A stretch of DNA of 64,000 nucleotides. Source: Blastocatellia bacterium (GTDB lineage: Bacteria > Acidobacteriota > Blastocatellia > UBA7656). The position numbers and the translations under genes are program-made. This document shows, piece after piece, positions 1-64,000 of the stretch. The notes beneath the pieces are model-generated. The model saw nothing but the letters and a program-made list of their open reading frames with translations, made no database searches and was not told where the DNA came from. The first letter of the stretch is position 1, and the number at the start of each line of letters is the position of its first letter. The stretch is from assembly GCA_046565505.1 (NCBI GenBank), contig JBKHYJ010000050.1, forward strand, positions 32,415-96,414, written 5' to 3'.

Positions 1-157
1 GCGGCTTGAGCTTTGATAATTAAATCAAGTCGGGCCAGCTTGCCGGCGGTTTTACTTTCATATCGCATCGTGGTGTAATCCAGTTCTGAGTCCTGCGGGT
101 CCGGCGCAGGCCGTTGTTAATTCTCTTACCTCTCAAACTGTTCAAAGGAGGCTTGTC

Positions 158-2191
158 ATGAGACGCATCATTACCATCTTCACGCTCATGCTTTCAATCT
201 GCGTCGCCGCGGCGGCCCAGCAGAAGCGCGCGATGACGTTCGACGACATGATGGCGCTGAGGAACGTTTCCGACGCGCAGGTGTCGCCGGACGGCCGGTG
301 GGTGGCTTACACGCTCACCTCGACCGACATGAAAGAGAACGCCACGGACGCAGACCTCTGGCTCGTTCCGACATCGGGCGGCGACCCCGTGCGGCTGACC
401 ACCAGCAAGAAGAACGACACGCAGCCCCGGTGGTCGCCCGACGGCAAACGCATAGCCTTCGTCTCCGCCCGCGAAGAGAAGCCGCAGGTATTTTTGATCT
501 CGCCCACGGGCGGCGAGGCGGAAAAACTTACAGACTCCAAATCGGGGGTGCAGTCGTTTCAGTGGTCGCCTGATGGTCGCTCCATAGCTTTCGTCGCACA
601 GCAAGAGACGACTCCCGAAGAAGAGAAGAGGCAGAAAGATAAAGACGACCCGCAGGTCATAGATAAGAATTTCAAGTTCTCCCGCATCTGGGTCATCGAC
701 GTTCAGACCAAAAAGGCCCGCGAGGTCGTAAAGAGCGACCTCGTCGCCACGGACCCGCAGTGGTCGCCCGATGGCCGCTCGATCGCCTACACGGCTCTGC
801 CCACGCCGAAGGCGGACGACGGCAGCTTATCTGACATCTGGATAGCCGACGTAGAGTCCGGCAGGACGCGTAAGCTCGCCGACAACGAAGGCCCCGACAG
901 TTCGCCGAGGTGGTCGCCCGATGGCCGCTCTATAGCCTACCTCACGCGAGACGCGAAGCTTGGCGTGATAGGCCAGTCGCGGCTGAGCATCATCCCGGCC
1001 GAGGGCGGCGCGCCGCGCGCCCTCGTCTCGTCTTTCGATTACCAGCCCGGCCCCGCGAGGTGGTCACAGGACGGCCGCACGATTTATTTCAACTCGCCCG
1101 TCCGCACGACTACTCAGTTGTTCATGGTGCCGGCCGCGGGCGGCGAGGCGAAGCAGATTTCTAATGTCATGGGCGTGATGGGGCCGGCCACGCTCTCGCG
1201 GGATTGCTCGGTGGTGGCGTTCACGCGGTCCGACCTACAGCACCCGGATGACGTTTACGTGGCGAAGCTGCCCGGCATGGTCGATGGCGTCAGGCTGACG
1301 GACCATAACCCGCAGGTGCGCGAGCTTGCGCTGGGCGCGGGGGAAGTCGTCCGCTGGAAGAGCAAAGACGGTATGGAGGTCGAAGGCGTAGTCATATACC
1401 CCGTCGGCTATCAACAGGGCAAGCGTTACCCGACCGTGGCGCTCATTCACGGCGGCCCCTCCGGGGTGTGGACGCAGAGCTTTCCGAACTCGTTTGGCAA
1501 CTTCGGCCACGTGTGGGCGGGCAAAGGCTGGGTGGTCTTCTACCCGAACGTGCGCGGCTCGTCCTCGTACGGCGAGAAATTTCTCTTCGCCAACATCAAC
1601 GACTGGGGCGGCGGAGATTACCAGGACGTGCAGACGGGGTTGGATCACCTTATCGCGAAGGGCGTGGCGGACCCCGACAAGCTAGCGCAGTCGGGCTGGA
1701 GCTATGGCGGATACCTCACGGCGTGGACGCTGACGCAGACGAATCGCTTCAAGGCTCTGATGGTCGGCGCGGGGCTGACGAATATGTTTTCCATGTACTC
1801 GACGAATGATTTGCAGCGCACGCTCGAAGCTTACTTCGGCGGCGAGCCGTGGAATAACCTGGAGGCGTACCAGCGTGCGTCCGCCATGACTTACATCAAG
1901 CAGGCGAAGACGCCGACGCTCATCCTCCACGGCGCGGCTGACACGCGCGTGCCGCCCGGACAGGCGCAGGAGTTATACATGGGGCTGCGCAAAAACGGCG
2001 TGCCGGTCGAGCTCGTCTTCTACCCGCGCGAGCCTCATGGGCTGCAAGAGCCGCGACACCGGCTCGATAAGATGAGGCGCGAATACGCCTGGTTTTCAAA
2101 GTACGTGCTCGGGGTTGAAGTGCCCGAGCCGAAGCCCGCTAACGACGACAAGGGCGAAAAGAAGGTCGAAGACAAACCCTCCTCAAAATAA
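158..2191 (+). CDS. S9 family (prolyl oligopeptidase/acylaminoacyl) peptidase with PD40 beta-propeller
   Basis: Signal peptide, repeated WSPDG motifs, HGGP, GWSYGG nucleophile, LHGAADTRV and EPHG; GGAGG RBS. Confidence 0.93.
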   Translation: MRRIITIFTLMLSICVAAAAQQKRAMTFDDMMALRNVSDAQVSPDGRWVAYTLTSTDMKENATDADLWLVPTSGGDPVRLTTSKKNDTQPRWSPDGKRIAFVSAREEKPQVFLISPTGGEAEKLTDSKSGVQSFQWSPDGRSIAFVAQQETTPEEEKRQKDKDDPQVIDKNFKFSRIWVIDVQTKKAREVVKSDLVATDPQWSPDGRSIAYTALPTPKADDGSLSDIWIADVESGRTRKLADNEGPDSSPRWSPDGRSIAYLTRDAKLGVIGQSRLSIIPAEGGAPRALVSSFDYQPGPARWSQDGRTIYFNSPVRTTTQLFMVPAAGGEAKQISNVMGVMGPATLSRDCSVVAFTRSDLQHPDDVYVAKLPGMVDGVRLTDHNPQVRELALGAGEVVRWKSKDGMEVEGVVIYPVGYQQGKRYPTVALIHGGPSGVWTQSFPNSFGNFGHVWAGKGWVVFYPNVRGSSSYGEKFLFANINDWGGGDYQDVQTGLDHLIAKGVADPDKLAQSGWSYGGYLTAWTLTQTNRFKALMVGAGLTNMFSMYSTNDLQRTLEAYFGGEPWNNLEAYQRASAMTYIKQAKTPTLILHGAADTRVPPGQAQELYMGLRKNGVPVELVFYPREPHGLQEPRHRLDKMRREYAWFSKYVLGVEVPEPKPANDDKGEKKVEDKPSSK

Positions 2192-2218
2192 GAAACTTTA
2201 CGAAGACAAGAAACTTCC

Positions 2219-2260
2219 CGCGCGGAGCCCGCGACCACTTAAAGTCGCGGGCTCCGCGCG
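2219..2260. terminator. GC-rich hairpin downstream of the peptidase
   Basis: 17-bp inverted repeat CGCGCGGAGCCCGCGAC / GTCGCGGGCTCCGCGCG with an 8-nt loop; no U tract. Confidence 0.55.
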
Positions 2261-2463
2261 CGTCTAAGCCTTGATCCCGCCCTGGAACGTTGATTGCCCC
2301 ATCAAGCTATCTGGCATTGTCTCGCGCGTTTCTGTACCTATTGAATTCAGGTGCGCGCTTGAATGTGTAGCGTTTTCGACCCGATGACGGTTAAGGCAAT
2401 TTTAAGGATTTGCCCTATGCAGGTGTCCTGCGTATAGAAAGTCTACAAGGAGGGACGGGGGAT

Positions 2464-4008
2464 ATGAACATGCGAAAATTTACTACGGCGGTCGCGCTGC
2501 TGCTGCTTGTGCTCGCGGGCAATTCGTTCGCCCAGACTGTCGAGGTCACGGAGGTATCTCCGCGCGGGCAGTTGGTGGCCGCCAAGCGGCAGACGCTCGC
2601 CATCAGGTATAAAGATGATGACGGGACCTCGGTCAACATGGTCGGCACGGCCCTGAATCCGCAGGCGATGGGGAAGGCGGAGGTCAAGCGCAAAGAGGGG
2701 CGCACTCGGGTCAGGCTCGAAATGGATAACATGGGAAACCCGCAGGCGCTCGGCGCGTATTACACAACTTACATCCTTTGGGCGGTGGCCCCGGAAGGGC
2801 AGGCGGATAATCTCGCGGAGTTGCCGGTCAAGAACAAATTTGACGTGGAGGTCACGACGAATTTTCAGACCTTCGGACTAATCATCACCGCGGAGCCTCA
2901 CTCCTACGTCAAGCTGCCCAGCCCCATCATCGTCGCCGAGAACGCCTTGCGCAAGGGGACCGAGGGCGGCATTGAAGCGAGCCGGATAGAATACAGCGGC
3001 GACCCGGGCTCACTCTACGTAGTGTCCGGGCCTAACTCGCCCGCGATCAACGCCGACTATACGACCCCGCTCATCATCCTGGGCGCGCGCCGCGCCGTGG
3101 AGATTGCGCGCCGCGCGGGCGCGGAGCGGTACGCCGATTCTGAAATGCGGGAGGCGGAAGTTAAGCTCGCGGCCCTGGAGCAACTCTGGCCCCGCGAGCG
3201 CAAGGACCAGGAGAAGTTCAGCGGCATGGCTCACGACGTGATGCGGCTCGGGGAGCACGCGCGCGCGCTCGCCGTCGAGCGGATAGCCCAGGCGAGGATC
3301 GAATCCGAACGTCAGCAGGCGAGGTCCACGATAGCCGAGGCCCAGAACGAGGCCGACCGCGCGCGCAGCGAGGCCGAACGCGCCAAAGAGCAGGCGGCCG
3401 TCTACCGTGAGGCGCTCGCCCGCGCCGAGACCGAAATGGCTGCCGCGCGGAAGCGGGTCGAAGACGCGGTGACGGAGGCCGATAAGGCGAAGGCCAGGGA
3501 AGAACTCGCCCGCGCCGAGGCCGAGCGCGCCAGGCTCGAAGCGCAGCAGGCTAAGCAGGACAGCGCGGCGATGCAGGAGCGGCTGTTCGTGTCGCTGTCC
3601 GAGATACTTGAGACCAGGCGCGAAGCGCGCGGACTCATAGTGAATCTGTCGGACGTGCTATTTGATTTCAACCAGGCTTCGCTCCGGTCGGGCGCTCGCG
3701 AGAAGCTCAGCAAGCTCGCCGGGATACTCATAGCTTACCCCGGCGCGTACAGGATCGAGATCGAAGGCCACACGGACGCCGTGGGCTCGCAGGACTATAA
3801 TCAGAAGCTTTCGGAAGACCGCGCCACGACCGTTCGCGCGTACCTGACGCAGGCGGGGATACCGGATACGCGGATCGTGGCCGTGCGCGGCTTCGGGAAA
3901 ATAAGGCCGGTGGCGAGCAACGACACGGCCGAAGGCAGGCAGTTGAACCGCCGCGTGGAGATAGTAATCAGCGATACCGACAAAATGCCGAACGCGAATA
4001 ATCGCTAA
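2464..4008 (+). CDS. OmpA/MotB-family peptidoglycan-binding protein with coiled-coil stalk
   Basis: Signal peptide from ATG 2464, Ala/Glu/Arg-rich coil, C-terminal VLFDFN...IEGHTD...LSEDRA...NRRVEI. Confidence 0.9.
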   Translation: MNMRKFTTAVALLLLVLAGNSFAQTVEVTEVSPRGQLVAAKRQTLAIRYKDDDGTSVNMVGTALNPQAMGKAEVKRKEGRTRVRLEMDNMGNPQALGAYYTTYILWAVAPEGQADNLAELPVKNKFDVEVTTNFQTFGLIITAEPHSYVKLPSPIIVAENALRKGTEGGIEASRIEYSGDPGSLYVVSGPNSPAINADYTTPLIILGARRAVEIARRAGAERYADSEMREAEVKLAALEQLWPRERKDQEKFSGMAHDVMRLGEHARALAVERIAQARIESERQQARSTIAEAQNEADRARSEAERAKEQAAVYREALARAETEMAAARKRVEDAVTEADKAKAREELARAEAERARLEAQQAKQDSAAMQERLFVSLSEILETRREARGLIVNLSDVLFDFNQASLRSGAREKLSKLAGILIAYPGAYRIEIEGHTDAVGSQDYNQKLSEDRATTVRAYLTQAGIPDTRIVAVRGFGKIRPVASNDTAEGRQLNRRVEIVISDTDKMPNANNR

Positions 4009-4336
4009 CGCGGCGTGGGCAACCGGTGACTGAATGGAGCGGGGCCGCGCCGGAGTCGAAGTGTCAGCCTCCCGTCGGAGGCGCGCCGGCGCGGCCCCGC
4101 TCTGCTTGCCCGGCCCCTGATGGCTGCAAAGCCATTAGCGCCCGGCAGATTCGGCTCGACGAATTGTGCGGTCATCAGGGAATCGCCTCGCTTATTCGGC
4201 CCGGCACTCATGTAAGTCAGAGTGGACCCGGAGCCGGCTTGCTCCTTTGACGCGGGGCCACAGGATTAATCCATGTTGAGGCTTGATTCACCTCCGCCGT
4301 TTGTATAAAAGTGATGGTGAAACGTCAAAGGGCTAT

Positions 4337-5275
4337 ATGCGATTGGACTTGAATCTCCTGGAAGTATTCTGCTGCGTATACAAAGAGGGCAGCTTTTCGA
4401 GGGCAGCCCAAAAACTTCGCCTCTCACAGCCGACCGTCAGCGGGCACATCAAAAACCTTGAAGACTACCTGGGCGCGAAGCTGTTTAACCGCCTGCCCCG
4501 CCAGGTGGTGCCCACGCGCGCGGGCGAAATCCTCTACAGGCGCGGCCAGGCCATAATGGCCGAGAAGGAATCCGCGCTTCAGGAGCTGAAAAGATTTCTT
4601 AACCGCATGGAGGGCTCGCTCGCGGTCTGCTGCAGCACGATTCCTGGCGAATACTTGATCCCGCAAATAGCCGCCTCTTTCCATGAGCGGTTCCCCGCCG
4701 TCGTCATCGAGATGAACGTTTCCGACTCTCAGGCGGTTTGCAACGACACGCTGAGCGGCAAAGCGGAACTCGGGTTCGCGGGCGCGAGGATGGAGACGGT
4801 GGGGCTTGAGTTCCGCCACTTCGCCTCCGACGAGATGGTGCTCGTCGTCCCGAACAATTCGGAGTGGCGTAAGACGAAATCCATCAGCCTCGACCGGTTG
4901 GCTGCGAAACCGATGCTCGTGCGCGAGGCCGGGTCGGGGACCAGGCTAGCTTTTGAAAAGACGGTCGGGCGCGCGCTGAATGAGTTCAACGTGGTCGGGT
5001 ATTTCGGCTCATCTAATTCGATCAAAGCGGCGATCAGGTCGGGCCTCGGGGTGTCCGTGCTCTCGCTCTTGTCGGTTAAATCCGAGATCGAAAGCGGCGC
5101 GTTCAAGACCGTAGAGATCGAGGGAATAGACGCGCTGCGCCGCGACTTTTACGCCATCTTTAATAAGCACTTCGCCCTCTCCCCTATAGCCGAAGAGTTC
5201 CTAGACTTCGTGCTCCACAGGCCGGCGGGCGCCGAACACCGCCCCTCCCTCAGGCCGAAGCATTCTAAGCTTTAA
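4337..5275 (+). CDS. LysR family transcriptional regulator (CysL-like)
   Basis: GSFSRAAQKLRLSQPTVSGHIKNLE HTH and REAGSGTR; start chosen at ATG 4337. Confidence 0.92.
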   Translation: MRLDLNLLEVFCCVYKEGSFSRAAQKLRLSQPTVSGHIKNLEDYLGAKLFNRLPRQVVPTRAGEILYRRGQAIMAEKESALQELKRFLNRMEGSLAVCCSTIPGEYLIPQIAASFHERFPAVVIEMNVSDSQAVCNDTLSGKAELGFAGARMETVGLEFRHFASDEMVLVVPNNSEWRKTKSISLDRLAAKPMLVREAGSGTRLAFEKTVGRALNEFNVVGYFGSSNSIKAAIRSGLGVSVLSLLSVKSEIESGAFKTVEIEGIDALRRDFYAIFNKHFALSPIAEEFLDFVLHRPAGAEHRPSLRPKHSKL

Positions 5276-5449
5276 CTATAGCTCCGAGCGCAAACCATAG
5301 AGATTACCTATTGGAAATAATCCGGGGCCTTCCGATAAGCTTGATTATTGATCGGCCATCGGCTGGCCCGGCCTGCCGGCCGCTCGACCTTATAAAGTAA
5401 GGGCCAACCTGTAAGATTAATTCCGCCATTGCCGCCGGGGGAGGTCTAT

Positions 5450-6469
5450 ATGAAGAATCGGTTAAAGCCACTCGTGCTCGCGCTAATTTTATTGCCCGCG
5501 CCGGCATTGTGCCGCGCCGGCGCTCCGCCCCCGGAGCCTAAAGTGCGCGTATTCCAGTTCAGCTACAAAGCCACCATCAATCAAGTGCCGGGAGGCACAA
5601 AGCACCTGGGCGTGTGGCTACCCTACCCGACGACGGACGCGAACCAGGAGGTGTCTGATATCCAAGTATCAAGCCCCGGGAAACCCGCCGTGTACGCAGA
5701 ACCCAGGTATGGCAACTCGATCCTGTACGTCTCGGTGGATGACCTGGGCGCCGCACCCATCGATATACAGGTGAGCTTCAAGGTCCGCCGCTCGGAAAAT
5801 ATACGCAAGGACTTCGCCCGAGTGAGCCATGCGTCGAACGCGCCGCTCGACCCCGCGATTGAAATGTATTTGCAACCTGACAGACTTGTCCCCATCAACG
5901 CGCAGATCAGGCAGTGGGCGGCGGAAGTGACAAGGGGCAAGAAGACCGACCTGGAGAAGGCGCGGGCGATTTACGATTACACGCTGGCGACGATGAAATA
6001 CGACAAGAGCGGGGAAGGGTGGGGCCGCGGCGACATCCTCTACGCATGCGACGCGAAGCGCGGGAATTGCACGGACTTCCATGCGGTCTTCATCGGGTTT
6101 TGCAGGAGCCTCGGAATACCTGCCCGGTTCGCCATCGGATTCCCGCTCCCGGAAAAACGTGGCGAGGGGGAGATAGCCGGCTATCATTGCTGGGCGGAAT
6201 TCTACCTCAAAGGCTATGGCTGGGTCCCGGTCGATGCGAGCGAGGCCTGGAAGCACCCCGAGAAGCGCGACTATTTCTTCGGCGCGCACGACGAGAACCG
6301 CGTGCAACTGTCGAGCGGCCGCGACATCACCCTGCGGCCAAGGCAGCAGGGCGCGGCGCTCAATTACTTCGTCTACCCTTACGCGGAGGCCGATGGCAAG
6401 CCCATCGACACGATCAAGCGCGAGTTCCGATTCAAAGACCTGGGCGAAACCGACGCGAAGGCCTTCTGA
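5450..6469 (+). CDS. Secreted transglutaminase-like protein
   Basis: Signal peptide after GGAGG; GNCTDFH, HCWAEFY and WVPVD form a Cys-His-Asp triad. Confidence 0.88.
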   Translation: MKNRLKPLVLALILLPAPALCRAGAPPPEPKVRVFQFSYKATINQVPGGTKHLGVWLPYPTTDANQEVSDIQVSSPGKPAVYAEPRYGNSILYVSVDDLGAAPIDIQVSFKVRRSENIRKDFARVSHASNAPLDPAIEMYLQPDRLVPINAQIRQWAAEVTRGKKTDLEKARAIYDYTLATMKYDKSGEGWGRGDILYACDAKRGNCTDFHAVFIGFCRSLGIPARFAIGFPLPEKRGEGEIAGYHCWAEFYLKGYGWVPVDASEAWKHPEKRDYFFGAHDENRVQLSSGRDITLRPRQQGAALNYFVYPYAEADGKPIDTIKREFRFKDLGETDAKAF

Positions 6470-6549
6470 CCGGAAGGCGACCTGGTCAGGCGCAGGGCCG
6501 ATTCTCTGCCCTGCGCCCGCTCCTACGGAAGAGCCGCCCATACTTGTAT

Positions 6550-6593
6550 GCGGGAACGGGCGCGGGATACGAAAATCCCGCGCCCGTTCCCGC
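6550..6593. terminator. Hairpin between convergent genes
   Basis: 19-bp stem GCGGGAACGGGCGCGGGAT / ATCCCGCGCCCGTTCCCGC with a 6-nt loop. Confidence 0.65.
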
Positions 6594-6616
6594 GTGCCGG
6601 ATGCCACTTCTATGAA

Positions 6617-9565
6617 CTACTGAAGCGACTTCAGGTAAAGTATTAAAGCTTCGAGGTCGCCGGCCGACAGGTGAGAAGTCTTGCCGTGCGTGCCTTTGAT
6701 TACGCGGACGTTATTCGCCGCGAGCGCGGGGTTGAGCCGCCCGCCCGTGACGAGCGGGGCCAGGTTATTCGTACCCAACTGGTCTATCAATGGCTTGCCG
6801 CCGGGGCCGGGGGCCGTCGGGCTGTCCAGGCTCACGAGTATCTGGCCCATGCCATCGCCCGCGAGTTGGCCGCTCCTGTCGGCGACGGTGATCGGGACCT
6901 GCGTGGGCAGTATGACGGGCGGGGCGCCGAGGAAGCTCTTCGCGGTCGCCCTGTTGTGATCCGAACGGACCGTGCGGAAGTTGAACCCGCGCTCGCCCGG
7001 TTGTAGCAATGGCGAATCAGGCTCCAGGAGGATCTCCCTCACGGTGTGAGCGAACCCATAGTGCAGCCACCTCGGGACGGCGTCCCAGAAGGTCCTTAGA
7101 TGTTTCGTGTTCCGGCTGCTGAAGTTTTGCGGCGTGCCCACGTCCTGCGGCGGCCCGAACTTGATGAAGAAGTAGTCGGTGTTCGGGCGGAAGAAAGGCC
7201 CGTTGCCATCCACGGTTGATTCGCTGATGACTCCCGGCTCGTGGATGTTGTAATCCTGGAACGTGTCATCGACTACGCCGTTGGTCATCTTGTTGCCGTT
7301 GTGATGGCAGTCGGCGCAGCCCGCGCCGCCTTGCGCCACCTTATCAGTGAATATCTGTTTGCCCCTGGCGATCATCGCAGCCTCGGAAGAATCCGGGAAT
7401 TGCGTGAGCGGGTTCGGCAGCCGCCGCACCTCGTTCTGCGACCAGAGAATTTGCAGGTAAGCCATGTCGTAATAGCCCACCTTGAAAGCCTTGCCGTTGA
7501 GCTCCGGCCTGCCGATGGCCCTCGAATCTTCTTCGGTCTTCCTGAGCACGTACTCTTCGCGCGCCCTGAACCGCTCGACCGGGTCCGCCTGCGGGAAGAG
7601 CGGCGTCGGGGCGCGCTCGCCCAACAGCACCTCGCCGTTACACGCGGAGGCGTAGGCCATGAAGTCGTTGTTCAGCCCTTCGTACCACTCGGGCCAGTTG
7701 TCGGAGATGTCTTTGTTCTGCGGGCACACCTTCACCCCGCCGACGGCGTTCGCGGCGACGTTCCACTGGCAGCCATCCTGCCGCCCGTCCCAGTGGCAGA
7801 AGCCGCATGACTTATGCCCATCGTCCGAGTAGGCGGAAGAGAAGAACCACCTCAGCCCCACCTCCTCGTCTGTCGCGAACAGGCCCTGGCCGTTGCCGCC
7901 CGTCGTCGGGTCCGGCGTGGTCGGCGTGACGCCGACCGGCACGAATCCCGCGCGCACCAGGCCGCCATCGTTTCGCACGCCGAGGAACGAAACGTCTTCG
8001 GTCTGGAAATTGGCGACGTAGATCATGTCACCCGAGGGCGAGACTTCGACGCCCTGCGGAGTTATGCCGCCCGTCAATTCGATCCCGAGCGGGGTCAGTA
8101 TTTGTGACGGGTCGGCCGCGTTCTGATTTATGCGGAAGGCCTGCACCCTTTCCGAATGCGCGAACGTGACGAACAGCAGGTCGCCTTTTACGACCATCTG
8201 CTCGGGGCCGCTGCCCTTGATTATCTTCTGGGCGTCCGCGTGGTCGTGCAGGTCCACGTACTGGCCCGGCGTGACGAGCTGCGAGATATCGCGCCCCTCG
8301 TCCACGTACCGGTAGACGAACAGGTTTGTGGCCGTGTCGAAGACGTTCAGCTCGCTGCCTATGTCGTCAAACGTGGTCGCCTTGGTCGCGTCGCTCATCA
8401 CGGGCGTGTAGCCGAGCGGCTGGCCGTTGTTCTTTATAGCGACGCCATTGGCGTCCTTCGTCGGCAGCCCGTGGCCCGACTCCCGCTCGTTCAACCGCGT
8501 GTTCGTTTCCTGGCCGCTCACTATGCCCCATCGGCCGGCGACCTTCACGTCCGTCGCCAACCCCCCGAGCGGCATGACCTTGATTAGCGTGTTGGCGTCG
8601 CCCGCGACGTTGATGGCCGCGACCGTATGGCCGATCGTGTTGGCCACGTAAAGCGTGCGGCCATCCGCGCTCAGATCAAGGTCTCGCGGGTTCGCACGCT
8701 CCAGGTCTGTCGTGCCGGTCGGTATCTCCGCGATCTGCGTGAAGAACGGGCCGGGGTCCACGCGGAAGGCGCGCACCTGGTCCTTGAACCTGTCGGTGAC
8801 GTAAGCCCTCGTCCCGTCCTGATTGAAGATGACCTTCTCGCCGTAAAATCCCGTCTCAAATTCGCCGATGACCCTGTCGCTGGCCGTGTCGATCACGCTC
8901 GCGAAGTTCCCGAACATATTCAACACGACGGCGTAGTTGCGCGGGTATATGCGCGTGTTGAGCGGGGCGATCTTCACGCCTATCGGGCGCGTGCCGCGGC
9001 GGACCCCCTGCGGGCGCAGGTCCACCCATGTCATCACGCGCTGCGTGTGCGCATCGACGACGGCGACGCGCCAGTCGGGGTAACCCTCCCTGCCGGGGAG
9101 CGTGACGTAAAGCTTATTCCCGTCGGGCGTGAGCGCCAGCGCGCGGGGCTCGCTGCGGAACGGCTGCTTGCGGAAAGGCCAGAACTGGTTGCCGCTCTTG
9201 ACGACCGGGTTATTAGGGTTGATGCGCGTGCCCGGGTCAGGCCGCCCGTCGATGTAGCCCGCGCCGAACATAATCTTGGTGAAGCGTTCGAGGCCGCCTC
9301 GCTCCCCGGCCGGCTCCTGGCCGACTACGTCTTTGACCGGGTCGCTATTCTGGCCGGTGATTATTCTGCCCCGCGAGTCCGTCTTGACCGCGGTGGTGAA
9401 GAATCGCAGGTTGAACGGCGCCTCCGACGGCGTGCTCAAAACTCTGCGCTCGAACGGGGCCGAAAGCGTAGTGCTGACCTGATTGGCGCTCGTGCTGAAG
9501 GTGACCACCGCCACCCCCGCCACGAGCGCGAGCGCCAGGATTACATATTTAATTCTCTCGATCAT
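6617..9565 (-). CDS. Exported YVTN/YncE beta-propeller fused to a di-haem cytochrome c (bCcP/MauG-like) domain
   Basis: Signal peptide, propeller blades (LTPDGNKLYV, LSADGRTLYVAN), two CXXCH motifs (CGFCH, CADCH), terminal LILYLKSL. Confidence 0.82.
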   Translation of the reverse strand: MIERIKYVILALALVAGVAVVTFSTSANQVSTTLSAPFERRVLSTPSEAPFNLRFFTTAVKTDSRGRIITGQNSDPVKDVVGQEPAGERGGLERFTKIMFGAGYIDGRPDPGTRINPNNPVVKSGNQFWPFRKQPFRSEPRALALTPDGNKLYVTLPGREGYPDWRVAVVDAHTQRVMTWVDLRPQGVRRGTRPIGVKIAPLNTRIYPRNYAVVLNMFGNFASVIDTASDRVIGEFETGFYGEKVIFNQDGTRAYVTDRFKDQVRAFRVDPGPFFTQIAEIPTGTTDLERANPRDLDLSADGRTLYVANTIGHTVAAINVAGDANTLIKVMPLGGLATDVKVAGRWGIVSGQETNTRLNERESGHGLPTKDANGVAIKNNGQPLGYTPVMSDATKATTFDDIGSELNVFDTATNLFVYRYVDEGRDISQLVTPGQYVDLHDHADAQKIIKGSGPEQMVVKGDLLFVTFAHSERVQAFRINQNAADPSQILTPLGIELTGGITPQGVEVSPSGDMIYVANFQTEDVSFLGVRNDGGLVRAGFVPVGVTPTTPDPTTGGNGQGLFATDEEVGLRWFFSSAYSDDGHKSCGFCHWDGRQDGCQWNVAANAVGGVKVCPQNKDISDNWPEWYEGLNNDFMAYASACNGEVLLGERAPTPLFPQADPVERFRAREEYVLRKTEEDSRAIGRPELNGKAFKVGYYDMAYLQILWSQNEVRRLPNPLTQFPDSSEAAMIARGKQIFTDKVAQGGAGCADCHHNGNKMTNGVVDDTFQDYNIHEPGVISESTVDGNGPFFRPNTDYFFIKFGPPQDVGTPQNFSSRNTKHLRTFWDAVPRWLHYGFAHTVREILLEPDSPLLQPGERGFNFRTVRSDHNRATAKSFLGAPPVILPTQVPITVADRSGQLAGDGMGQILVSLDSPTAPGPGGKPLIDQLGTNNLAPLVTGGRLNPALAANNVRVIKGTHGKTSHLSAGDLEALILYLKSLQ

Positions 9566-10194
9566 ATTTTACCTCGCACGGAAAATTCTTCTCATAGGCC
9601 CCGCCGGGCCTCGCGGGCGGACGGCGGCCGTCGGAGCGGCGGGCTTATCCCGGGCCCTTGCGGGGCAGGTTGTTATTCGGCGGGTGCGGTGTGAGTGAGG
9701 TGAGGCGCCGCTTATCTATTGTTCGTCGTACCGACTCGCTTTGAAAAAATCTCCCTGTCGCCCGATCATTCCTGAGCCTTTAACCCTGCTTCGGCCGGAT
9801 GGCATCTAAGACATGCCGCCGCCATTACAAACAGAGGCCGGGTTTGCGGGAAAAATACCTGCCGGAGAAAAAAATACGCGGAGGGCGGAAAACAGAAAGC
9901 GGCGGGCGTTTAAGTCAATCCGGGCCGGCCCCGGCGTAGAACGCCGCGCAAGAGTCTCTTGCTTTTTCCTCAGCCTGCCGCCGACCCATTATCCTCATGT
10001 AATTTCCGGCGGCCTTACCTCTTACGCGCGGCCAGAAGATGTCGTAATAGGTGAGCGCCCATTCTATAAATCTATGCAAAATCGCGTACCCGTTTCCCGT
10101 TATAATCAGGCGAAAGAGATACTGAACGAGGCTGTTTGCGATACGAGGGCAGAGTTTTTATACATTGATTATACTTGCTGATTAAGGAGGAGTT

Positions 10195-11082
10195 ATGCCG
10201 GATCATAGTGATGAGCGTGAGAGAGGGTTTGAGATACTATTCGTTTTATGTTTGATCTTGATGATAGCCATAGGATTTGCCTTCATGTATAAAGGCCACG
10301 AAACGCATTCCGAATTCTGTAAAGCGGTGGGAGATGCGCTGGTAATAGCAGGCTTTCTGGGAATATTCATCGACCCTTTCGTAAAGAGACGTTTGGTCAA
10401 AGAGTCGATACGCAGCGTGGACAAGTTGCTGATCGGGTATGGTCTTCCGCCCGAGCTTCAGGACAGAATCAAAGACATTATGCGGACGAGAGTGGTGCGC
10501 AAGCCGATGCGCATCGACCACAGGCTGACCCCGGTTAATAATAAACAGGTTAAGGTTCAGACCAGCGTTAAGTATTGGTTAGAAAACATAAGTAATGAGC
10601 CACATGAGTTTCAGCAGCGCATCTATGTCGAGAAAGAAAAACAGCCTGATATTACTTTGTTATGCTGCGTCCTGGATGATAAGACAATCACATACTGCTT
10701 AGATAAAGAGAAGTTACAGCAAGAGGGCCTTTTAATTGATGACGGAATTCGATTGAATGGGTACGGGAAGAAAGTGTCAATACAGCCTTCGCGTGGCAAG
10801 AAAGATCGCCTATATCAGTTCTACGCGGAATACTCTCAGATACTGCCCGAAGATCACACTGATTCGTTTAACCTGGTGCTTCCAGACGTTAAAACGATTC
10901 ACGTGATTATTACGGCAGAATACCCCAGGGAAGACTTTGTTTTCGGCACCACGCTAGAGAAGGTTGAGGGCACCGGGGACCCTGATGAAAAGGAAAGATG
11001 GGAGGCGCAAAGGGCTTTCTTCCCTAACGAGCACATAACAGTATGGTGGCAGCCGAAGGCTACAGCGGGTGAAAAGAAATAG
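10195..11082 (+). CDS. Hypothetical protein: two N-terminal TM helices plus beta-rich domain
   Basis: AAGGAGG RBS, 295-aa ORF, two hydrophobic segments, AT-richer than the flanks. Confidence 0.75.
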   Translation: MPDHSDERERGFEILFVLCLILMIAIGFAFMYKGHETHSEFCKAVGDALVIAGFLGIFIDPFVKRRLVKESIRSVDKLLIGYGLPPELQDRIKDIMRTRVVRKPMRIDHRLTPVNNKQVKVQTSVKYWLENISNEPHEFQQRIYVEKEKQPDITLLCCVLDDKTITYCLDKEKLQQEGLLIDDGIRLNGYGKKVSIQPSRGKKDRLYQFYAEYSQILPEDHTDSFNLVLPDVKTIHVIITAEYPREDFVFGTTLEKVEGTGDPDEKERWEAQRAFFPNEHITVWWQPKATAGEKK

Positions 11083-11451
11083 CAACGCAAACTCCCGCAG
11101 GCATAAATGAATGCACAACAAAAATCAAGGAGGCCACAAGGAAGCCTCCCGAAGTCCAAAAGATATTAGCGAACCTCGGCCATTAGCCGCCGCTGGTGGT
11201 GTGACCAAAACATGGGCTCTTTCTCATCATGATTATGTACCTCCGTTTACCTACGCTAAAATTATAGGCTATCGCGAATACCGATTCAATCCGAAACGTC
11301 ACCCATGATAGTCGCCCCATACTAAAAGTCAAGACGCACTTTCGATCCCCGGCTCGCTATTAACACAAGCCACGGCGGGTGTCTTCAATCGCGAGCGGCC
11401 TGGAATTCGCGGCCCGCCGGCCTTCTGTTTTCCGCGTCCTGGCCCCCCCGG

Positions 11452-12063
11452 CTACTGGCTGCTGACCGTGAGATTGTTAACTACGCGGCGCACGCCCTTG
11501 ACGGCTTTTGCGACTTTTTCGGCGCGCGCCTTGATCTCTTCGCTTGGCACGTTACCGCTGAGAGTCGCCGTCCCGTCCGCGAATTTCACGTCAATCGGAT
11601 GCGTGCGAAGCTCCTGATCGTCCAGCAATTTCGTAGTCACATCAACCTCTATGCTCGTGTCTGTGACGGCGGGCGTGCTGGAGGTCGATGGCGCGGGGGA
11701 CGACGCGCCGGGGACGGGCACTGGGACCGGCACGGGGACCGTGGTCGGCTGCGACTGCGAAGGCGGCACGACTACGACAGGGGGTTGCTGTTGGGACGGC
11801 TGCGCCGCGGCGCGGGCCGCGTCCGCCCTGGCCCTGTCACGCTCAATCTCCAACTGGGATTCGCGGGCCTGCCGGTTGTTGTTCAGGATCATCATCGTGA
11901 TGAGCACGGCCGCCGCGATAGCGGCGATGACCAGGGCCGCGATGGCCGCGCCCGACATCCCGCGCCGCTCGTGGATCACCGAGTCATACTGAGTCTCAAC
12001 CACCGGCCGTCTTCCGACCGGCACGTCTTCGATTACTGTGCGCCTCTCTTGAATTTCAGCCAT
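11452..12063 (-). CDS. BON domain membrane protein
   Basis: TM helix, Pro-rich linker, C-terminal IDVKFADGTATLSGNV...VKGVRRVVNNLTV. Confidence 0.88.
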   Translation of the reverse strand: MAEIQERRTVIEDVPVGRRPVVETQYDSVIHERRGMSGAAIAALVIAAIAAAVLITMMILNNNRQARESQLEIERDRARADAARAAAQPSQQQPPVVVVPPSQSQPTTVPVPVPVPVPGASSPAPSTSSTPAVTDTSIEVDVTTKLLDDQELRTHPIDVKFADGTATLSGNVPSEEIKARAEKVAKAVKGVRRVVNNLTVSSQ

Positions 12064-12305
12064 TTTATTTCCTACCTTTCTCGCGCCGACGCCTGCCTCG
12101 GCTCAGATAGAGTGATATTAAAATCGCGCCGCAGTTGTATCGGAACGCGGCATAGAAAAATGACGCGCGTACCGAAACGGACCGCCGTGCGGAGCTAAAT
12201 CATAGCCCACTTCAAATTCCGCAATGTGCGTGCCGCAAAGCGGCTTCGGATTTTGGATTGCGAGTTGCGGGCATAGCCCCGTGAGTTAAACTCTGGGTAA
12301 AGGTT

Positions 12306-13025
12306 ATGAGAAGAGGTGAGCGCGGCCTGCCGGCCGACTTCCCCGGATACTTGATGCATTCGGACGAAGACACCCCCGTGCCTTCATGGGAACAGGTCAC
12401 GCGCAGCGTCGCGCGCCGAGACGAAGAGATGATTGCTCATGCCTCGCGGATAATCGCGGGCGCCGATGACGAGGCGGTCGCGCGCGCCGCCTGGGGCCTC
12501 TACCCCCCGGGCACTAAGCGGTCCGTCGCGCTGTTCGTGGATAAGATTTACGACGAAGGCTGGTTGGACGCCGTCGGTCGGATAAGGAATGCGTGGGATG
12601 GGGGCCTCTACTTTTGGCCGCGCGCGACGGCCCACGGCACGCTGCGCGACCTGCTCGACGCGAAGTCGGGCAGGGGCGGGTCTTATACATTTTGCAGCTT
12701 GCGAAATGGGCTGTTCGCCTACATCAACGCCTGGAACCACAGGGCATGGCGACTGGCATGGATGGAGACTGACGAGGCGGGCGCGGCCCTGCACGTAGGC
12801 ATCTTCAAAGATGGCTCGGCCGAGGTCCATATGGAAGTCTTCAACCCGCTCTTCATCAAGGGCGCGCCGCCCGCGGATGTCGTCCGCATCCCGCTCGTCG
12901 GCTCGTACAATCACAGGCAGTTCCTACTGCACAGGAGGTGGGAGCAGGCCGGGTACGCCGCGGTCACACGCACGTCCGCGAACTTCTACCACCTGATGCG
13001 CGGGCGCGTGCCGCTGTCGTTTTAG
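12306..13025 (+). CDS. Hypothetical protein
   Basis: 239-aa ORF with host-like codon usage; no motif recognised; start uncertain. Confidence 0.6.
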   Translation: MRRGERGLPADFPGYLMHSDEDTPVPSWEQVTRSVARRDEEMIAHASRIIAGADDEAVARAAWGLYPPGTKRSVALFVDKIYDEGWLDAVGRIRNAWDGGLYFWPRATAHGTLRDLLDAKSGRGGSYTFCSLRNGLFAYINAWNHRAWRLAWMETDEAGAALHVGIFKDGSAEVHMEVFNPLFIKGAPPADVVRIPLVGSYNHRQFLLHRRWEQAGYAAVTRTSANFYHLMRGRVPLSF

Positions 13026-13201
13026 AAGGGTTCCCGCGCGATACTCGCGCGCGGCACCTCGGGACCTGAATCCTGCTTTGCCTTTTTACTTATGCGTTTC
13101 TATAATCAGTCTCTACTCTTAGTAAACATCTAGCCTGTCTGGAGAACGCTGATAAGCGCGAGTAAAGTTTCAGCGGCGTTAAACGAATCACAGGAGGATA
13201 A

Positions 13202-13816
13202 ATGCTAATTCCGAAGCGCTCACTAATACCAACGTCCGATCAGGTGTGCGAGCTTTTGAAGGAGACGGGCGCGCTGCGCGAGGGCCACTTCGAGTTCCCC
13301 AACGGGCTGCACTCATCGCACTACTTCCAGATGCCGCTCGCGATGCGCTACCACGGCAACGCCCGCGTCTTGAACGTAGCCCTGTCGCGCATGCTTCGCA
13401 GGGAGCCGGAGGTTCTGGCGGCGCTGCCCGACTGCGCGATAGTCGCGCCCGCCGCCGGCGGCATACCCGTGGCTTTCGGCATACGCGAGGCCCTTAACGC
13501 CGACCAGATTTTCTGGGCAGAGAAGGATGACGGCCGCTACCACTTCCGCCAGTACCTCGACGCGCGGTCGATAAAGTGCATAATCGTCGACGACATCGTA
13601 AGGTCGGGCAAGGTCATCTCGCAGATGCTAAATCTGGTCCGCCAGGCGGGGGCCGAAGTCATCGCCATTGGCTCGCTGGTACACTTCAAGGACGCGCAGC
13701 TCGATACGGGCGGCGTGCCTTACTACTCGCTGATCGACGTGGAGACGCAATTTCATTCGCCGGAATCATGCCCGGACTGCAAGGCGGGTGAGCCGCTGGA
13801 AAAAGTCTGGGTGTGA
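13202..13816 (+). CDS. pyrE: Orotate phosphoribosyltransferase (host copy)
   Basis: ALREGHF...LHS..YFQ, PRPP loop IIVDDIVRSG, C-terminal CPDC; AGGAGG RBS. Confidence 0.78.
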   Translation: MLIPKRSLIPTSDQVCELLKETGALREGHFEFPNGLHSSHYFQMPLAMRYHGNARVLNVALSRMLRREPEVLAALPDCAIVAPAAGGIPVAFGIREALNADQIFWAEKDDGRYHFRQYLDARSIKCIIVDDIVRSGKVISQMLNLVRQAGAEVIAIGSLVHFKDAQLDTGGVPYYSLIDVETQFHSPESCPDCKAGEPLEKVWV

Positions 13817-13936
13817 TCTTCGAGGGGGCGGGCAGCAACCGGCCTGAGAATCCCTGATCCCGGGTGTATTCTGAAGCGCGAAGCATAGCGCCCGCCCCGC
13901 ACGTCCGACCGCAACCTTATTTCGAGGATAAAAGAT

Positions 13937-14911
13937 ATGCAAAATCTCCCCGGGCGCAACCCTGTTGTTTTAACGCTACTGGCGATTATCTGTTCGCTCG
14001 CCCTTTCGGCGGCGGCGCGACCGCAAACGAAGGACTCGGCCGCAGGCCAGGTTAAGGCCGCCTCGCCGCAGCCCGCCATGCTGCCGCAAGCGCCGCCCGG
14101 CGCGGCGGATAAATTCGCGACCATCTATGGCGCGAAGATTCATTACCTGGAGGCGGGCAGCGGCCCCGCCGTCATACTGCTGCACGGGCTCGGCGGCGAT
14201 GTGTCTAACTGGTTCGCGACAATAGGGCCACTCTCCGAAAAGTACCGCGTGATAGTGCCGGACCAGATAGGCTTCGGCCGCTCGGATAAGCCTATGATTA
14301 ACTACCGCGTCGGCACGCTCGTCGATTTTTTGGACGCGCTCTACAAAGAGCTGAAGATCGAGCGCGCGACGCTGGTCGGCAATTCGCTCGGCGGCTGGAC
14401 CGCGGCTGCATACGCGCTGGCGCACCCGGACAGGGTCGAGCGCCTCGTGCTTGTGGACGCGGCGGGATTCGCCCTCACCGGCGACGTGAACCCGCGCACG
14501 CTCAACGGGCTGAGCCCTTCGACGCTCGAAGGAGCGAAACAACTCTTGGCTCAAATCTTTTACAACAAGCAGATGTTCGGCAGCGACGCCGCGGCGGGGC
14601 TGATGCTGACGCGGCGAATGATGGCGGGCGACGGCTATACAATCCAGCGGTTCATCGACTCTATCGTCAACGGCGAAGACGTGCTCGACAAGAGGCTTTC
14701 CGCGATCAAGCAGCCGACGCTCATCATCTGGGGCAGGGAAGACCTGCTGACGCCGCTGGCGATGGGCGAACGATTCAAGAAAGAGATCAACGGGTCGGAG
14801 CTTCTCGTCATCGAGAAGTGCGGGCACGTCCCGCAGCTTGAAAAATCCGCCGAATTCAACGCGGCGTTAATGAAGTTCATCGGCGGCGACATGGCGAGTA
14901 AGAAAAATTAA
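13937..14911 (+). CDS. Alpha/beta hydrolase
   Basis: LLHGLGG, DQIGFGRS, GNSLGG nucleophile, WGRED and CGH. Confidence 0.92.
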   Translation: MQNLPGRNPVVLTLLAIICSLALSAAARPQTKDSAAGQVKAASPQPAMLPQAPPGAADKFATIYGAKIHYLEAGSGPAVILLHGLGGDVSNWFATIGPLSEKYRVIVPDQIGFGRSDKPMINYRVGTLVDFLDALYKELKIERATLVGNSLGGWTAAAYALAHPDRVERLVLVDAAGFALTGDVNPRTLNGLSPSTLEGAKQLLAQIFYNKQMFGSDAAAGLMLTRRMMAGDGYTIQRFIDSIVNGEDVLDKRLSAIKQPTLIIWGREDLLTPLAMGERFKKEINGSELLVIEKCGHVPQLEKSAEFNAALMKFIGGDMASKKN

Positions 14912-14994
14912 ACGAGTGTAAGTCGGGTGGGGGCGGCCGGTGGGCGGGAGCGCCCGGGCCTCCGCCCGGCCCGGGTCCGTTTAACGCCCGCCGC

Positions 14995-16158
14995 CTAGCC
15001 GCCCGCCACCCTTTTCGGAATCAGAATGGCCCGCTCTATCTCGAATACCTTTTGCGCGAATCTCCCCCCGAACAAGTCTTCGCCATCGGCCACGAGCCGC
15101 GCAGGTCTTTCGTTTTTAAGTCCGACGAGGTGGAACATGACCACGCCCGCATGCTCGTTATAGTCATGTTTTCCGACCACCCGAGAGGCCGCGTAAAGCG
15201 TGTCCCCCGCGACGACCGGCTGAGGGTGGCTGCCCTTGTCGTAGCCAATTTCCCAAAGCGCGTTGGCGGTCGTGTCGCGGCTGGCGAGCGAGGCGACCCA
15301 GGCGAAGACCAGCCCGCCGCACACCACGCGGGTCCCTGCGAAGCTGTGCTCGCGCGAGTAAACTTCGTCGAAGTGCAGCGGGTGACTGTTGCGGGAGAGC
15401 ATGGTCAGTTGCATGTGCTCGCTCTCGCCCACGGTGCGGCCATTGCTGTGCAGTATCACGTCCCCCTCATGGTAATCCTCCAACAGCCCCATCGGGCGGC
15501 CGGGCCATTTAGGCGACCGGATCTGAAGCGCGAGCTCTTTGGGCAGCGCCCCGACGCTGCTAGACACGTGGCTGGTCGCCAGGCGCCTCGCCTCGTCCGC
15601 CGCCGGCAAATTACCTGTCGTGCGCGGGCGGTTGTTGAGCGATTCAGTTAACGCGGGGTGGGCGCGGCCCTCTAGATTGCCGACTGGTATGAGGGCCTTA
15701 CGCTCGAATGAAATTACCGTAACGCCGTCTTGATTGACTCCGGTTATTCGCACATGGACGATGCCGCGGTCGGCATTCGATTCGGACCGGCGCACGCCCA
15801 ATACTTCCGACGAAACGGCGAGCGTGTCGCCCGGGTACGCGGCGTTGGGGAACTTCAAATCTATGTAGGCGAGGTGCGCTATGGTCTGCTCGGAAACGTC
15901 GTGGACGGAAAAGCTGAGCGCGAGGTTCATCAGCACCATAGGGTGAACGACCCTGTCGCGGAAGCCCAAGTCGCGCGCGAAACGGCGGCTCGAATAGATC
16001 GGGTTCGGGTCCAGGAACGACGCGGCAAACATCGCGAGCATCCCTTCGTCGATGGTCACTTCCCACGGGTGGTTATAGACTTCGCCGATTCCGAAATCAC
16101 CCAGCAGCCGGCCGTAGCGCGGCTCTATCACCCTGCGCCCTTTATTCGCGTCAGACAT
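14995..16158 (-). CDS. Double MaoC-domain dehydratase (mesaconyl-CoA hydratase-like)
   Basis: Two hot-dog domains (FSVHDVSE; NSHPLHFD...PVVAGDTL); overlaps the lyase gene. Confidence 0.8.
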   Translation of the reverse strand: MSDANKGRRVIEPRYGRLLGDFGIGEVYNHPWEVTIDEGMLAMFAASFLDPNPIYSSRRFARDLGFRDRVVHPMVLMNLALSFSVHDVSEQTIAHLAYIDLKFPNAAYPGDTLAVSSEVLGVRRSESNADRGIVHVRITGVNQDGVTVISFERKALIPVGNLEGRAHPALTESLNNRPRTTGNLPAADEARRLATSHVSSSVGALPKELALQIRSPKWPGRPMGLLEDYHEGDVILHSNGRTVGESEHMQLTMLSRNSHPLHFDEVYSREHSFAGTRVVCGGLVFAWVASLASRDTTANALWEIGYDKGSHPQPVVAGDTLYAASRVVGKHDYNEHAGVVMFHLVGLKNERPARLVADGEDLFGGRFAQKVFEIERAILIPKRVAGG

Positions 16159-17233
16159 GGTCAGCCCCCAGTCCTAATTCTGTTGCCACCCCCTCGTCGA
16201 GGCGGCCGAGCGCGTAAGCCATCTTCAGCGTGTTTCGATTCACGCGGTCCGTGGCGCGGTCTGCCATCTTGCCGGCGATCATGGCCGCGCCGCGCCCCTC
16301 GCGCTCGGCCTCAAGGAACATCTTCGCCTCGGCGACCGCGCGGCTTATCTCTTCGTCGGAGACCTGAAATATCTCGACAGCCATAGCCGTCTGCTCAGGT
16401 ATCCCCGTCCACTTGCCGGCGAAACCGAACTTGCGCGCCAGCGTCGCGTCGCGCCGGAACTCTTCCACCGCCGCGCGCCGCTCCTCTTCGCTCTTATCGC
16501 GAGTCGGGTAATTCGTGGTCATCTCCGCGATGGCCGGTATGCCCACAGACGCGGCGGCCTTGACTATGGAGGCGCGGGCCTGATTGATGAGCGGGTGGTC
16601 CGCCTTGTAGGCAGACGCGCTCATCCCCAGGCTCGCCCAGTAGTCGTAAGAGCCGAACACGAGCCCCGCGAGCCGCTTCGACGAGCGCGCTATGTCGAAC
16701 GCGTTCTCTTCGGCGGCCACGGATTCGATAAGCGGCTCGATGCGTATCCTGCCGACAGGGAGGTTGAGGCGGTTTTCGAGCGCCGCGAGCGTTTCGTCGA
16801 TAGAGCGCACCTCATCCCCGCTTTCAATCTTCGGGTAGATTAAGCCGTCGAGCCGCGCGCCCGCCTGCTCGACTATGGTCGCTATGTCTTCATGCCCGGG
16901 GTCAAGCTCCGCGCCCCGCGGGCGAAAGAACCTCAGGCGCGAGCCCCAGTCAAGCTCGTTGAATGCGCGTATCACGTTCGCGCGCCCGCGTTCGAGCATC
17001 TCTCGGTTATCGCGCGGAATTGAATCTTCCAGGTCAAGCATGACGAGATTAGCCTTCGACTTGGTGACCGCGCCTTCGACGTATCTCCAAACCGTCGCGG
17101 GCGTCGTGAGGTGGGCCATCTGAAGAAGGTATTTCGGATCAAGCTCGATCACCTGACGGCGGTAGCGATTGATGATCTCCTGGTTCCGCTCGCGCGCCGC
17201 CCTCGTAATGTCAGCAGTAGCCCGTGTCTCCAT
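16151..17233 (-). CDS. CitE/HpcH family acyl-CoA lyase (malyl-/citramalyl-CoA lyase-like)
   Basis: MLDLEDS, YPKIES, LIES, FGSYDY and GFAGK motifs. Confidence 0.85.
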   Translation of the reverse strand: METRATADITRAARERNQEIINRYRRQVIELDPKYLLQMAHLTTPATVWRYVEGAVTKSKANLVMLDLEDSIPRDNREMLERGRANVIRAFNELDWGSRLRFFRPRGAELDPGHEDIATIVEQAGARLDGLIYPKIESGDEVRSIDETLAALENRLNLPVGRIRIEPLIESVAAEENAFDIARSSKRLAGLVFGSYDYWASLGMSASAYKADHPLINQARASIVKAAASVGIPAIAEMTTNYPTRDKSEEERRAAVEEFRRDATLARKFGFAGKWTGIPEQTAMAVEIFQVSDEEISRAVAEAKMFLEAEREGRGAAMIAGKMADRATDRVNRNTLKMAYALGRLDEGVATELGLGADHV

Positions 17234-17587
17234 CCGCCGTGATTCTCCTGTGCCTCATTCGGATTGTTGCCGCAGTGGTCGATTGTAGCAGAGAAATTGA
17301 CGCGTGGGCAGTTGTCTGTAAGTTGGAGCCGGACCCACCGAACAATAAAGTATGCATGCCAGCAGGGTTAACTACGGCGCGCCGGCCTTGTCATTTATAA
17401 CCGTCTTCTGCTGTCCCTATACGCCTGTTGATTCGTTCTCAAGTGGTACGCTTCTGTATCGAAGCGTTTCAACCGTGCCGCTAGTATAACGCGCATTCCG
17501 GCAAAACGCGTGTAATTGCGGCCCTCACATCTGGTATTGAGGTTGCACTAACAAAAAGTTTAAGTAATTCAAAAACAGTCGAGGAAA

Positions 17588-19012
17588 ATGACACATATGA
17601 AGATTGCTTCGCGAATAATCGTGCCGCTCATCGCGGCCCTCGTCTTTGCCGCGCCGGGTTGTACGGCTCCCGCGCCGAATACGAATACTAACGCCACTTC
17701 AAACACGAATACGACTTCCAACACTAACACGGCGGCGACAGTCCCCGTGAGCACTAACACTCCCAGCCCGAACAATGTGACTGTGACGTTGCCGCTGCTG
17801 GATGCAATGTTCGCGGAAGAGAGTTTCGCGAACGATCTGAAGTCGAGATTGCAACTGACCGACGAGCAGGTGAGTAAGCTCAGAAACGTCGCGCGTGAAG
17901 CCACGTCGAAGCTGCGCGAGAGCAACGAAGGCGAGGCGCACCAGGGCACGACCGCCGCCGCGCGCTCCCAGGCCGAAGAGCAGATCAGGGCGACGATAGG
18001 CCCGGAAAAGACCCAGCAGTTGGCGGCTTATGTAGGCGAGCGGTATAGCGGAGGCGCGGGGGCTGCCCTGCCGCCACCTTCGCCCGTCATCTCCGCGCCA
18101 TCCGACACCCGGATTGTGGTCAACGCGCCCGCCTTCAGAATGGACTTGTTCCAGAATGGGCAGTTGGTTAAGACGTACAGAGTCGCCATAGGCTACCCCG
18201 AATTCCCGTTGCCGGTCGGCATGCGCAAAGCCGATACGATCATCTTCAACCCGACGTGGACGCCTCCCGACGAGCCCTGGGTCGAAGCGCCCGGCAGCAA
18301 GGTCAAAGTTGGCGAGACAGTCAAGGCCGGCGACAAGCTGAACCCGCTCGGCCCGATCAAGATCCCCATAGGATTGCCTTCGCTGATACATGGCGGAAAG
18401 ACTCCCGCCAGGATAGGCAACTTCGGCTCGCACGGGTGCGTCGGGCTGACCGACGCGCAGGTAAAGGATTTCGCGAGGCTGTTAGCGCAGACGGGCGGCG
18501 CGAGCCTGACCGACGCGCAGGTGGCCGAGTACGAGAAGAACAAGACCGAAACGAAGAGCGTTAAGCTGACGGCCGCCGTCCCCGTGGAGTTGCGCTACGA
18601 CACCATAACGGTGGAAGACGGGAAGCTGCACATCTACCGCGACGTTTATGATAAAGACACGAACACCGAGGAGAACCTTAGATCAGTGCTCCAGGCGTAT
18701 GGCGTTCGGCTTGAGCAACTGAGCGAGGTCGAGCGCGCGCAGGTGATGAACGCCCTCAAGGAGATGTCGCGCGACCCGAGCGGCAGGCTCGACAACTCGG
18801 GCGCGGCGGCGTCGAACGCGAACACCAACTCTAATTCAAAGAAGGCAGACAACACGAGCGCCAAGGTGACCCGCACAATCAAGGGGCAGAAAGAGGTAGT
18901 GATTGAGATAGCGGCGCTGCGAGGGAAAGGCTACCCGGCCCCTGTCAACCTCGACGCGGGCGGCTCCGCGCCCGAAGGCAAGCCCGTCACGGGCAAGAAG
19001 AAGAAGGCGTAA
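17588..19012 (+). CDS. L,D-transpeptidase (YkuD) lipoprotein
   Basis: Lipobox-like APGC, NPTWTPP, NPLGP and catalytic IHGG...SHGC. Confidence 0.9.
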   Translation: MTHMKIASRIIVPLIAALVFAAPGCTAPAPNTNTNATSNTNTTSNTNTAATVPVSTNTPSPNNVTVTLPLLDAMFAEESFANDLKSRLQLTDEQVSKLRNVAREATSKLRESNEGEAHQGTTAAARSQAEEQIRATIGPEKTQQLAAYVGERYSGGAGAALPPPSPVISAPSDTRIVVNAPAFRMDLFQNGQLVKTYRVAIGYPEFPLPVGMRKADTIIFNPTWTPPDEPWVEAPGSKVKVGETVKAGDKLNPLGPIKIPIGLPSLIHGGKTPARIGNFGSHGCVGLTDAQVKDFARLLAQTGGASLTDAQVAEYEKNKTETKSVKLTAAVPVELRYDTITVEDGKLHIYRDVYDKDTNTEENLRSVLQAYGVRLEQLSEVERAQVMNALKEMSRDPSGRLDNSGAAASNANTNSNSKKADNTSAKVTRTIKGQKEVVIEIAALRGKGYPAPVNLDAGGSAPEGKPVTGKKKKA

Positions 19013-19079
19013 GGCGCTTCGGGGGCCGGCCGGCGAGAGGTCGCGTGTGGGCGTTTGCGCGCAGACTCATCGGCCGGCC

Positions 19080-19931
19080 CTACTGTTTCCCCGCGAGAAG
19101 AGGGTAAGGATTAATCGGCTCGCCGCCGCTCCACTTGCCCGGCTGGCTCGGCTTAGATATGGCGAAGTGCAGGTGGAAATTCCCCGCCCCCGCGTTACCC
19201 GTGTCGCCAACGTACCCGATTACGTCGCCGCGCTTCAATTGCTTTCCTTCCGCGACGCCGTCCGCGTACCGCAACAGGTGCGCGTAATAAAAATAGTAGA
19301 GGCCCGAGGAGTCTAATTGATAGAGCGTGATGCCGCCCTTCTCGCTCTGAAAGAGCTTCGCCACCGTCCCGTCAGTCGCCGCGAGGACGGGCGTACCCTG
19401 CGGGGCCATTATGTCCAACGCCTGGTGCTGCCTTCCCTCTGAGCGCCCGTCGTTGAAGCAATCGCGCAACTGGCCTGCGTTGATGCCTGCGACGGGGATA
19501 ATCAAGCCCTTCATCTTCAGCGAACTCAAATCCGCCTCGCTAACCGCGCCGAATCCCGTGGGCGGTGGCGTAGTCGTGGGTGGTGGTGGCGGCGCCACAG
19601 GTGGCGGTGATGGCTCGACCGGCACAGGTGCAGCGGCAGGCGCAGCCTCTGGCGTGACGGCGGGGGCCGTCGAAGCCGCGGCCCCCGGATTCGGCTCAGC
19701 GGGAGTCAACACGGCAGTAGCAGTAGAGTCGCCCGCGCCGGGTTCGGCCGGGCCGCCCGGGGCACTCGCATCCGAAGAAGGCGCTTCAGCCGCGGGCGCG
19801 GCGTCGCGCGACCTGAAGGCGCCGGAAGGCGATTCGAGATTCATTAAAATTACCGCGCTCAGAATAAAGATAACGCCGGAAACTATTATAATGGGTGCTC
19901 GCCTTCTTGCGAATATCCTGGAATTTCTCAT
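19080..19931 (-). CDS. M23 family metallopeptidase
   Basis: HQALD, YAHL and HLH motifs, N-terminal TM, Pro-rich linker; GGAGG RBS before ATG 19931. Confidence 0.92.
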   Translation of the reverse strand: MRNSRIFARRRAPIIIVSGVIFILSAVILMNLESPSGAFRSRDAAPAAEAPSSDASAPGGPAEPGAGDSTATAVLTPAEPNPGAAASTAPAVTPEAAPAAAPVPVEPSPPPVAPPPPPTTTPPPTGFGAVSEADLSSLKMKGLIIPVAGINAGQLRDCFNDGRSEGRQHQALDIMAPQGTPVLAATDGTVAKLFQSEKGGITLYQLDSSGLYYFYYAHLLRYADGVAEGKQLKRGDVIGYVGDTGNAGAGNFHLHFAISKPSQPGKWSGGEPINPYPLLAGKQ

Positions 19932-20266
19932 AGCCGGCCTCCAATCAAGTACGGAATATAAACATTCAACCTCCGCGCGCAATGGCGCTAATAATAATGA
20001 GCAATCAGTACGCCATGATCGCACCGCGTGATAGACGAGAATTCAATCCGGGCGGCTCAGACACGAAGAGAACCGCGCGCATGGCATTGAGGGACCGCGC
20101 CGCCGTCAGTCTGTCTGTTGCGAACGCTTGACTTTGTGCAATGCAGCTTTGCTCGCGCGAGTAGACGTGGAGAGGGAGTGGTCAATAGCTGCCCTCTCAT
20201 GATCCCATTTTGCTCTGGTCTTAACACTCACCAGGTAACAGAACCGTAGTAGCCGACCTATCCGCC

Positions 20267-20440
20267 TCAGTTATAAAAGGCCAAATCAAAGTCGTGCCCG
20301 CCCAGGAATTTGAACGGTATCTTTCGGTACTCGACGGAGGAGGGTATGGTGCGCTCTTTATTGCCCTTTCCCCGAACGGTGATAAGAAGGTTGTCGAAAT
20401 CTACCTTGCCGCTTCTTTAGCCGAGATAACTCACTGCTAG
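20267..20440 (-). pseudogene. Decayed XerC/D-like tyrosine recombinase fragment
   Basis: Minus-strand translation VDFDNLLITVRGKGNKERTIP, bounded by stops and frameshifts; absent from the ORF track. Confidence 0.7.
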
Positions 20441-20637
20441 AGGTCCGTCTTTATGAGTTCCTTGGCGACTGCTTACGGAGGGCCTTGAAACAATAGGAAA
20501 GATACACTAAAGTATCTCCTGAACAGTTCTTTAGATGCCGTTTCTCTTTGAGAAATTGTTTGAACAGCGTTTCCATTTACCCTCCTAAAGCGAGCACTCG
20601 ATTGCGAGTGTTAGAAAAGGTAAATGTCGAAGACAAT

Positions 20638-20710
20638 GGGGCTATAGCTCAGCTGGGAGAGCGCTTGAGTGGCACTCAAGAGGTCGTCGGTTCGATCCCG
20701 ACTAGCTCCA
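20638..20710 (+). tRNA. tRNA-Ala(GGC), CCA not encoded
   Basis: GGGGCTA/TAGCTCC acceptor with G3:U70, anticodon arm CTTGA-GTGGCAC-TCAAG, GGTTCGATCC T-arm. Confidence 0.97.
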
Positions 20711-20715
20711 CTTTA
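20668..20715 (+). repeat. att repeat, left (3' half of tRNA-Ala)
   Basis: AGTGGCACTCAAGAGGTCGTCGGTTCGATCCCGACTAGCTCCACTTTA; 47/48 identical to 47221-47268. Confidence 0.95.
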
Positions 20716-20729
20716 ATTTTCAACAGGTT

Positions 20730-20760
20730 AAGGCTACCTATTGGGTAGCCTTTCTTGTTT
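20730..20760 (+). terminator. Intrinsic terminator after the tRNA
   Basis: AAGGCTACC / GGTAGCCTT stem followed by a T-rich tract. Confidence 0.75.
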
Positions 20761-20780
20761 GACAGCAATCTTGACAGCAA
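20759..20780 (+). repeat. Putative integrase arm-binding sites, left
   Basis: TTGACAGCAA twice with 12-bp period; TGACAGCA core also at 47106-47129. Confidence 0.75.
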
Positions 20781-20786
20781 CCGGTC

Positions 20787-22025
20787 TCATTTTATGCCCG
20801 TGAGGACATTATCAAGCAGATCAATGGCATCATCCTTTATTTTCGGCAGAAGGTGAGTGTAAATGTCAGCAGTAATCCGAATGCTCGAATGCCCTAAGAT
20901 TTCACTCACTACTTTTAATTCGACGCCTTGGGCGAGCAGGAGAGACGCGAAGAAGTGCCTCACATCATGCAGTCTGAAATAACGCATTCCAGAATCTCTC
21001 ATAAGTGCGTCAAGCTTTCGCCGGACGTTGCGAGGCTCGTAATAAGTGCCGAGCGAAGTACAAAAGACTAGATCATTCTCTTGCCAGTATTCAGCTTTCA
21101 ATCTCTCCTCTAATTGCCGTGTTCTGTGCTCGCGTAAAATTGGCAGTAGCGATTTTGGGATTCTCAATGTGCGGGCAGATTTCTTCGTCTTAGGTGGTTG
21201 GATAGCCAGTTTTCCTTGAAGGCGCTATAGAGTGCCGCTGACGCGCAGCATAGAGCCTTCAAAGTCTATGTCTGACCATTTGAGCGCCAGTGCTTCGCCG
21301 CGCCTCAAGCCAAGAGCGAGACCCACGCGAAAGAATGCTTCGAGTCTATCACCTTTAATCAACTCTAAGAATTTGCGGGCTTCATTAGGGTCCATAGGCT
21401 TTACCTCATGGCGCTCGACCTTCGGCGGGTCCGCGAGCAAACCAACGTTGCGAGCTACCAATCCCCAAGTCTCGGCTTTTTTTAGAGCCATTCTCAAAAC
21501 CGTGAGGCAGTATTGAACCGTTCGATTTGAAAGCAGCTTCCTTTCTCCATCTTTCCTTCTTGACTGGCTATTTTTTGCCATCAGGTTTTTAACCATTTGC
21601 TGACAGTGCTGCGGGGTCAGTTTAGCAAGTCGAATGTGTCCAAGCTCTGGGACAACATGAAGATTAATCATATGTCTGTACGAAATATATGTCGCCGGGC
21701 GGGTGGAAGGTTTAACGATATTTTCGAGCCAATTTTCGAGAAATTGTTTGACAGTTTGGGTCTCGCCGACAAGTGGCAAGCCCTGTTGCTGTTTGCGTAG
21801 TGCTGCCATCAACTGGTCGGATACCGCTTTGCGAGTTGTACCGTAAAATGTTTTCCGTCTAAGCCTTCCATTTTGATAGCCAAGATTAATTGCAGCAGCC
21901 CATCGGCCATCTTTACGCTTGTAGATCGTACCTTCGCCCTGCCCTCGCTTTCTCTTCTTGTTCGATATTAGTGAAGGATTGGTTGACCCGTTCTGATCCA
22001 ATGTGCCTTTACCCTCATTAGCCAT
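20787..22025 (-). pseudogene. Tyrosine integrase interrupted by one in-frame TAG (21225-21227)
   Basis: The two ORFs share a frame: VSGTL*RLQGKLAIQPPKTKKSARTLRIP; GLRRGE, HDVRH, LGHS and IYTH all present. Confidence 0.92.
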
Positions 22026-23190
22026 TATCTTTTTCCTCCTTCAATCTTTGACGGTATCTCCGCTTTTGCGCGGTGTGTCTGCATCGGTCAGAGCAGTAGC
22101 GAGCTTGATAGGCTTCTGTCACAAATAGTCGATTGCACTTCTCGCATCGAATGACCTTCCTCTGTTGAGTCAAATCCTGTAGAGCCATCATCGCAAAACA
22201 GCCGAGAAGAGATGCCGCCCTCCATTCCTGGCGAAAAGAACCATTCCGGTCTGTTGCTAATACCATTGAAGATGACGACACGAGATTGTTTAGCAGCCTG
22301 AAACCTCGTGAGCGGTGTGTTATGCCCCGTTCATCTGATCGGTCCTCAGACTCGTTTAAGCATATGAGCGCATCTCGAAGCGCCAACACACCCATGAAGA
22401 AATCCCATAATCTCTCGGAATAGATTTCCCAGAACGGCGGCGAAACAGGGGGAGGATACAGATAAGTCTCTACTTGCCTCTTTGGAATTGAGGGAAAGAA
22501 ATTTGACCATGTACCTTGGAAAGTCTCTTGGAATAGGGTGTCTTTTACCTTCACCCTTGGAAGATCACTATCAGGGGTGAGGATCATCTCCTGTATTAGA
22601 ACACCCGGTTGCACTGACAGCAGGCCATCGTAAATCTGCCCCACCCTTTTGCCCTTCTGTCCCTCCTCTATTAACCGATATACTCCCGGGTTCCAGCCTT
22701 GCACCTTAGTGCCTTCCATTTTTAAAAGAAGCGAATTATCTCGATAGTAAATGAACTGTGTTGGGTAGAGCAGGCCACCTTTAGGTCGTGGCAGCTTACC
22801 TTCTACTGCGGCCTTCCAGGGGTTTTCGGGAAGCCAACGTGGGGCTAGCGCCACCATATGGACTCTTTGATGAAGAATCCCAAGCAGCCCGAACTCCGAA
22901 CACCACTTCAAAAGACGGTCTGTGTTTTTCTTGCCTAGCTTCACACCATCAGAGTCAATCTCCAGCCCTTCAGCCAGGGCTAGCAGTGAGAGGTATGGCG
23001 GTCCTTGCAGGCGCTTCTCTGCCCAAGGCGTGGCAGAATCAGGATCGTTATCCCAGGAGTCTCGGTATGCCTGCCAGGGGTCGTACAACTCAGGCTCTGC
23101 TACAGGTGAAGGGGAAATATACCCGTCCTGCAACTCGTAATCGCTGAACCGCCACCACAAGGATTTATAGGGGTCGAATACTTGGGCCAT
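22018..23190 (-). CDS. Hypothetical protein with C-terminal CGNR-like zinc finger
   Basis: CEKC...YCSDRC followed by a basic helix; its stop overlaps the integrase start. Confidence 0.75.
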   Translation of the reverse strand: MAQVFDPYKSLWWRFSDYELQDGYISPSPVAEPELYDPWQAYRDSWDNDPDSATPWAEKRLQGPPYLSLLALAEGLEIDSDGVKLGKKNTDRLLKWCSEFGLLGILHQRVHMVALAPRWLPENPWKAAVEGKLPRPKGGLLYPTQFIYYRDNSLLLKMEGTKVQGWNPGVYRLIEEGQKGKRVGQIYDGLLSVQPGVLIQEMILTPDSDLPRVKVKDTLFQETFQGTWSNFFPSIPKRQVETYLYPPPVSPPFWEIYSERLWDFFMGVLALRDALICLNESEDRSDERGITHRSRGFRLLNNLVSSSSMVLATDRNGSFRQEWRAASLLGCFAMMALQDLTQQRKVIRCEKCNRLFVTEAYQARYCSDRCRHTAQKRRYRQRLKEEKDNG

Positions 23191-23297
23191 GATTTTTGTC
23201 CAGTGCAAGTCTTACAGTTGTTGCGGACGGTAAGTCTACAGCAATATAGTAATCTCTGCAAGACCATTTACGATGTTATAAGCGAAAAGGAGAAGCA

Positions 23298-23498
23298 ATG
23301 GAAAGAATCCTATTGAAACCTACAGAAGCCGCTGAAGTGATCGGGCTTGGGCGAAGCAAGACCTATGAGCTCATCTCGAAGGGGCTGATTCCTTCAGTGC
23401 GAATTGGCAAGTCTGTGCGCGTCCCTGTTGCGGCGCTTCACAATTGGGTTGAGCAGCAGCTTCGAGAGCAACAGCAACTCAAAGGAGATAGCGTGTAA
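23298..23498 (+). CDS. Excisionase / HTH_17 DNA-binding protein
   Basis: LLKPTEAAEVIGLGRSKTYELI...IPSVRIGKSVRVP; AGGAG RBS; divergent from the integrase. Confidence 0.9.
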   Translation: MERILLKPTEAAEVIGLGRSKTYELISKGLIPSVRIGKSVRVPVAALHNWVEQQLREQQQLKGDSV

Positions 23499-23524
23499 TC
23501 GGTTTATCTAGTGCAGCGGCAAAA

Positions 23525-24277
23525 ATGGGCAAAGCAGCTAGCAAATCCGAGTGCCGCGACATACAGCGACTTTATGCCACTGCTTTGACTGCTCGCGGTA
23601 AGCATCATCGGGCAAAACGCTTAGTTGATTGCGTCTTACAAGACGAAAAAAAAGAAGCCACCGGCTACCGGACTTGGAGATGTCAGCATCGCAACTGTCT
23701 CTTCTGTTGCTGGAAGTATTGGCGAACATTTATTGAAAATTATTTGCGGAAAATTAAGAGGCTTACTCGCAATGATTATCGCCTTAGTTTTCTTACTCTC
23801 ACAATTCCTAATGTACCTTCGCTTAGCCCCGAACTCTACAGAGAGTTGGCTGCTGACCTAAAGAAACTGATGCGCCGATACCCATTTAAGTGTCGAGTAG
23901 TTGGGGCAGTTGCAAGGATTGAAACCGACTTCAACCCTCACTCTCAAGACTTTCATATTCACATTCACATAATACTCATCTACAGCCAATGCATTCCTCA
24001 AAAAGAGATCGTAGAGGCTTGGACCGATGTAATGGGGCCGCATCTGAATGTTTATGAGTTGTCTGATATGCCAGGGCGTGAGAGTAAGCCTTGTGTCGTA
24101 TGGATTGAGAAGATCAAGCCAGGGACACTTAGGAAGATAGTTCGTTATGTTTTCAAATTCGAGCCATTTGAGGATGCAGAGGCGTTTGCCGAATACGATT
24201 GCGCAGTGAGGAACGTCCGGCTTGTTCAATCCTTTGGAGCATTGTTTGAACGCAATAGGAAGGCCCGGAGACATTGA
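23525..24277 (+). CDS. Rolling-circle replication initiator (HUH, Rep_1-like)
   Basis: Cys cluster, motif I FLTLT, motif II HIHIH, motif III YVFK. Confidence 0.78.
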   Translation: MGKAASKSECRDIQRLYATALTARGKHHRAKRLVDCVLQDEKKEATGYRTWRCQHRNCLFCCWKYWRTFIENYLRKIKRLTRNDYRLSFLTLTIPNVPSLSPELYRELAADLKKLMRRYPFKCRVVGAVARIETDFNPHSQDFHIHIHIILIYSQCIPQKEIVEAWTDVMGPHLNVYELSDMPGRESKPCVVWIEKIKPGTLRKIVRYVFKFEPFEDAEAFAEYDCAVRNVRLVQSFGALFERNRKARRH

Positions 24278-24301
24278 TAATGCCATTCTATCTATTTAAA
24301 G

Positions 24302-24327
24302 GGTGTACAAATGCGCATTTGTACACC
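24302..24327. repeat. Perfect 26-bp palindrome downstream of rep
   Basis: GGTGTACAAATGCGCATTTGTACACC is its own reverse complement. Confidence 0.9.
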
Positions 24328-24420
24328 TAGGGCTTGAGGCAAGGACCGCTCTAGGGAAAAGGACTTACTTTGAGAAGGAAGTGGGCAAGCTTATACAGGA
24401 CAGGAAGGGAAGCTGCGCGT

Positions 24421-24573
24421 ATGATTCATACCCCTTCGCCTTCAAAGCCGCTCCTGTGCCCTCTGTGCGCCGATACAGGCGGGTTTATCTACATTGATGA
24501 ATCGGATAGGGACAAGGGCGTGAGGGCGTGTAGGCATGACGGGCTGGATGGCCCAACTATAGAACTTGGGTAA
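24421..24573 (+). CDS. Small Zn-ribbon protein or gene remnant
   Basis: CPLC..TGG...GVRACRH motif; ends at the IS left end. Confidence 0.35.
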   Translation: MIHTPSPSKPLLCPLCADTGGFIYIDESDRDKGVRACRHDGLDGPTIELG

Positions 24574-25130
24574 GCCACTGGTTTGACCAGTGAGACTCGA
24601 AGAGCTTTGAGCGTTGCGGTAGTCCAATAAAGGGGCGCTTATGAATGCCGGAAACTTACCACAGTTCGGCTCATTCTAAATGGAATTGCGTCTACCATCT
24701 TGTGTTCATTCCCAAGTACAGACGTAAAACTTTATTTGGAAGAATTAGAAGAGAGCTTGGACCAATCTTTCACCAGTTGGCTAGGCAGAAAGAATGCAGA
24801 ATCATTGAAGGCCACATAATGCCGGACCACGTTCATATGTGTATTGAGATTCCCCCGAAGCTCGCAGTCTCATCAGTGATTGGATACTTGAAAGGTAAAA
24901 GCGCGATAGAGATAGCTCGGAGGTTCGGAGGGAGACAGCGCAACTTCAACGGAGAATGTTTCTGGGCAAGAGGCTACGCGGTTTCAACAGTAGGGCTTGA
25001 AGTAGAAACAGTACGAGCGTACATCAGGGATCAAGAGGCGGCAGACAAAGAAGGGAGGTTTTAAAGCTAGAATAATCGACCTCTAGTCGAGTTGAAATCC
25101 GCGTTTTGCCTGATCGAAGGCAAGCGGACT
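24572..25130 (+). mobile_element. IS200/IS605-family element, TnpA only (ends approximate)
   Basis: tnpA flanked by hairpins CACTGGT-TTG-ACCAGTG (24576-24592) and TTGCCT...AGGCAA near 25110; no tnpB. Confidence 0.8.
24645..25064 (+). CDS. tnpA: IS200/IS605 Y1 transposase
   Basis: YHLVFIPKYRR, DHVH, LKGKS, FWARGY and YIRDQ motifs. Confidence 0.96.
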   Translation: MPETYHSSAHSKWNCVYHLVFIPKYRRKTLFGRIRRELGPIFHQLARQKECRIIEGHIMPDHVHMCIEIPPKLAVSSVIGYLKGKSAIEIARRFGGRQRNFNGECFWARGYAVSTVGLEVETVRAYIRDQEAADKEGRF

Positions 25131-25355
25131 GAACATGTAATTGGTGTTTGCCAGTTCATTGTCAAATAGCCGAAGGCCATGTTAAGTAAATGACTTGCAA
25201 GATGATAAGTTTCCAGCAGGAGAAGCATGCTTTTTCTAACTCTGACTTTAATGTTCTTCGCTATGCTTGCTCGCCGTGGCTTTAAAAGGCATATAGACGC
25301 ATCTGGATTCAGCTTAAAAGGATCAGTCAAAGACAAAAGAGAACGGAGGCCATCA

Positions 25356-26174
25356 ATGGTGCTCAACGGAAATGATATTGAGAGCAGACGTATAATAGAA
25401 CGCGACAGCAATACAGGCTACCGCGCGGCAAGCTATGATCTAACCGTCGGTAGAATAATCTCATCAGATGGTGAGGAGATTCCTTCTTTATGGCTCAAGC
25501 CCCAGTCCATAGTTAGAGTAATCTCTCATGAAAGGCTAAAGGTGCCTAAAAATGTAGTAGGGTTTGCTACCGTGAAAACATCTCTCTGCGATGAAGGCAT
25601 TCTGCCATTGAATATAGGTATTGTTGATCCAGGATATGAGGGCCCAATATCCACTACACTTTTAAACTTTGGTACAAGAGAGTATTTGATACGACCAGGA
25701 AGAACATTCCTTAGAGTATCATTTCATGAATATCACCAACCTGAACACATTGAACCAATTAAAATAGCTGATGAGGATTATCTTGCAGATAAAAAGATAA
25801 GAGCACAGAATTTTTCTGATACTTTTTTGAATATTTCAACTCTTGAACAAAAGGTAGCTCAAAGGATAGAGTCTGTCGAGCAAATAGTAACCACGGCGAA
25901 GAGCGAAGTAAGAGGATGGATAGGAAGAGGCATAATCATGGCAACGCTCTTATTAACCATCCTACCTTTCTTAGTTACGCTTGGTGTTGATTATACAAGC
26001 CGGACTGGTTGGACCCGCGAGCAATTCAGGTCAGAGGTTATCAACCAAGTTAGACAGGATAAAGAAAGGGAGCTTGAAACGCAGATCAAAGACCTTCAAA
26101 ATGAATTAAGAGAACTAAAGGATAGCATAAAAGCCAGAGCGCCTGAGAATAGTCAGAAAACAGGAGAGCGGTAG
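25356..26174 (+). CDS. dCTP deaminase/dUTPase-fold domain fused to a TM helix and coiled coil
   Basis: ASYDLTVG and GIVDPGYEG motifs; hydrophobic GIIMATLLLTILPFLVTLGV; GGAGG RBS before ATG 25356. Confidence 0.8.
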   Translation: MVLNGNDIESRRIIERDSNTGYRAASYDLTVGRIISSDGEEIPSLWLKPQSIVRVISHERLKVPKNVVGFATVKTSLCDEGILPLNIGIVDPGYEGPISTTLLNFGTREYLIRPGRTFLRVSFHEYHQPEHIEPIKIADEDYLADKKIRAQNFSDTFLNISTLEQKVAQRIESVEQIVTTAKSEVRGWIGRGIIMATLLLTILPFLVTLGVDYTSRTGWTREQFRSEVINQVRQDKERELETQIKDLQNELRELKDSIKARAPENSQKTGER

Positions 26175-26183
26175 AAAAGGAAA

Positions 26184-27143
26184 ATGAAGGCATTTGATTC
26201 AATAGATGAGATACAGCATGCGTTTTTGGATTCACTTTTACGTGATGGGGAAAGCGTTCAGCCTAGGGGAATGCCGACCTTAGAATTGAGCGCTATAACG
26301 TTTAAGCTTTTGAATCCGAGAAAGAGGACTATTACAAACCCGATGCGACGTTGGAGCCTGCCATTAGCTTTAGGTGAATTTTGCTGGCATGTCTCTGGCT
26401 CGAATGAGGTTTCTTTCATTGAGTATTATGCCAAGCGTTGGAGGGATTTTGCAGAGGACGGTTCAACTATACGTGGAAGTTGTTATGGGCACAAAATATT
26501 TAAGCAACCTATCGAAGGGCCGAGTCAGTGGAAAAGAATTATTAAGCTATTGCAAACTGATCGTTACTCTCGCCGAGCTATTTTGAATTTTTCTGACTTC
26601 GATTTACCCGTAGATATTACGCCAAAAGATGTATCATGTGCATGCACACTCCAATTTCTTATACGCTCAGACAAACTCCATGCTTTTGCTTATATGCGCA
26701 GTAACGACGCCATATGGGGTCTACCTTATGATGTGTTCCTGTTTACGATGCTTCAGGAACTTATGGCATTAGAACTTGGCGTAGAACCTGGTTCTTACAA
26801 TCATTTCGCCACATCACTCCACCTTTATGAGCAGCATATTCAACTTGCTAGAAGAATTGTAAGCAGTGGCGTGGATCAGTCTTTTGAAATGAAGCCTATG
26901 ATAGACCATAGGTGGCTAAGTAGATTTCTTACACTTGAATCTAGAATACGGATGGGAGAACGATTAGACTATAAAAAAGAAGTGGCACTCTTACCTGCGT
27001 TCTGGCGAGATTTAGTTGAAGTTCTTTCTTGGTTTAGGTCTACAAAGGAACTAGGCGGTCCGTCAGAAGCTGCTAGTATGATTCCCATTGATTCCCCGTA
27101 TGAGCACATCCTGCGGAATCTCACGGCTAGTTCGCTTATATAA
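26184..27143 (+). CDS. Thymidylate synthase-family protein, probable (d)CMP hydroxymethylase type
   Basis: SRR, catalytic Cys in DVSCACTLQF, MRSND...GLPYD (Asp where ThyA has Asn), SLHLY. Confidence 0.85.
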   Translation: MKAFDSIDEIQHAFLDSLLRDGESVQPRGMPTLELSAITFKLLNPRKRTITNPMRRWSLPLALGEFCWHVSGSNEVSFIEYYAKRWRDFAEDGSTIRGSCYGHKIFKQPIEGPSQWKRIIKLLQTDRYSRRAILNFSDFDLPVDITPKDVSCACTLQFLIRSDKLHAFAYMRSNDAIWGLPYDVFLFTMLQELMALELGVEPGSYNHFATSLHLYEQHIQLARRIVSSGVDQSFEMKPMIDHRWLSRFLTLESRIRMGERLDYKKEVALLPAFWRDLVEVLSWFRSTKELGGPSEAASMIPIDSPYEHILRNLTASSLI

Positions 27144-27169
27144 GATATCGAACCATGTATCAAGTGAGC

Positions 27170-27601
27170 CTACCTGGGGTAATAAGGTATGAGTTCTGTA
27201 GTCCTAAATAATGCTATGGGCCCATCTTTCTTGGCTTGAAATCCCACTCGACCTTGAGGCCCGCCGAATTGATAAATCCAATCTAAACAGCTACCACATG
27301 GCGTAAACCTTTCCCTTTCAGCAACTATAAGAATCCCCGCCAATTCTATATGGCCTGCGGCAACCATACTTGTTATAGCATTTACTTCTGCGTGTACATC
27401 ATGGCTACGGAAAACATGCTCAACGTTACAACCTGCGAAAATTTTGCCATTGGATGACATTACAGCCGCGCCTACTTTTACTTCACCCATAATATACGCC
27501 CGTTCCCTGCATTCCCACGCAGCTTCGGCCAATATATTCCAGTGTTCTTCAGTAAACTCAAATTCTTCGTAAGTCATTTTCTTTTCGTGAAGAGCAGACA
27601 T
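27170..27601 (-). CDS. Cytidine deaminase family protein
   Basis: VGAA, GCNVE, HAE and PCGSC zinc motifs. Confidence 0.9.
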   Translation of the reverse strand: MSALHEKKMTYEEFEFTEEHWNILAEAAWECRERAYIMGEVKVGAAVMSSNGKIFAGCNVEHVFRSHDVHAEVNAITSMVAAGHIELAGILIVAERERFTPCGSCLDWIYQFGGPQGRVGFQAKKDGPIALFRTTELIPYYPR

Positions 27602-27720
27602 CCTCCCCTTAGAAGATATATCAACAATTCATACACCGAGAATATCAGCAATGGAAGAAACCGTATAGGTTAAGCGCAAAATCTAAACGCAATGGTGTTC
27701 CTTTGTTATCCATAGGCTCT

Positions 27721-30700
27721 CTAATTCTCCTGTAGTTTAGCCAGTAGCCCCTCACGACGTAGGGTAAGTACGCGCACAATATGGCTATCTATATTTTCAT
27801 CTGCTACAAGTTCAGTGCAGATCGAGCGCAAAGCTTTCCATAACATAGTGGATTCGTAATTTTCGTATTCTACAGGAATATGGTTTAACAACGATTCAGA
27901 GACGACAACGATTAGTCTTTGCTGCGTACGCGAAAACGCGACATTTGAACGATTCAGATCAAGAATGAACTTTGCACTAGCACCAATGGCTGCTGGATCG
28001 CTTGCTGTCCCTGAAACAAAAACAGTCGGGCGCTCACCTCCTTGTAAGCGTTCAACAGTGTCAATTACATCGACGGATTTGCTGAACCGGGAAAGGCGCG
28101 TTTGTAACAGCGTTCTTTGCGCTCTATGTGGTGTTACTATCGCGATAGAGTTGCTGGGACGCTCACCACCCGCATCCAATATGCGCTCGATAATGTTGAC
28201 CTCGATCTCATTACTTTGTTTTGACTCCCGTTCATTGTGTGAAACTAGATATAACCCCGTTTCACCTTCCCATACACTTTGCCAAGCATTCACACTTTCG
28301 CCGGGGACCAAGGGTAGCGCATTCCCCATTGGTGGTCCTTGCAATTCAATTTCATCCAGACGGTAAAGACGACTGATGAGTTCACGTATTTCGGCGGGAA
28401 GCCTAAAGGTATAACAAAGGCTAGAAAGCAAAATGGCTTCGTCAGGTATTGGAGTGCCCACAGAAATATTTCTTTTTATACGCTGTACGGCTTCGTACGC
28501 ACTAACAAAGGGCTGGTATAGAACAACTGGTGGGCGGTCTTCGCGGTCCCAATCGTGCGCCACTATCGGTGCAAGCTGTCGGTGGTCACCAGTCAGCATA
28601 ATCTCACCGTCAGGTTGCACAAGAGTTGCCAGTGCAAGAAAATCTGGGAAGACCATCATGCTAGCTTCATCAAGAATGAGCAGCGGGACTTGAAAGCCAT
28701 GTTTGAAGTCCGCACTTATATCAAGCTTTCTCACCATCTTTAAAATGGCACCCGTTGTCCCGCCTATAATTAGAATGGCATCCTTTCGCAAGTTCTTCAC
28801 GGTCGAAGCGGCTTTATCAGCAGCAAAATCTTCTATGTTGCCACTTGTAGGATCATATGCGCTGCTGGATTGAACCTTGCTTAGTTTTGTAGGAGGCATA
28901 GTCAATCCATTATCCATCACATACTTAGAAAAATCAGGCAGTAGTTCATCAACCTTTTTGAGTAGAGTGTTAATAGCTGTATGTGTATTCGCTGCTATTA
29001 AGACAATGTCCCTTACTTGGCGTTTCGCCAAAATTCGCAACAAGGTAGCTACGGACGAAGTAGTTGTCTTTCCCGTTCCTGGAGGGCCTTGCAAAAGCTG
29101 GATTTTGGTTGTTAGTCCGTTAACAACAGCTTTTCGCTGATCTTCCTGCAGGTTTTTTCCGGCAGGTGGCACAGGAAGGTTTTGCAACAAGGAGTCGTAA
29201 GTAGCAAGCATTGTTGCTGTCGGGGGGGTGATGGCTGGCACAATCGGTGACTGCGAATTAAACCAATCATAGGCATGGCTTCCTAAACGAGAACTGAGTC
29301 TATCATCAACATGCCCGCGTACAAAATCTGACGGGCTCTCATCAATAGTGGCGTGCGTAATTTTCATTCTGCTTTGGTCTCTAAAATCGGCGCTCTGTAA
29401 AATATATCGTGAAGCGTCCTTGCGCGGAATAACTGAAAGCCTAATCTGGCGGCTTGCCCAATCAACTCCATCAATAATGCAGTTGCTACCATACCTCATT
29501 AGCATACTGAATGTTTGCCCGGTATGCGGATCGGCGTGCGAAACAGTTAGTCTTACAAAATCACCTTCTACGAAACCACATCTAGACTCAAGCGCGCTGT
29601 AATTAATGTCATAACCGGACAAGTCAATGGAAGCCAAAAGTCTATTCGGACTTGTAACTCTAATGTTGGTAATAGGGATCGTTCTACCTTTCGGAACTCT
29701 AGCCGCTGGTGGCACAAGATGAGCGGCGATCCATTCTGTTGTGGCTACATGACGGTCTAGCCGCAAAAAATCTATTGCAGCCCGTGCTGGATCATTTACA
29801 CCCAGTGTGAAACTTTGCAATTCCGCAATGTTCATGAGAGGCTTGGTTATTTCATCATTCTTGAACCGTATGTTCTCTTCTACCCAGCGAAGTGCATGAA
29901 CACGTGCACGAAAATACTCTTCTAAATGCCTAGGTTTCGCAGCTTGATTATAACGTTCAATTGCACTACGTACAGGCGGGATAATTCCCGGTTTACTGGC
30001 ATCCAGTTGCCCCCAATAAGCCCGCCAATAAGGAGCGGTTAGCGAATCACTAAACCGGCTGCGGATTTCAAATTTATATGGTGTCGCGGACTCGCCGTCC
30101 TTAGCCCAAGTGTTATCAGATTTCAAACGGAGGGTGGTTTTAAAATCGAAAATGTCCTGTTCGAATATACGGTCAAGTTCCACATCGCGGCCTGCAATCT
30201 TTCGCACCCAGTGATAACGTCGCCCGTACCACAAAAGAGAAGAAACAACGGCTAGCCCTCTACCCGTCCAACCAAGTGCGTAGCGATGATCAACTTCGTC
30301 TTTAAGCGAAGAATAGATAAGCTGTTCAAGGCTATCCCTACAGCCAAGTAACTCGCGTAAATGCCCTAGCAAACCGGAACCCACACGAGAACAAGCCTCA
30401 ATAAGACGCGCAATTTCAGATTTCGACCAAACATAGAAATGAATCGGTGCGAAATCCGTTGCAGCAACTTCGGCAATAACATCAATTAGCTTGCGCAAGA
30501 AACCTTGAATTATCTCACGCTCAGAGCCAGTATCCTCATCATAACGGCCAGTCCACTGCGAGGACTTGAATTCAATAACTTCATGACTTATAAGCGCTCT
30601 TTTCTCATAAATCGGTTTCTTTGTTGTATAATCAACCCCTGTAACAAACCTTTCTTTTACTTCCGAATCATAAATCCACCTCTTGTTTTGGCTATCCCAA

Positions 30701-31908
30701 TCCGAGTCAGTTTGAAGTTGTCCTTGGCTTTTGGTAACGTGTGCAGAAAGTGCGCCAATGCGGTTCTCAACGTAATCATAATCCACTGAAAGATAAATGC
30801 GGACCAGTGGGATGCCATTAATTATATGCGATGGGACTTGTCCCTTGCCTGCATGTTGGAACGCTTCTACAGGGTAAGTATCGGGATCAACACTTCCACC
30901 AGCCAAGGTTTTACTGCGCGAACGCGCCATTTGCCTTAATTGCACAAGGTTTTCTGTGAAAGTAGGAATAGAACGTAACTGTGAAGCCTGTGCACTCATT
31001 AAGTCTAAGGTTGCGAGTTGATCTATATTTGTTATCCCGCAATTGTGTAAAGAACGCACAGTCGAAGGTTCTAGACTTAACAATTCTAATCGGCGTTCGC
31101 GTCCAGATTCTGGCAAACAATAAATATTGAATACACAGCCATCGCACTTTTCTTCAAGTTGATAACTCAGATCACCAATAGGGGTGTTTACAATCGCTTC
31201 GAATGGACCCTGCTGAGCCAAGAGTAGCTCAATATCTACTTGCTCCGTTTCCAAATCAAACGATGAAATCTCAAGAATAGCCTGTCCTTGGTTGGTGCTT
31301 TCGTCTATGCGCACGACTACACATTCCATATCATCCGGGGTTAGAGTTATTCCATTTACCACAACTGGATAAGCGAGAAGTAATTGTCTAACCAGCATAC
31401 TGTAAGCTGTAACCTGTATGCGATGATAAGTCCGATCGCGGCGGCTGGCTTTGGATTCAACCAAGCGCAAGCGTGGGCGGCCATTGCGCCATAAAATAAG
31501 GACAAAATCTATTACGCCTCGGACATCAAACGCGCCAATACTGCCGCTCACCTCTATTTCCCGACCATAAGCTGTCTGTCCTTCAGTAAGATTTAGAGCG
31601 TTAACCTTCGCCGCAAAGTCAGCCCAATTCGTTTTTTTCTGGTTATTTGATGCAGTTGCCGGTTTACTTGCAAAGGCAGTTGTATCTTTCAGCCCTGAGC
31701 GTAAGAGATATTGCTCCCATTCTTCTTCATGCTTTCTCCCCGCTTCTTCTAAAACCGGATCGATCGAATTGAAAAATCTAACTGAAAAAGGCAGTTTCTT
31801 TGATTCAGCACGGTCGTTGTATTCTAATTTGAAACGACGTTCACAAGAATTATGGCGAATGAATTCACCTATTTCAGTGACCCTAATGCGAGGTCTTCCT
31901 GCTGTCAT
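27721..31908 (-). CDS. Dna2/TM0106-like Fe-S RecB-type nuclease fused to a UPF1-like SF1 helicase
   Basis: N-terminal Cys, IDFV...VESK, QVTAY, CDGC-x5-C; GPPGTGKT, DEASM, GDHRQLAP, TPHRAQ, TVERLQGGE, NVAFSR. Confidence 0.87.
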   Translation of the reverse strand: MTAGRPRIRVTEIGEFIRHNSCERRFKLEYNDRAESKKLPFSVRFFNSIDPVLEEAGRKHEEEWEQYLLRSGLKDTTAFASKPATASNNQKKTNWADFAAKVNALNLTEGQTAYGREIEVSGSIGAFDVRGVIDFVLILWRNGRPRLRLVESKASRRDRTYHRIQVTAYSMLVRQLLLAYPVVVNGITLTPDDMECVVVRIDESTNQGQAILEISSFDLETEQVDIELLLAQQGPFEAIVNTPIGDLSYQLEEKCDGCVFNIYCLPESGRERRLELLSLEPSTVRSLHNCGITNIDQLATLDLMSAQASQLRSIPTFTENLVQLRQMARSRSKTLAGGSVDPDTYPVEAFQHAGKGQVPSHIINGIPLVRIYLSVDYDYVENRIGALSAHVTKSQGQLQTDSDWDSQNKRWIYDSEVKERFVTGVDYTTKKPIYEKRALISHEVIEFKSSQWTGRYDEDTGSEREIIQGFLRKLIDVIAEVAATDFAPIHFYVWSKSEIARLIEACSRVGSGLLGHLRELLGCRDSLEQLIYSSLKDEVDHRYALGWTGRGLAVVSSLLWYGRRYHWVRKIAGRDVELDRIFEQDIFDFKTTLRLKSDNTWAKDGESATPYKFEIRSRFSDSLTAPYWRAYWGQLDASKPGIIPPVRSAIERYNQAAKPRHLEEYFRARVHALRWVEENIRFKNDEITKPLMNIAELQSFTLGVNDPARAAIDFLRLDRHVATTEWIAAHLVPPAARVPKGRTIPITNIRVTSPNRLLASIDLSGYDINYSALESRCGFVEGDFVRLTVSHADPHTGQTFSMLMRYGSNCIIDGVDWASRQIRLSVIPRKDASRYILQSADFRDQSRMKITHATIDESPSDFVRGHVDDRLSSRLGSHAYDWFNSQSPIVPAITPPTATMLATYDSLLQNLPVPPAGKNLQEDQRKAVVNGLTTKIQLLQGPPGTGKTTTSSVATLLRILAKRQVRDIVLIAANTHTAINTLLKKVDELLPDFSKYVMDNGLTMPPTKLSKVQSSSAYDPTSGNIEDFAADKAASTVKNLRKDAILIIGGTTGAILKMVRKLDISADFKHGFQVPLLILDEASMMVFPDFLALATLVQPDGEIMLTGDHRQLAPIVAHDWDREDRPPVVLYQPFVSAYEAVQRIKRNISVGTPIPDEAILLSSLCYTFRLPAEIRELISRLYRLDEIELQGPPMGNALPLVPGESVNAWQSVWEGETGLYLVSHNERESKQSNEIEVNIIERILDAGGERPSNSIAIVTPHRAQRTLLQTRLSRFSKSVDVIDTVERLQGGERPTVFVSGTASDPAAIGASAKFILDLNRSNVAFSRTQQRLIVVVSESLLNHIPVEYENYESTMLWKALRSICTELVADENIDSHIVRVLTLRREGLLAKLQEN

Positions 31909-31935
31909 TTCTAAAACTCCTATTCAGGATTATTG

Positions 31936-33366
31936 CTATTCAGCACGGAACGAAACTGATGGCGGTACGATCCGTACTGTAGAAAGATTGCTTCTTTGAA
32001 TAAAGAGGGCTTCACTAGCTTGCTTTTCAGCACTTGCTAGGAGTGAAGGGGTTTCGAAGAGCCTTTTGGCTATTTCTTTGACTACCTCAACATGGACGGC
32101 ATTGCCCAAAGCCTTAAATGCTGCTGTGCGTGATTCAGGAAGAATATGATCATCGCTAAAGCCTTGTAACCGTAATGCTTCTATGCGGGTTATAAAACGG
32201 CGTTCTGGTCCTAGTATCGGAATCTGCGTATTCGTCATAGAAACGAGTGTAGGAATTGTCGAGTACCGTTTTACACGTAACCCAGAAGGCCGGAACTGGA
32301 GGACATGATCCCACAAATCCCTTTTCTCACCATTACAATTCCATTCAAATTTTCTGAGTGATAAAGGAAAGGTGCGAAGTTTCGTAATCCATTTCTTGGT
32401 AAAGAAGCGGCGGTGTTTAGTGAGCCATTCGCGGTTCTGCCTTATGAATTGGATTTTCCACTTTGGGAACTTCTCTTCCTTCGACTGAGCATAGCTTGGA
32501 AGCAGTTTGAACAATTGTTCGTGTATGAGATCATGAACATAGTCAGGATGTGCATTTAAGGCCAATTTTAAGGCTCCTGTGGTCATCAGGTAGGGTGTGT
32601 GTTCTTCAAATCTGTATCTAGCATCTAACTCATCACACCATATAGGAAAAGAGGGAAGCTCAACTTCATGAGATATGCGCTTTAGCAACAGATTCCAATG
32701 TTCAATGCATTCCAGTTGCTGTTGAGAGAGTTTTGATTCCTCTCGGTGCATCTTTTTTAATTCGCGCGAGCGCTGGACAATGGTGGCGAGAGTTGTTTCG
32801 CGATAGCGATCAATATCGGGAAAAAGATTTTCAGGAAGTGGTTTGCCACTTCGGGCGACTATATAAAACCTCTCCCTTGTGTGCGGATAGCCTAGATGAT
32901 GCGGTGAAAGCAATCCGTTCCCACCACTGTTAACGTGCTCAGTACCTTTAACACAGTAGTCCAAATTTTCGAGTGCTTGTTTAACTACTTTCCAGGTACG
33001 TCCATTGTCATGCCTTTGAAAGTTACCTACGTTTTCAAGGATTATATACTCAGGCTTGTGCTTTTTCAGAATCTTTATGATTTCATGAAAAAGCGTCCCA
33101 TGTATCTGGTCATCCATACCTTTTTGAGAGCCACTTTTTGAGAAGGGCTGACAGGGAAAACCCGCACATAGGATATCGTGTGCAGGCACTTCATTTCTGT
33201 GCTTACGGATATCACCCACACTCTTGCTCGCCGTGGCAGGAAAGTTCTGACAGTAGAGTTCTCGAAGCTCATCTTGAATTTCTGAAGCGAATACACATTC
33301 GTGGCCGAGTTGGCTTAAAGCAACATGAAAGCCGCCGAGTCCGGCAAAAAGATCAACAAATCTCAT
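31936..33366 (-). CDS. dcm: DNA (cytosine-5)-methyltransferase
   Basis: FAGLGG, GFPCQ, ENV, RER, RLQGF and GNAV; AAGGAGG RBS before ATG 33366. Confidence 0.95.
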   Translation of the reverse strand: MRFVDLFAGLGGFHVALSQLGHECVFASEIQDELRELYCQNFPATASKSVGDIRKHRNEVPAHDILCAGFPCQPFSKSGSQKGMDDQIHGTLFHEIIKILKKHKPEYIILENVGNFQRHDNGRTWKVVKQALENLDYCVKGTEHVNSGGNGLLSPHHLGYPHTRERFYIVARSGKPLPENLFPDIDRYRETTLATIVQRSRELKKMHREESKLSQQQLECIEHWNLLLKRISHEVELPSFPIWCDELDARYRFEEHTPYLMTTGALKLALNAHPDYVHDLIHEQLFKLLPSYAQSKEEKFPKWKIQFIRQNREWLTKHRRFFTKKWITKLRTFPLSLRKFEWNCNGEKRDLWDHVLQFRPSGLRVKRYSTIPTLVSMTNTQIPILGPERRFITRIEALRLQGFSDDHILPESRTAAFKALGNAVHVEVVKEIAKRLFETPSLLASAEKQASEALFIQRSNLSTVRIVPPSVSFRAE

Positions 33367-33388
33367 ACTCCTCCTTAGGCTTTCCGTT

Positions 33389-33862
33389 TCAACTTGTAAG
33401 TGCCTTGTTTTTATGTCGGCGAGCGTCAACCGCACTCTTTATTAAAGCAGCCGCAGCCTCTGGGTCTCGGAGAATATCGGTTTCCCAGAGACGAATAACA
33501 TGCCAGCCAGCTTCTTGCAACCTGGATGTATTTCGTATGTCGCGCTCAATGTTACTTGCTATCTTGGCAGACCAATATGTTGCGTTTGTACCTTGCTCAA
33601 GCTTAGACTTGAGCGTCTGCCATTTGCGACCGTGCCAAAAGTCACCATCGCAAAATACAACTACCCGCACGCCTGAAAAGACAATGTCTGGTTTTCCTGG
33701 TAAAGTCTCTACATTCTTTCTAAATCGAAGGCCAAGCCGCCATAGTTCGCGCCGCAGTAATACTTCATGTTTAGTATCGCGCCGCCGATTACTACGCTTG
33801 ACCTGGGAACTCGCAGCCGATGCAGGCTTAAATCCAGTGAAGGAGGGGACCTTCCTTGCCAT
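33389..33862 (-). CDS. vsr: Very short patch repair endonuclease
   Basis: DTKHE, LPGKPDI, DGDFWHG and IRLWE motifs; adjacent to the C5 methyltransferase. Confidence 0.95.
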   Translation of the reverse strand: MARKVPSFTGFKPASAASSQVKRSNRRRDTKHEVLLRRELWRLGLRFRKNVETLPGKPDIVFSGVRVVVFCDGDFWHGRKWQTLKSKLEQGTNATYWSAKIASNIERDIRNTSRLQEAGWHVIRLWETDILRDPEAAAALIKSAVDARRHKNKALTS

Positions 33863-34203
33863 TCCTAACCCTGTGTGAGTCTCATCACGGGGCAAAGTGT
33901 ATAATGATTATTGGAAGTTGCCAAGATATTTCAGCAAGTTTAGATGTCCTTCTTAAACAACCCTGTCCCAATTCTGATTTAAGGACGGGGGAGAACTAGT
34001 AGTTGTGCATTTGTTGGATAAGTTAACGGGCAATCATGTACGGACTGAAAACGGACTCAGTAATAGATGAGTCGAATCTCCCGGTGGCCTTAGACTGTGC
34101 TTTTGAGGGGCGTCTCACCATGAAGCGCGCATGATAGACTTATAGAAAGAGCAGCAAAGCAAATTTTTCACGTTTTTCCCGCAGTCGCGCCCTTGCTGAA
34201 TTC

Positions 34204-34482
34204 TTAATTTTCGAGACGCCTGCGCATTCTCTCCTGACCAATGATCATCAATGAAATGGCGCAGAATGTATAAGCGTCCTTGTAGATTATCACTTCATAG
34301 CCGTCCGCATATACCTTCAGCGCCAGCCGGTAGGCTTCCGCCCCCTGGAACAGCAACTCTATGAAGTGGTCAAGATTGGCTTGCTCTACCTGCAAGCCGC
34401 AGCCTTCTCTGAGTGTCTTTAGGTTGCTCTGACATCCAAAGTCCCCTTCACAACAATCATTCAGCCGCCTAACACTTCGCAT
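34204..34482 (-). CDS. Hypothetical protein
   Basis: ORF co-oriented with the phage-like operon; no motif. Confidence 0.35.
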   Translation of the reverse strand: MRSVRRLNDCCEGDFGCQSNLKTLREGCGLQVEQANLDHFIELLFQGAEAYRLALKVYADGYEVIIYKDAYTFCAISLMIIGQERMRRRLEN

Positions 34483-34557
34483 TAGTGTGCGCTCACAGCG
34501 TATATTACAACTGCTTTTTGATTAGAAGCATAGGGCCGCTCGCATCGGCCCCTTTAA

Positions 34558-34941
34558 TCACTTCCTTTTTGCGGCTGCAATCAGGCTCTCAAGCTTGCGC
34601 TCTGGCGTTACCAGCAGAACAATGACTGCCAACTCCACTCGCTTGAAGAAAGCGGCTATACGCTTGCTACTATTCACGCGCTCGCGCTTGAGAGTGGAGT
34701 ATGTAGCTGAAGTCTCACCGCTAACCCATTCGAGTTCTGACAGCAAGTAATCGCCCTTTCGCCTATCACACGCAGAGCATGAGGCAGCCAGGTTGAAAGT
34801 CGCGTTCGTTCCCCCTCTCGATGTAGGGATGATGTGATCTATCACAAGCTTTGACGAGTCGAACACTTTTCCGCACAGGTAGCAGGTTGACTTGTCTCGC
34901 TCAATTATCTCATCTCGCCTCAACTGGCCGGGGCCGCTCAT
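34558..34941 (-). CDS. HNH endonuclease
   Basis: RD..TCYLCG...IDHIIP..RGG...NL...CSACDRRKG. Confidence 0.85.
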   Translation of the reverse strand: MSGPGQLRRDEIIERDKSTCYLCGKVFDSSKLVIDHIIPTSRGGTNATFNLAASCSACDRRKGDYLLSELEWVSGETSATYSTLKRERVNSSKRIAAFFKRVELAVIVLLVTPERKLESLIAAAKRK

Positions 34942-35043
34942 CGAAAAGCCTCAGTCAGAGACTCCCCGGTGAGCTTCAGAATCAAACGTTGCCGCAATGG
35001 AAACGCTAAAAGGTTGCTAGGTGAAGCGCCAGTGCGGAGGGTC

Positions 35044-35517
35044 TTAGCTTTCATTTGCGCCCCCTTCCGCTTGGCTGCGCTGTGCGCGCACCATTTCTCT
35101 GTAGGATACGACAGCATAGCAACCCGCACGGCTGAACCGAAAAGCGGCGTAGAGCAGGTCATCAACTTCCCTATACGCGATGTAAGTTTCTCCTCGTTCA
35201 ATCGCGCTGATGATTGCTTCTGTTAGCTGCCTGTAGGCTCTCCGCTTCGATTCTTTAGCTATCTTACGAACCGCTTCAATGTCGCCTGCGTGTGCAGCGG
35301 TGGATAAAGCGTCGAGCCTGCCTGCAAGGGTGTCTAACTCATTAAGGCCACATTTGCCGATAAGATTGTCTCGAACGTCTTGAGGTATGAGCGGACGCAA
35401 TTCGACTTGCCCCGCTTGATTATTTCGGGTCTTTTGTGCTGGCATGATGATACCTTTCAGACATGCAGCGATGCATGCCGGAAGATGGGCAGGGTGATAC
35501 TTTGTAAGGGTGTCCAC
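35044..35517 (-). CDS. Hypothetical phage-like protein
   Basis: Helical ORF in the leftward operon; start uncertain. Confidence 0.5.
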   Translation of the reverse strand: MDTLTKYHPAHLPACIAACLKGIIMPAQKTRNNQAGQVELRPLIPQDVRDNLIGKCGLNELDTLAGRLDALSTAAHAGDIEAVRKIAKESKRRAYRQLTEAIISAIERGETYIAYREVDDLLYAAFRFSRAGCYAVVSYREMVRAQRSQAEGGANES

Positions 35518-35597
35518 CCTGCCCTAGCCATATATGGACTTCTAGATATTTCTTCATTTCTGAAGATTTACCCGAAAGTCAGCTTTGTGAATGGCTT

Positions 35598-36722
35598 CTA
35601 CTTCCCGAAAGGTGATGGCGGGGCGTGCGGTGTGAATGAGTATCTGAGGCGTGATTGAATTGTAATGATCGTATCTAGCGAACGGCGGAATTGATGACAC
35701 AGCGGATCATTGTTACCGCGTAATAGTGACGGCTCGCCATGAATATTCCTAGTAGCGCGGGCCTGCTTTTCCTCCCTCTTCTCTTCAGCATGGACCTGTG
35801 GCACTGCAATGATGATCGGTTGCGCCTCCTGCTCTGCTAGGTCCGCTGCAACATCATTTCTGGTTTCCACCCATTCGTGATAGGTGGCCGCGAGCGGGGA
35901 GGCACAGGCTAAGGCTGAGAGCTTAGCGGCTTCCCGTAGCCTACCTACGGCATGAAGGTTTACAGCGTAGTTGTTGAGGCAATCGAAATAGAGGCGCGGA
36001 TTGATTCGAGCGAAGGCGCGCACAATCGGCGCGATTTGCTCAAGCAATGCTATAGCGGCATGGTAGTCACCCGCTAAGTTATAATTAAACGCGACCGCCC
36101 TATTAGTTTCTATGCGGGTCCAGTAGTCGGCTTCTGCAGTCTTGAGGGTTTGAGAGTAGAAGGCTAATTCCGTTGCAATCTTGCCTTGATAGCCGCTTAC
36201 TGCACCGAGAGCTAAAAGAGCTTTTGCTTTGAATTGAGCCGGGGCGTAATCAGCAGCGAACTCGAAAAGCCTCTCCGCTTGCTCAAGATTCCCTTTGCCT
36301 AGATTCTGTTGTGCTAATCCCAGATAGTAAGCCGCAATCGGTTTATAATTCGTGTGGTCGGCGAGTGCCTGGCTAATGAGTGCAAGTGTGTCTAGCTGTC
36401 TTGTGTCGTATGCGCCTTGCGCGGCTCGAATCAGGCGCTTTGCTGATACATCGTTCTGGAGGTTTGAACCGATGAAGAGAGTAACATTGTTTTGTGCAAG
36501 CGTGATTCTTTGCTTATGCCTGTCATTAATTGCATTGGCTGGGCAGACCCGGCCAAGCGGCGCATACTGCGAGCCGGTCGATAACGTGACTTGCTTTGAA
36601 GGCGATGGCGGCGCGACCGGCGCAACGGCAGGGCCAGCGGGCGAGACTGAACAGACCCCTACCGCATCGCCAACCGGCGATGAGTTGAACGGTCTATTTG
36701 TTTTCGCGCTGGCTATCTTCAT
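35598..36722 (-). CDS. TPR-like helical repeat protein (start uncertain)
   Basis: TPR-like units AAYYLGLAQ..GNLEQAERLFE, ALLALGAV, AGDYHAAIALLE and LNNYAVNL...GRLREA. Confidence 0.8.
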   Translation of the reverse strand: MKIASAKTNRPFNSSPVGDAVGVCSVSPAGPAVAPVAPPSPSKQVTLSTGSQYAPLGRVCPANAINDRHKQRITLAQNNVTLFIGSNLQNDVSAKRLIRAAQGAYDTRQLDTLALISQALADHTNYKPIAAYYLGLAQQNLGKGNLEQAERLFEFAADYAPAQFKAKALLALGAVSGYQGKIATELAFYSQTLKTAEADYWTRIETNRAVAFNYNLAGDYHAAIALLEQIAPIVRAFARINPRLYFDCLNNYAVNLHAVGRLREAAKLSALACASPLAATYHEWVETRNDVAADLAEQEAQPIIIAVPQVHAEEKREEKQARATRNIHGEPSLLRGNNDPLCHQFRRSLDTIITIQSRLRYSFTPHAPPSPFGK

Positions 36723-36744
36723 GCTCTACAGGCTCAAGGTGTGA
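36472..36744 (+). CDS. Small exported/membrane peptide, antisense to the 5' end of the TPR gene
   Basis: GGAGG at 36458-36462, signal peptide ending ALA, Cys pair, G/T/P linker, C-terminal hydrophobic helix and basic tail. Confidence 0.75.
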   Translation: MKRVTLFCASVILCLCLSLIALAGQTRPSGAYCEPVDNVTCFEGDGGATGATAGPAGETEQTPTASPTGDELNGLFVFALAIFMLYRLKV

Positions 36745-37305
36745 ACCCTTGATAGAAGCGCAAGCCGCTGTTGCTTTCGACACGCCCAGCGGCATGCGCC
36801 CTCGCGCGAGTCTAAGCCTCTCGGCCCAGCTCCGCACGCTCATTAATTCCCTGCTGTGATCGGATCAAGTGCTTGACCGCTTTCGTGCTCACGTCCTCTT
36901 GTCCGCAAATGAATCCGCGCCTGTGTTAGTGGCTCGCGCGGCCTGTCGCGTATACTGCCTTGCTTACCCTCCGCTAGTCAAACAATTCGGAAGCTATACC
37001 ACATTCGGAGCAACTGACGTTCAACTATTTTGCCGCCTTTGGCATCCTGTATGGTCTATTTAAAACCGTGCCCCTCTTTTGCGCTGGATATTTTCGTGCT
37101 TCTGCTGTTGCCGTCCGTCTTACCCCACTTATGTTGTGTGCAGAGCGGGCCGCGGGAGCTTCCGTAGAACGCCCGCCCGCCACAGACTGCGCAATTCAAT
37201 TTCATCTGTTGGGTCATTCGCGCGGCACTGCTTCGCTTGCTTCTCATTGCTTTTACTCCGGCCCGAAGTGAGGGCAAGGACGATCCCCCGCCCTCATCCG
37301 GCACA

Positions 37306-37680
37306 TCACTGTGTTAGTCGAGCGATTGCCAGATCGCGTTCAAGCTGGATAGTCCGCTTGATCCCTTCAGGCACTACACTGTTAAAGCTTGCCGCTATCT
37401 GCTCGGCCTCGCCTTCGCTAGTGGCTAGCTGTATGCGCCAGATCGTGAGCACTGCGCCGACGAAGCAAGCCCATGTGTGTTTGCAGATCATGCGGCGGCT
37501 CATCGAATCCGGGCAGGTGCAGCCGGTGGTTGACTCCACAATGTAATGCGCGTCCCCTCGCTCGCTCCTGACAACATATGTGCCGTTCCCGATGTGCCGA
37601 ACAAGGTTTGACTCATAGACTCGCATCCCGCGCTCTATGCGGTCTGCCGTAACACCTGATGTTAAAGCTATGCTGTTCAT
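37306..37680 (-). CDS. SWIM zinc finger protein
   Basis: YIV...CTCPD...CKH; AAGGA RBS. Confidence 0.82.
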   Translation of the reverse strand: MNSIALTSGVTADRIERGMRVYESNLVRHIGNGTYVVRSERGDAHYIVESTTGCTCPDSMSRRMICKHTWACFVGAVLTIWRIQLATSEGEAEQIAASFNSVVPEGIKRTIQLERDLAIARLTQ

Positions 37681-37729
37681 ATCGGTTTCCTTCTGTGAGT
37701 TGGTATAGCAGCCGCGCCCCTGCTCTGTT

Positions 37730-38116
37730 CTAGTATTTCTCTCCCAGCTTGCGGTGATAAGTCACCCATTCACCCGGCCCATACCCTTCATGACAGTAGC
37801 GGTGCTCGCTTGTCACTTCGCGGCACTCATCCCTAAAGCAATCAACCGCCCTGCCGCACGTTATACATTCGTGTGAGTGCGGCCCGCTGACCGGCACTCG
37901 CGCCGCTTTCTCCGCTTCTGCTCTGTGGTTGAGTATGCCGTTAAGCTCCCACACTAATGTTTGAGCCTCTTCTAGGGTTAAAGTATCCAGCGTTTTGTTG
38001 AATCGCTCTTGCGCTAATGCGCTCGCATCGCATTCTGCGTACTCGGCATTGACTCTAAGCTGAGCGAGCCAGCTCGTCCCCTTTGCTAATTGCTGCTGTT
38101 GTTTTGTTGCGGTCAT
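37730..38116 (-). CDS. Hypothetical protein with Cys/His cluster
   Basis: GAGGAG RBS; HSHECITC...C....C......YCH. Confidence 0.65.
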   Translation of the reverse strand: MTATKQQQQLAKGTSWLAQLRVNAEYAECDASALAQERFNKTLDTLTLEEAQTLVWELNGILNHRAEAEKAARVPVSGPHSHECITCGRAVDCFRDECREVTSEHRYCHEGYGPGEWVTYHRKLGEKY

Positions 38117-38166
38117 AATCTCCTCATCAGGCGAAGCGGGCCGCGATTGTGCGGCCCTCGCTTCTG

Positions 38167-38433
38167 TCAGTGCGCGTAGTGCATCAAGTAGTAGGCGCGG
38201 TCGAATTCATACGCTGGATGTGTGCGAACATTCAAAAGGTTGAATGACCAGGCGCGGGTTATCGCGCTCATCTTCCCCCAAGCTATGAAGTCGCCTTTAT
38301 TGCTATGGTGATTTCTGTGGCAATGCTTATGAGTAGGAGCGACATCGACGCCGCCCCTGCTCTTGTAGATCGGGTGATGGTATTCAACCTCATCCTGCGC
38401 GGTGATCGGCTGATGGCAGAGATAGCAAATCAT
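38167..38433 (-). CDS. Small HNH-like protein
   Basis: CYLCHQPI...EYHHP..KSRGG...HKHCH; ATGA overlap with the upstream gene. Confidence 0.75.
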   Translation of the reverse strand: MICYLCHQPITAQDEVEYHHPIYKSRGGVDVAPTHKHCHRNHHSNKGDFIAWGKMSAITRAWSFNLLNVRTHPAYEFDRAYYLMHYAH

Positions 38434-38684
38434 ATCTCTATCCCCTGATAGCGCCCGTTAGACTTCGGCTCCGGCTTGTGGTAGACCTTGCCGTCTGCCG
38501 TCGCTATGAAGTTTTCAGACTCATTGACCACAGCCGATTCGAGCGATGCGGACCATTCGGCGTAGCCTTCAAACTCTGCCGCATCTTCGGCCATCAGGGT
38601 CATAACTTCGTCGTATTCGCTCTCGCTTACTGAGTAGGTCTCTTCGGAGTAGACATTGGAATCGAAATTGTTGTAGTCTGTCAT
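38430..38684 (-). CDS. Small acidic protein, first gene of the leftward operon
   Basis: AAAGGA RBS; about 19 D/E versus 4 K/R in 84 aa. Confidence 0.72.
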   Translation of the reverse strand: MTDYNNFDSNVYSEETYSVSESEYDEVMTLMAEDAAEFEGYAEWSASLESAVVNESENFIATADGKVYHKPEPKSNGRYQGIEI

Positions 38685-38911
38685 TGAATGATCCTTTCGA
38701 GCCGTTAGAGCGGCTTGGAAATTAAAGGGCCGAACGCTGGTAACGCTCGGCCCTTTGCCTTTTGCTTAACTTCGTTATGGTTGCTTGTTGTCAGCAGGTG
38801 AGTGTCTTACTCACCCTAGCCTTGCGCTCGTCATCTACTCAGCACGGCAACAAATCAAATCCAGACCCTTTCGACTTCGCGCTTAATTGTCAATCAACTT
38901 GGTATGAGAGA

Positions 38912-38957
38912 AGTATACCAGAATACTTGTATATATCAAGAATAAAATACAAGTATT
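38912..38957 (-). promoter_or_regulatory. Sigma70-type leftward promoter overlapped by an inverted-repeat operator
   Basis: Minus strand TTGATA-16-TATACT with extended TG; inverted repeat AATACTTGTAT (38922-38932) / ATACAAGTATT (38947-38957). Confidence 0.68.
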
Positions 38958-39106
38958 TTTGTAGTAATGTGAAATATTTTGGTTTATAATGAGGCTAATT
39001 AGTAAAGGAGTCTACAAGTATGATTGGTGTAGCAGCAATAGATACTAGCTCAAATGGCGCAGATTATTTGTCCAATTCAGACGGGTATGTTACGGTTGCG
39101 CTCGAT

Positions 39107-39385
39107 ATGGCTAAAGTGAACGTGTCGCTGCGCATCCGTGAGCTTGCTGAGCCTGTGGGCATCAATAATCCTTACGAGTTGGCTAAGAGGACGGGCATGC
39201 CTTATGAGTCTTGTCGCTTGATATGGAGTGAAAAGACTCGCCGTATTGATCTTGGCACTATCGAGAAGCTGTGCGAAGTATTTGGCGTGATTCCAGGGCA
39301 ACTTTTTAAGTATGAGTCTGAGTCTGACGCATCAAGCGAATCAACTGAAAAGGCAAAAAAGAGTGGCAGCAGGCGGAAGGAATAG
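39107..39385 (+). CDS. Cro/C1-type HTH repressor
   Basis: ELAKRTGMPYESCRLIW...IDLGTIEKLCEVFGVIPGQLF; divergent from the early operon. Confidence 0.87.
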   Translation: MAKVNVSLRIRELAEPVGINNPYELAKRTGMPYESCRLIWSEKTRRIDLGTIEKLCEVFGVIPGQLFKYESESDASSESTEKAKKSGSRRKE

Positions 39386-39392
39386 GAGTGTT

Positions 39393-39634
39393 GTGATAAC
39401 TGGACTGCCAGAGTATCGCCCGCCTATTGAACAGAGCTTGCGCTGTGTGTGCGGCCAAAGATTCGTTGTGTATCTTGGCGCACCATTCCCTTTTAATGAA
39501 CAAGCATTTGAAGCAGCGCGTGAGCGTGCACAGCAGATGGGCGCTCGATTCATAGACGCACGCTCAACGCCTGGCTTATCTGCTCTTGTGGCGAGGTCTT
39601 GATGTTTGTTGAGGATGCGGCGGCTGTGATGTAG
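39393..39634 (+). pseudogene. Small Cys-rich (CVC...CSC) gene with a 1-bp deletion near 39570
   Basis: AGGAG plus GTG start; restoring one C, as in the copy at 42527-42604, gives TPWLICSCGEVLMFVEDAAAVM*. Confidence 0.6.
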
Positions 39635-39717
39635 AGTTCGCGATAAGGTTAGGAATGATGACACAGGTGGACAACCATATTACTTTCCTGCCGCTTTAGT
39701 CGTGTAATGTTGAGGAG

Positions 39718-40047
39718 TCACCATAGTAGTTCTGAGGCCAAAGGGCCTTCACCCTGTAAGACATCTCCAACTTTTAAATCCGAAGGATGTCCTCTTCCGG
39801 CTTTCCGAAGCATAAGCTCAAATAACATCCTTCTGTATTCGAGTGCATCTTCAATGCACCATTGAGGGTTCTTTACAAGATCATGGATTATACGCAGAAG
39901 CGTCAATGAAAAGTAATACTCAAGGTTCTCTATGAGGTGGTGAAGATATGATACTGGCTCTCCGGCATGGAAAAGTAGATTTCTAGTTCTGTATATGCGA
40001 CGTACTTGAAATTCCGCTCTCTTTTTCGATTCTTCTAGTTGCTTCAC
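39718..40047 (-). pseudogene. C-terminal fragment of an Apea-like HEPN protein
   Basis: RIYRTRNLLFH R-x4-H motif; in-frame stop about 15 codons upstream. Confidence 0.6.
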
Positions 40048-40133
40048 CAGTTCAAGGCGCTTCTTTGCTTCCTGGATAAGACTACATCTTCAAGTAAGGT
40101 CCTCCCTTTCAGATTATGTCTTCCACGGTTGAA

Positions 40134-41315
40134 TTATTCTGGCACCTTTGGGCTTACTTTCCTTCCATCTTCTGTTCTCAAGTGCTCGCTGATTGTATCT
40201 TTTAGTTGGAATCTAAGGTCTTCCAGATTTTCAGGAGTATACATAATGGTACGTATATCTCTAATATCAAATGGAAGTGGGCTGTTATCTGCTGATAGTT
40301 GAATGACTGGTTTATTAAGCACATGGGCCAATCCTAGTTCGTAGAATACATTCGGATTCATTCCCGTCAAGTCAGCCACTACAAGACGGGCATACCGAAT
40401 ATCGTTAAATATCTGATTCATAATCCTGCCGGTTAACTTTACCTCATCAGCTCGAACAGGAATCAGTCCGTTATCGTATATGGCATCTTTTATTGCTATG
40501 TTCCACACATCTGGTCTAACAATCTCTGAACTGAAGGGCATAACAACAAAAACATAGTCTTCTTCGTATCGAGGAGCATGAGTGAGCTTAAAATAATCAA
40601 ACTCTGCAACAGTGAGAGGAATAGCTTTTCTCATGATCCCAAAATAGCCTTTATGTTGATCGTCAAAGATTGAAGAGGTCGTAACATCTACTGGCACCCT
40701 CTGACCATTCGAGTGGAGGCGCACTGTGTTGTAGCGGCAGTGTGATCTAGGCTTGGCTCTGAGTTCTCCTAGAATTTCATCAACCTCTTTACATAAATCA
40801 TCTGGCACCAAGAATTTTCTAATGTCTCTTCCACGTACCTCTTCTCGGTTGAACCCAAAGAGCTTTTCTGCCCCAGCGTTCCATAATACTACTCGACCTG
40901 ATGGATCGAGTATTCCGATTGCGTCCCAGGTAAGCTCAACAAACTTAGAGAAGTTAATCCACTCCCTTTCCTCCCTTAACGCCTCCGTTGCACGATTTAC
41001 TATCCTATAGAACCAAATGGCAGAAAAAAGGACTAATCCTTTGATTGATGTGACGAACCAAGGATGTCGCAAAAACTCTTCCAGAGGTTTGTGAACGACA
41101 CGCGCAATATTTACGATGGCCCAATATATCGAATCTATAACGAGGGTGGTAGCAACAATCCGAAAGGCCTTCTGAATTTGAGAATAACTTGTTGAGTCAA
41201 TAATTGGTTTCCGAGCTTTCAGCACCTCCCCAGTTCTGCTCCATACGACGAGCCAAAACACAACAAGTAGAATATAAACAATAATCTGGGCATATTCAGC
41301 AATAGTATATGACAT
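40134..41315 (-). CDS. Three TM helices + PAS + nucleoside 2-deoxyribosyltransferase-like (TIR/NDT) domain
   Basis: PAS DAI..LD..G....WNAGAEKLFG; FVVMPF, RAD, ADLTGMNPNVFYELG and LPFD motifs. Confidence 0.85.
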   Translation of the reverse strand: MSYTIAEYAQIIVYILLVVFWLVVWSRTGEVLKARKPIIDSTSYSQIQKAFRIVATTLVIDSIYWAIVNIARVVHKPLEEFLRHPWFVTSIKGLVLFSAIWFYRIVNRATEALREEREWINFSKFVELTWDAIGILDPSGRVVLWNAGAEKLFGFNREEVRGRDIRKFLVPDDLCKEVDEILGELRAKPRSHCRYNTVRLHSNGQRVPVDVTTSSIFDDQHKGYFGIMRKAIPLTVAEFDYFKLTHAPRYEEDYVFVVMPFSSEIVRPDVWNIAIKDAIYDNGLIPVRADEVKLTGRIMNQIFNDIRYARLVVADLTGMNPNVFYELGLAHVLNKPVIQLSADNSPLPFDIRDIRTIMYTPENLEDLRFQLKDTISEHLRTEDGRKVSPKVPE

Positions 41316-41394
41316 TCAGGATTTACTCTCCTTTTTCGAACATCAGTAATTTATGCGAAGCGGAGGGAGTTGATGAATCTACTAATACTCTTAA

Positions 41395-42033
41395 CTAAGG
41401 CTTGTGCAACCCTTTTTGTATAATGAATTCGCGACCTTTACCCACATCAATATTAATGGGCACTCCTTTATTGCATAGTGGGCAACCGTCTTCATCCCAA
41501 GTATCTAATGAAAGCTCAAGGAGGCTACATAGCTTTGGTGGATTGCCAACTTGATCAATGGTAACGTCGCCACGATTGCATAGAGCAGCAGCTCCTATTA
41601 CTATTCCACCATTGATACGAACAGCCTGGATCACCTCTTTAAGCGACGCACCTGTAGTTAGTACATCCTCAACAATGAGTACTCGTTTATCTTTAAGTAG
41701 TTGATCATAACCTCGACGAAAGATGAAGGATCCTTGCTCTCCTTTTTCAGCGTAAATAGCAAGTACAATATGGCCTTTCGTCGATAAGTGATAAGCAACC
41801 CATTGTGAAAGTATCACACCACCGATTGCTGGTGCCGCCACGATTTCTATCGCATCTTTAGTAAATTGCGCTGCAATTTCTTGGCAGAGTGAGGAAACCG
41901 CACGCGTATTGGGATAGATTGCATCTTTATTAATATACGTACTCCCATGCTTGCCTGATGTATATACAACATGTGTATCTCTGATTATGGCTTTATGTTG
42001 TTCTAAAACTCTTACTGCGTCTATATTTTTCAT
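41395..42033 (-). CDS. pyrE: Orotate PRTase-like protein (island copy)
   Basis: HVVYTSGKHGSTY, PAIGG, FRRGY, VEDVLTTGAS and CPLC. Confidence 0.8.
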   Translation of the reverse strand: MKNIDAVRVLEQHKAIIRDTHVVYTSGKHGSTYINKDAIYPNTRAVSSLCQEIAAQFTKDAIEIVAAPAIGGVILSQWVAYHLSTKGHIVLAIYAEKGEQGSFIFRRGYDQLLKDKRVLIVEDVLTTGASLKEVIQAVRINGGIVIGAAALCNRGDVTIDQVGNPPKLCSLLELSLDTWDEDGCPLCNKGVPINIDVGKGREFIIQKGLHKP

Positions 42034-42526
42034 ATTTCGTCCCTTTGAAACATTAATCTAGTTGACTATCAGAGTTATTTATTGGCCATTTCCTTAAATT
42101 ACCGTTAGGGATGACAAACCCTGAACGGTTACCTACAGATAGTTATAAATAGATTTATCCAACACCAGATTGTTCGTTAGGTGCGTTGACTGTAATGCTC
42201 AGCACCCCTTTTGTCAATTGAAACGCTTGGCCAGTAAGAGAATGTATTTATTAGGCCAGGATAGCGAAACACTCTGGCTGCCTTGCCCTAAATTCACTGC
42301 TATATAAGGAGTATTACTTATAAAAAGCAGGTTAGTATCTACTTTTCGGCATATTATAATCTGTTATAGTACAGTTGTTTTTAGCAAATCGCTCAAATAT
42401 GGTTTAAATGACTCTGTATAAGCAACAGAGTTAGACGCCACCTAACAAGCAGAGGCAGCGGAGCAATCGCCAATTGCGAATAGTAACAATTATACCCACA
42501 CCAAAAGCTGTTAGCCGCCCATCGAG

Positions 42527-42604
42527 CGCCCAACGCCCTGGCTTATATGCTCTTGTGATGTGACACTGATGTTTGTCGAGGAGGCGACGGCTGTGGTGAT
42601 GTAA
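42527..42604 (+). repeat. Diverged copy of 39561-39634 (3' end of the small Cys gene)
   Basis: Translates as RPTPWLICSCDVTLMFVEEATAVVM* versus RST-WLICSCGEVLMFVEDAAAVM*. Confidence 0.85.
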
Positions 42605-42629
42605 ATCTAGTCACCAGTTTAGTTTGAGC

Positions 42630-42735
42630 TTGACAGGAAATCTCTTTAGAGTATTATTAGGAGCTAAAGCTCCTAAAAGACCTAAAAGTTTTCATGGTCT
42701 TAAAGGTCTCATAGGAGTTTAAAGAGTTCTAGGCG
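42630..42735 (+). promoter_or_regulatory. Sigma70 promoter followed by a 9-bp periodic repeat array
   Basis: TTGACA-16-TATTAT, then CTAAAGCTC CTAAAAGAC CTAAAAGTT TTCATGGTC TTAAAGGTC TCATAGGAG TTTAAAGAG. Confidence 0.65.
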
Positions 42736-42807
42736 CTAGCGCTGTCGAAGTTTTTGGGGTGAGTACCGGGCTTCTTACACTAGTTGATAGCAGAGGAGGG
42801 TTGACGG

Positions 42808-43056
42808 TTGAAAGGGTCGAGAGGAAATGACAAAGTGGTAACAGCCAAAGACTTAGCCAAAGCCGCAAATGAACCATATAACACAATTGATTTTTGGACC
42901 GGAGAGGACTTATTAGTGTATACAAGAAAGGGTAGGAAACGCTTCTATCCCTTAGAGGTAAACCTGGAAAGGTGTAGTCGCATACGCGAATTACAAAATG
43001 AGGGCTATTCTCTCCCAAGCATCCGTAAAGAATTCTCTCGAAAAGGTGGGATATAA
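42808..43056 (+). CDS. Small MerR/Xis-like winged HTH protein
   Basis: TAKDLAK...TIDFWT..LL...RFY...IRELQNEGYSL; GGAGG RBS with TTG start. Confidence 0.8.
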   Translation: MKGSRGNDKVVTAKDLAKAANEPYNTIDFWTGEDLLVYTRKGRKRFYPLEVNLERCSRIRELQNEGYSLPSIRKEFSRKGGI

Positions 43057-43082
43057 TAAGTACAGGAATTGCTGATTAGAAG

Positions 43083-43556
43083 TTGTCATGTACTAAAGGA
43101 AAGCATAGAATGCAGCGCACGAATCACATAAACAATGTTACAGGTACGCGGGATATGAAAAGCCTTATGGCGACATGGGTTAGGCAAGCGAGCCAAGAAA
43201 TGAGTGCTGATACAGCATCGAGACTTATTCCTTTGAGACCACTCAAGCGACTGCAAAGAAGGCTAGAGAATTCTGTTAGTTCATCTATTGATAAGGAAGA
43301 TTTATATCTGGTTTTCTTTCTATCAGCTTTCATTCAAGATATTTTTTACAATTTAGCGGGTGAGGTTCCTTACTCTGAAAAAGTTGAGCAAGAAAAGCAA
43401 AAGATTTATAGCGAACTCATTCAAATCCTCTCTCAATTGGCAAATGCGCTAGAAAAAGGAAATTTTGAAGAAGAAAAGCTAGCCTGTGCTGACATGGTGT
43501 ACACCTATTTGAGTGGTGTAAAATTTATTGATTCAGCTTTAAAGGAGGAAGGCTAA
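43083..43556 (+). CDS. Hypothetical helical protein (start uncertain)
   Basis: ORF within the operon; TAATG overlap with the next gene. Confidence 0.65.
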   Translation: MSCTKGKHRMQRTNHINNVTGTRDMKSLMATWVRQASQEMSADTASRLIPLRPLKRLQRRLENSVSSSIDKEDLYLVFFLSAFIQDIFYNLAGEVPYSEKVEQEKQKIYSELIQILSQLANALEKGNFEEEKLACADMVYTYLSGVKFIDSALKEEG

Positions 43557-44251
43557 TGCAAGAAGAAAGATTCGTTCTTTTCGATGCTACAGTTGAAGAA
43601 GAACGCGCCCTGTTTTCAGAGTTTGCGCGCGCTTGCTTAAAGAATAGCCGCTATGACTTTGTTGGTGGGGGATCAGGTGGCAATTATGTGGACATAGATG
43701 AGTATGCTGCTGGAAGAGATTCAGATGATGTTTACAAAAGCGAAGAAGCCTTTAAGAGAGCAGAGCAGCTTGGTCGTTTCATTGCAAGCAAGATCAAGCT
43801 TTTGAAAGATAGTGGCATCGAAATAGATCGACTTGCTTTCATTGAGAGAGACAGTGGTCCTGTTGGAATGATAACTTACAAAGATTTCTTAGGAACAATT
43901 ACTAAATTGGAAACTTGCTCAATACGTCCCCGTAAAAGGCTTTTGGCATCTGCCGTAAAAGGACGCCCCTTACGGCAGCACGAAAAAGTCGTATTAATAA
44001 ATGATGTTGCAACTGATGGTGATGCCATCCTATCTGCCGCCGATAAGATTTGGCAACAGGGAGGAGTTGTTGCCTTTGCAATAGTTATGTTCGATAGGTG
44101 TGAAGGTGCTAGGGAGCATTTAGCGCAGTACGATATTGAGCTATATTCAATCTTTGATAAAGACAGCCTTATCAAAGAGGGTCACATTGAGAAAGACTCT
44201 AAACCGAACAACAATGTAGTGCAGTTCATTGGTGTGGCTACAACTCGGTAA
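43556..44251 (+). CDS. Divergent type I phosphoribosyltransferase (OPRT-like)
   Basis: PRPP loop VLINDVATDGDAI and FDRCEGA; AGGAGG RBS. Confidence 0.82.
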   Translation: MQEERFVLFDATVEEERALFSEFARACLKNSRYDFVGGGSGGNYVDIDEYAAGRDSDDVYKSEEAFKRAEQLGRFIASKIKLLKDSGIEIDRLAFIERDSGPVGMITYKDFLGTITKLETCSIRPRKRLLASAVKGRPLRQHEKVVLINDVATDGDAILSAADKIWQQGGVVAFAIVMFDRCEGAREHLAQYDIELYSIFDKDSLIKEGHIEKDSKPNNNVVQFIGVATTR

Positions 44252-44312
44252 TAATTAGACTATCCCTTCTAAGTGCGTATAGTTTCCCGTTAGTCTCCTT
44301 ATCAGGATAACT

Positions 44313-46049
44313 ATGACTGGGTCTGCCCCTACAATGCATATTCAGATTAGCGTCTTTGATCGAGTAATTGTTGCGCAAGACTTCGCTGCTCAAATTATCC
44401 GAACATACACGTTTGTAAATGTTGTAGACTCCGAAATCATTATTGACTGGACGCGTAAAGAAGAGTTTGACCCGCCCGTTAGGAATTTTCAATGTAGTAA
44501 TCCATCATCAGAGGTTCAAATTCTTCCGTTTCAAGGCGAAGAAACAGGAGAAGTGTCATGGATACTAGGTCCTCGTGCCTTACAGCCCGGTGATCAAATT
44601 ACTGTACAATTCTCTTTTGAACGCCACGAATTGTTTAAGGTATTGCCTCCATTGATCGGAACCTTTGAATATAGCTCTCTAGAACACGTGATATACTCTG
44701 TTGAGGTCATACCAGAACTTTCATGTTTATTTGAGTATTCGGAAATCCAAATCATACCAGATCCCATGGACGTAGGGAAATCCTCTTTTGTAGTCACTCA
44801 GGATGGCAGGCTCGTATCTGCTCCTAGAAGGCTTTCGGCCAATCGAGGTGGGGAATTCTCACTTCGGGTAACATCAAGCCCGCCCAGAATAGAAACGCTA
44901 CCTTTAATTCAAATTTTAGCAAACGAAGCAAAAAACTCAGGGATCTCCATTGCTGACCTAACTCTGATTATAGTTCCACATCTATTAACAGATTTTCTCT
45001 CGTTTGCAGATGCATTAGAAGCAATTGGTGTAAACCCTGAACGCACATTTATTGTGGGGATCCCCTACTCTTTAAAGCAGCATGTAGTTCTACATTTACT
45101 ACATCGCGGGTATAAATCTATTTGGGCGCCAACAGATTATCCCTTTATAGATAAAATTGATGAGGCGATTCAGGCTGCCGCGGCATCAGTAAAGTCTAAT
45201 GGTGGCCGGATTTTGATTATTGAAGATGGTGGTTATATTGTTCCAAGACTTCATACCCATTATCCTGAACTGATTGACTATGTAATAGGTGCTGTGGAAC
45301 AAACTGCTAATGGGATTTGGGCTTATCGAACTATTCTGTCTGAAAATAGAAGGATAAGAACAGTGAATGTGGCGGAATGCGACCTAAAGAAGAGAAGAGA
45401 AAGCCCACTCATCGGTGATGCGGTTTTCATGAATGTGAGTCGTCTTTTAGAGAAAGTACAATTAGGTCTTCGAGATAAACGAGTACTCATAGTAGGGTAT
45501 GGAGCAACAGGCTCTCGCGTAGCGGAAGTCTTTAGTAAGAATGGAGCCAAAGTTACGGTAATTGATAATAAGGAAGACAGGCGCGAAAAGGCTAAGCAAG
45601 ATAGCTATGACGTGGCGGATAATCTTGAGACTGCTATTAAGGGAAAGTTCCTTATCGTAGGATGCACAGGAGAAGAGATCATCGGAATGAATGCTTTACT
45701 AAGCGCAGATCATCAAACATATTTCGTTAATGCCTCTTCAAAACGGTTAGAAGTAAACCATAGAGATTTGCTTAACATCACAAGAGAAACAGAGCTTCTG
45801 CCTGGGTTTGGAACGAAGTACCATTTAATAAACGGGCGAGATATAACCATACTAGCGAACGGATTTCCTGTTAATTTTCATGGTAAGGCCGAGAGTGTTC
45901 CAGATAAAGAGCTTCAATTTATCTATGGTCTTTTGTTAGATAGTGCAGTTTATCTTGTAAAGACGCCAGATCTACCTGTTGGTATTATTGATGTACCAAA
46001 TGAAAATCAGGAACACATAGAAGAACTACATAACCATCTGCTTCCTTAG
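44313..46049 (+). CDS. Beta-rich N-terminal domain fused to an S-adenosylhomocysteine hydrolase-like NAD-binding enzyme
   Basis: PHLL, IEDGG, GAVEQTANG, VNVAECDLK, GYGATG and LANGFPVNF match the SAHH motifs in order. Confidence 0.8.
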   Translation: MTGSAPTMHIQISVFDRVIVAQDFAAQIIRTYTFVNVVDSEIIIDWTRKEEFDPPVRNFQCSNPSSEVQILPFQGEETGEVSWILGPRALQPGDQITVQFSFERHELFKVLPPLIGTFEYSSLEHVIYSVEVIPELSCLFEYSEIQIIPDPMDVGKSSFVVTQDGRLVSAPRRLSANRGGEFSLRVTSSPPRIETLPLIQILANEAKNSGISIADLTLIIVPHLLTDFLSFADALEAIGVNPERTFIVGIPYSLKQHVVLHLLHRGYKSIWAPTDYPFIDKIDEAIQAAAASVKSNGGRILIIEDGGYIVPRLHTHYPELIDYVIGAVEQTANGIWAYRTILSENRRIRTVNVAECDLKKRRESPLIGDAVFMNVSRLLEKVQLGLRDKRVLIVGYGATGSRVAEVFSKNGAKVTVIDNKEDRREKAKQDSYDVADNLETAIKGKFLIVGCTGEEIIGMNALLSADHQTYFVNASSKRLEVNHRDLLNITRETELLPGFGTKYHLINGRDITILANGFPVNFHGKAESVPDKELQFIYGLLLDSAVYLVKTPDLPVGIIDVPNENQEHIEELHNHLLP

Positions 46050-46063
46050 CAGAGATTCAAAGT

Positions 46064-47029
46064 ATGATTAAAACGGCTAATGAAATGTTTGCGGATAGAC
46101 TACTGAATGCTGTAGATAAGAAGCAGAGTAATGTAGTTGTCGGATTAGATCCTGACACTCAAAGGTTACCTAGGTTTTTGCTGGATAAGCACATGACCCT
46201 TCATGGCATGGGGTTGAAAGGATTTGCTTCTGCTGTTGCCGATTTTAACACCCAAATTATAGATGCAATACAAGACATCGCCGTAGCTGTAAAACCTCAA
46301 ATAGCATTCTACGAGGCATTAGGCATTCATGGACTTGAGGCATTAAGAAAAACTATTCGCTATGCACACTCGCGAGACTTGCTTGTTATTCAAGATGCCA
46401 AACGTGGAGATATTGGATCAACAGCCGAAGCATATGCTATTGCTCACATTGGCTTGCTTCCAATTAACAAACGAAAGAAAGTATCTATATTTGGGGCGGA
46501 TGCGGTTACTGTCAATCCTTTATTGGGTTCGGACAGCATAGAGCCATTCATAAAAAGAACTGAAAACAATGGCAGAGGAATCTTTGTTCTTGTGAAAACA
46601 TCCAATCCTTCTTCAAGTGAGCTACAGGATTTAGAAACCACATACAACGGTAAGCGTTGTCGGGTTTATGAAGTTATTGCTGAACTCGTTAATAGATGGG
46701 GTGAAAAATCTATGGGGAATCGAGGATACTCATCCGTAGGCGCTGTGGTTGGGGCTACATTTCCGGAACAAGCAAAGTTACTACGGGAACTTATGCCTCA
46801 GGTGATCTTTTTGGTCCCGGGCTATGGTGCTCAAGGTGCAAAGGTTAAAGATATTGTCGATTGCTTTAACAAAGATGGATACGGCGCAGTAATTAGTTCT
46901 TCGCGTGAGATTATATACGCATACCAGAAACTTTCAGTTAGTAACGACCTGGCAGAAAAGAACTTCGCTGAGGCCGCGCGCGAATCTGCATGTAAAATGC
47001 GCGATGGAATTCGATCTGCTCTTGCATGA
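46064..47029 (+). CDS. pyrF: Orotidine-5'-phosphate decarboxylase
   Basis: VGLDP, KPQIAFYE, DAKRGDIGST, KTSNP, GAVVGAT, PGYGAQG and SSR. Confidence 0.95.
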   Translation: MIKTANEMFADRLLNAVDKKQSNVVVGLDPDTQRLPRFLLDKHMTLHGMGLKGFASAVADFNTQIIDAIQDIAVAVKPQIAFYEALGIHGLEALRKTIRYAHSRDLLVIQDAKRGDIGSTAEAYAIAHIGLLPINKRKKVSIFGADAVTVNPLLGSDSIEPFIKRTENNGRGIFVLVKTSNPSSSELQDLETTYNGKRCRVYEVIAELVNRWGEKSMGNRGYSSVGAVVGATFPEQAKLLRELMPQVIFLVPGYGAQGAKVKDIVDCFNKDGYGAVISSSREIIYAYQKLSVSNDLAEKNFAEAARESACKMRDGIRSALA

Positions 47030-47105
47030 TTTCTTTCAGATCAAACCAATATTGCGAGATACAGCAAACATCGAGTCTAAGACTCGATAACTTTCCTGCA
47101 AGAAG

Positions 47106-47129
47106 CTGACAGCAGCCCTGACAGCAGCC
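47106..47129 (+). repeat. Putative integrase arm-binding sites, right
   Basis: CTGACAGCAGCC twice in tandem. Confidence 0.75.
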
Positions 47130-47220
47130 AGGATAAAAAGGAGTAACACGCAATGGACAAGGCGGCACTCAAGTTGTTGATTTATAGACACTGCAACACG
47201 TAGTGATACGCCTGCCTCGA

Positions 47221-47268
47221 AGTGGCACTCAAGAGGTCGTCGGTTCGAGCCCGACTAGCTCCACTTTA
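47221..47268 (+). repeat. att repeat, right (displaced 3' half of tRNA-Ala)
   Basis: 47/48 match to 20668-20715; the mismatch is in the T-loop (TTCGAGC versus TTCGATC). Confidence 0.95.
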
Positions 47269-47319
47269 GAATCAACCAGATACGGGCAGCCTTCGGGTTG
47301 CCTTTTCTATTTTGTGTGC

Positions 47320-47862
47320 CTATTGTGTGCCAACTTTCTTAAAGAGCATTGCTTCGAGCTTATGCGTAGAAGCCTTCTGCATTGATGGCAGAATGTGAGA
47401 GTAAACATCCATAGTCATTCTGATACTGGCATGACCTAAGCGTTCCGCAACCACCTTTGGGTTTTCATTTGCAGCTAGAAGTAAGGTTGCACAAGAATGT
47501 CTTAGATAATACAGCCTCAGTGACTCGGATAATCCAGCACGCTTGAGAATTGGCTTGAAGTGACGACGAACAATGTCTCGCTGCAATATAGGTCTCCCCA
47601 CACCTGTAGCGAAGACCAGATCATGGTCTTGATACTTCGGTCCCGCCTTTAACCTCTCTTCTAATTGCCTGCGCTTGTATTCAACAACGCTATAAACTAA
47701 CGAGCCAGGTATGGTGATGCTTCGCCTGCTTCTAGGTGTCTTAGGCTCGGTGAAGGACCAGCCGATTTTACTCCTCCAGATAACTACCCGCTGGACTGTG
47801 ACAATACCGTTCTGAAAATCAATACCTTTCCACTGTTTCCTGAGAGCCTTAGCACTTTTCAC
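47320..47862 (-). pseudogene. C-terminal remnant of a second tyrosine integrase
   Basis: PKT, LRHS, LGH and VYSH present, N-terminal half missing; own tandem TTGTGTGCC repeats at 47312-47331. Confidence 0.85.
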
Positions 47863-48086
47863 GTTGGGGACTCTCAGGGGGCGCAGAAAATAAAAACCCT
47901 ATGATTCAATGTCCACTACACGGTTGGCAAAAAGCCAACAAGCATATGGAGGAGAGAATCTTGATATGTGAGAAGTGTGACCAGGAGAACGAGTGGGCTC
48001 AGGGGACATAAAAATCCCTATAGGCCAGCCAACTGTATTGCCATATGAAAACAAACCTAAAACTTATCTACCGCGCAGGCGGAGAG

Positions 48087-48329
48087 TCACTGCTGGCACT
48101 GAATACAAGAAGTGCCGCAGGATTGAATGCATTGGTTAAATGCCCCGCAGCAGATCTCGTACGGGTTGTTATTCAAACACTCGTTGAATTGGTTGTTACA
48201 ACTGCGCAAGCAAAAACTATTGCAAGCGCGCGCCTCAGAGTGGCCCATACTGGAAAGTACAAGGAAGCCAACCATCAGCACTAGGGTGAGCAACCTAATT
48301 GTGAGATTTCGCGTACGGCACCTCCTCAA
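48087..48329 (-). CDS. Secreted Cys-rich peptide 1
   Basis: Signal peptide ending ARA; 10 Cys in the mature part with Cx3Cx6C...Cx6Cx3C. Confidence 0.62.
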   Translation of the reverse strand: MRRCRTRNLTIRLLTLVLMVGFLVLSSMGHSEARACNSFCLRSCNNQFNECLNNNPYEICCGAFNQCIQSCGTSCIQCQQ

Positions 48330-48490
48330 TGCGATATGTCGATTAACGATTAATGTAGTCCTAAATTCTAACCGTGTAAAGCAAATTTAGGTGATTGACA
48401 TTACATGAAGGCGAGGGGTAGATTGCGCCCCTTAAAAAAGGAAACCGGGCATAATGCGCGGTTTCCTGCTGTTTGAATGGTAGTCTTAAC

Positions 48491-48721
48491 TTAGAAGGGG
48501 TATGAGTAGGGGCAGCCTCTGGCACAGTTAAAATACGCCGACTCGCAATCAGTACTGTTACCTCCACTATCGATACACTCGACATACGGGCACCAGCATT
48601 TATCACAACAGGGTGGAAGCGAAGAGCAACTTGCGCTCGTTGCAGAGCCCGAGAATGTTGCTGGAACGAGCAACATTAAAAGCACGCTCGGCACTATCCA
48701 CAGAGTTATACAGTTATCCAC
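48491..48721 (-). CDS. Secreted Cys-rich peptide 2 (5' end possibly damaged)
   Basis: Hydrophobic leader and the same Cx3Cx6C...Cx6Cx3C pattern. Confidence 0.55.
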   Translation of the reverse strand: MDNCITLWIVPSVLLMLLVPATFSGSATSASCSSLPPCCDKCWCPYVECIDSGGNSTDCESAYFNCARGCPYSYPF

Positions 48722-48755
48722 AGAGACAAATTCACCAATTTGCTATACTGAAGAT

Positions 48756-49151
48756 ACAAAAGAATACCGTCTAATGACGGGGCGCTATAAGGAAGCAGAA
48801 GACCGTTAAGGTGCTTCCACCGAGCAAGAAAGTCCGAAAGGATTAGTAAGGTTCGGGGTAGCGCCTCAGCGGTTTTCTTTTGCTAAACAACCATCAGAGG
48901 CTCTTGGTAGCTCCTCGTAAGGAAATGATTCTCTTTTGGGGGAAAAGTTTACAGCTGGGATATGTCTAAATTGCTCCGATAGGGCATATTCTTCCCCCAC
49001 AAGAGAGTCATTTACCTAAATCAGAAGCTCCCCCTATTGAGAGCCATCGCCTATCTTCGCGCTAATAACCTCCTGACCTCAGATGACGTTTTGGAGAAGC
49101 TTGTCACCATAACGTCGCCGGCCCGGAAGTGAGAACTTCCGGGCCGGCTTT
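48756..49151 (+). ncRNA. Candidate ~400-nt structured RNA, family unknown
   Basis: Extended -10 TGCTATACT (48741-48749), long G:U-containing stems (48797-48878; 48920-49017), terminal 14-bp GAGA-loop hairpin (49117-49148). Confidence 0.5.
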
Positions 49152-49171
49152 AAGTGCAAGTAATTAAAAGG

Positions 49172-49244
49172 TGACTCGTACGGGATTTGAACCCGTGTTA
49201 CCGCCGTGAAAGGGCGGTGTCCTAGGCCCCTAGACGAACGAGTC
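49172..49244 (-). tRNA. tRNA-Glu(TTC)
   Basis: GACTCGT/ACGAGTC acceptor, CCGCC-CTTTCAC-GGCGG anticodon arm, GGTTCAAATCC T-arm. Confidence 0.96.
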
Positions 49245-49313
49245 AAAACAGAAGGATGAAGGCGAAGGGTAAATCACCTTGAGGGAGTCAATCTCATTTT
49301 TCATCCTCACAGA

Positions 49314-49357
49314 GTGAGCCGCGGAGGAGCCAGACTCCCGACACGCTGGTTAAAAGC
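49314..49357 (-). pseudogene. Decayed 3' half of tRNA-Lys(TTT)
   Basis: Minus strand CTTTTAA-CCAGC...TCCTCC-GCGGCTC-AC; T-loop eroded and 5' half absent. Confidence 0.6.
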
Positions 49358-49638
49358 TAACAGCGGGTCCACGGCGAAAGGTAATCATAAACAAACTCAT
49401 AATATTTTTGCAAGGAAGGAGCACGCACAAGCTCAGAGTTGTCTACTTCCTGCTTTCTAAACATTGTCTAAACTGATTTGCATTTTAAGTTACTGATCAG
49501 TCAGTAAGGAACCAGCAGCACGAAGCCCACTCCAATGATTCATGGCGCGAGAAAGTAGTTACCTATAGGACTCGCGATTATGTCTGAAGTTTTAGGACCC
49601 GGCCGCAGGCCGCGCCTGACGCAAAGGGAAAATATCCC

Positions 49639-49727
49639 GTAACGCAATTGTAAGATAACTGTTATCTCACCCCTGCCTGGTACTTCATATAATGACTTCA
49701 GGAGGCGAACAATGAATACAGAACATG
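49639..49727 (+). repeat. Upstream module copy 1 (motif + RBS + MNTEH start)
   Basis: GTAACGCAATTGTAAG...AGGAGGCG..CAATGAATACAGAACAT, similar to 54827-54919. Confidence 0.75.
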
Positions 49728-50220
49728 CAACAGGTGCTCGCAGCAAAGGCCGTATAAGTCAGTGGGCGCGTTTCCGTGAGCGCAGGATTATTCTCGTGGA
49801 CCTGGGCGCGGATCTTTGGTCGAGGGGGCCGCCGGCAGATAAAAATGACCAGCGCCACACATGCGCAAGGTGCCGTATGCGTTAGCAAAAAATCTTGCGC
49901 GTAATCAAAAACCCTTGATCGCCGGCGGTAAGCGCTGATTACAGGAGGCCAGACATGGAACTCAGGAAACCAGGTCGCGGGACGAACAAATCAATCTACG
50001 CGCATGGTGGCGGGCTTGGCGGGTACTGCTTAACTGTATTTGAAAAACAGGTCCGGGAGGGTCTGATCATCCCCCCCTTCTCCTTCGAGATGGAGCGTGA
50101 CATAATCCTGTACGCCGCGAGGGCGTTCACGTAGCGGCCTGCCACAGTCGCCTTAAAACGCTCGATGCGAGATAATCTACCGCCACATAGAGTTTGCTCC
50201 CGTAAAGCATAGGCGTCGAG

Positions 50221-53200
50221 ATGAAGAAATCGGAAATACCTGTACTTTTGATTCATGCAGGATTGAGCCAATGTGAAAAGGTAGTAGATTTTCTCCGAGA
50301 TTACTGTTTCTACCGCGTGGACACCGCTACGGATGCTGAAAAAGCGCTCGACCTCGCCGCCAGTCATGTGGACTCCCATCATTTAGCACTCGTTGACTTC
50401 GGCCTGACCGCGGGCGGAGGCGAAAGGCCCGGCCGTATAGCGATTGACCTGATCCGAAAGATCAAGGCCGAGTCGCCCGATACGGAAATAATAGCCTTTC
50501 TTGCCGCCGACCCCGCCGGCGTTGACGAGGCCTTACATGCGGGCGTATTTCGCTGCCTGGCGGAACCCATCAACTTCTCAGAGCTAGCCACCGTTATGCG
50601 ACAAGCCCTTGAGCACCGGGAGTTAAAAATGCAGGCGCAAGAAAATCAAGCCCTCGAACAATTGATGCAAGCCAGCGCGGGCCTGCTGGCCGGGCAGAGT
50701 GAAGAAGCCGTCCTTGATTGCAGCCTGAAGGCCATCGGAATCCTGGCCTTTGACCGCGCGCGGCTCTACCTTTTATCTGATGACAAAGAGTTCCTCGTAT
50801 GTAAGGCGCAGTCGGGCATGCCCGATAACTACGTCGGCCAAAAGTGGCCTGTCGCGGACAGTAAGAGCCTACAGATTCTTTTGAGGGAGCAGCGCGCCAT
50901 TGTATTTAAGTACGCGGGCGGAGACCCGTGGCCTCCCGGCGACCTGCTTAATGATGATGGCGGCGGCGAATGCGGGCTTGTTCCACTGCTGTCGCGCGGG
51001 GAGCTGATCGGGCAACTGTCCGTTGATAATAAAGTCAGCCGCCGCCCGATTCTGGAGCGTAACCTGCGCACCCTTTCCACCTTCGCCTCACACACGGCCG
51101 CCGCAATAGAGAACGCGCGGCTGCTGGCCGGCGTCGAGAGGCGCGCGCACAATCTCTCGGCCGTCCTGAAAGCTTTGTCCTCAATCGGCTCCTCGCTCGA
51201 CCTGGGTGAGGCTATGAAATCTGCCTGCCGCGCCGCCGTGGAGTTACTGGGCGTGGACCATAGCGGGTTGGTGCTCTTCGCGCCCGACCTCAAAACAGGC
51301 CCTGTGAGCGCCGAGCACCCGGAAAATCTGGGGGCGCGAAATCTCGAGATACCTTTGTGGCGAGTCCCGACCGAAGAACAGTTAATACATTCCCGAGAGC
51401 CTGTCATCATAAGCGACGTCGCCGGCGACGCCTCCCTGGGCCCTGTCCGCGATATCCTCGTCGGGCTGGGCGTGTGCTCGATCTTAATTGTGCCAATCGT
51501 AATAAAAGGCGATGTGGTCGGCTCATTCAGCCTGGACTCGCTCGACCGCAAGCGCGTATTCGCGAATGAAGACGTCGAGCTGTGTAAAGTTTTCGCGTCC
51601 CATGTCGCGGTGGCTATAAATAACGCACAACTCTTTCGGCGGGCCAGGCGGGAGGTGAGAAAACTCACTGCGCTCAGGCAAACGACTCTTGCAATCAATT
51701 CGACGCTCAGCCGCACGACCCTGCTCAGAAATATCATCCGCTCGGCCGTGAGGCTGCTCGGGGCTAAAAGCGGCGGGCTGTACCAGTACTTCCCCGAGCA
51801 CCGCAAGTTGGTCGTCATAGCCGATTACAACCGCCCCGGCCACCTCAATAAAGCGTTGGGCCTCGGCGAAGGCATGGCGGGAAAACTCATCGAAAGGGGC
51901 GAGCTTTCCATGATCATACCTGACTATGCCAAATGGGAAGGCCGCACGCACATATACGACGATACGCAGCCCTTCGGCGCGGTCGTCAGTGTCCCTTTGA
52001 AATGGAAGAAGCAGGTGACCGGGGTGCTCTACGTTGACGACGCGGTGGGGAGAGAATTCGACGACGACGACGCCCGCCTCCTGGGCCTGTTTGCCGACCA
52101 GGCCGCGCTGGCCCTGTCGAACGCCCAGTTGATTGCCAAAGACGAAGAGAAGCTGAGACGCCTGGAGAAACTCTCGCAGGCGACGACGGGGGTGATGAGG
52201 GCGACGACCCTCGATGACCGCCTGAAATTGATCGTCAGGCACACGGCGGAAATACTGGAGGCGGACGTGTGCGGGGCTTATCTATTTAAGGAGGATGGCC
52301 GCACGCGCTTCGAGGCGTTTTATGGCCCCGACGAGCGCCTGGGCGGGCCGTCCGGGCCAATTCCCGGCGGACCCCAGGACGCGGCAGCCGCCGGCGGGGC
52401 GGCTGAAGGCTTTATAGTCTCGAATGAGGGCCGTTCAGTACTCGCCGTTGACCTGAAACATAAAAAGGAGGGTGAGGAAGAAAGGCTCGTCGGGCGTCTG
52501 TACGTCAGCAATAAGAAGAGTGAGAAGGACGGCGGCATGCCGTCCGCCGGCTTTTCCAGAGAAGACGAGTGGATACTGAACATACTGGCGGACGCGGCCG
52601 TCGTCGCGATTGAAAATGCGGAGCTCGTGCAGGAGGTCAGCAAGCGCAACGCGCACCTGGAGCTTCTCCTCGGGGTCAGCAATGCGTTATCTCAGGCGGG
52701 GGATTTGGCGGGGGGGCTACAGTACCTTGCGGAGATGCTGGCCTCCGTGCTGTCACATTCGTTCTGCCGCATACTCCTCATAGGGGAGGACGCGTCCTCG
52801 CTTAAAATGACTGCCGCCTATTATAGCCCGCAACAGTGCAGAGGCGTGCCTTCGGGCACCGGCGATCAGGAAACCGTCATGATGTCGGAGTGGCCCTGCC
52901 TGTATGAATTGCTCCGTAAGGGCGAGCCGGAAGTGCTCAGGCACGCCGGGCAGGCGTCCGGGCAGAGTCTAATAAGATTCTCTGAGAGGCTGGGGCTCGG
53001 GGCACCAATCCAGTCACTTCTTATCGTGCCGCTGAAGATAGAAGGCAGGCTGGTGGGGATGTTTGATTTGGGAGACGTGATCGACAAAGGCGTGAATCCG
53101 TTTGCCGACGAAGAAATAGAGATGGTCAAGGCCATAGCCGCGCAGGCCACCGCTTTGATAGACCGCATGCGCCGCAACGCGGAACGCGAGAACCTGCATA

Positions 53201-54663
53201 AGGCGGCCCAGGCCATGTCGCGCTTCTTCGAGCTGGGGGACGTATTACGCCCGGTCGTGTCCAGCGTGAAAGACGCGCTGGGCGCTGATTCCGTCGCGGT
53301 ATTGCCCTATGACGAAGGCATAGACATGTTCATTCCTGCGGGAGTGACTTTGCTATCCATAATAGCGAATCAGGCATCCATAGCCATCAGAACCGCTGAG
53401 CAATGCGAGGCCATCAAGAGACGGAGCGCCTACCTCGACGCGCTTTGCAGGGCGGGCAAAGCCATCACGGCCTCTTTCGGCTCCGGGCGCAAGCAGGTCT
53501 TGGGCCGCATCGTCGAGCAGGCCGTCGAGTGTCTCAAGGTGGGTAAGGGGCTGGCGGTAGCCTTCGGCACTATACAGTTGTACAACGACGAGACGGACGA
53601 GCTGCACTTTGAAAGCGCCTTCTCGCCCGAGTACACCGAAGTGTTCGCGAGGCTCGGGGAGGTAAGATTTGTTAAGGGCGTGGGGAAGGGCCATAGGCGG
53701 GGCATAGCGGGCCGCGCGGTCCTGACGCGAGAGCCTCAGCTCGTGGGCGACGTCACGAAAGATCAAGACTACGTAGAGTTCGACCCGCGGATGAAATCCG
53801 CCCTCTGCGTCCCGCTCCTGGACCAGGGCAAGGTCCTAGGGGTCCTCGGCATGGAGAGCGACCAGGAGAATGGTTTTGACATGGCTGACCTCAGCACGCT
53901 GGAGGGGCTGGCCGAACTCGCCGTCATCGCCATAAGGAACGCCCAGCAGTACGACGACCTGAAAAACACCAGGGTGCTGGCGGAATCCAGAGCTGCCCTC
54001 GCCTGGATGGGGATGACCAGCAGCACGTGGCGCCATATGATTCATGGGCATGCAATTACGATAAAAGACCTGGTGGAGCTGGCCCTCTCAGACCTCGACA
54101 AGAGCTCTCTAAAGGAGGTCAGGGAAAAGCTGTCAGATATATCTGACCTGGCGATGCTGATTCAGCAGCACCCCATCACGGCCCCGCTGTCTTCCGAAGA
54201 GGGCGTGAGGTCCATCCTCGTCAACGCGCTGCTGCGAGAAAGGATGGGCCAACTCTGGGAGCACGAGGCGTATAAATCCGTCGAGCTTCGGTTCGACTTC
54301 AGGCTGCCGGGCGCGGCGACCGTCAGGGCTAACCCCGACTGGCTAAACCGCGCGCTCGGCGTGCTGGTAGACAATGCTATAGACGCCATGAAAGCGTCCG
54401 GCGAAAGGGTCCTCAGCGTCAGCAGCCGCGCGGCGGGCAGGGTCGCCCAGATCGAGATAAAAGACACGGGCGATGGGATCCCGTCCCACATACTCGGCAG
54501 AGTTTTGCAAAAGCCGATCGAGCACCCGAAGGGCACAAAAAAATTAGGGCTGGGGCTTTTGATGGCGCGCCTCATCGTCCAGGTTTACGGCGGCGAGCTC
54601 CGCTGTAAGGAGACCGGGCCGGCGGGGACCACTATGGTGCTCAGCCTGCCGTTGGAGGCGTGA
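50221..54663 (+). CDS. Hybrid histidine kinase: receiver + about 7 GAF domains + HATPase
   Basis: N-terminal receiver, repeated GAF ends (AxxAAxAIxNA), WRH H-box, LVDNAIDA, DTGDGI and GLGL. Confidence 0.9.
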   Translation: MKKSEIPVLLIHAGLSQCEKVVDFLRDYCFYRVDTATDAEKALDLAASHVDSHHLALVDFGLTAGGGERPGRIAIDLIRKIKAESPDTEIIAFLAADPAGVDEALHAGVFRCLAEPINFSELATVMRQALEHRELKMQAQENQALEQLMQASAGLLAGQSEEAVLDCSLKAIGILAFDRARLYLLSDDKEFLVCKAQSGMPDNYVGQKWPVADSKSLQILLREQRAIVFKYAGGDPWPPGDLLNDDGGGECGLVPLLSRGELIGQLSVDNKVSRRPILERNLRTLSTFASHTAAAIENARLLAGVERRAHNLSAVLKALSSIGSSLDLGEAMKSACRAAVELLGVDHSGLVLFAPDLKTGPVSAEHPENLGARNLEIPLWRVPTEEQLIHSREPVIISDVAGDASLGPVRDILVGLGVCSILIVPIVIKGDVVGSFSLDSLDRKRVFANEDVELCKVFASHVAVAINNAQLFRRARREVRKLTALRQTTLAINSTLSRTTLLRNIIRSAVRLLGAKSGGLYQYFPEHRKLVVIADYNRPGHLNKALGLGEGMAGKLIERGELSMIIPDYAKWEGRTHIYDDTQPFGAVVSVPLKWKKQVTGVLYVDDAVGREFDDDDARLLGLFADQAALALSNAQLIAKDEEKLRRLEKLSQATTGVMRATTLDDRLKLIVRHTAEILEADVCGAYLFKEDGRTRFEAFYGPDERLGGPSGPIPGGPQDAAAAGGAAEGFIVSNEGRSVLAVDLKHKKEGEEERLVGRLYVSNKKSEKDGGMPSAGFSREDEWILNILADAAVVAIENAELVQEVSKRNAHLELLLGVSNALSQAGDLAGGLQYLAEMLASVLSHSFCRILLIGEDASSLKMTAAYYSPQQCRGVPSGTGDQETVMMSEWPCLYELLRKGEPEVLRHAGQASGQSLIRFSERLGLGAPIQSLLIVPLKIEGRLVGMFDLGDVIDKGVNPFADEEIEMVKAIAAQATALIDRMRRNAERENLHKAAQAMSRFFELGDVLRPVVSSVKDALGADSVAVLPYDEGIDMFIPAGVTLLSIIANQASIAIRTAEQCEAIKRRSAYLDALCRAGKAITASFGSGRKQVLGRIVEQAVECLKVGKGLAVAFGTIQLYNDETDELHFESAFSPEYTEVFARLGEVRFVKGVGKGHRRGIAGRAVLTREPQLVGDVTKDQDYVEFDPRMKSALCVPLLDQGKVLGVLGMESDQENGFDMADLSTLEGLAELAVIAIRNAQQYDDLKNTRVLAESRAALAWMGMTSSTWRHMIHGHAITIKDLVELALSDLDKSSLKEVREKLSDISDLAMLIQQHPITAPLSSEEGVRSILVNALLRERMGQLWEHEAYKSVELRFDFRLPGAATVRANPDWLNRALGVLVDNAIDAMKASGERVLSVSSRAAGRVAQIEIKDTGDGIPSHILGRVLQKPIEHPKGTKKLGLGLLMARLIVQVYGGELRCKETGPAGTTMVLSLPLEA

Positions 54664-54826
54664 GCGGCTGCGCGCGCAGAGCGCACCCGCGGCCCCTTTG
54701 ACCCGCCGCGCCGGGGCAGTTCAATCCCACATTAGTTGAATCCATCCCCTCGCCCAAGCCGCGGCACCCGCGCATGGCCGGGTGCCGCGAACTTCATGTC
54801 GTAGCGGCGTCGCCGGCCGGAAAGTG

Positions 54827-54919
54827 GTAATGCAATTGTAAGGTGTTTGTCACCTGCCCGCGCCATGCCTCTGCGTAAAATGGATCACTGTAAGGAGGCG
54901 GGCAATGAATACAGAGCAT
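54827..54919 (+). repeat. Upstream module copy 2
   Basis: GTAATGCAATTGTAAG...AGGAGGCGGGCAATGAATACAGAGCAT. Confidence 0.75.
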
Positions 54920-55228
54920 CGAGTTAGCTTCCGCGGCAGTCAAAGGTTCGGCGGCATGTGGCGTTGCATGAAATCGTTTCACCCGCGCGCCCGCGCGGGC
55001 CGCACGAGGGGGCCTCCCGGGCCCCGCGCAGGGCGAATTTTAGGGTCTGATTTTCATCGTGATCGCTGGCGGGGAGGGGCATTTGTGATTATTATAGCTG
55101 AGCCTACGGCTCAGGAATCGCCTCGGGTTAATCAAGAGGCCGGACCATCCAAAAATAGCATCAATAACACAATATTGAGCTAGAGGTATCACAACACCAG
55201 CGAAAGGACTTGGTCTAATAAGGCGTAG

Positions 55229-58200
55229 ATGAAAAAAAACCAGATACCAAAGGATGTCAAAAACTACATGGCGAGCGTAGTCAGCGCCCTGCCGAGCGCA
55301 GTGATCGTGTCCGACCTGCGGGGAGACGTGGTCGTCTCCAACGACCGCGCGCGGGAGATTCTCGGCCGCGACCGGGATGAAATAATCAACACCCCCGTCG
55401 CCGAGCTTTTCTACAGCGCGGGCGAATTCGAGAGCACGAACGCTCAACTCAGTAAGGCCGAGGGCGGCAAGCTGATGGGCGTCGAAACCTCGATGAGGGA
55501 CAGAAATGGCAAAGAGGTGGCCGTGCGTCTGTCGGTCACGGAGCTTCGCGACGGTGAGGGGGATCACGTCGGCAGGGTCGATTGCTTCGACGAAATCAGG
55601 CAGCTCGAGCGCGGCCTGCTCCTGCTGTTGAAGGCGAGCAATTTCATCAGCCAGGCGGAGAACCTCAGGGAGGGGATGGAACGCCTCGCGGAGATGATAA
55701 CGTCGCTGCTTTCGAGCACCTTCTGCCGGATACTGTTGCTGGATGAGGGCGGCGAATGCCTTATAGCCAGCGCGGCCTACCACACGCGGCGCGGCAACGG
55801 CTCTTTTAAATGGAAGGACCGCCTCGGCGAAAAGACTTCGATCGACAAGTGGCCGGGGCTGCGGGGGCGGCTCAAAGGGGGGAAGCCAACAGTCCTCGCC
55901 ATAGGCGACAAGGAAGTGAGCGGCAACCTCTTGATGCTGACCGAGCGCCTGGGCCTCGACAGGCCTATCCAGTCTTTGCTCTCGGTGCCCCTGACGGCGA
56001 ATGGCAAAATCATAGGGCTGCTGCACGTCGGGGAGGTCAGGAACGAAGAGAGGCAGATGTTCAGACAGGATAAGGTAGAGCTGGCGGCCGCCATCGCCGC
56101 GCACGTCGCCGCCCTGATCGACAGCCGGAGGCTGAAAGAAACTACCGACAGGAATAATCACCTCCTTGCGGCGCTCAACGAGGCATCACTTCACATACGC
56201 GCCGAAAAGGAACAGCACAAGCTCTTAAAGGAAGTCGTGCGCCTCGCCGTCGACCTCGTCCGCTGCGACGTCGGCGCCCTGTTCGTTTACAACTACATGA
56301 TGAAGAAGCTCGAACTCGCCACCTCCTATGGGTTCGACGGGAGGCTGTTTAAAGACCCGCTCCCTTACGACGATAACGTCATCGGCTCGGTCATCTGCAA
56401 GGGCGCTCCCCAGGTGACCGACCGCGAGTCCGCGCCCGGCGACGTGGTCCTGTCCGCCCTCGGGCTGGAGACCGTCATCGCCATCCCTCTCAAGGAGGCC
56501 GGGGCCACGGAGGCCGTCCTCCTCATCGGCGACCGCAAGGGCGACAGGCAATTCGCGGCCTCAGACATAGACATCCTCGTACAGTTCGCGCTGCACACGT
56601 CGATCGCGTTGCGAACGTCCGAATTGATAGCGCAGGAGCAGCACAGGCTCAGCCAGTTCAACGTGCTGATCAGCATCATTCAGTACATACAGACCGAGAC
56701 GGATTGGGACAAGATCCTTCACATCATGCTTACGGGCGTTACGGCCGGCTTCGGCCTGGGCTTTAACCGCGCCGCCCTGTTCCTGCTAGAGGAGAACAGC
56801 AACTACCTCACGGGCAGGATGGGGATCGGCCAGGTCACAGAGCAGGAGGCGTTCCGGTCCTGGGAGGAGATCACGGACAAGGGGCTTTATGATTTCCAGC
56901 TCTACCTCGACGAGCTGAATAAGCCCGAGCGGCCGCCGCAGACTTCCATAAGCAAGAGGGTCTGCGACCTGCGGCTGCCCGTGAATATGGAGGGCTCCGA
57001 CGCCTTCTCGCTCGCCATGTCGGACCGCACCTGGCAGATGGTCAGGCCCGAAGATTCCGGCCGCCTGCCGGAAGCCTTCGTCGAGGCGTTCGAGCCCGAG
57101 TCGCCCGTCATCATAGTCCCGCTCCAGACGCGCAACCATGTCATAGGGCTGGTCGCCGCCGACAACAAATTCACGCGCTCGCCGATCACGGAAGAGGACA
57201 TCCGCCTGCTGATGACCTTCGTCGCCGCGGCCGCCATCGCCGGCGACATGGAGGGCCAGAGGCTGCGGTCCTATTTCGAGGCCAGCAACGCGCTCGTCCT
57301 GTCGGAAGACCCCCAGCAGGCGGTGCAGGACATAGTCGACCAGATGCGCGAAACCGCAAAGGCTTCCTGGGTCAGCCTAGTCTTGATCGACGACACGGAC
57401 AAGGCGCACTCCGTCGTCGCGTCCGGCACGACCGAGACGGTCAACGCGTCGAACGTCATGCGCTCTAACGGCATCTCGCTGGCCGTCAAGCAGGTCGCCA
57501 AGCCCAGGACGATTGAGGACGCCTCCAGGCAGCGCGGCGAGATCAATGAGATCATGCTGCGCGGGGGCAAGACGAAGGCCGCGCTCTGCCTGCCGGTCGT
57601 CATCAGGGACAGGTGCATCGGGGTGATGTGGTTCCTCTACGACGAGCCGCGCCACTTCCCCAAGTTCGAGATCGACGCGCTGCAATTCTACGTCACGCAG
57701 GCGGCCATCGCTTACATAAACGCGCAGCAGATAATGACGCTGAAGCACCTCGGCAAGTTCGCCCAATCCCTCGCCTCGTCCACAGAGCCGCGTAAAGTGC
57801 TCGAGCAGATCATCCTCGGCGCGAAGCTCGTCCTGAACGCCGACTCCGCCACCATCTGGTCCTACGACGCCTCCAAAGACAAATTCCTGCTCGAGCACTC
57901 AGACGTAAGCGGCATACCCGACGAGCACGCGGCCAGGATGAACAGGATCACGCCCAGCAGGCAGGGCACGGCCTACACCGTCATGCAACGCGGCTGGGTG
58001 GGCGTCAGGGACGTTAACGACTCCCGCAACTACGAGTTCATAGGCCCCGCCACCCGCAAGATACTCAACTCGCTCGGCGCGAAGAGCTTCCAGGGAATCG
58101 CCCTCAAGGCAGGCGACGAGAAGCTGGGCGTGCTTTACGTCAACTACAACACCCCGCGCGGGTTCGACGACGGCGATAAGAAAGCCGCCCAGGCCTTCGC

Positions 58201-60547
58201 CGACCATGCCGCGCTCGCGCTGAAGAACGCCAGGCTCGTAGACCAGATCACGAGGGCCAAGACCACCGTCGAGCTCGCCCACGCCATGGTCGAAGTCGTC
58301 GCCAGGGCGATGGTGCTGGGCGACCACGAGCTGACGCTGGACGCCATCGTGCAGGGCACGCGCGGCGTGCTCAACTGCGACGCCGTCGTGCTGTTCACCT
58401 ACGACCAGTCATCGGGCAGGCTCCAGCACCCGCCCACAATGGTAGGCGTGCGCTTCCCGGACAAGGCTAGGGCCACCGAGGAGAAGCTGTCCGGGTCGAT
58501 AGTCCACCAGGTGCTGAAGCGCGACCAGCCCTACACGGCCGAGGACGTCGAAAACGACCCGATCTTCAAAGACAAGCGGTTCGCCATAGACGAAGGGATC
58601 AAGTCCTGCATAGCCGTGCCGCTCAGCGCCGCCTCGCAGAAGGTCGGCGTGATGTTCGTCAACTACCGCTCCCCGCACACCTTCACCCCCGAGGAGCGCG
58701 CCAACGTCGAGCTGTTCGCCAACTACGCGGCCGTGGCGATACACAACGCGCAACTGCTGCTGGAGCAGTCGCGCAGGATCACGGAGCAGGGCACGCTGGC
58801 CGAGCTGTCGCAGTCGATCCTCAACACGGTCAGCTTCGACAACCTGCAGCAGACGCTGGACCGTTCGGTGGCAGAGGCGGCGGCGATGCTCGGGACCGAG
58901 TACTCAAACATAGTGCTCGACGACGGCGGGGAACTGATCTTCAGCACGGCTTACGGGTGGCCCCGGTCGATGGTCGGGGACTTCAGGCTTAAGAAGGGGA
59001 GGGGTTCGCAGACGGGTTACACGATAGAGGTGGGGCAGCACGTGATAGTGCCCGACTACGAAGAGGAGAGGCGGTTCACTGTGCCCGGCGTGGTGAAGCA
59101 GCGCCGCATCAAGAGCGGGCTGAGCGTCCCGATCTTCAGGGCGGGGGAGATAGTCGGGGCGATGCTGGTGCACACGACCAGCACCCGCCAGTTCACCGAC
59201 GCCGACGTGAGGCTGCTGAGCCTGATAGCCAACCAGGTGGCGATGCTGCTGTCGATGGCCCAGCATTACGAGCAGATGCAGCAGCACAACGCGAACTTGC
59301 TGGCGGCCTACGACGCCGGGAAGGCCCTGGCGTCGCTCAGGGCCGGGCTCGAGCGCAAGCAGGTGCTCGACAGCATACTGGGGCAGGCCGTCAAGTGCAT
59401 CTCGCGCAAGCGGGGCCGGAAGGTGGTGCTGGGCACAATCCAGCTCTACAACGAGGAGAGGCAGGAGCTGGTCTTCGAGAGCGTCTACCCGAGCGAGCAC
59501 TCGGAGAATTACGCGCAGGTCGGCCAGCGGTGGTCCATAGCGCAGAGGCAATCGGATGGCGAGCGGGTGGGCGTCACGGGCCGGGCCGTGTTGGAGAGAG
59601 TGCCGCAACTGGTCGCGAGGGTCCGTGACGATAAGGATTACATCAAGTACAACGAGACGACGAAGTCGGAGCTCGCGGTGCCGCTGCTTGACGGGGACGG
59701 GAAGGTGATAGGGGTGCTGGACCTCGAGAGCGAGCAGGAGGGGGTTTTCGACGAGGGGGACAAGGAGGCGCTGAAGCTGCTGGCGGAGCTGGCGGTGATA
59801 GCGATAAGGAGCGCGCAGCAGATCAAGGAGTTGCAGCAGGAGAAGGCCACTTCGGTGGCCAAGGACGCGCTGGTGTGGATGGGGATGAGCAGCAGCTACT
59901 GGCGCCACACCATACAGAACAACGCAATCACCATCCGCGATAAAGTGGAGTTCATCGACAGGATGGCCGCCGCCAGGCCTATCGGCGAGATAAAAAACAG
60001 GCTGGCCGAAATCTCTGACCTGGCGAAAATGATAGCGAATTACCCCATCTCCGAGGAGCTGTCTTCCCAGGAGCTGGGTGAGGTCGAGAACGTCAACGCG
60101 CTGCTGAGGCGGCGCGTCATACAGCTACAGGAATTCAGCCCCGAGGAGTACAGCTCTGTGTCGATCAAGTTCGACCTCAGGCTCGAGAACGACGCGAAAG
60201 TGAGGGCGAACTCGAACTGGCTGATACGCGCGCTGGACGTGCTGTTCGACAACGCGATCAGGGCCATGGAGCATTCGCGCGACAAGGTGCTGGTGGTCGG
60301 GACGCGGAGGTGTGAGGGGGCCGTGGTTATAGAGATAACGGACACGGGCCGGGGCATCCCGGAAAGGTTAAAGCCTAAGATACTCGCGCAGCCGATAAAG
60401 CACTCCAGGGACGAGAAGAGGCTGGGGATGGGGCTGCTCATGGCGCAGTTCATCGTCAAGGTGTACGAGGGCCGCATAGAGGTAGTTAGCTCGGACGGGG
60501 CGGGGACGAAGATGGCCGTCTACCTGCCGCTGGCCGAGCAGCAATAG
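55229..60547 (+). CDS. Giant cytoplasmic histidine kinase: PAS + about 8 GAF domains + HATPase
   Basis: N-terminal PAS, tandem GAFs, WRH H-box, LFDNAIRA, DTGRGI and GMGL. Confidence 0.92.
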   Translation: MKKNQIPKDVKNYMASVVSALPSAVIVSDLRGDVVVSNDRAREILGRDRDEIINTPVAELFYSAGEFESTNAQLSKAEGGKLMGVETSMRDRNGKEVAVRLSVTELRDGEGDHVGRVDCFDEIRQLERGLLLLLKASNFISQAENLREGMERLAEMITSLLSSTFCRILLLDEGGECLIASAAYHTRRGNGSFKWKDRLGEKTSIDKWPGLRGRLKGGKPTVLAIGDKEVSGNLLMLTERLGLDRPIQSLLSVPLTANGKIIGLLHVGEVRNEERQMFRQDKVELAAAIAAHVAALIDSRRLKETTDRNNHLLAALNEASLHIRAEKEQHKLLKEVVRLAVDLVRCDVGALFVYNYMMKKLELATSYGFDGRLFKDPLPYDDNVIGSVICKGAPQVTDRESAPGDVVLSALGLETVIAIPLKEAGATEAVLLIGDRKGDRQFAASDIDILVQFALHTSIALRTSELIAQEQHRLSQFNVLISIIQYIQTETDWDKILHIMLTGVTAGFGLGFNRAALFLLEENSNYLTGRMGIGQVTEQEAFRSWEEITDKGLYDFQLYLDELNKPERPPQTSISKRVCDLRLPVNMEGSDAFSLAMSDRTWQMVRPEDSGRLPEAFVEAFEPESPVIIVPLQTRNHVIGLVAADNKFTRSPITEEDIRLLMTFVAAAAIAGDMEGQRLRSYFEASNALVLSEDPQQAVQDIVDQMRETAKASWVSLVLIDDTDKAHSVVASGTTETVNASNVMRSNGISLAVKQVAKPRTIEDASRQRGEINEIMLRGGKTKAALCLPVVIRDRCIGVMWFLYDEPRHFPKFEIDALQFYVTQAAIAYINAQQIMTLKHLGKFAQSLASSTEPRKVLEQIILGAKLVLNADSATIWSYDASKDKFLLEHSDVSGIPDEHAARMNRITPSRQGTAYTVMQRGWVGVRDVNDSRNYEFIGPATRKILNSLGAKSFQGIALKAGDEKLGVLYVNYNTPRGFDDGDKKAAQAFADHAALALKNARLVDQITRAKTTVELAHAMVEVVARAMVLGDHELTLDAIVQGTRGVLNCDAVVLFTYDQSSGRLQHPPTMVGVRFPDKARATEEKLSGSIVHQVLKRDQPYTAEDVENDPIFKDKRFAIDEGIKSCIAVPLSAASQKVGVMFVNYRSPHTFTPEERANVELFANYAAVAIHNAQLLLEQSRRITEQGTLAELSQSILNTVSFDNLQQTLDRSVAEAAAMLGTEYSNIVLDDGGELIFSTAYGWPRSMVGDFRLKKGRGSQTGYTIEVGQHVIVPDYEEERRFTVPGVVKQRRIKSGLSVPIFRAGEIVGAMLVHTTSTRQFTDADVRLLSLIANQVAMLLSMAQHYEQMQQHNANLLAAYDAGKALASLRAGLERKQVLDSILGQAVKCISRKRGRKVVLGTIQLYNEERQELVFESVYPSEHSENYAQVGQRWSIAQRQSDGERVGVTGRAVLERVPQLVARVRDDKDYIKYNETTKSELAVPLLDGDGKVIGVLDLESEQEGVFDEGDKEALKLLAELAVIAIRSAQQIKELQQEKATSVAKDALVWMGMSSSYWRHTIQNNAITIRDKVEFIDRMAAARPIGEIKNRLAEISDLAKMIANYPISEELSSQELGEVENVNALLRRRVIQLQEFSPEEYSSVSIKFDLRLENDAKVRANSNWLIRALDVLFDNAIRAMEHSRDKVLVVGTRRCEGAVVIEITDTGRGIPERLKPKILAQPIKHSRDEKRLGMGLLMAQFIVKVYEGRIEVVSSDGAGTKMAVYLPLAEQQ

Positions 60548-60555
60548 GTATAAGT

Positions 60556-60939
60556 ATGCCCTCGACAAAGTGCCCCTTTCTTTTAATCGGCGAGCAGGGA
60601 GATTTCTGGAGGCAGGTGCTCGAAGGCGCGCTCGCCCCGATGGGCCACCTGCAAACCGTCGAGGAAAAATCCGCGATTGATTTGGTTATTGAAAACGAGT
60701 ACGCCGCCATCGTCATTGATGCCGCGCACGTCGGTAGCTTCGGGTTGATGACCAGCAGGATCCGCGCCCAGCGGCCGGACGCGAGAGTGATCGTGGCAAC
60801 GGCCGCCCCGAGCTGGCAGCGCGCGCGGGAGGCCTTCAAGTCCGGCGCGACGGATTACATTTACAAATCGGCTGACGAGGCGGAGTTGCTCGCGTCGCTC
60901 GAAGCCGCTCTGGCAAAGCCTTTGACGCCCTGGCCCTGA
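60556..60939 (+). CDS. Single-domain response regulator with atypical acidic pocket
   Basis: IVIDA, VIVATA, GATDYIYK; LLIGEQ in place of the usual DD pair. Confidence 0.82.
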   Translation: MPSTKCPFLLIGEQGDFWRQVLEGALAPMGHLQTVEEKSAIDLVIENEYAAIVIDAAHVGSFGLMTSRIRAQRPDARVIVATAAPSWQRAREAFKSGATDYIYKSADEAELLASLEAALAKPLTPWP

Positions 60940-60964
60940 CGAGGGGCACGGAGGACGAGAGATT

Positions 60965-61825
60965 ATGAAAAAGATATTGCTCGCTGATAACGACCCGAAG
61001 TTCCTCAAGGAGCGCAAAGAGTTTTTAGAAGGCGAGGGCTATCAGGTTTACCCGGCCGGCACCGTGGCCGAGGCGCGGAGGCTGCTCGAACAAGGCCGCG
61101 TAGACCTGGCCGTACTGGACCTGCGGCTGGAAAATGATAATGATGAAAGGGACCTCAGCGGGCTTACGCTCGCCAGGACCGTCAGCCCGTCCATCCCTAA
61201 AATAATAATGACGGGGTTCCCCACCTATCAGGCGGTACGTGACGCGCTCGGGGCGTCGGCGGACGGGCTGCCCCCGGTGGTGGAATTCATCGCCAAGAAG
61301 GAGGGCACGGAGACTTTCTTACACGCCGTGCGCAACGCCTTAAAGATTATGAACGTCTGGTTCAGGGCTACCCAGGAAGGCATAACCACGCAGCTCGACG
61401 AGGACTACGCGCGGGCCAGGACGGAAGCAAATATCCATTACTGGATATGCCTCGGAATATCGCTGGCCGGGGCAATGGTCGTGATGCTCGGGACAATTTT
61501 GGCCCTCGGCGGGCACCAGCGCACGGGAATAGTAAGCGTCGTAAGCGGCATAGTCATTGAGCTGGTCAACCTGCTGTTCTTCACCCGATTAGATGGCGCT
61601 TACCGGCGGGTGGACAGATACCATGAGGAGTTGCTCCAGTCGAAAAGACTCGAGAACCTGTTGTCCGCGTGCGGCGAGTTTTCAGACGTTACGAACAAGG
61701 AACAGACAATCATGCAGATCATCCAGATCACGTCAAAGCAGTGGATGAATTCTGTCGGGGCCAGGAACAGTTCATTAAAACCAAAGCTGAAGTCTCCCGG
61801 CAAGGCGGTCAAGGGGGCGGAGTAG
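60965..61825 (+). CDS. Receiver domain fused to a 2-TM domain (TRADD-N-associated membrane domain-like)
   Basis: LLADND, AVLDLRL, IIMTG, FIAK, then two TM helices ending in LFF. Confidence 0.78.
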   Translation: MKKILLADNDPKFLKERKEFLEGEGYQVYPAGTVAEARRLLEQGRVDLAVLDLRLENDNDERDLSGLTLARTVSPSIPKIIMTGFPTYQAVRDALGASADGLPPVVEFIAKKEGTETFLHAVRNALKIMNVWFRATQEGITTQLDEDYARARTEANIHYWICLGISLAGAMVVMLGTILALGGHQRTGIVSVVSGIVIELVNLLFFTRLDGAYRRVDRYHEELLQSKRLENLLSACGEFSDVTNKEQTIMQIIQITSKQWMNSVGARNSSLKPKLKSPGKAVKGAE

Positions 61826-61830
61826 TTCCA

Positions 61831-63783
61831 ATGAAGCAAATACTATTAGTGGATAATGACGTCCGGTTCCTCAAGGGGCGCGCCGAGTCGCTGCGGAAAG
61901 CCGGCTACGAAGTGCTGGAAGCCGAGACCGTCGAGGCGGCCGAGCGACTCCTGGGCGAGAACCGCGTTCACCTCGCCATCATAGATATACGCTTAGTCAA
62001 CGAGCATGATGAAAAGGACGTGAGCGGGCTGACGCTGGCGAAGAAGGCCGATTACAAGCATGTGCCGAAAATAATACTGACTAAGCACCCGACGTACGAG
62101 GCCGTGCGCGAGGCCATGAGCGGGGCCCTGGAGGGGTTGTCGCCGGCCGTCTATTTCCTGGCTAAGGACGAGGGGGCCCAGGCGATGGTCGACGCCGTTG
62201 GAAAAGTATTCCTCCAGCACTTGCGAATCAATTGGGAGCTTTTCATTCAGCCGTCCGAAGGCAACCCGGTAGACTTCCTGCACCTGGCCGGGCTGATAGA
62301 GAAAGACCTTCATGGCCGGCTGGTCTTGAACAGGGCGGACGAGCTAGAAGACCTGTTCCGCAGCCTATTCTACGAGATGAGTCAGATCAGAATAGAGCGC
62401 CTGCTTTGGAAGCGCGAGGGCAGGGTCGCGGTCACCGTCTTTGCGTTCGCCGATGGGAAGGCGCCCGAGGCGTTCATCGTCACCTGCGGCAGGCGGCGTC
62501 TGGTGGAGGACGAAAAGAAGAATTACTATGAGTCCGCGCCTAAATCTATGGGGCTATTCGGCTCCATGCTTGACAAGTCGGGCGGGACCTCGCACTACGC
62601 GGCCAACGCGTACGTCCTCACGGGGGCGTCTTTAGAAAGCCTTCAGCCGCTGATCGAGTTGTACCGCGCGGGCTCTGAGAAATCATTCCACGCCGCCGTG
62701 AGCAATCTATTTGAACAGACGCTCCGCCCGTGGCATAAGAAGGCGGCCGTGTCCGACAGGCGCGACACGCTCGGGCAGGTTTATTGCGAATGCCTCGGGT
62801 GGTCGCAGGACGCCCTGGCAGGGGTCAACTTCGGGCCGCGCATTCATTCTTTGATACACCAGATACCGGTGCTGGGGTCAAGATTGCAGATGGAGGCCGG
62901 AGCGCTGAAGGTCGAATTCGGGGGGCAATCTTTTTCTTACGCCGACCCGACAAATATCCTTAACAAGCTATCAGAAATTGATTACCCTTTCGTCGCCTCG
63001 ACGACGCCCGGGATGATAACGGGGGACAACGTTTTGACGGACTCACCGGGGCAGACCTGGCTGACCGATTTTGCCGGCGCCGGGAGCGCCCCCGAGTTAT
63101 TGGATTACGTTTCGCTCGAAGCCATGATCCGTTTCGACTGGGTCGAGGTAAACAAAATCCAGTGGCTCCACGAAATGGAGCGGGCCCTGGTTGATGGCGA
63201 TTTCGGCAGGGTCGACACCGCCGCCGTCGAGCCGGTCCTGCGAAAGCCGATACGCGCTATTCAAACGGTGCGGAGGCTGGCCTCGAACGTCGTGAGCAAG
63301 AACCCCGAGCCTTACCACCTGGGGATACTTTGTCAGGCGGCAAGGCGACTCGCGGATTTCAACCCCGCCTACCGGCTAATGCCGAACGAGCTGGCGCGGC
63401 TGGCGCACCTGCTGGTGGCCGCGGCAATAATCGGCGAGAAACTGGGCGCTAATAAGCGAGCGCCGGCCGATTCATCCACTGCCTGGCGGGGGATTCGTAT
63501 CGACAGGGCCAATTACGCCGTCAGGATCGACGGCGTGAAGATTCAACTGCGGGGGCAAAGTTATCACCTGCTCTGCTATTTGTATGACCGCCGCAACAAG
63601 TTATGTACACGCCGCGAGCTTATTGAGAACGTCTTCCAGGAGACTTACCGCGACAGGGACGATAGCCAGGTCAGCAAGCTGAACACGGCCATCCGGCGTC
63701 TGCGCGAGAAGATAGAAGATAACCCGGACCACCCGCGCTACTTGCTCACGGAACCGGGCGGCGGCTACCGCTTGAGCGCGTAG
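61831..63783 (+). CDS. Receiver + inactive APH/kinase-like (TCAD9-like) domain + OmpR-type winged helix
   Basis: LLVDND receiver; GDNVL...WLTDF...DYVSLEAMIRF; IRRLREKIEDNPDHPRYLLTEPGGGY. Confidence 0.82.
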   Translation: MKQILLVDNDVRFLKGRAESLRKAGYEVLEAETVEAAERLLGENRVHLAIIDIRLVNEHDEKDVSGLTLAKKADYKHVPKIILTKHPTYEAVREAMSGALEGLSPAVYFLAKDEGAQAMVDAVGKVFLQHLRINWELFIQPSEGNPVDFLHLAGLIEKDLHGRLVLNRADELEDLFRSLFYEMSQIRIERLLWKREGRVAVTVFAFADGKAPEAFIVTCGRRRLVEDEKKNYYESAPKSMGLFGSMLDKSGGTSHYAANAYVLTGASLESLQPLIELYRAGSEKSFHAAVSNLFEQTLRPWHKKAAVSDRRDTLGQVYCECLGWSQDALAGVNFGPRIHSLIHQIPVLGSRLQMEAGALKVEFGGQSFSYADPTNILNKLSEIDYPFVASTTPGMITGDNVLTDSPGQTWLTDFAGAGSAPELLDYVSLEAMIRFDWVEVNKIQWLHEMERALVDGDFGRVDTAAVEPVLRKPIRAIQTVRRLASNVVSKNPEPYHLGILCQAARRLADFNPAYRLMPNELARLAHLLVAAAIIGEKLGANKRAPADSSTAWRGIRIDRANYAVRIDGVKIQLRGQSYHLLCYLYDRRNKLCTRRELIENVFQETYRDRDDSQVSKLNTAIRRLREKIEDNPDHPRYLLTEPGGGYRLSA

Positions 63784-64000
63784 CCTTTCGCAGTCGGGAA
63801 CGGCTTGAGCGGCTTCGCGCGTAAGCGGCACCCGGCGCGGCGGCAATTCGACGCGAAGTTCATCCGGCGCTCATCGCACGCCTTCCGAGAGATTCCGCTC
63901 GCTATCAATTTAAGATGAGGCGGCCTTTGAGCCCCTCGTGCGCGGGGGCAGCGGCCCGCCCCCGCCCGGCCGCCAGGGCCGAATGCGCCTGCCCTATAGC

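Follow-up and report, generated by a model that had tools for sequence, protein, structure and literature searches.

A mobile gene pair encoding a membrane-anchored Dcd/Dut-fold protein and a MilA-like enzyme predicted to act on deoxycytidine nucleotides

The window analysed in this work, a stretch of 64,000 nucleotides from a Blastocatellia bacterium, contains a 26.5-kb island at a tRNA-Ala gene. The island carries as cargo two genes of the same orientation separated by 9 bp, as read from the ORFs of the window; the first encodes a Dcd/Dut-fold protein, the second a thymidylate synthase (TS)-like enzyme (Table 1). The att direct repeat which bounds the island is 77% over 94 nt, its first 48 nt being near-identical, a split integrase adjoins the tRNA gene, and the GC content is 0.41-0.50 within the island compared with about 0.60 in the flanks. 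These features bear out the preliminary description, which had recognised a two-gene operon in island cargo. The start codon of the Dcd/Dut-like gene is the ATG at 25356, internal to an ORF spanning 25227-26174 (+); it is preceded by GGAGG, and it is the start position used by most of the 38 aligned relatives. The Y1 transposase gene immediately upstream is a neighbour of the pair and lies outside the module. At 40134-41315, 13 kb from the pair, a nucleoside 2-deoxyribosyltransferase-like (MilB-fold) domain was noticed; for the protein encoded there a TIR effector model is the better match. A promoter/terminator scan of 24500-28000 gave nothing informative, promoter-like sites being fewer than in shuffled sequences, and among the sequencing runs containing the stretch no RNA run was listed, the sole match being a soil-metagenome DNA run, perhaps the one from which the stretch was assembled.

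Table 1. Features of the island discussed in the text (positions counted from the first nucleotide of the window)
Feature	Position	Strand	Evidence
tRNA-Ala gene	20638-20711		
attL, 3' part of tRNA-Ala	20668-20761	+	direct repeat of 47221-47314; with attR bounds the island
IS200-type Y1 transposase	24645-25064	+	Pfam Y1_Tnp E 4.5e-37
Dcd/Dut-fold protein, 272 aa	25356-26174	+	Pfam DCD, PDB matches, family alignment, TM statistics
MilA-like TS-fold enzyme, 319 aa	26184-27143	+	PDB 5b6d/5jnh, Pfam PF00303
Cdd-type cytosine deaminase, 143 aa	27170-27601	-	Pfam PF00383 E 6.9e-14; HAE and PCGSC zinc motifs
PD-(D/E)XK nuclease and SF1 helicase, 1395 aa	27721-31908	-	Pfam PDDEXK_1, AAA_11/12/30; between MTase and deaminase
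C5 cytosine DNA methyltransferase (MTase)	31936-33435	-	PF00145 E 1.2e-65; TIGR00675 210 bits, cut-off 100.65
Vsr very-short-patch repair endonuclease	33389-33895	-	Pfam Vsr E 2e-23; PADLOC Vsr E 3.1e-21
Small HNH endonuclease, candidate restriction nuclease	34558-34941	-	Pfam HNH_5 E 6.2e-14; upstream of Vsr
attR, copy of the tRNA-Ala 3' part	47221-47314	+	direct repeat

The best PDB matches of the TS-like protein are structures of the CMP 5-hydroxymethylase MilA (5b6d and 5jnh, E 6.6e-47 over residues 26-296), while the best ThyA match has an E-value of 2.9e-14; chains of the T4 dCMP hydroxymethylase (dCH) do not occur among the best 60 of the 126 PDB matches. The Pfam score (83.4 bits, gathering cut-off 24.3) places the protein in the thymidylate synthase superfamily, whereas the best equivalog score was 62.6 bits (cut-off 327), thus the protein does not qualify as a ThyA. 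As the preliminary description had pointed out, the translation contains the catalytic Cys (Cys152), the RSxD element (in YMRSNDA) and GLPYD. The other key residues are Glu65, Arg130/131, Arg172-Ser173-Asn174-Asp175, Asp183, His213 and Tyr215, and all 11 catalytic and specificity residues are retained in 43 of 43 homologues. In MilA, Lys133 and Ala176 favour CMP and Asp186 selects cytosine, whereas Arg and Ser at the former two positions represent the state of the deoxy-specific enzymes and of the A176S/K133R switch mutant (PMC5175136). In the homologues of the window protein the equivalent of position 177 of E. coli ThyA, which is Asn in ThyA, is occupied by Asp (Asp183, 43/43), and Arg130 and Ser173 are likewise invariant (43/43), thus the Lys/Ala combination associated with ribose preference in MilA/BcmA is not present.

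MilA (5b6d, 5jnh, 5jp9) is the closest characterised relative and has the TS fold, catalytic Cys, Glu, His/Tyr and Asp in common with the TS-like protein; the two differ in the Lys/Ala versus Arg/Ser pair and in their surroundings, MilA belonging to an antibiotic cluster and the TS-like gene to a restriction island. The catalytic Cys and Glu together with Arg/Ser and Asp constitute the signature of a deoxycytidylate C5-hydroxymethylase or methylase. Because every catalytic residue and the Arg/Ser/Asp signature are present, we predict that the protein is a dCMP C5-hydroxymethylase, which would provide a new dCMP-specific enzyme for making 5hm-dC nucleotides; a methylase would have the same signature. 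The cytosine-selecting Asp and the deoxyribose-linked Arg/Ser make a 5-modified deoxycytidylate the best prediction for the product. The suggestion of the preliminary description that a cytosine-selecting Asp leads to a 5-modified cytidylate is thus supported as a prediction, in the deoxy form.

In the product of the first gene a nucleotide-binding domain (residues ~1-165) is followed by one TM helix (193-211) and a C-terminal coiled coil (226-272). Its fold is indicated by the Pfam DCD model (39.3 bits, cut-off 27), a PDB match to 9ln0 (E 3.9e-10) and a profile match to 8y1w (E 1.4e-19). These chains of 155/156 amino acids are the closest solved relatives, and the deaminase Glu is absent from them, too. 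With the more specific models the scores fell below the cut-offs: TIGR02274 (Dcd) gave 55.2 bits (cut-off 92.8), which is insufficient for a dCTP deaminase, and TIGR00576 (trimeric dUTPase) 23.8 bits (cut-off 102.55). The translation contains AASYDL, VKTSLCDEG, GIVDPGYEG and ISTTLLNF, in agreement with the motifs listed in the preliminary description (SYDL, KTSLCDEG, GIVDPGYEG, ISTTL). In the alignment to E. coli Dcd, which was read via a neighbouring canonical Dcd domain and via 4xjc, R110, S111, R115 and E138 correspond to K74, T75, D79 and T101. The deaminase Glu does not occur in any of 178 relatives, and the equivalent of R115, mostly Asn, is Arg in 15 of them. Because the Glu is missing throughout, the Dcd-fold partner, as judged from the alignment, cannot act as a deaminase.

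Trimeric dUTPases are characterised by five Dut motifs, among them the motif-3 Asp, the motif-4 Arg..Gln and the P-loop-like arm of motif 5. In the family the motif-3 Asp (D91) is kept in 176 and the motif-2 basic residue (K/R74) in 177 of the 178 relatives, and N104, R120 and F157 are invariant (178/178 each). The motif-1 Asp is replaced by Asn in 20 relatives, the motif-4 Arg is not retained, the position of the motif-4 Gln is occupied by the invariant R120, and motif 5 has no canonical form, there being instead an arm with the invariant Phe157. The motif-3 Asp, the motif-2 basic residue and the three invariant residues point to a nucleotide site that is predicted to be working, and the pocket, by the same alignment, is under selection. 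The preliminary description had considered the fold degenerate and inactive: it was right about the deaminase Glu, but overall inactivity does not follow from the absence of this residue, which 8y1w and 9ln0 lack as well. In comparison with Dcd, bifunctional DCD-DUT and Dcd-like dUTPases (1xs1, 1ogh, 8y1w/9ln0), the module protein has the same fold and retains YDL, the motif-3 DPGY and the LxN strand, but it differs from them in the missing Glu, the mostly Asn equivalent of R115, the new R120 and F157, and the presence of the TM helix and the coiled coil.

The hydrophobic segment (mean Kyte-Doolittle value 2.48 for residues 193-211) is followed by a tail of 47 amino acids with 10 K/R, 11 D/E and a heptad-like I/L pattern, thus the C-terminal TM helix and coiled coil anticipated in the preliminary description are present. 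All 178 relatives have the C-terminal TM helix and coiled coil, and none has a second TM helix. The N-side flank of the helix is the richer in K/R in 131 of the 178; the nucleotide-binding domain is probably cytoplasmic and the coiled-coil tail periplasmic.

The family names of the proteins and the relationship to MilA could suggest ordinary pyrimidine metabolism (spare copies of ThyA, Dcd and Cdd) or a MilA-type 5hmC nucleoside-antibiotic pathway, the latter also because of the MilB-fold domain 13 kb away. We find this explanation hardly credible. All equivalog models scored far under their cut-offs, the Dcd fold lacks the Glu, and by the MilA criteria Asp183 and Arg/Ser exclude preference for dUMP and CMP. 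The genome encodes its own canonical ThyA elsewhere, as well as Dcd and Dut; spare housekeeping enzymes were rejected on account of these canonical copies and the differing signature residues. No conserved glycosidase lies beside the pair, and the TIR effector model fits the 40134-41315 protein better than the MilB-fold reading.

The association of the two genes is widespread. Among 61 evaluable non-redundant loci the gene directly downstream of the Dcd/Dut-fold TM gene codes for the TS-like enzyme in 50, for a cytosine deaminase in 8 and for neither in 3, and in a set of 20 genome loci the TS-like gene was directly 3' in 16. The median gap is 9 bp, and it does not exceed 41 bp in 46 of 48 clusters. 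Because the same gene order is found in 50 of 61 evaluable loci, the pairing is far above chance and the genes form a pair that is conserved and linked in function, as the preliminary description had assumed. The family has 396 representatives (50% identity, E <=1e-30), and the loci derive from at least three phyla (Acidobacteriota, Binatota and Pseudomonadota), culturable alphaproteobacteria included. Several loci are on conjugative or integrative elements, as indicated by TrwB, TraI-like proteins and integrases. Apart from an HNH gene in three loci, the further conserved neighbours proved to be antisense shadow ORFs of known genes; neighbour clustering did not detect any dNMP kinase, glycosyltransferase or glycosidase conserved beside the pair, and the adjacent Pfam-less ORFs in five loci (L007, L008, L009, L018 and L020) received no assignment at E 0.01. 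The claim that the pair belongs to no named system is supported as well: PADLOC-DB 2.0 gave no match for the two core proteins of the window or of two related loci (L003 and L013), only ComEB-like deaminases matching PDLC02373, and those partially, and we found no description of the module in the literature.

Two associations had escaped the preliminary description: a cytosine deaminase is a recurrent third member, and the module is tied to C5-MTase/Vsr cassettes. Of 24 long loci, 14 have a deaminase gene next to the module, and the third place is filled by two unrelated types, ComEB-like and Cdd-like. The ComEB-like deaminases were matched by two models for anti-phage dCTP deaminases, NF041025 and PDLC02373 (the latter with E 1e-22 to 1e-25), over the deaminase portion; they are of about 160 amino acids, have no kinase-like domain and score 67 bits against a cut-off of 400. 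In the window the deaminase gene is convergent with the pair and comes last in the series of Vsr, MTase and helicase genes on its strand. Its product scored 68.9 bits with the NCBIfam cytidine deaminase model NF004064, under the cut-off of 74, and 28 bits with a profile made from the deaminases of related loci. The motif-2 residue of the Dcd/Dut-fold protein tracks the partner, being T with the TS-like enzyme and N in the deaminase-only clades. We regard this co-variation as a lead only, since a quick tree puts the deaminase-only loci into two clades, which represent few independent events.

By its sequence, the cassette next to the deaminase has the components of a type II 5mC restriction-modification system with Vsr: a C5-MTase, an adjoining Vsr gene, which overlaps the start of the MTase gene, and nuclease candidates. 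Small HNH genes lie between MTase and Vsr in three related loci (L002, L003 and L047), in which, as often elsewhere, everything is arranged in one tight operon. The large nuclease-helicase is possibly a restriction component; it matches a PADLOC MkoA-like model (E 3.3e-33), is far under the cut-off of the NCBIfam PLuB helicase-like model, and gave no tblastn match in 20 related loci (L001-L020), thus it is specific to the window. A C5-MTase and/or Vsr gene stands beside 14 of the 24 long loci (9 of 12 with TS-like enzyme and deaminase, 4 of 9 with the TS-like enzyme alone), while an N6/N4 MTase was beside only 1 of 20 loci scanned by Pfam. In the window and in two other loci (L004 and L011) the deaminase gene belongs to, or lies next to, a series of MTase and Vsr genes with the same orientation as its own, and Vsr and MTase are also carried by the deaminase-only loci and by pSymA of S. 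meliloti (strain KH46), which has the deaminase-only form. Of the 10 carriers without an adjacent Vsr gene, 7 have one elsewhere in the genome, compared with 3 of 14 control genomes.

The distribution and arrangement of the MTase and Vsr genes would fit nucleotide hygiene for 5mC genomes, an explanation in which the Dcd/Dut-fold protein would hydrolyse 5-methyl-dCTP released as methylated DNA is turned over. The deaminase would make dTMP from 5-methyl-dCMP, or thymidine from 5-methyl-dC, and ectopic 5mC beyond the reach of Vsr repair would be prevented. The module would then be an MTase accessory and not an immune effector. We consider this unlikely. It leaves without a role the TS-like enzyme, the commonest and perfectly conserved partner, which would be unable to act on 5-methyl-dCMP because it requires an unsubstituted C5, and it does not explain the membrane anchoring. 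Moreover, one carrier genome (G403) has neither Vsr nor PF00145, and two further carriers lack Vsr.

It is interesting to compare the module with the cytosine-replacement enzymes of phage T4. The T4 dCMP deaminase (Cd) acts in the cytosine-replacement cascade, and the T4 dCTPase has a fold unrelated to the Dcd/Dut fold. In the outline given in PMC6400193, the T4 cascade leads from dCTPase through dCMP hydroxymethylase to a phage dNMP kinase. With the deaminase counted in, the module would match the T4 set in its three types of activity towards dC nucleotides, and the predicted product, 5hm-dCMP, is identical. The T4 set is phage-encoded, whereas the module is on bacterial islands and has no kinase or glucosyltransferase, and its pyrophosphatase-like member, unlike the T4 dCTPase, combines the Dcd/Dut fold with a TM helix. 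The parallel with dCTPase, dCH (PMC6400193) and Cd could mean that the element, in the manner of T4, introduces 5hmC/5hmU at the nucleotide level in place of some of the cytosine or thymine in its own DNA or in that of the host, to escape restriction in new hosts or as a self mark for its own restriction system. The location of several loci on conjugative or integrative elements is consistent with this, and so is a sister TS-like family, which in two loci (L105 and L106) adjoins aGPT-Pplase/ADDT genes of DNA hypermodification. Nevertheless we think such self-modification quite improbable: no dNMP kinase, glycosyltransferase or other extra gene is conserved nearby, hmC DNA would leave a C5-MTase without purpose, the membrane anchoring is not accounted for, and viral homologues were not found, as 2.9 million viral contigs contained none and in 50,697 phage records no match extended over more than 45% of the protein. 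A phage-borne pathway was rejected because these searches gave no phage homologues.

Taken together, it is well supported that the two genes belong to a horizontally mobile, previously unnamed module which acts on deoxycytidine nucleotides and is usually attached to a C5-MTase/Vsr restriction-modification cassette. Similarly well supported, at the level of sequence-based prediction, are the roles of its members: the constant one would be a membrane-anchored, trimer-type Dcd/Dut-fold protein binding a pyrimidine deoxynucleotide without deaminating it, and the partner an irreversible dCMP converter, which may be a MilA-like dCMP C5-hydroxymethylase, a cytosine deaminase, or both. Its role is probably protective, through interference with the cytosine nucleotides from which DNA is made.

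As to how it would do so, we favour, with a probability of roughly 0.3, a gated dCTP-type pyrophosphatase feeding dCMP "sink" enzymes. From what is generally known of T4, healthy cells would contain little dCMP, and their kinases would be inefficient with hm-dCMP. The Dcd/Dut-fold protein would split dCTP to dCMP and PPi; its lid would be coupled through the single TM helix to the periplasmic coiled coil, so that an envelope or infection cue could act as the switch. The partner enzymes would convert the dCMP to 5-hydroxymethyl-dCMP, dUMP or 5-hydroxymethyl-dUMP. Since host kinases would be unable to return these products to dCTP, the dC pool would be drained, or filled with wrong bases, during phage replication. 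The chemistry of T4 dCTPase, dCMP hydroxymethylase and dCMP deaminase would thus be turned on invaders, alongside cytosine-specific restriction. It must be noted that several observations do not favour the gated pyrophosphatase. Hydrolysis may have been lost because several Dcd/Dut phosphate-binding residues are changed. Depletion would need no more than a soluble enzyme, so a TM helix present in all relatives is at least equally compatible with an effector. A common dCTP substrate does not predict the T/N difference in motif 2, the link to C5 methylation in particular is unexplained, and the sister TS-like family beside aGPT-Pplase/ADDT genes points to DNA modification rather than to depletion.

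The sensor/effector arrangement of the preliminary description, in a refined form, fits the same data, and we hold it to be a tentative but real alternative. By analogy with Kongming, the partner would produce a bait dNMP (hm-dCMP, hm-dUMP or dUMP) convertible to the triphosphate only by a phage dNMP kinase and host NDK; a non-hydrolysing trimer would bind the triphosphate, its lid would close, and the TM helices and coiled coil would damage or depolarise the membrane, resulting in abortive infection. A constant Dcd/Dut-fold TM member with an exchangeable nucleotide-modifying partner is what is seen in generator/effector pairs, and the TM helix in 178 of 178 relatives, the remodelled phosphate site and the motif-2 state following the partner type all agree with such signalling, for which there are precedents in the published outlines of KomB/Kongming (PMC13454610; bioRxiv 2024.12.20.629578) and Cam1 (PMC10808066). 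On the other hand, one TM helix per chain, i.e. three per trimer, with a short tail would be a minimal effector; the catalytic-type Asp and the Dut-like lid are retained; one family would have to read two chemically different products (hm-dC and dU); the T/N co-variation is confined to two clades; and signalling, too, leaves the C5-MTase/Vsr link unexplained. No fusions of the Dcd/Dut-like domain to other effector domains were found among longer proteins, which is weak evidence against a sensor.

A more specific and rather doubtful version is a Kongming-like system based on pyrimidines, which would also make up for the blind spot that cytosine-specific restriction has. In it, 5hm-dCMP/5hm-dUMP would be made continuously by the host as bait ignored by its own kinases; a phage with a broad dNMP kinase, or the flood of dCMP from degraded host DNA, would lead to a 5-substituted dNTP, which a pseudo-dUTPase trimer would read, and the TM-coupled coiled coil would cause membrane failure and abortive infection. 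If true, no earlier example would exist of an immune messenger produced by an enzyme of the thymidylate synthase fold, nor of an immune receptor with a dUTPase fold.

Kongming (KomA deaminase, KomB, KomC SIR2) likewise places a base-modifying enzyme beside an NTP-pyrophosphatase-fold protein and is a possible template; according to the published outlines (PMC13454610; bioRxiv 2024.12.20.629578), KomB is a non-canonical NTP pyrophosphatase that reads dITP, and the trigger depends on phage nucleotide kinases. The two systems are not homologous: Kongming uses purine dITP chemistry, the HAM1 fold and a SIR2 NADase, the module pyrimidine chemistry, the Dcd/Dut fold and a TM helix. KomA adenosine-deaminase, KomB HAM1 and KomC SIR2 domains were not found in or beside the module, and the resemblance is one of logic only. 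Anti-phage dCTP deaminase/AvcD defence is summarised as depletion of dC nucleotides (bioRxiv 2021.04.26.441389). The ComEB-like deaminases of related loci match the models for this defence over the deaminase domain, whereas the window deaminase is Cdd-like and the module is built around another pair of proteins. Cam1 is outlined as a membrane-depolarising protein in which a ligand-binding domain is joined to a TM helix (PMC10808066).

Should the module prove protective, it would represent a new use of nucleotide chemistry in bacterial immunity, in which a TS-fold enzyme and a membrane-bound dUTPase-fold protein act on the dC pool in close genetic linkage with 5mC restriction/Vsr cassettes. The cassette link hints either at accessories of restriction systems directed at phages with concealed cytosines or at dedicated nucleotide hygiene for methylated genomes, and with either outcome something new would be learned about two enzyme folds that are among the best studied. 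As the module is present in culturable alphaproteobacteria, it is directly testable; natural carriers include Neorhizobium huautlense DS1307, Aminobacter niigataensis DSM 7050 and Roseibium marinum DSM 17023. The account of DefensePredictor mentions a validated E. coli defence system with a TS domain and predicted systems with dUTPase and aGPT-Pplase domains (PMC13092281); compared at the level of the text, the domain sets given there (dNMP kinase, 5-hmdU kinase, NMAD) differ from the module, and its 'dUTPase' example may be the same.

The pairing of the Dcd-TM gene (Dcd/Dut-fold protein with a transmembrane helix, 272 aa) with the TS-like gene (MilA-like thymidylate synthase homologue, 319 aa) recurs widely. 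Among 185,579 species genomes, pattern scanning located 20 loci (Acidobacteriota, Binatota, Pseudomonadota), in 16 of which tblastn placed a TS-like gene directly downstream of Dcd-TM on the same strand, and a metagenome scan gave 73 further loci. Single-linkage clustering of Dcd-TM proteins at >=90% identity, which makes some clusters loose, left 65 clusters, the window included; four end at contig ends, and in the 61 evaluable downstream, local profiles found a TS-like gene directly downstream in 50, a cytosine deaminase gene in its place in eight, and neither in three (L010, L074, L096). The co-occurrence anticipated in the preliminary description is thus borne out. The Dcd-TM to TS gap ranges from -8 to +192 bp (median 9; at most 41 bp in 46/48), and environmental data hold 396 representatives of the Dcd-TM family at E <=1e-30 among 1.84 billion.

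The deaminase is a frequent third member of the module: of the 24 clusters with at least 3 kb upstream and at least 4 kb downstream, 14 have an adjacent PF00383 deaminase gene, which follows the TS gene, follows the Dcd-TM gene directly, or lies upstream in divergent orientation. ComEB-like deaminases (HAE and PCxxC motifs) form the majority and are related to the corresponding domain of anti-phage dCTP deaminases; those of L001 (a Pyrinomonadaceae MAG) and the window are Cdd-like. Two unrelated types thus replace one another non-orthologously, which argues that deaminase activity itself is selected. No conserved neighbour family beyond the TS-like and deaminase genes was found around the module. 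In L001 the protein directly upstream ends in a Dcd domain (E. coli Dcd, E 1e-22) whose catalytic Glu is retained (GCITLEIVN), behind ~520 N-terminal residues without assigned family; this protein may be a dCTP deaminase of large, fused form.

In the window the pair lies, with a 9-bp gap, in an island, as previously described. The island measures 26.5 kb; its GC is 0.41-0.50 against ~0.60 in the flanks, and the 3' part of a tRNA-Ala gene is repeated at the far end. All the motifs quoted earlier are present in the translations. The Dcd-TM gene most likely starts at 25356, since a GGAGG precedes that ATG by 8 nt and most of 38 aligned relatives begin there. The split integrase and the fragment outside attR suggest decay and/or tandem islands. 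The island also carries a second cargo cluster of nucleotide-related genes, a candidate for a further system of defence or nucleotide modification.

Features of the island and of related loci
Feature	Position	Strand	Remarks
tRNA-Ala	20638-20711		island insertion site
Direct repeat of tRNA-Ala 3' part	20668-20761, 47221-47314
Tyrosine integrase	20787-22025	-	adjoins tRNA-Ala; two ORFs (266 + 126 aa)
Small HTH (excisionase-like) ORF	23298-23498		inside island
Rep_1 rolling-circle replication protein	23525-24277	+	inside island
IS200-type transposase			directly upstream of Dcd-TM gene
Dcd-TM ORF	25227-26174	+
TS-like ORF	26184-27143	+
Cdd-like deaminase	27170-27601	-
PD-(D/E)XK-SF1 helicase	27721-31908	-	1395 aa; N-terminal Cas4-like PD-(D/E)XK nuclease, C-terminal SF1 (Upf1/DNA2-like) helicase; MkoA-like in PADLOC, E 3e-33
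Second cargo cluster	40134-47029
PAS domain + TIR-like / nucleoside 2-deoxyribosyltransferase-like protein	within 40134-47029		PADLOC TIR effector, E 6e-11
Phosphoribosyltransferase	within 40134-47029
Two ORFs without family	43083-43556, 43556-44251		within second cluster
NAD-binding / E1-like protein	within 40134-47029		578 aa
OMP-decarboxylase-family protein	within 40134-47029
Integrase fragment	47320-47862	-	just beyond attR, ahead of tRNA-Glu
tRNA-Glu	49170-49244
Protein upstream of module	L001:5281-7461	+	726 aa
Adenylosuccinate-synthetase-like fusion	L002:10997-12607	-
AspBHI-N/Mrr-cat restriction enzyme region	L006:10055-12818
Split TS-like gene	L019:8745-9663		Acidobacteriota MAG
Sister TS-like clusters	L105:1468-3424, L106:423-2397

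The TS-like protein exceeds the Pfam PF00303 cut-off (83.4 bits) and falls far under every ThyA equivalog cut-off (best 62.6 vs 327); a canonical ThyA (424.6 bits) is encoded elsewhere in the genome. Its nearest solved relative by a wide margin is MilA (5b6d/5jnh; E 6.6e-47, residues 26-296), the next PDB match being a ThyA (E 2.9e-14). According to PMC5175136, MilA is the CMP 5-hydroxymethylase of mildiomycin synthesis, with catalytic residues Glu68, Cys155, His216 and Tyr218; cytosine is selected by Asp186 (Asn in dUMP enzymes, Asp179 in T4 dCH) and ribose by Lys133'/Ala176 (Arg/Ser in deoxy-specific enzymes), and the A176S/K133R mutant switches to dCMP. The window protein has Glu65, Cys152, His213, Tyr215, Asp183, Arg130 and Ser173 at these sites, and eleven scored positions are invariant in 43/43 homologues adjoining a Dcd-TM gene. 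Because the catalytic, cytosine- and deoxy-selecting residues match and are invariant, the protein is predicted to be an active enzyme modifying C5 of dCMP, and the alignment (Asp183, Arg130/Ser173) agrees with the 5-modified cytidylate product proposed earlier. Hydroxymethylation would be favoured over methylation solely on the ground that hydroxymethylases are its nearest characterised relatives.

TS-like proteins occur in 3/401 genomes of the window's phylum, its own included; the other two copies (34-35% identity) lie beside aGPT-Pplase3/ADDT genes, with no Dcd-TM. In the sister clusters of L105 and L106 the TS-like gene shares the Ser/Asp signature and precedes an aGPT-Pplase3/ADDT gene, with an IrrE/M78 peptidase gene flanking; these clusters are thymidine-hypermodification-type machinery on bacterial chromosomes. 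In L019 the TS-like gene is spread over two frames, a sign of either a frameshift or an error in assembly, and the deaminase is also in two pieces.

The Dcd-TM protein exceeds the Pfam DCD cut-off (39.3 vs 27) and stays under the equivalog cut-offs (Dcd 55.2 vs 92.8, Dut 23.8 vs 102.55). Residues were mapped by alignment to 4xjc, and to E. coli Dcd through a neighbouring canonical Dcd domain; of 192 relatives gathered, counts use the 178 of at least 230 aa, 14 shorter ones being excluded. Relative to E. coli Dcd, R110 has become K74, S111 T75, R115 D79 and E138 T101. As Glu occurs at the E138 position in 0/178 relatives and Arg at the R115 position in 15/178, the alignment shows that the protein cannot deaminate. 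The motif-3 Asp is kept in 176/178, position 74 is basic in 177/178, N104, R120 and F157 are each present in 178/178 and Y142 in 158/178; judging from these columns, selection acts strongly on the nucleotide pocket and on the C-terminal arm that bears the Phe. Neither of the nearest solved chains, 8y1w and 9ln0 (155-156 aa, both deposited under the name dCTP deaminase), has this Glu. Known archaeal Dcd-like proteins of such a length are dUTPases. Of the earlier wording, a degenerate dCTP-deaminase fold, the missing deaminase Glu stands; "degenerate" or "inactive" goes further than the alignment shows.

The TM helix and coiled coil ascribed to this protein are found again: residues 193-211 are hydrophobic (mean Kyte-Doolittle 2.48) and precede a 47-aa charged, heptad-like tail. 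A comparable hydrophobic window is present in 178/178 relatives, a second one in 0/178, with tails of 25-106 aa (median 65). Lys/Arg are more numerous in the 15 residues before the helix than in the 15 after it in 131/178 relatives, the reverse holding in 18. The arrangement is consistent with a nucleotide-binding domain in the cytoplasm, linked through a single TM helix to a putative extracytoplasmic coiled coil. The fold would predict a trimer.

PADLOC has no model for either core protein, in agreement with the earlier remark that no named system with this pair was recognised. In IMG/VR, 60 pattern matches gave no confirmed Dcd-TM relative, 50,697 phage records gave only four weak partial matches, to ordinary dUTPases, and one plasmid among 72,556 carries a relative. 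The full texts searched yielded no account of a Dcd/Dut-fold protein anchored by a TM helix and partnered by a TS-like enzyme or deaminase, nor of the Vsr link. The nearest accounts are Kongming, nucleotide-depletion deaminases, Cam1-type TM effectors and DefensePredictor (PMC13092281). The last validated an E. coli system with a TS domain, and its predictions include a dUTPase domain; its figures and supplementary tables could bear on novelty.

The earlier observation is thus confirmed and extended, and its interpretation partly supported. The module is probably, though by no means certainly, some conflict or defence device acting via dC nucleotides, an addition to nucleotide-centred defence whose mechanism we give as competing readings. 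Two are allowed by the anatomy. In the leading one (probability about 0.3) the Dcd-TM protein would be a gated dCTP-type pyrophosphatase, switched by the TM helix and periplasmic tail; its product dCMP would be the substrate of every partner enzyme, each acting as a sink, so that TS, deaminase or both would be variants of one scheme. This would copy the phage T4 cascade, and the kinship of the module deaminases with a known depletion effector counts for it. Replacement of the motif-4 Gln by an invariant Arg, loss of the motif-4 Arg, and Asn for the motif-1 Asp in 20/178 relatives count against hydrolysis. A Kongming-like signalling device, which we rank a close second and regard as doubtful, would have the partners make a bait dNMP that a phage kinase converts to the triphosphate, to be read by the Dcd/Dut-fold trimer acting on the membrane. 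It accounts for the universal membrane part and agrees with the state of the motif-2 residue, Thr where the partner is TS-like and Asn in deaminase-only clades; the motif-2 pattern is a lead only, these clades being two starred groups in a quick tree.

Neither reading explains the link to 5mC. A C5-MTase and/or Vsr gene lies in the fetched flanks of 14/24 long clusters (Vsr in 13, MTase in 13): 9/12 with TS and deaminase, 4/9 with TS only, 1/2 with deaminase only and 0/1 with neither. In four loci (L002, L003, L033, L047) MTase, sometimes HNH, Vsr, Dcd-TM, TS and deaminase form one tight same-strand string; the deaminase gene adjoins same-strand MTase/Vsr genes in L004, in L011 and in the window, and S. 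meliloti pSymA has the deaminase-only form next to Vsr and MTase. An N6/N4 MTase is beside the module in only 1/20 loci scanned by Pfam. Carrier genomes without adjacent Vsr have one elsewhere in 7/10 cases, vs 3/14 control genomes. The link is not absolute, for one carrier genome (G403) has neither Vsr nor PF00145, and two (G404, G405) have an MTase and no Vsr. The MTase lineages differ, the window MTase being only ~27-31% identical to those of the loci. Hygiene, in which 5-methyl-dCTP would pass through 5-methyl-dCMP to dTMP, accounts for the link but assigns no role to the TS-like enzyme, whose substrate must be free at C5; we consider this reading unlikely. Self-modification is more improbable still, and ordinary metabolism or an antibiotic pathway hardly credible; the remaining probability belongs to something not yet conceived.

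The nucleases beside the module vary (HNH, NaeI, AspBHI/Mrr-like, UvrD-PD-(D/E)XK), and a MORC-like ATPase also occurs. In the window the nuclease-helicase sits between the C5-MTase/Vsr pair and the deaminase; no homologue of it lies beside the module in L001-L020. The AspBHI-type family is known for 5mC-dependent cleavage; in L006 such an enzyme lies beside C5-MTase and Vsr, adjoining the module, followed by a DrmE C-terminal-domain protein. In L002 the module lies on a conjugative element, and shortly downstream of it, adjoining DUF7002 and M78 peptidase genes, is the gene for a fusion of an adenylosuccinate-synthetase-like protein with a P-loop kinase-like domain (AAA_33/AAA_18).

Follow-up and report, generated by a model that had tools for sequence, protein, structure and literature searches.

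A many-copy cassette of head-to-head overlapping genes for a TPR protein and a small exported protein in one family of soil Acidobacteria

The locus described here lies in a 64,000-nucleotide stretch of Blastocatellia DNA, the whole of which we call the window, and is one divergent copy of a cassette in which the genes of a TPR protein and of a small exported, membrane-anchored protein face each other head to head. Judged by genome comparison, the cassette is conserved, present in many copies and specific to one family of soil Acidobacteria; it forms a chromosomal family with up to 25 copies per genome. We are highly confident that the two genes are a real, conserved and functional pair. The best explanation of the locus as a whole, which we favour by a modest degree, would be a head-to-head cassette under mutual antisense control, with an added layer of ribosome arrest in the subclass to which the window belongs. 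New here are the occurrence of a RAPP-like motif at the end of about a quarter of the family's TPR proteins, including that of the window, and the prediction that the codons following this motif can pair with the ribosome-binding site of a downstream gene. No described family or paper matching the cassette was found.

The overlapping gene pair and its family

On the + strand, the small gene occupies 36472..36744 including the stop codon and encodes 90 aa from the ATG at 36472, which is the start conserved in the family; the open frame around it spans 36352..36744. Its GGAGG ribosome-binding site lies at 36458..36462, 9 nt before the ATG and at the position where the family consensus reads AAAGGAGA, and further upstream TGATACAT (36444..36451) is a weakened counterpart of the family's extended -10-like box cTGATAgAAT. 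The TPR gene is located on the - strand at 35598..36722 and encodes 374 aa from an ATG that is the sole in-frame ATG, GTG or TTG upstream of the core. The two frames share an open stretch of 251 nt (36472..36722) and their third codon positions coincide. These coordinates confirm what an earlier note had read from the sequence, namely a 90-aa + strand gene with its own GGAGG site and about 250 bp of dual openness within the TPR frame. A sigma-70 consensus scan of the window found a promoter for neither gene, and a search of sequencing runs listed no RNA run containing this DNA, its one match being a DNA run that may be the source of the sequence. The same note had placed the pair in a phage-like operon, a description that holds only in part: the surroundings are a mobile or defence-type island with integrase fragments, Rep_1, IS200, Dcm, Vsr and HNH, together with a dCTP-deaminase-like gene, a ThyA-like gene, a dCMP deaminase and a 1395-aa MkoA-like helicase-nuclease, and phage structural genes were not seen there.

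The length of the ORFs at this locus is by itself not significant. Antisense ORFs of more than 80 aa are common within the window, and when synonymous codons were simulated with the amino acids of the peptide held fixed, the - frame stayed open in roughly half of the simulations (P 0.54 for the window). Dual openness of this kind is not improbable, and on these grounds the + strand ORF could be a chance antisense ORF without a product; comparative data nevertheless contradict that reading, which we regard as extremely improbable. The small ORF rises above chance because it is conserved in relatives. A homologous ORF that matches in position, strand and frame and has a conserved start, ribosome-binding site and product features accompanies 110 of the 123 testable TPR genes of the family (133 unique TPR matches less 10 cut by sequence ends), including all 18 testable ones in the source genome. 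Nearly all TPR relatives that reach the N-terminus (29-40% identical) have, at the corresponding place and in the same frame relation, an antisense ORF of 72-146 aa whose product is conserved. Among the 13 TPR genes that lack the ORF, a divergent antisense copy is present at one, and at three a co-oriented small gene follows just downstream, which indicates that the two genes are linked independently of the overlap. The - frame over the small gene is less constrained than the + frame: single-base codon differences in peptide codons 1-25 are synonymous in 8933 cases and non-synonymous in 4446 in the + frame, compared with 6001 and 6527 in the - frame, and the corresponding sums over 10 pairs of the window's subfamily are 163 to 127 and 129 to 147. 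The best TPR match from the metagenome and genome scans was 39% identical; contigs from the closest relatives (79-53% identical) were not among the results.

The source genome holds 19 pairs of the small gene and the TPR gene, and each of its 19 matches to the small-protein profile adjoins a TPR match on the opposite strand. Copy numbers of the TPR and small proteins track each other from genome to genome (19/19, 24/25, 15/13 and 14/15). Within the same Blastocatellia family, the TPR protein was found in 23 of 24 genomes and the small protein in 22; outside it, the TPR protein gave only weak matches in 2 of 16 genomes (E 3.5e-4 and 5.6e-4) and the small protein none in 16, its profile yielding just 2 weak matches among 200 other genomes of the phylum. 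The check that the earlier note had proposed, a search of TPR homologues for a conserved antisense signal-peptide ORF, thus gives a strongly positive answer with matching copy numbers, and the linked pair that it had suspected in a diderm lineage is borne out by conserved pairing and tracking copy numbers, with antisense coupling built into the family.

In most family copies the overlap is 31 nt, and the start signals of each gene lie within the coding sequence of the other. Counted from the peptide ATG, position +31 on the - strand carries a start codon in 64 of 81 unique modules (ATG in 55, GTG in 9); this canonical TPR start is preceded by GGAAAGGA, and in 70 of 74 modules the open TPR frame extends beyond the peptide ATG. 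The consensus order on the + strand is cTGATAgAAT, AAAGGAGA, ATG. A typical copy has the -10-like box, ribosome-binding site and ATG of the small gene inside the first ~25 TPR codons, and the TPR ATG or GTG with its purine-rich ribosome-binding site inside signal-peptide codons 10-17 of the small gene. In the window the canonical +31 start reads ACG and the sole in-frame ATG, GTG or TTG is at +250. Because the canonical start is lost, the TPR gene has to be translated from a point 251 nt into the antisense of the small gene, and the predicted result is a disordered 84-residue head on the TPR protein (residues 1-84, 36471..36722, - strand). This head may be functionless, given that its openness is expected by chance and that the - frame is the less constrained. 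Additionally, on reading the sequence, a clear ribosome-binding site is absent at 36722, and for that reason the window's TPR gene may be poorly translated or decaying.

These features of the window could mean that only the small gene and a short-start TPR protein matter, and that the long TPR frame is a by-product of a copy that is decaying or uses a non-canonical start, without a meaningful 251-nt coding overlap. The ACG at +31, the chance-expected openness and weaker constraint of the - frame, the disorder of TPR residues 1-66 in the model, the degeneracy of the window's peptide and -10-like box, and the in-frame stops in many family copies all agree with such a view. It is harder to reconcile with the window's own subfamily, where 5 of 5 members seen at the DNA level have retained an ATG between +244 and +271 and an open frame, or with the database relatives P0002-P0010, 8 of 9 of which were called from the equivalent Met (P0006 is short and lacks the N-terminal part). 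The closest relatives are 79-53% identical over the full length, and the TPR core, HAPP tail, leader and downstream gene are all intact. We consider the short-start view rather unlikely.

If the overlap is functional, transcribing or translating either gene would interfere with the other by occluding its promoter, by the full complementarity of the 5' mRNA ends and by masking start sites, and the outcome would be two products made either/or or in a controlled ratio. We lean slightly toward the view that the overlap is used for mutual regulation. The antisense scheme would resemble that of prgQ/prgX on pCF10 of Enterococcus faecalis, for which the available part of PMC3181467 describes convergent transcription over 223 nt, reciprocal antisense control and transcriptional interference. 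There too, the genes of the peptide precursor and the receptor face each other and the 5' parts of their transcripts are complementary, so the earlier statement that known receptor and peptide genes are co-oriented was too strong (PMC3181467, same part). The cassette differs from prgQ/prgX in that even its coding sequences and start signals overlap, in its diderm acidobacterial host, and in the membrane anchor and His/Cys motif of its small protein. PrgX has a DNA-binding domain, and the TPR protein of the cassette has none.

The TPR protein and the small exported protein

The TPR sequence of the window by itself matches Pfam TPR_12 below the cut-off (E 5.9e-05), and a profile of 83 TPR relatives matches consensus TPR proteins at E 9e-26. 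In the structure model, residues 90-305 have pLDDT above 96 and consist entirely of helical repeats; from profile and model together, the TPR fold is certain. This core (about residues 90-305, 35808..36455, - strand) is the part conserved in the family, and the matches of relatives start near residue 94. The N-terminal extension is modelled at pLDDT 41-67, with secondary structure absent before residue 67, and an N-terminal hydrophobic segment is absent from the model. Canonical-start TPR proteins are about 300 aa long, compared with 374 aa in the window, and their core begins about 20 residues from the N-terminus. The core superposes on PlcR with Z 18.3 and rmsd 2.8 A over 201 residues, and scores Z 17.1 against Rap and Z 16.6 against NprR. 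Unrelated TPR proteins (APC subunits, TSK, OGT) score equally, at Z 17.7-18.7, and the fold is therefore no mark of RRNPP receptors in particular. Apart from TPR, the protein has no Pfam or NCBIfam domain; an HTH, a Rap-type helical bundle or another effector domain is absent. PADLOC and PHROGs matched neither protein of the pair beyond a generic TPR hit. An uncontrolled complex prediction for TPR residues 74-374 with the small protein scored 0.00 and counts neither for nor against contact.

The small protein of the window starts with MKR and a 20-residue hydrophobic stretch ending ALA/GQ, followed by GQTRPSGAYCEPVDNVTC, a linker rich in Gly, Ala, Pro and Thr, a hydrophobic segment near the C-terminus and an RLKV tail. 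It matches the family profile at E 1e-09 (7.1e-16 in a second profile search). Members of the family are 72-115 aa long and have a predicted signal peptide, a His/Cys motif, a linker that is their most variable part, and a predicted C-terminal membrane helix; the structure model of a canonical member shows helices at 3-15 and 60-79 only. The alignment gives the consensus AGHT..G...CxCGxPGCx(C/E)D. Written as H-x6-9-CxCGxxGCx(E/D/C), the family motif is the same as the zinc site of ROK proteins, which the available part of PMC5458393 gives as a His and then CxCGxxGCx(E/D); in the cassette it is a motif of ~25 residues in a small exported protein that has no ROK fold. ROK/NanK Pfam matches of the small proteins are weak and below the cut-off (E 0.005), and fall exactly over the His/Cys stretch. 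The family consensus has the motif, but the window's protein lacks a ROK-type zinc site: Q stands in place of the conserved His and two of the four Cys are missing, with three of four ligand positions lost.

No Pfam, NCBIfam, PHROG or PADLOC model covers the small protein family, and no paper describing it was found. A C-terminal sorting-signal protein of the PEP-CTERM kind or its relatives was considered and rejected, there being neither a match to a sorting model nor a sortase above the cut-off. All 20 peptides compared fall short of every NCBIfam sorting model (the best is VPDSG-CTERM, E 0.09, in one), and the exosortase family is matched in the source genome only below the cut-off (23.1 vs 25.7 bits). 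A protein atlas gave for the canonical small protein only leads below 0.9, to small proteins with LPXTG-like anchors.

The RAPP-like motif and the downstream gene

The TPR protein of the window carries the motif HAPP (codons at 35616..35627, - strand) 5 residues before its stop. Across the family, [RH][AG]PP is found in 40 of 158 TPR proteins, always 2-8 residues from the C-terminus, and the rest of the 59,642 residues of the same 158 proteins contains 13 further occurrences. HAPP, HGPP, RGPP and RAPP are described arrest motifs (PMC10987492 and section 13 of PMC12992588, in the parts available). RAPP-like arrest peptides such as SecM, ApdA/ApdP, the 'RQH family' and CruR likewise have [RH][AG]PP a few residues before the stop, according to the same portions of PMC10987492 and PMC12992588. 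A further likeness is that the cassette has a co-directional downstream gene with a ribosome-binding site that is predicted to be masked and would be opened by a paused ribosome. The described peptides are small and have signal peptides or membrane segments, whereas the protein of the cassette is a cytoplasmic TPR protein of ~300-374 aa; an N-terminal localisation signal on a small protein, a trait of the RAPP type, is not what the 374-aa TPR protein displays.

At each of the 10 motif-bearing loci retrieved, a co-directional ORF follows after 37-141 nt, and a convergent HTH gene is found at none of these 10 loci compared with 41 of 111 others. The downstream gene of the window (35044..35445, - strand) encodes a conserved hypothetical protein of 133 aa and is the candidate regulated output. 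Its ribosome-binding site GAAAGG (35453..35458, - strand) lies 7 nt before the ATG at 35443-35445, a start that the 131-133 aa length of its homologues supports. The 8 proteins listed are that of the window and seven relatives at 78-86% identity. No Pfam domain was found in the downstream gene, and the longer ORF has no Pfam, PHROG or PADLOC match. A single downstream gene common to RAPP-type loci was rejected: the downstream genes form at least three unrelated groups, and phmmer matched the window's gene to none of them.

Two pairing partners are predicted for the last TPR codons of the window, ACCUUUCGGGAAG (35601..35613, - strand): CUUCC at 35480-35484 and the ribosome-binding site that precedes the downstream gene. 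Between these codons and the downstream start, the predicted fold includes a leader hairpin with perfect 10-bp arms GGGCAGGGUG / CACCCUGCCC (35487..35524, - strand) and a second hairpin of 7-8 bp (35461-35479, - strand). The RNA of 35436-35630 (- strand) has a predicted MFE of -70.1 kcal/mol; its z is -5.23, and none of 200 shuffles was as stable. In this fold, the predicted partners of 8 of 12 bases of the SD window lie within the footprint that a ribosome at HAPP would have. Eight loci were compared in this way. SD-window pairing is best with the motif footprint in the window, L096, L068 and L123; in L009 the motif footprint is nearly tied with another segment (3.82 vs 3.59), and in three of the eight the predicted pairing is absent or weak in longer context (0.26 expected pairs in L016, 0.23 in L002, 2.2 in L128). 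Pairing partners differ from locus to locus in matching ways (CCUUUC/GAAAGG, GCUCUCC/GGAGAGC, CCUCC/GGAGG), and leaders of the window's layout occur at other RAPP-type loci. An Rfam search of leaders and loci returned no family and one chance match (E 0.81). The idea that the conserved C-terminal tail of the TPR gene is a repeated DNA element was discarded, as no other copy was found in the genome or the loci.

In the window's subclass, a ribosome paused at HAPP would cover the next, pyrimidine-rich codons, which would otherwise pair with the ribosome-binding site of the 133-aa downstream gene. How far the downstream gene is translated would thereby depend on the state of the nascent TPR protein, as in control of the secM-secA type. 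That arrest at the C-terminus controls the downstream gene seems to us possible, a little short of an even chance. RNA pairing alone could explain part of the motif, because Pro codons complement G-rich ribosome-binding sites, and the restriction of the motif to about a quarter of the family's TPR proteins counts against the arrest layer.

Peptide signalling, other functions and significance

The earlier note had seen in the locus a possible arbitrium/RRNPP-like pair. The pair itself is real and conserved; the likeness weakens in that the TPR protein has no effector domain, the small protein is anchored and has a His/Cys motif, and the cassette is a chromosomal family and not a phage module. 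As with Rap/Phr, PlcR/PapR, NprR/NprX and AimR/AimP, a TPR-type gene stands next to a small gene with an export signal in many diverged paralogous pairs. A small gene adjacent to the TPR gene, as expected for an exported propeptide, is present in 110 of 123 relatives, in a form that is longer than usual and anchored. In signalling of the RRNPP type, the small protein would be exported and cut, and a linker fragment would be taken back into the cell, where its binding in the TPR groove would switch TPR activity. The conserved pairing of a TPR gene with a signal-peptide gene would suit such a scheme, as would the many diverged pairs per genome, the high variability of the linker, which is expected of a specificity-determining signal, and the presence of PlcR, Rap and NprR among the best fold matches (Z 16.6-18.3). 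In 34 of 87 testable modules an XRE-type HTH gene faces the TPR gene convergently, and it could be a DNA-binding partner. The fold scores, however, tie with those of unrelated TPR proteins, and the TPR protein has neither an HTH nor a Rap-type N-terminal domain. The antisense overlap also sets the cassette apart, and its small proteins of 72-115 aa have a membrane anchor and a conserved metal-site-like motif, both absent from the short RRNPP propeptides. The host, moreover, is a diderm, and a term search found the word Acidobacteria absent from the main text of the RRNPP_detector paper. We judge signalling of the RRNPP type improbable, and direct sensing of the peptide by the TPR protein unlikely.

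A function outside signalling, which we hold equally improbable, would make the small protein an anchored periplasmic metal- or redox-binding factor and the TPR protein a cytoplasmic chaperone or an assembly or targeting factor, with the overlap merely balancing their production. TPR proteins are commonly chaperones or adaptors. The predicted signal peptide and C-terminal anchor of the small protein would fit, as would the identity of the family motif with the ROK zinc site (available part of PMC5458393) and the weak ROK/NanK matches over the same stretch. The cytoplasmic tail of the small protein is, however, only about 4 residues long, and 19 diverged copies per genome and RAPP-like tails would be left unexplained.

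Mutual antisense control with an arrest layer in the window's subclass, the reading that we prefer, could also be extended to a model in which the nascent TPR protein is itself a receptor. It would bind the protein encoded on its antisense strand, as pre-protein, tail or fragment, and binding would set the duration of the RAPP-like arrest and with it downstream translation, while the overlap would lock the pair together and make the system bistable. We consider this model very unlikely. If true, it would be a form of peptide sensing with translational output and without a DNA-binding domain in diderm soil bacteria.

Soil Acidobacteria of a widespread group carry the cassette in abundance, at up to 25 copies per genome. 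If the proposed roles hold, it would provide a natural head-to-head coding overlap with reciprocal start signals across hundreds of diverged copies, and thereby a clean system for the study of dual-coding constraint and antisense switches. It would also place a pair of a TPR protein and an exported small protein outside the Firmicutes, which bears on signalling of the RRNPP kind in diderms, and would show that RAPP-type arrest, known from small secretory leader peptides, also occurs in a folded cytoplasmic repeat protein.

A small gene antisense to a TPR gene

The minus-strand frame at 35598..36722 has 374 codons, and its 5' part is overlapped by a plus-strand open frame (36352..36744) in which an ATG at 36472, preceded by a GGAGG ribosome-binding site at 36458-36462, opens a gene of 90 codons. 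The overlap of the two reading frames is 251 nt long, and third codon positions of one fall on those of the other. Taken singly, the minus-strand sequence drew only a sub-threshold TPR_12 match from Pfam; a profile of 83 relatives matched consensus TPR proteins at E 9e-26, and AlphaFold predicts a helical-repeat structure (pLDDT >96 over residues 90-305), with residues 1-66 disordered and the tail past 310 of low confidence. The large product is a TPR protein. The small product consists of MKR, a 20-residue hydrophobic stretch ending in ALA before GQ and a short Cys-containing segment, followed by a Gly/Ala/Pro/Thr-rich linker, a C-terminal hydrophobic helix and RLKV.

Length is no argument for the small ORF, as antisense ORFs of similar size are common in the window. 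When the peptide's amino acids were fixed and synonymous codons drawn from the genome's usage, the minus frame remained open at least to the observed extent in 54% of simulated window sequences; for the window's relative in L002 the figure was 94%. It is the comparative evidence that sets the small ORF above chance. The TPR protein's own genome contains 19 matches to it, and of 24 further genomes from the same Blastocatellia family, 23 have matches as well. Nearly every relative matched into the N-terminal part has an antisense ORF of 72-146 aa in the same place and frame relation, and the products of these ORFs are clearly homologous to one another. After 10 of the 133 unique TPR matches inspected were set aside as cut by sequence ends, the homologous ORF was present in 110 of the 123 testable matches (18/18 in this genome), and a profile built from these ORFs found 19 copies in this genome, each adjoining an opposite-strand TPR match. 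When whole genomes were searched independently with the peptide alignment, the small gene was recovered in 22/24 family genomes and in 0/16 genomes outside the family, with copy numbers per genome tracking those of the TPR gene; a further 200 genomes sampled across the phylum gave two marginal matches only. Carriers of the head-to-head cassette are Blastocatellia. These 110 relatives and 22 genomes confirm the observation in the earlier note that the plus-strand ORF overlapping the TPR gene is a real gene, and the survey of TPR homologues proposed there thus finds the antisense signal-peptide ORF conserved. Among the 13 matches lacking the ORF, an antisense copy is present but divergent at one, a co-oriented small gene lies just downstream of the TPR gene at three (L057 3332-3658, L113 5183-5509, L044 3289-3501), and at the remaining nine no small gene was seen.

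Short forms of the small protein (about 75-90 aa) start MKRLL and continue with a hydrophobic core and the sequence LCLSFPAFAGHT, and long forms (about 105-115 aa) have some 20 additional residues between the signal peptide and AGHT. Common to the family is the motif H-x6-9-CxCGxPGCx(C/E)D, after which come a variable Ser/Pro/Asp/Gln-rich linker and a hydrophobic helix ending RLKA, RYKA or RLRA; the predicted model of a canonical member holds two helices only, 3-15 and 60-79. The small proteins matched no Pfam, NCBIfam, PHROG or PADLOC family. Their sole recurring weak matches, to the ROK family and NanK, fall exactly over the His/Cys stretch, which has the same pattern as the ROK zinc site, described in a portion of PMC5458393 as a His plus CxCGxxGCx(E/D). 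The sequence suggests a small zinc-type knuckle outside the cytoplasmic membrane, held by a C-terminal anchor. Sorting-signal models gave no match to the small proteins, and the exosortase-like match in this genome is sub-threshold only.

Interlocked start signals and the window's divergent copy

An alignment of 63 short-form modules was anchored at the peptide ATG, from which positions are counted here. On the plus strand, a conserved cTGATAgAAT lies about 28-36 nt upstream and AAAGGAGA occupies -12 to -5, followed by the ATG. The plus strand at +24 to +32 is TTGCTCATG, giving an ATG on the minus strand at +31, and just beyond it the minus strand carries GGAAAGGA, which is antisense to the LSFP codons of the signal peptide. 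Of 81 unique modules, 55 have ATG and 9 have GTG as the minus-strand codon at +31; in 70/74 modules the open TPR frame extends beyond the peptide ATG. TPR N-termini from this start read MSKQT..LF..SP....FYQ.LL, where SP is antisense to the peptide's ribosome-binding site and FYQ to the -10-like box. The start signals of each gene thus double as coding sequence for its partner. Non-synonymous and synonymous single-base codon differences stand in a ratio of 0.50 in the plus frame and 1.09 in the minus frame over peptide codons 1-25, and of 1.78 and 0.97, respectively, upstream of the peptide ATG, an asymmetry of constraint that runs in the expected direction. The Asp-Tyr codons of the EDYPGE subfamily force a minus-frame stop, which rules out any TPR start beyond +118 in that subfamily.

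In the window the codon at +31 is ACG, and just one in-frame start codon (ATG, GTG or TTG) precedes the TPR core, the ATG at 36722 (+250). The TPR protein, if made, therefore bears a head of 84 residues, encoded antisense to the small gene and disordered by prediction. An ATG at +244 to +271 is kept in 4/4 subfamily relatives compared at the DNA level (L002, L003, L016, L096), and the equivalent Met is the called start in 8 of the 9 database relatives P0002-P0010, P0006 being a short form without the N-terminal part. Within this subfamily, too, the plus frame is better conserved than the minus frame: summed over 10 pairs, synonymous to non-synonymous differences are 163:127 in the plus frame and 129:147 in the minus frame, and amino-acid identity is higher in the plus frame in 10/10. 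The window's small protein is the most divergent copy in its genome (E 1e-09 against the family profile), with Q replacing the His and two of the four Cys missing. This degenerate motif, together with a weakened -10-like box and no clear ribosome-binding site at 36722, points towards decay of the window's copy, whereas the intact TPR core, tail, leader and downstream gene point the other way.

Genomic surroundings

The window cassette lies in a low-GC island (GC 54% against 60% for the genome) with integrase gene fragments on both sides, at 20787-22025 and 47320-47862. The low-GC stretch holds Rep_1 (23525-24277), an IS200 transposase (24645-25064) and dCTP-deaminase-like, thymidylate-synthase-like and dCMP deaminase genes (25227-27601), and looks like a nucleotide-modification island. 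Also in the island, a minus-strand gene at 27721-31908 encodes a 1395-aa protein with N-terminal PD-(D/E)XK nuclease and C-terminal superfamily-1 helicase domains, whose best PADLOC match is MkoA (E 3.3e-33); Dcm (31936-33435), Vsr (33389-33895) and HNH (34558-34941) genes follow. Upstream of the TPR gene are four small minus-strand genes without a family match (37306-38684), two of which, with products of 88 and 124 aa, show Cys/His patterns, and a Cro/C1-type HTH gene lies divergent at 39020-39385. A minus-strand gene for a PAS-domain protein (40134-41315), the C-terminal part of which matches both a TIR-type effector model (PADLOC, E 6.3e-11) and a nucleoside 2-deoxyribosyltransferase model, adjoins a phosphoribosyltransferase-domain gene (41395-42033).

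Other cassette copies are dispersed over many contigs, often at contig ends. Many lie within about 1 kb of an end, so near-identical copies may break assemblies. Tandem cassettes also occur: locus L109 has three TPR matches (1037-1846, 2606-3262, 4001-4681), and contig C132 of genome G000 has two cassettes.

The TPR protein, its tail and proposed regulation

The earlier note had read the pair as possibly RRNPP- or arbitrium-like, a TPR receptor with its propeptide. That reading is supported in part: the TPR/small-gene pair and its antisense coupling are real, but the TPR protein has no effector domain, one of the defining features of that class, and any peptide sensing by the pair is hypothetical. 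The best fold matches of the TPR protein include PlcR with PapR and DNA (Z 18.3, rmsd 2.8 A over 201 residues), Rap (Z 17.1), NprR (16.6) and phage Rap proteins (about 16), but these scores tie with those of APC subunits, TSK, OGT and others, so no specific assignment follows from the fold. In 34 of 87 testable modules (L033 and 33 others) a gene for an XRE-type HTH protein of about 150 aa is convergent past the TPR 3' end; this gene is absent from the window. Unlike RRNPP propeptides, the small protein resembles an anchored metal-site protein. A search of main texts in one literature collection found no prior description of the cassette, nor did a term search of the RRNPP_detector paper.

The C-termini of the family's TPR proteins fall into classes. 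About a quarter (40/158) have [RH][AG]PP 2-8 residues before the end (RAPP 17, HAPP 11, RGPP 7, HGPP 5), a motif that occurs 13 times in the 59,642 other residues of the 158 proteins; those without it mostly end in an acidic helical segment. The window protein ends in ...TPHAPPSPFGK, with the HAPP codons at 35616-35627 on the minus strand. Proteomes exclude RAPP and RGPP, according to passages of PMC12992588; the two motifs are concentrated near the C-termini of small secretory and membrane proteins and are markers of arrest peptides that precede a variety of genes. RAPP-like motifs include HAPP and HGPP, and changing the His of a HAPP sequence to Ala compromised arrest in a B. subtilis-based in vitro translation system (parts of PMC10987492).

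A co-directional ORF lies 37-141 nt downstream in 10/10 motif-bearing TPR loci examined, and the convergent HTH gene is found in 0/10 of these loci versus 41/111 others. Their leaders are alike although the downstream genes differ, and matched no Rfam family. The window's downstream gene, with its start at 35445, specifies a conserved hypothetical protein of 133 aa. Between HAPP and this start the RNA has a predicted fold of -70.1 kcal/mol (MFE; z -5.23; 0/200 shuffles as stable), in which the codons right after HAPP (ACCUUUC GGGAAG) would pair with the downstream GAAAGG ribosome-binding site and CUUCC, spanning two hairpins, and 8 of the 12 bases of the ribosome-binding-site window would pair into the footprint of a ribosome modelled at HAPP. 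Such footprint pairing is also clear in L096, L068 and L123; in L009 it nearly ties with pairing to another sequence segment, and in the sequence context used L128 shows it weakly and L016 and L002 lack it. The partners change together across loci (CCUUUC/GAAAGG, GCUCUCC/GGAGAGC, CCUCC/GGAGG). A family of proteins of about 170 aa with a conserved ..PE.EI.D..G.. segment recurs near cassettes (L099 3120-3632, L018 368-892, L009, L068, L128, L123). Its genes directly follow RAPP-type TPR genes at some loci and lie upstream, on the TPR strand, at others; phmmer found no match between this family and the window's downstream gene.

The layout is that of secM-secA-type control, predicted here from sequence, but with the putative arrest motif attached to a folded cytoplasmic TPR protein. 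The pair is best read as a head-to-head overlapping regulatory cassette whose two genes would be expressed antagonistically and which, in the window's subclass, would also exert arrest-type translational control of the downstream gene.

Follow-up and report, generated by a model that had tools for sequence, protein, structure and literature searches.

In the 64,000-nt window (the whole stretch of DNA analyzed), a low-GC element of 26.6 kb is integrated at tRNA-Ala; its last cargo is a set of five genes encoding a MerR-type protein, a helical protein, an OPRT-like PRTase, a protein resembling SAH hydrolase (SAHH) and a type-2 OMP decarboxylase (OMPDC; PyrF). We tentatively propose, with slightly less than even confidence, that this operon is a mobile, self-supplied pathway to a sugar-modified pyrimidine nucleos(t)ide, made by AgmF-like ribose editing and serving as an antimetabolite in conflict. 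The proposal draws on the conservation of the genes as a unit, the active site of the SAHH-like enzyme, links to nucleoside monophosphates, the AgmF precedent, the conflict context and the additional OMPDCs and cupins of related loci. No description of the cassette was found in the literature searched.

Genomic island and operon organization

GC content is 0.40 to 0.42 at the operon versus ~0.60 in the flanks, and the 3′ part of tRNA-Ala is present as a 94-nt direct repeat (20668–20761 and 47221–47314; 77% identical, with one base difference in the first 48 nt). Both features bear out the first-pass annotation of the operon as cargo of an integrated element. Genes for an MkoA-like helicase, a C5 methylase and Vsr lie in this element too. 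All five co-oriented ORFs proposed at 42808–47029 are present on the plus strand (Table 1). A host pyrE had also been placed outside the island; with 100 bits (cut-off, 150), the OPRT-like gene in question (13202–13816) is not confirmed as pyrE, and the argument that relied on it is weak.

The small MerR-family helix-turn-helix protein is the probable regulator. Of the clear promoter claimed upstream, the site itself stands, whereas promoter-like sites are not enriched (10 versus 11.4 expected from shuffles), and the call is therefore based on position and quality. The adjoining palindrome, TTAGGAGCT-aa-AGCTCCTAA, is a putative operator; imperfect repeats with similar half-sites occur at locus L001, and the pattern has no exact copies across 67 loci. 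The fold of the 152-nt leader RNA is not unusual (z = −0.56), and the leader has no Rfam match.

Table 1. Features of the operon and its island, in window coordinates
Feature	Position	Strand	Basis or remark
tRNA-Ala	20638–20711
σ70-like promoter, TTGACA-16-TATTAT	42630–42657	+	11/12 matches; best site within 41900–47400
Perfect 9+9 palindrome, TTAGGAGCT-aa-AGCTCCTAA	42657–42676		Abuts −10 box
MerR-type HTH ORF, 82 aa	42808–43056	+	MerR_1 (Pfam), 2e-9
Helical protein ORF, 157 aa from TTG	43083–43556	+	ORF call
OPRT-like PRTase ORF, 231 aa	43556–44251	+	pyrE TIGR00336, 1.2e-13
Beta-domain and SAHH-like ORF, 578 aa	44313–46049	+	AdoHcyase_NAD, 9.7e-9
N-terminal beta-rich domain, ~residues 1–190	44313–44882	+	Outside SAHH alignment
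SAHH-fold NAD-binding catalytic core, ~residues 191–578	44883–46049	+	PDB SAHH matches
Type-2 PyrF ORF, 321 aa	46064–47029	+	pyrF_sub2 TIGR02127, 291 bits
Right-end direct repeat, attR-like partial tRNA-Ala copy	47221–47314	+	Closes island
Terminator-like hairpin	47284–47303		Inside right-end repeat

The SAHH-like protein

The family profile aligns to SAHH only from profile position 187, and the extra N-terminal beta domain described previously is thus confirmed. Neither the window protein nor any of 10 cassette homologues has a Pfam match in this domain. Its Atlas model (residues 3–190) is similar to beta-sandwich domains, among them the N-domain of DUF2207 (TM 0.61 to 0.72 by query), and the initial proposal that it acts as a sensor is not supported. 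The window sequence by itself matches SAHH in the PDB at 5e-12, and the family profile matches a whole archaeal SAHH (7r37 residues 47–417; E = 3e-39).

The altered catalytic motifs noted at first are real: EQT replaces EET, and K359-x3-E363-S replaces K186-x3-D190-N. K359, E363, D305 and H223 are equivalent to K186, D190, D131 and H55 of SAHH, respectively. The residues E304-D305-G306-G307, E329-Q330-T331, K359, E363, the three glycines of GxGxxG (G395, G397 and G400), N521 and F522 are invariant in 56 of 56 family members, and D418 is found in 50. The claim that the catalytic His, Asp, Lys and NAD loop are all kept holds for His55, Asp, Lys and the NAD loop but not for His353, replaced by Val or Ile, or for the hydrolytic His301, whose equivalent is an invariant serine (Ser476, 56/56) followed by K477 (49/56) and R478 (35/56). 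Scores against the ahcY models are 85.6 and 71.2 bits, far below cut-offs of 275 and 497.6; together with the lost histidine, they agree with the earlier view that the protein is no ordinary SAH hydrolase. Invariance of the catalytic Lys, the acid, DGG and the NAD site in all 56 distant members argues for catalysis, and the protein looks active, yet not as a hydrolase of SAH.

The helical protein, PRTase and PyrF

No cassette protein matches a PADLOC defense model, and the 157-aa helical protein likewise has no Pfam or NCBIfam match. An alternative ATG at 43110 would shorten it to 148 aa; its Atlas record begins at residue 10 and is modeled as a helical bundle, and the only PDB matches to its profile are designed helical bundles. 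Its homologues lie immediately 5′ of the PRTase gene in nine loci and share the motif FIDDIFxNLxGDxPY; N90 and Y142 do not vary among them. In the window, its stop codon overlaps the PRTase start.

The PRTase is divergent, as the first reading had it: it reaches 51 bits with pyrE TIGR00336, whose cut-off is 106.8, and its PRPP loop (N-D-V-A-T-D-G) is altered. It has no Pfam match at E ≤ 0.01, a word-indexed search returned only eight non-self relatives, and the top PDB matches to a profile of 10 cassette PRTases are OPRTases (2yzk, 1e-17; human UMPS, 2e-15). Ten of 11 cassette PRTases have a different residue in place of the first acidic one of the loop, and enzymes so altered may be slow or use another substrate. 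PyrF is indeed intact (291 bits against the TIGR02127 cut-off of 110.6), with the KPQ lysine and DAKRGD motif present. It shares 64 to 72% identity with nine metagenomic proteins, four of them on contigs equal in length to those of SAHH-like hits, and 50 to 55% with ordinary type-2 PyrFs. All catalytic motifs are kept; the initial suggestion of an unusual nucleotide is, as regards the base, not supported. With no sign of altered specificity in its sequence, PyrF would fit plain UMP supply and, equally, a plain metabolic role.

Conservation and coinheritance of the cassette

Conservation of gene order, an early expectation for this operon, extends across phyla: among 65 family loci drawn from 185,579 species genomes, the order helical protein-PRTase-SAHH-like-PyrF recurs in nine, representing at least seven phyla. 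Individually, the PRTase occurs in 10 loci, type-2 PyrF in nine, the helical protein in nine and a MerR homologue, ahead of the cassette, in six; order and strand are constant at every locus carrying these genes. Trees of the SAHH-like protein, PRTase and PyrF recover the pairs (window, L001), (L002, L003) and (L004, L012) with support of 98 to 100, except that the PRTase tree leaves the first pair unresolved and the PyrF tree gives the last 92. Because the three trees agree, the cassette moves as a unit. L002 and L003, sisters in every tree, belong to Actinomycetota and Planctomycetota; judged by these trees, PyrF coevolves with its cassette neighbors and not with host phyla, in keeping with the first-pass view that it is no vertically inherited copy. 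Ten of 11 cassette SAHH-like cores fall in one 12-row clade (support 97). The nine labeled cassette rows of the 126-row PyrF tree, in which genomic context is known for a minority of the others, require seven changes and so do not form one clade.

Locus L025 has a PRTase, an OMPDC paralogue and a cupin beside an SAHH-like protein of another clade and is, by clade membership, a second, independent association of PRTase, OMPDC and SAHH-like protein. Fuller versions of the cassette contain one to three extra OMPDC paralogues (7 of 10 loci), mostly keeping DxKxxD, and a metal-site cupin (HxHx3EE...H) is encoded at four of 10 cassette loci and six other SAHH-like loci. These additions are consistent with further steps on a keto-sugar nucleotide.

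Genomic context of the wider family

At E ≤ 1e-30, the SAHH-like family comprises 1,844 representative clusters. Fusions in 56 long representatives involve SAVED (four), cytidine/dCMP-deaminase (three), ORC-CDC6-like (two), CHAT, AlbA_2 plus TPR, GGDEF and PRTase-CE (one each) domains, and NUDIX is fused at four of the 56 N termini. A c4 gene is paired with the SAHH-like gene within type I restriction-modification (R-M) operons at L018, L023 and L027. Gabija genes (GajA/GajB) and a NucC-like gene adjoin the cassette at L005, Drt4 (6e-179) and PD-T4-2 A/B adjoin L025, and a SIR2-like gene and PDC-S39 adjoin L001; integrases, transposases or recombinases occur at L001, L005 and L012. The defense company initially suspected is therefore seen for both the cassette and the wider family, including immune sensor domains, as raw occurrences. 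Housekeeping genes flank three of the 10 cassette loci (L004, L006 and L015), and the flanking ORFs tested at L012 and L015 gave no PADLOC matches.

The NUDIX, deaminase and PRTase-CE fusions link the family to nucleoside monophosphates, as do the neighbors of several relatives. Four PRTase genes lie beside the SAHH-like gene at L021, and two Streptomyces plasmids carry a GNAT/SAHH-like/methyltransferase/PRTase/HAD operon. Lactiplantibacillus accounts for 39 of 58 matching plasmid records; L. plantarum plasmids encode MFS, phosphohydrolase and SAHH-like proteins, and on a Simkania plasmid SDR and EamA transporter genes are next to the relative. Such adjoining exporters (MFS and EamA) point to secreted products. 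In their respective clades, methyltransferase (eight loci), radical-SAM (four loci) and type I R-M neighbors could instead reflect an involvement with SAM by-products. Between L054 and L060, two TM6 relatives, synteny is conserved, as for a vertically inherited gene.

Proposed pathway and alternative functions

The enzymatic steps, substrate, product and biological role that we infer are as follows. The OPRT-like PRTase would couple PRPP with orotate or a closely related carboxylated compound, and the type-2 OMPDC would make this step irreversible, giving a UMP-type nucleotide. The SAHH-fold enzyme, through tightly bound NAD, would transiently oxidize the ribose 3′-OH and activate C4′ (or C2′). 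The activated sugar could then lose its 5′ leaving group to give a 4′,5′-didehydro-5′-deoxy nucleoside, as in AgmF, or be epimerized, and the cofactor would reduce C3′ again at the end of the cycle. The product would be an antimetabolite in biological conflict; the context suggests an antiviral role, most likely against phages inside the cell, and an analogy is offered by viperin, which pairs with a partner kinase, CMPK2. The MerR-type protein would repress the operon at the promoter-adjacent palindrome, and the helical protein and N-terminal beta domain may be regulatory or scaffolding parts.

AgmF, an antibiotic-pathway enzyme homologous to SAHH, does not cleave SAH; its bound NAD, which it recycles itself, serves to dehydrate a nucleoside, and its cluster also encodes a PRTase and a phosphatase (PMC8599513). 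It serves as a precedent for the window enzyme.

The same chemistry might instead yield a secreted nucleoside antibiotic or signal against other microbes, which we consider unlikely. The exporter-linked L. plantarum and Simkania relatives favor it, as do actinobacterial operons (GNAT, methyltransferase, PRTase, HAD and radical SAM) that resemble nucleoside natural-product clusters and the antibiotic pathway in which AgmF acts. The extra OMPDCs, up to four genes in one operon at L012 and two paralogues with hydrophobic C-terminal tails, would then serve as substrate supply or inhibitor-resistant self-protection. A duplicated housekeeping target within a biosynthetic cluster is a mark of self-resistance. 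However, no transporter gene lies inside the operon of the window cassette or 10 relatives, Gabija, DRT4 and PD-T4-2 are direct neighbors, and the SAVED, CHAT and ORC-like fusions and type I R-M placement are marks of intracellular immunity.

An improbable alternative is an abortive-infection drain, in which PRTase and PyrF, once switched on, would draw PRPP and orotate into UMP, to be destroyed irreversibly by the SAHH-like enzyme, by phosphate elimination or glycosidic-bond cleavage via a 3′-keto intermediate, so that PRPP or pyrimidines are depleted and the phage is starved. The Ser-Lys-Arg in place of His301 could hold the leaving phosphate. The domain fused to SAVED, found four times here, is normally a cell-arresting effector. 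OPRT plus OMPDC is, however, the normal productive UMP route and not itself toxic, there is no toxin-antitoxin signature or obvious trigger, and the conserved cupin and extra OMPDCs suggest multistep synthesis over destruction. In its favor, defense systems are known to include PRTase toxins that upset nucleotide metabolism, as reported for ShosT (PMC11961720).

It is quite improbable that the operon encodes accessory metabolism that mobile DNA merely happens to carry, a back-up for the final two steps toward UMP plus a divergent hydrolase of SAH or another adenosyl by-product. Such a role would suit PyrF, with its score above the curated equivalog cut-off and its likeness to housekeeping copies, the housekeeping flanks of three cassette loci, the TM6 synteny and the methyltransferase, radical-SAM and type I R-M neighbors, all SAM users. 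It does not suit an SAHH-like protein that misses the ahcY cut-offs 3- to 7-fold and whose family has lost the hydrolytic His throughout, a PRTase below its pyrE cut-off with an altered PRPP loop, or a rare cassette (10 of the 65 family loci) that has moved between phyla as a whole, its gene trees in agreement, brings a dedicated regulator and an uncharacterized protein and has a GC content of 0.41 within a 0.60 genome.

That the SAHH-like protein is a noncatalytic nucleotide sensor controlling PRTase, PyrF or an unseen effector, in the manner of the animal AHCY-like IRBIT proteins, is hardly credible: the extra N-terminal domain, variable fusions and weak Pfam and NCBIfam matches would allow it, but the catalytic residues and complete NAD site are invariant, and a SAVED fusion would have no need of a second sensor.

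Architecture and putative control region of the operon

The five open reading frames proposed in the first-pass annotation are real, co-oriented and tightly packed, and together form an operon of 4.4 kb, hereafter the cassette, in which a homologue of S-adenosyl-L-homocysteine hydrolase (AhcY; SAHH) lies between a phosphoribosyltransferase (PRTase) resembling orotate phosphoribosyltransferase (OPRT; PyrE) and an OMP decarboxylase (OMPDC) of the PyrF family. The sigma-70-like site upstream agrees at 11 of 12 positions, and promoter-like sites in this region show no enrichment (10 found versus 11.4 expected). The palindrome abutting its -10 box is perfect, and its pattern recurs in none of the 67 loci searched. 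The operon leader has no Rfam match and an ordinary fold (z = -0.56), and tRNA-Glu was the only RNA family matched in an Rfam scan of 39000-49500. The 157-aa protein matches no family in the Atlas (best feature score, 0.77); the only relatives recovered in a PDB search were designed helical bundles.

Features of the cassette, the island and their surroundings in the window
Feature	Position	Strand	Description
PRTase of the host part	13202-13816		OPRT-like
tRNA-Ala	20638-20711		next to the split integrase
Direct repeat, left copy	20668-20761		94 nt, 3' part of tRNA-Ala
Integrase next to tRNA-Ala	20787-21167 and 21225-22025		split into two ORFs
Nucleotide genes of the island	25227-27601		dCTP-deaminase-like, thymidylate-synthase-like, cytidine-deaminase-like
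Restriction/defence-like block	27721-33895	-	nuclease-helicase, C5 cytosine methylase, Vsr endonuclease
Nucleotide-related pair	40134-42033	-	divergently transcribed from the cassette
PRTase of the pair	41395-42033		212 aa, OPRT-like
Sigma-70-like site	42630-42657		TTGACA-16-TATTAT
Palindrome	42657-42676		9+9
MerR-type HTH	42808-43056	+	82 aa; Pfam MerR-type match, 2e-9
Protein without known family	43083-43556	+	157 aa; none in Pfam/NCBIfam
OPRT-like PRTase	43556-44251	+	231 aa; start overlaps preceding stop; TIGR00336, 1.2e-13
SAHH-like protein	44313-46049	+	578 aa; Pfam match to SAH-hydrolase NAD domain
Type-2 OMP decarboxylase PyrF	46064-47029	+	321 aa; 291 bits versus cut-off of 110.6
Direct repeat, right copy	47221-47314		94 nt, 3' part of tRNA-Ala
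Second integrase fragment	47320-47862	-	outside right-end repeat, with further low-GC DNA
tRNA-Glu	49170-49244	-	beyond right-end repeat

A divergent SAHH-like protein with its oxidizing residues conserved

As a single sequence, the SAHH-like protein matches SAH hydrolases of the PDB with an E value of 5e-12 over residues 297-573. A profile of 56 relatives aligns with the complete fold of the archaeal SAHH 7r37 (residues 47-417; E = 3e-39) from profile position 187, so that approximately 190 N-terminal residues are extra. In the Atlas model, this segment is similar to beta-sandwich domains (TM, 0.61-0.72); the model and the profile start together confirm the additional beta-rich N-terminal domain described in the first-pass annotation. 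This domain belongs to no recognized family, and Pfam gave no match in the 10 cassette N-terminal domains. The remainder of the protein is predicted from its sequence to possess the two-domain SAHH fold, the NAD-binding GxGxxG loop and the acid for the NAD ribose.

Motifs were counted in columns over the 56 relatives, read with the profile alignment to the archaeal SAHH. The positions and roles assigned to the human residues (K186, D190, D131, H55, His301, His353 and E156) are those that we take to be established. They are consistent with the references quoted in PMC8599513 (32 and 33 for the oxidizing set). The glycines of the NAD loop (G395, G397 and G400) are present in 56/56 relatives and D418 is present in 50/56. 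Equivalents of K186 (K359, 56/56), D131 (D305, 56/56) and H55 (H223, 55/56) are kept, and Asp is replaced by Glu at the D190 position (E363) in all 56; the machinery for 3'-oxidation is therefore retained and, with the fold and the NAD loop, constitutes the likeness to AhcY. The E156 position is an invariant Gln (Q330, 56/56), the N191 position is Ser, the His301 position is Ser (S476, 56/56) followed by Lys in 49/56 and Arg in 35/56, and the His353 position is Val, Ile or Met. With the changes at His301 and His353, the protein has lost residues linked to adding water and contacting adenine. The earlier statement that His, Asp, Lys and the NAD loop are kept thus holds for the equivalents of H55, the Asp, the Lys and the loop but fails for His301, replaced by Ser, and His353, replaced by aliphatic residues.

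The protein also misses both equivalog cut-offs for AhcY (NCBIfam TIGR00936/PRK05476; 85.6 bits versus 275 for NF004005 and 71.2 versus 497.6 for TIGR00936) and, with its His301, His353 and E156 equivalents replaced, is not an ordinary SAH hydrolase, in agreement with the first reading. It differs from AhcY in these scores, in four substitutions (E156Q, N191S, H301S and H353V/I), in the extra N-terminal domain and in context, which is the methyl cycle for AhcY and mobile for the SAHH-like protein.

An intact OMP decarboxylase and an unusual PRTase

PyrF scores 291.4 bits against the TIGR02127 cut-off of 110.6. All intact cassette PyrFs retain the catalytic Lys and DAKRxD, with KPQ and DAKRGD present in the window PyrF and all 8 intact cassette copies. 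Its nearest relatives are nine metagenomic proteins (64-72% identity), followed by a plateau of ordinary type-2 PyrFs at 50-55% identity that includes those of isolate Clostridia. In a FastTree phylogeny of 126 rows (leaving aside the split L001 copy and two rows that duplicate locus sequences), the window PyrF falls in a 10-row clade with a support of 99, and no cassette copy falls inside the isolate-Clostridia or Thermoplasmata clades. The nine labelled cassette rows require seven changes and context was available for a minority of the other rows; therefore, the PyrF tree alone gives no single cassette clade. The split copy in L001, the closest genomic relative (a Blastocatellia MAG), lies in two overlapping ORFs at 11744-12701 of that locus, reflecting a frameshift or an assembly error, and is followed by an IS91-type transposase and an integrase.

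The PRTase falls below the pyrE cut-offs (51.2 bits versus 106.8 for TIGR00336; 19.3 versus 150 for TIGR01367) and has no Pfam Pribosyltran match at an E value of ≤0.01. In OPRTases, a pair of neighbouring acids precedes T/S-G in the PRPP loop. That of the window PRTase reads L-I-N-D-V-A-T-D-G, and the first acid is N, S, G or T in 10 of 11 cassette PRTases, D-D being found in L025 only. OPRTases are nevertheless the best PDB matches to a profile of 10 cassette PRTases (2yzk, 1.1e-17; 2wns, 2.2e-15; 3qw4, 3.8e-15), compared with weaker matches to APRTases (approximately 2.5e-9 and above), and the profile can be aligned with the UMP synthase of Leishmania across positions 25-224. This subfamily is rare, eight non-self matches being recovered. 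The first-pass annotation had placed a host pyrE outside the island, but the OPRT-like gene concerned (13202-13816) scores 100 bits against the pyrE_Therm cut-off of 150 and so is not confirmed as pyrE. This gene is situated in the host part, where GC is high, and encodes a C-terminal CxxC motif, as does the 212-aa PRTase of the island.

Conservation and spread of the cassette

A search of genomes, one for each species, yielded 65 loci encoding SAHH-like relatives, and the window proteins were compared with their 4,544 ORFs by phmmer. The PRTase was found in 10 loci (L001 to L007, L012, L015 and L025), the type-2 PyrF in nine, the 157-aa protein in nine and the MerR-type protein in six. The gene order, which the first-pass annotation had put forward for checking, is conserved and is always protein without known family, PRTase, SAHH-like protein and PyrF on one strand; the contig of L007 begins within the PRTase. 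According to their records, the hosts belong to the Acidobacteriota, Actinomycetota, Planctomycetota, Nitrospirota, Myxococcota, Pseudomonadota and Chloroflexota.

Gene trees built separately for the SAHH-like protein, the PRTase and PyrF share the pairs L002 (Actinomycetota) with L003 (Planctomycetota) (support, 98-100) and L004 with L012 (92-99). The pair of the window and L001 is recovered in the SAHH-like and PyrF trees and left unresolved by the PRTase tree. When 64 SAHH-like cores were placed in one tree, a single 12-row clade (support, 97) took in 10 of the 11 cassette members; the L025 core belongs to a different clade, yet its neighbours include a PRTase together with an OMPDC paralogue and a cupin. 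Partner types follow the SAHH-like clades, with five changes compared with 20.9 in shuffles. The cassette is thus both conserved and mobile.

Seven of the 10 cassette loci encode one to three additional OMPDC paralogues of type-1/archaeal-like sequence, most of which retain DxKxxD, and a cupin of 125 aa whose metal site is complete is found in four of the 10 and in six other loci. The fullest version (L012, 8343-14822) comprises nine genes, four of them of the OMPDC family, with the row protein without known family, PRTase, SAHH-like protein, type-2 PyrF, OMPDC, OMPDC, cupin and OMPDC flanked by an integrase and a MazF toxin. In L012 and in L006 (4568-5428), one OMPDC paralogue each has a hydrophobic C-terminal tail of approximately 50-60 residues. 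The cassette resembles PyrE-PyrF and UMP synthase in combining an OPRT-like gene with an OMP decarboxylase within one operon. It differs in that its PRTase scores under the pyrE cut-offs and shows changes in the PRPP loop, the SAHH-like gene separates the pair, the whole is mobile across phyla and the fuller versions add OMPDC paralogues and the cupin.

The integrated island and its other cargo

The GC content of the window decreases from approximately 0.60 to 0.40-0.50 between approximately 20 and 50 kb. The 3' part of tRNA-Ala is directly repeated, the two copies being 77% identical with a single base difference in the first 48 nt, which makes the operon the final cargo of an integrated element of 26.6 kb. 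Besides the split integrase, the element encodes a Rep_1 replication protein and carries an IS200 transposase. The integrase fragment, low-GC DNA and tRNA-Glu past the right repeat suggest tandem remnants of another element.

The island is unusually rich in pyrimidine-nucleotide enzymes, with three genes at 25227-27601, two PRTases and PyrF. The dCTP-deaminase-like protein (315 aa; TIGR02274, 55 bits versus 92.8) and the cytidine-deaminase-like protein (69 bits versus 74) score below their cut-offs and the thymidylate-synthase-like protein (319 aa) far under its own; none of the three has a PADLOC match. In the restriction/defence-like block, the nuclease-helicase is a 1,395-aa PD-(D/E)XK protein that is MkoA-like (3e-33) and the C5 cytosine methylase is DruM-like (2e-86).

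The PRTase of the divergent pair scores 128 bits against the pyrE_Therm cut-off of 150 and has a weak PADLOC match to ShosT (E = 0.0013). Its 393-aa partner combines hydrophobic segments at the N terminus with a PAS domain and, at the C terminus, a TIR/nucleoside-2-deoxyribosyltransferase-like domain, matching the CBASS "Effector TIR" model of PADLOC at 6e-11 and Pfam Nuc_deoxyrib_tr at 2e-4, under the cut-off. By phmmer, the cassette is not joined by this pair in the other loci: the PRTase matched only L021 and, weakly, L005, and the PAS protein gave one weak match. The pair may be a separate defence-like system.

Defence genes near the cassette

Pfam was applied to 125 cassette-flanking ORFs and PADLOC to 67, omitting clear housekeeping ORFs and all flanks of L004 and L006. 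Taken as raw counts, defence-like neighbours comprise 3/9 flanking ORFs in L005 (GajA/GajB directly downstream and a NucC-like gene upstream), 3/7 in L025 (Drt4, 6e-179, and PD-T4-2 A/B directly upstream) and 3/11 in L001 (a SIR2-like gene, a restriction-like ATPase and PDC-S39). HerA-like and E1-like matches account for 2/18 ORFs in L002 and 1/11 in L003, and PADLOC matched none of the flanking ORFs in L012 (0/6) or L015 (0/5). Integrases, a transposase or a recombinase occur in L001, L005 and L012, and housekeeping genes flank the cassette in L004, L006 and L015. In PADLOC-DB 2.0, no cassette protein matches a defence model, and the PRTase, 157-aa protein and PyrF have no matches; the hits are limited to mad1 for the HTH protein (E = 0.009) and to E1-E2 for the SAHH-like protein, confined to the Rossmann loop (approximately residues 385-419).

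Partners and fusions in the wider SAHH-like family

The family profile matches 6,033 representative proteins at an E value of ≤1e-3, 3,568 at ≤1e-10 and 1,844 at ≤1e-30, with lengths from 283 to 1,745 aa. Among 56 long representatives picked from the 150 matches listed, 14 have an extra Pfam domain: SAVED (four), cytidine/dCMP deaminase (three), ORC-CDC6-like (two) and one each of PRTase-CE, GGDEF, CHAT, Schlafen-AlbA_2 with TPR and S1 repeats. SAVED is present in 2/56 of another set of relatives, and neither Pfam nor the Atlas model indicates a SAVED domain in the window protein. Among 56 N termini from the genome loci, four have NUDIX, one has HNH and GGDEF and one is ORC-CDC6-like.

Partner genes are similarly varied. 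A 335-aa protein without known family lies beside the SAHH-like gene in nine loci, three of them inside type I restriction-modification operons, and a 720-aa protein with an HExxH motif lies upstream of it in four (L014, L040, L058 and L059). The latter has no match in Pfam, NCBIfam or PADLOC, and its invariant T-H-E-x-x-H resembles a zinc-peptidase motif. A methyltransferase is found beside the gene in eight actinobacterial loci, and a radical-SAM enzyme, weakly MoaA/viperin-like (MoaA, 5e-10; viperin, 1.6e-6), in four. Comparison of c4 and c9, partner proteins of other SAHH-like clades, with the PRTase and the 157-aa protein by hhalign gave nothing (E = 0.36-0.61), and they are therefore not hidden PRTases. 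Streptomyces sp. HK10 carries three near-identical 909-aa SAHH-like genes with the same set of neighbours on three contigs (L050, L053 and L055).

Proposed function and relation to characterized systems

Links to PRTases occur in three independent SAHH-like clades, and links to NUDIX proteins, HAD or HD phosphatases or deaminases in others; all of these partners make or consume nucleoside 5'-monophosphates. The SAHH-like enzyme most likely acts on a nucleoside 5'-monophosphate or its nucleoside. By analogy with AgmF, the PRTase and OMPDC would make a UMP-type nucleotide, from which the SAHH-like enzyme would eliminate a 5' leaving group, or whose sugar it would epimerize, via a 3'-keto intermediate, and the Ser-Lys-Arg replacing His301 could hold a phosphate.

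AgmF of angustmycin biosynthesis is a SAHH homologue of ordinary length, 34% identical to the Mycobacterium tuberculosis enzyme, that removes water across C5'-C6' of a nucleoside while recycling its own NAD; its cluster also has a PRTase and a phosphatase, and its activity needs His56, His299, Lys and Asp equivalents (PMC8599513). The likeness would lie in a SAHH fold that does not cleave SAH, in bound and recycled NAD and in a PRTase-made nucleoside sugar as the target. The fold, PRTase partner and His56 equivalent are present in the window, and the His299 equivalent is Ser. No phosphatase is encoded in the window operon, and HAD or HD phosphatases are found in other SAHH-like clades. The window protein differs from AgmF in being far more divergent (5e-12 to PDB SAHHs), in its 190-aa beta domain, in having pyrimidine partners (OPRT-like and OMPDC) instead of adenine and allulose enzymes and in lying outside a Streptomyces antibiotic cluster. 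Herbicidin Her4 is reportedly another precedent. Synthesis of an ara-nucleotide, as in the pentostatin/Ara-A cluster, is a lead only; the part of the PenF paper available names no SAHH-like partner (PMC11592144). Oxidation of dihydro-OMP by the SAHH-like enzyme was rejected by reasoning, since this desaturation needs flavin and does not suit the fold.

Regarding biological role, the fusions to SAVED, CHAT and ORC-like domains, the embedding in restriction-modification operons and the defence neighbours favour a role in immunity. A secreted antibiotic may instead be the product, as exporters and natural-product-like operons accompany other SAHH-like clades, and some clades may salvage by-products, having SAM-using neighbours. 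PRTase-based defence toxins include ShosT of ShosTA (PMC11961720) and the PRTase effectors of type III-A3 retrons, which share with the cassette a PRTase-fold protein, a defence-island setting and a link to nucleotide metabolism. The cassette PRTase differs from these in having OMPDC and SAHH-like partners and in the absence of a PADLOC match, a DprA-like antitoxin or a reverse transcriptase.

Prokaryotic viperins, with co-encoded nucleotide kinases, produce antiviral ddh-nucleotides by radical-SAM chemistry at C4' and are encoded in defence islands. Under the immune role favoured here, the cassette would resemble them in editing the ribose of a pyrimidine nucleotide to yield an antimetabolite, in its adjacent substrate-supply genes and in its occurrence in defence islands; it would differ in using NAD-mediated 3'-oxidation, and the sequences are unrelated. 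It is conceivable, although we consider it rather doubtful, that SAHH-fold ribose editors acting by transient NAD 3'-oxidation make up a sizeable and so far undescribed group of immune enzymes in prokaryotes, sensor-fused or self-supplied, and a redox counterpart of viperin generating a new natural pyrimidine nucleoside analogue. In such a class, editors would be deployed either behind SAVED, CHAT, ORC/Cdc6-like or GGDEF sensor domains or, as in the window, in a self-supplied "antimetabolite factory", where the editor would receive its substrate from a dedicated OPRT-like PRTase and between one and four OMP decarboxylases. The literature searched describes neither a SAHH-like/PRTase/OMPDC system nor SAHH-like immune effectors, one part of this absence, covering the top 15 of 1,038 ranked papers, being weak, and none appears in the accessible portions of two comparative-genomics preprints.

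If correct, the proposed nucleotide editing would represent a second, chemically distinct bacterial and archaeal route from ordinary nucleotides to antiviral or antibiotic analogues, with bound-NAD redox chemistry on the sugar in place of radical-SAM chemistry. The products could be new nucleoside analogues, the class behind many antiviral and anticancer drugs, and the family, with 1,844 representative clusters at an E value of ≤1e-30, is large and unstudied. The presence of up to four OMP decarboxylases per operon on a mobile element is a puzzle.

Plasmid-borne relatives

Relatives were found on 58 plasmids, and 39 of the 58 records matching the window protein are from Lactiplantibacillus; a phage collection gave one weak, unannotated match only. 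Two Streptomyces linear plasmids carry the row GNAT, SAHH-like protein, methyltransferase, PRTase and HAD, and one Streptomyces plasmid operon adjoins TIGR02679/TIGR02680 genes, which we take to be Wadjet components. On a Simkania plasmid, an SDR and an EamA transporter adjoin the SAHH-like gene, and lone copies occur on conjugative plasmids of Agrobacterium (near an integrase) and Legionella (among toxin-antitoxin genes). The 4.4-kb operon permits direct testing, and the plasmid relatives of Lactiplantibacillus plantarum, a harmless species, offer a culturable handle on a related branch. Plasmids of this species carry an operon of an MFS transporter, a phosphohydrolase and a SAHH-like protein; in L067 (conjugative plasmid NZ_CP017376.1, 4876-8068), the phosphohydrolase is PRK10119-like (1.4e-23) and the SAHH-like protein is divergent and 384 aa long.
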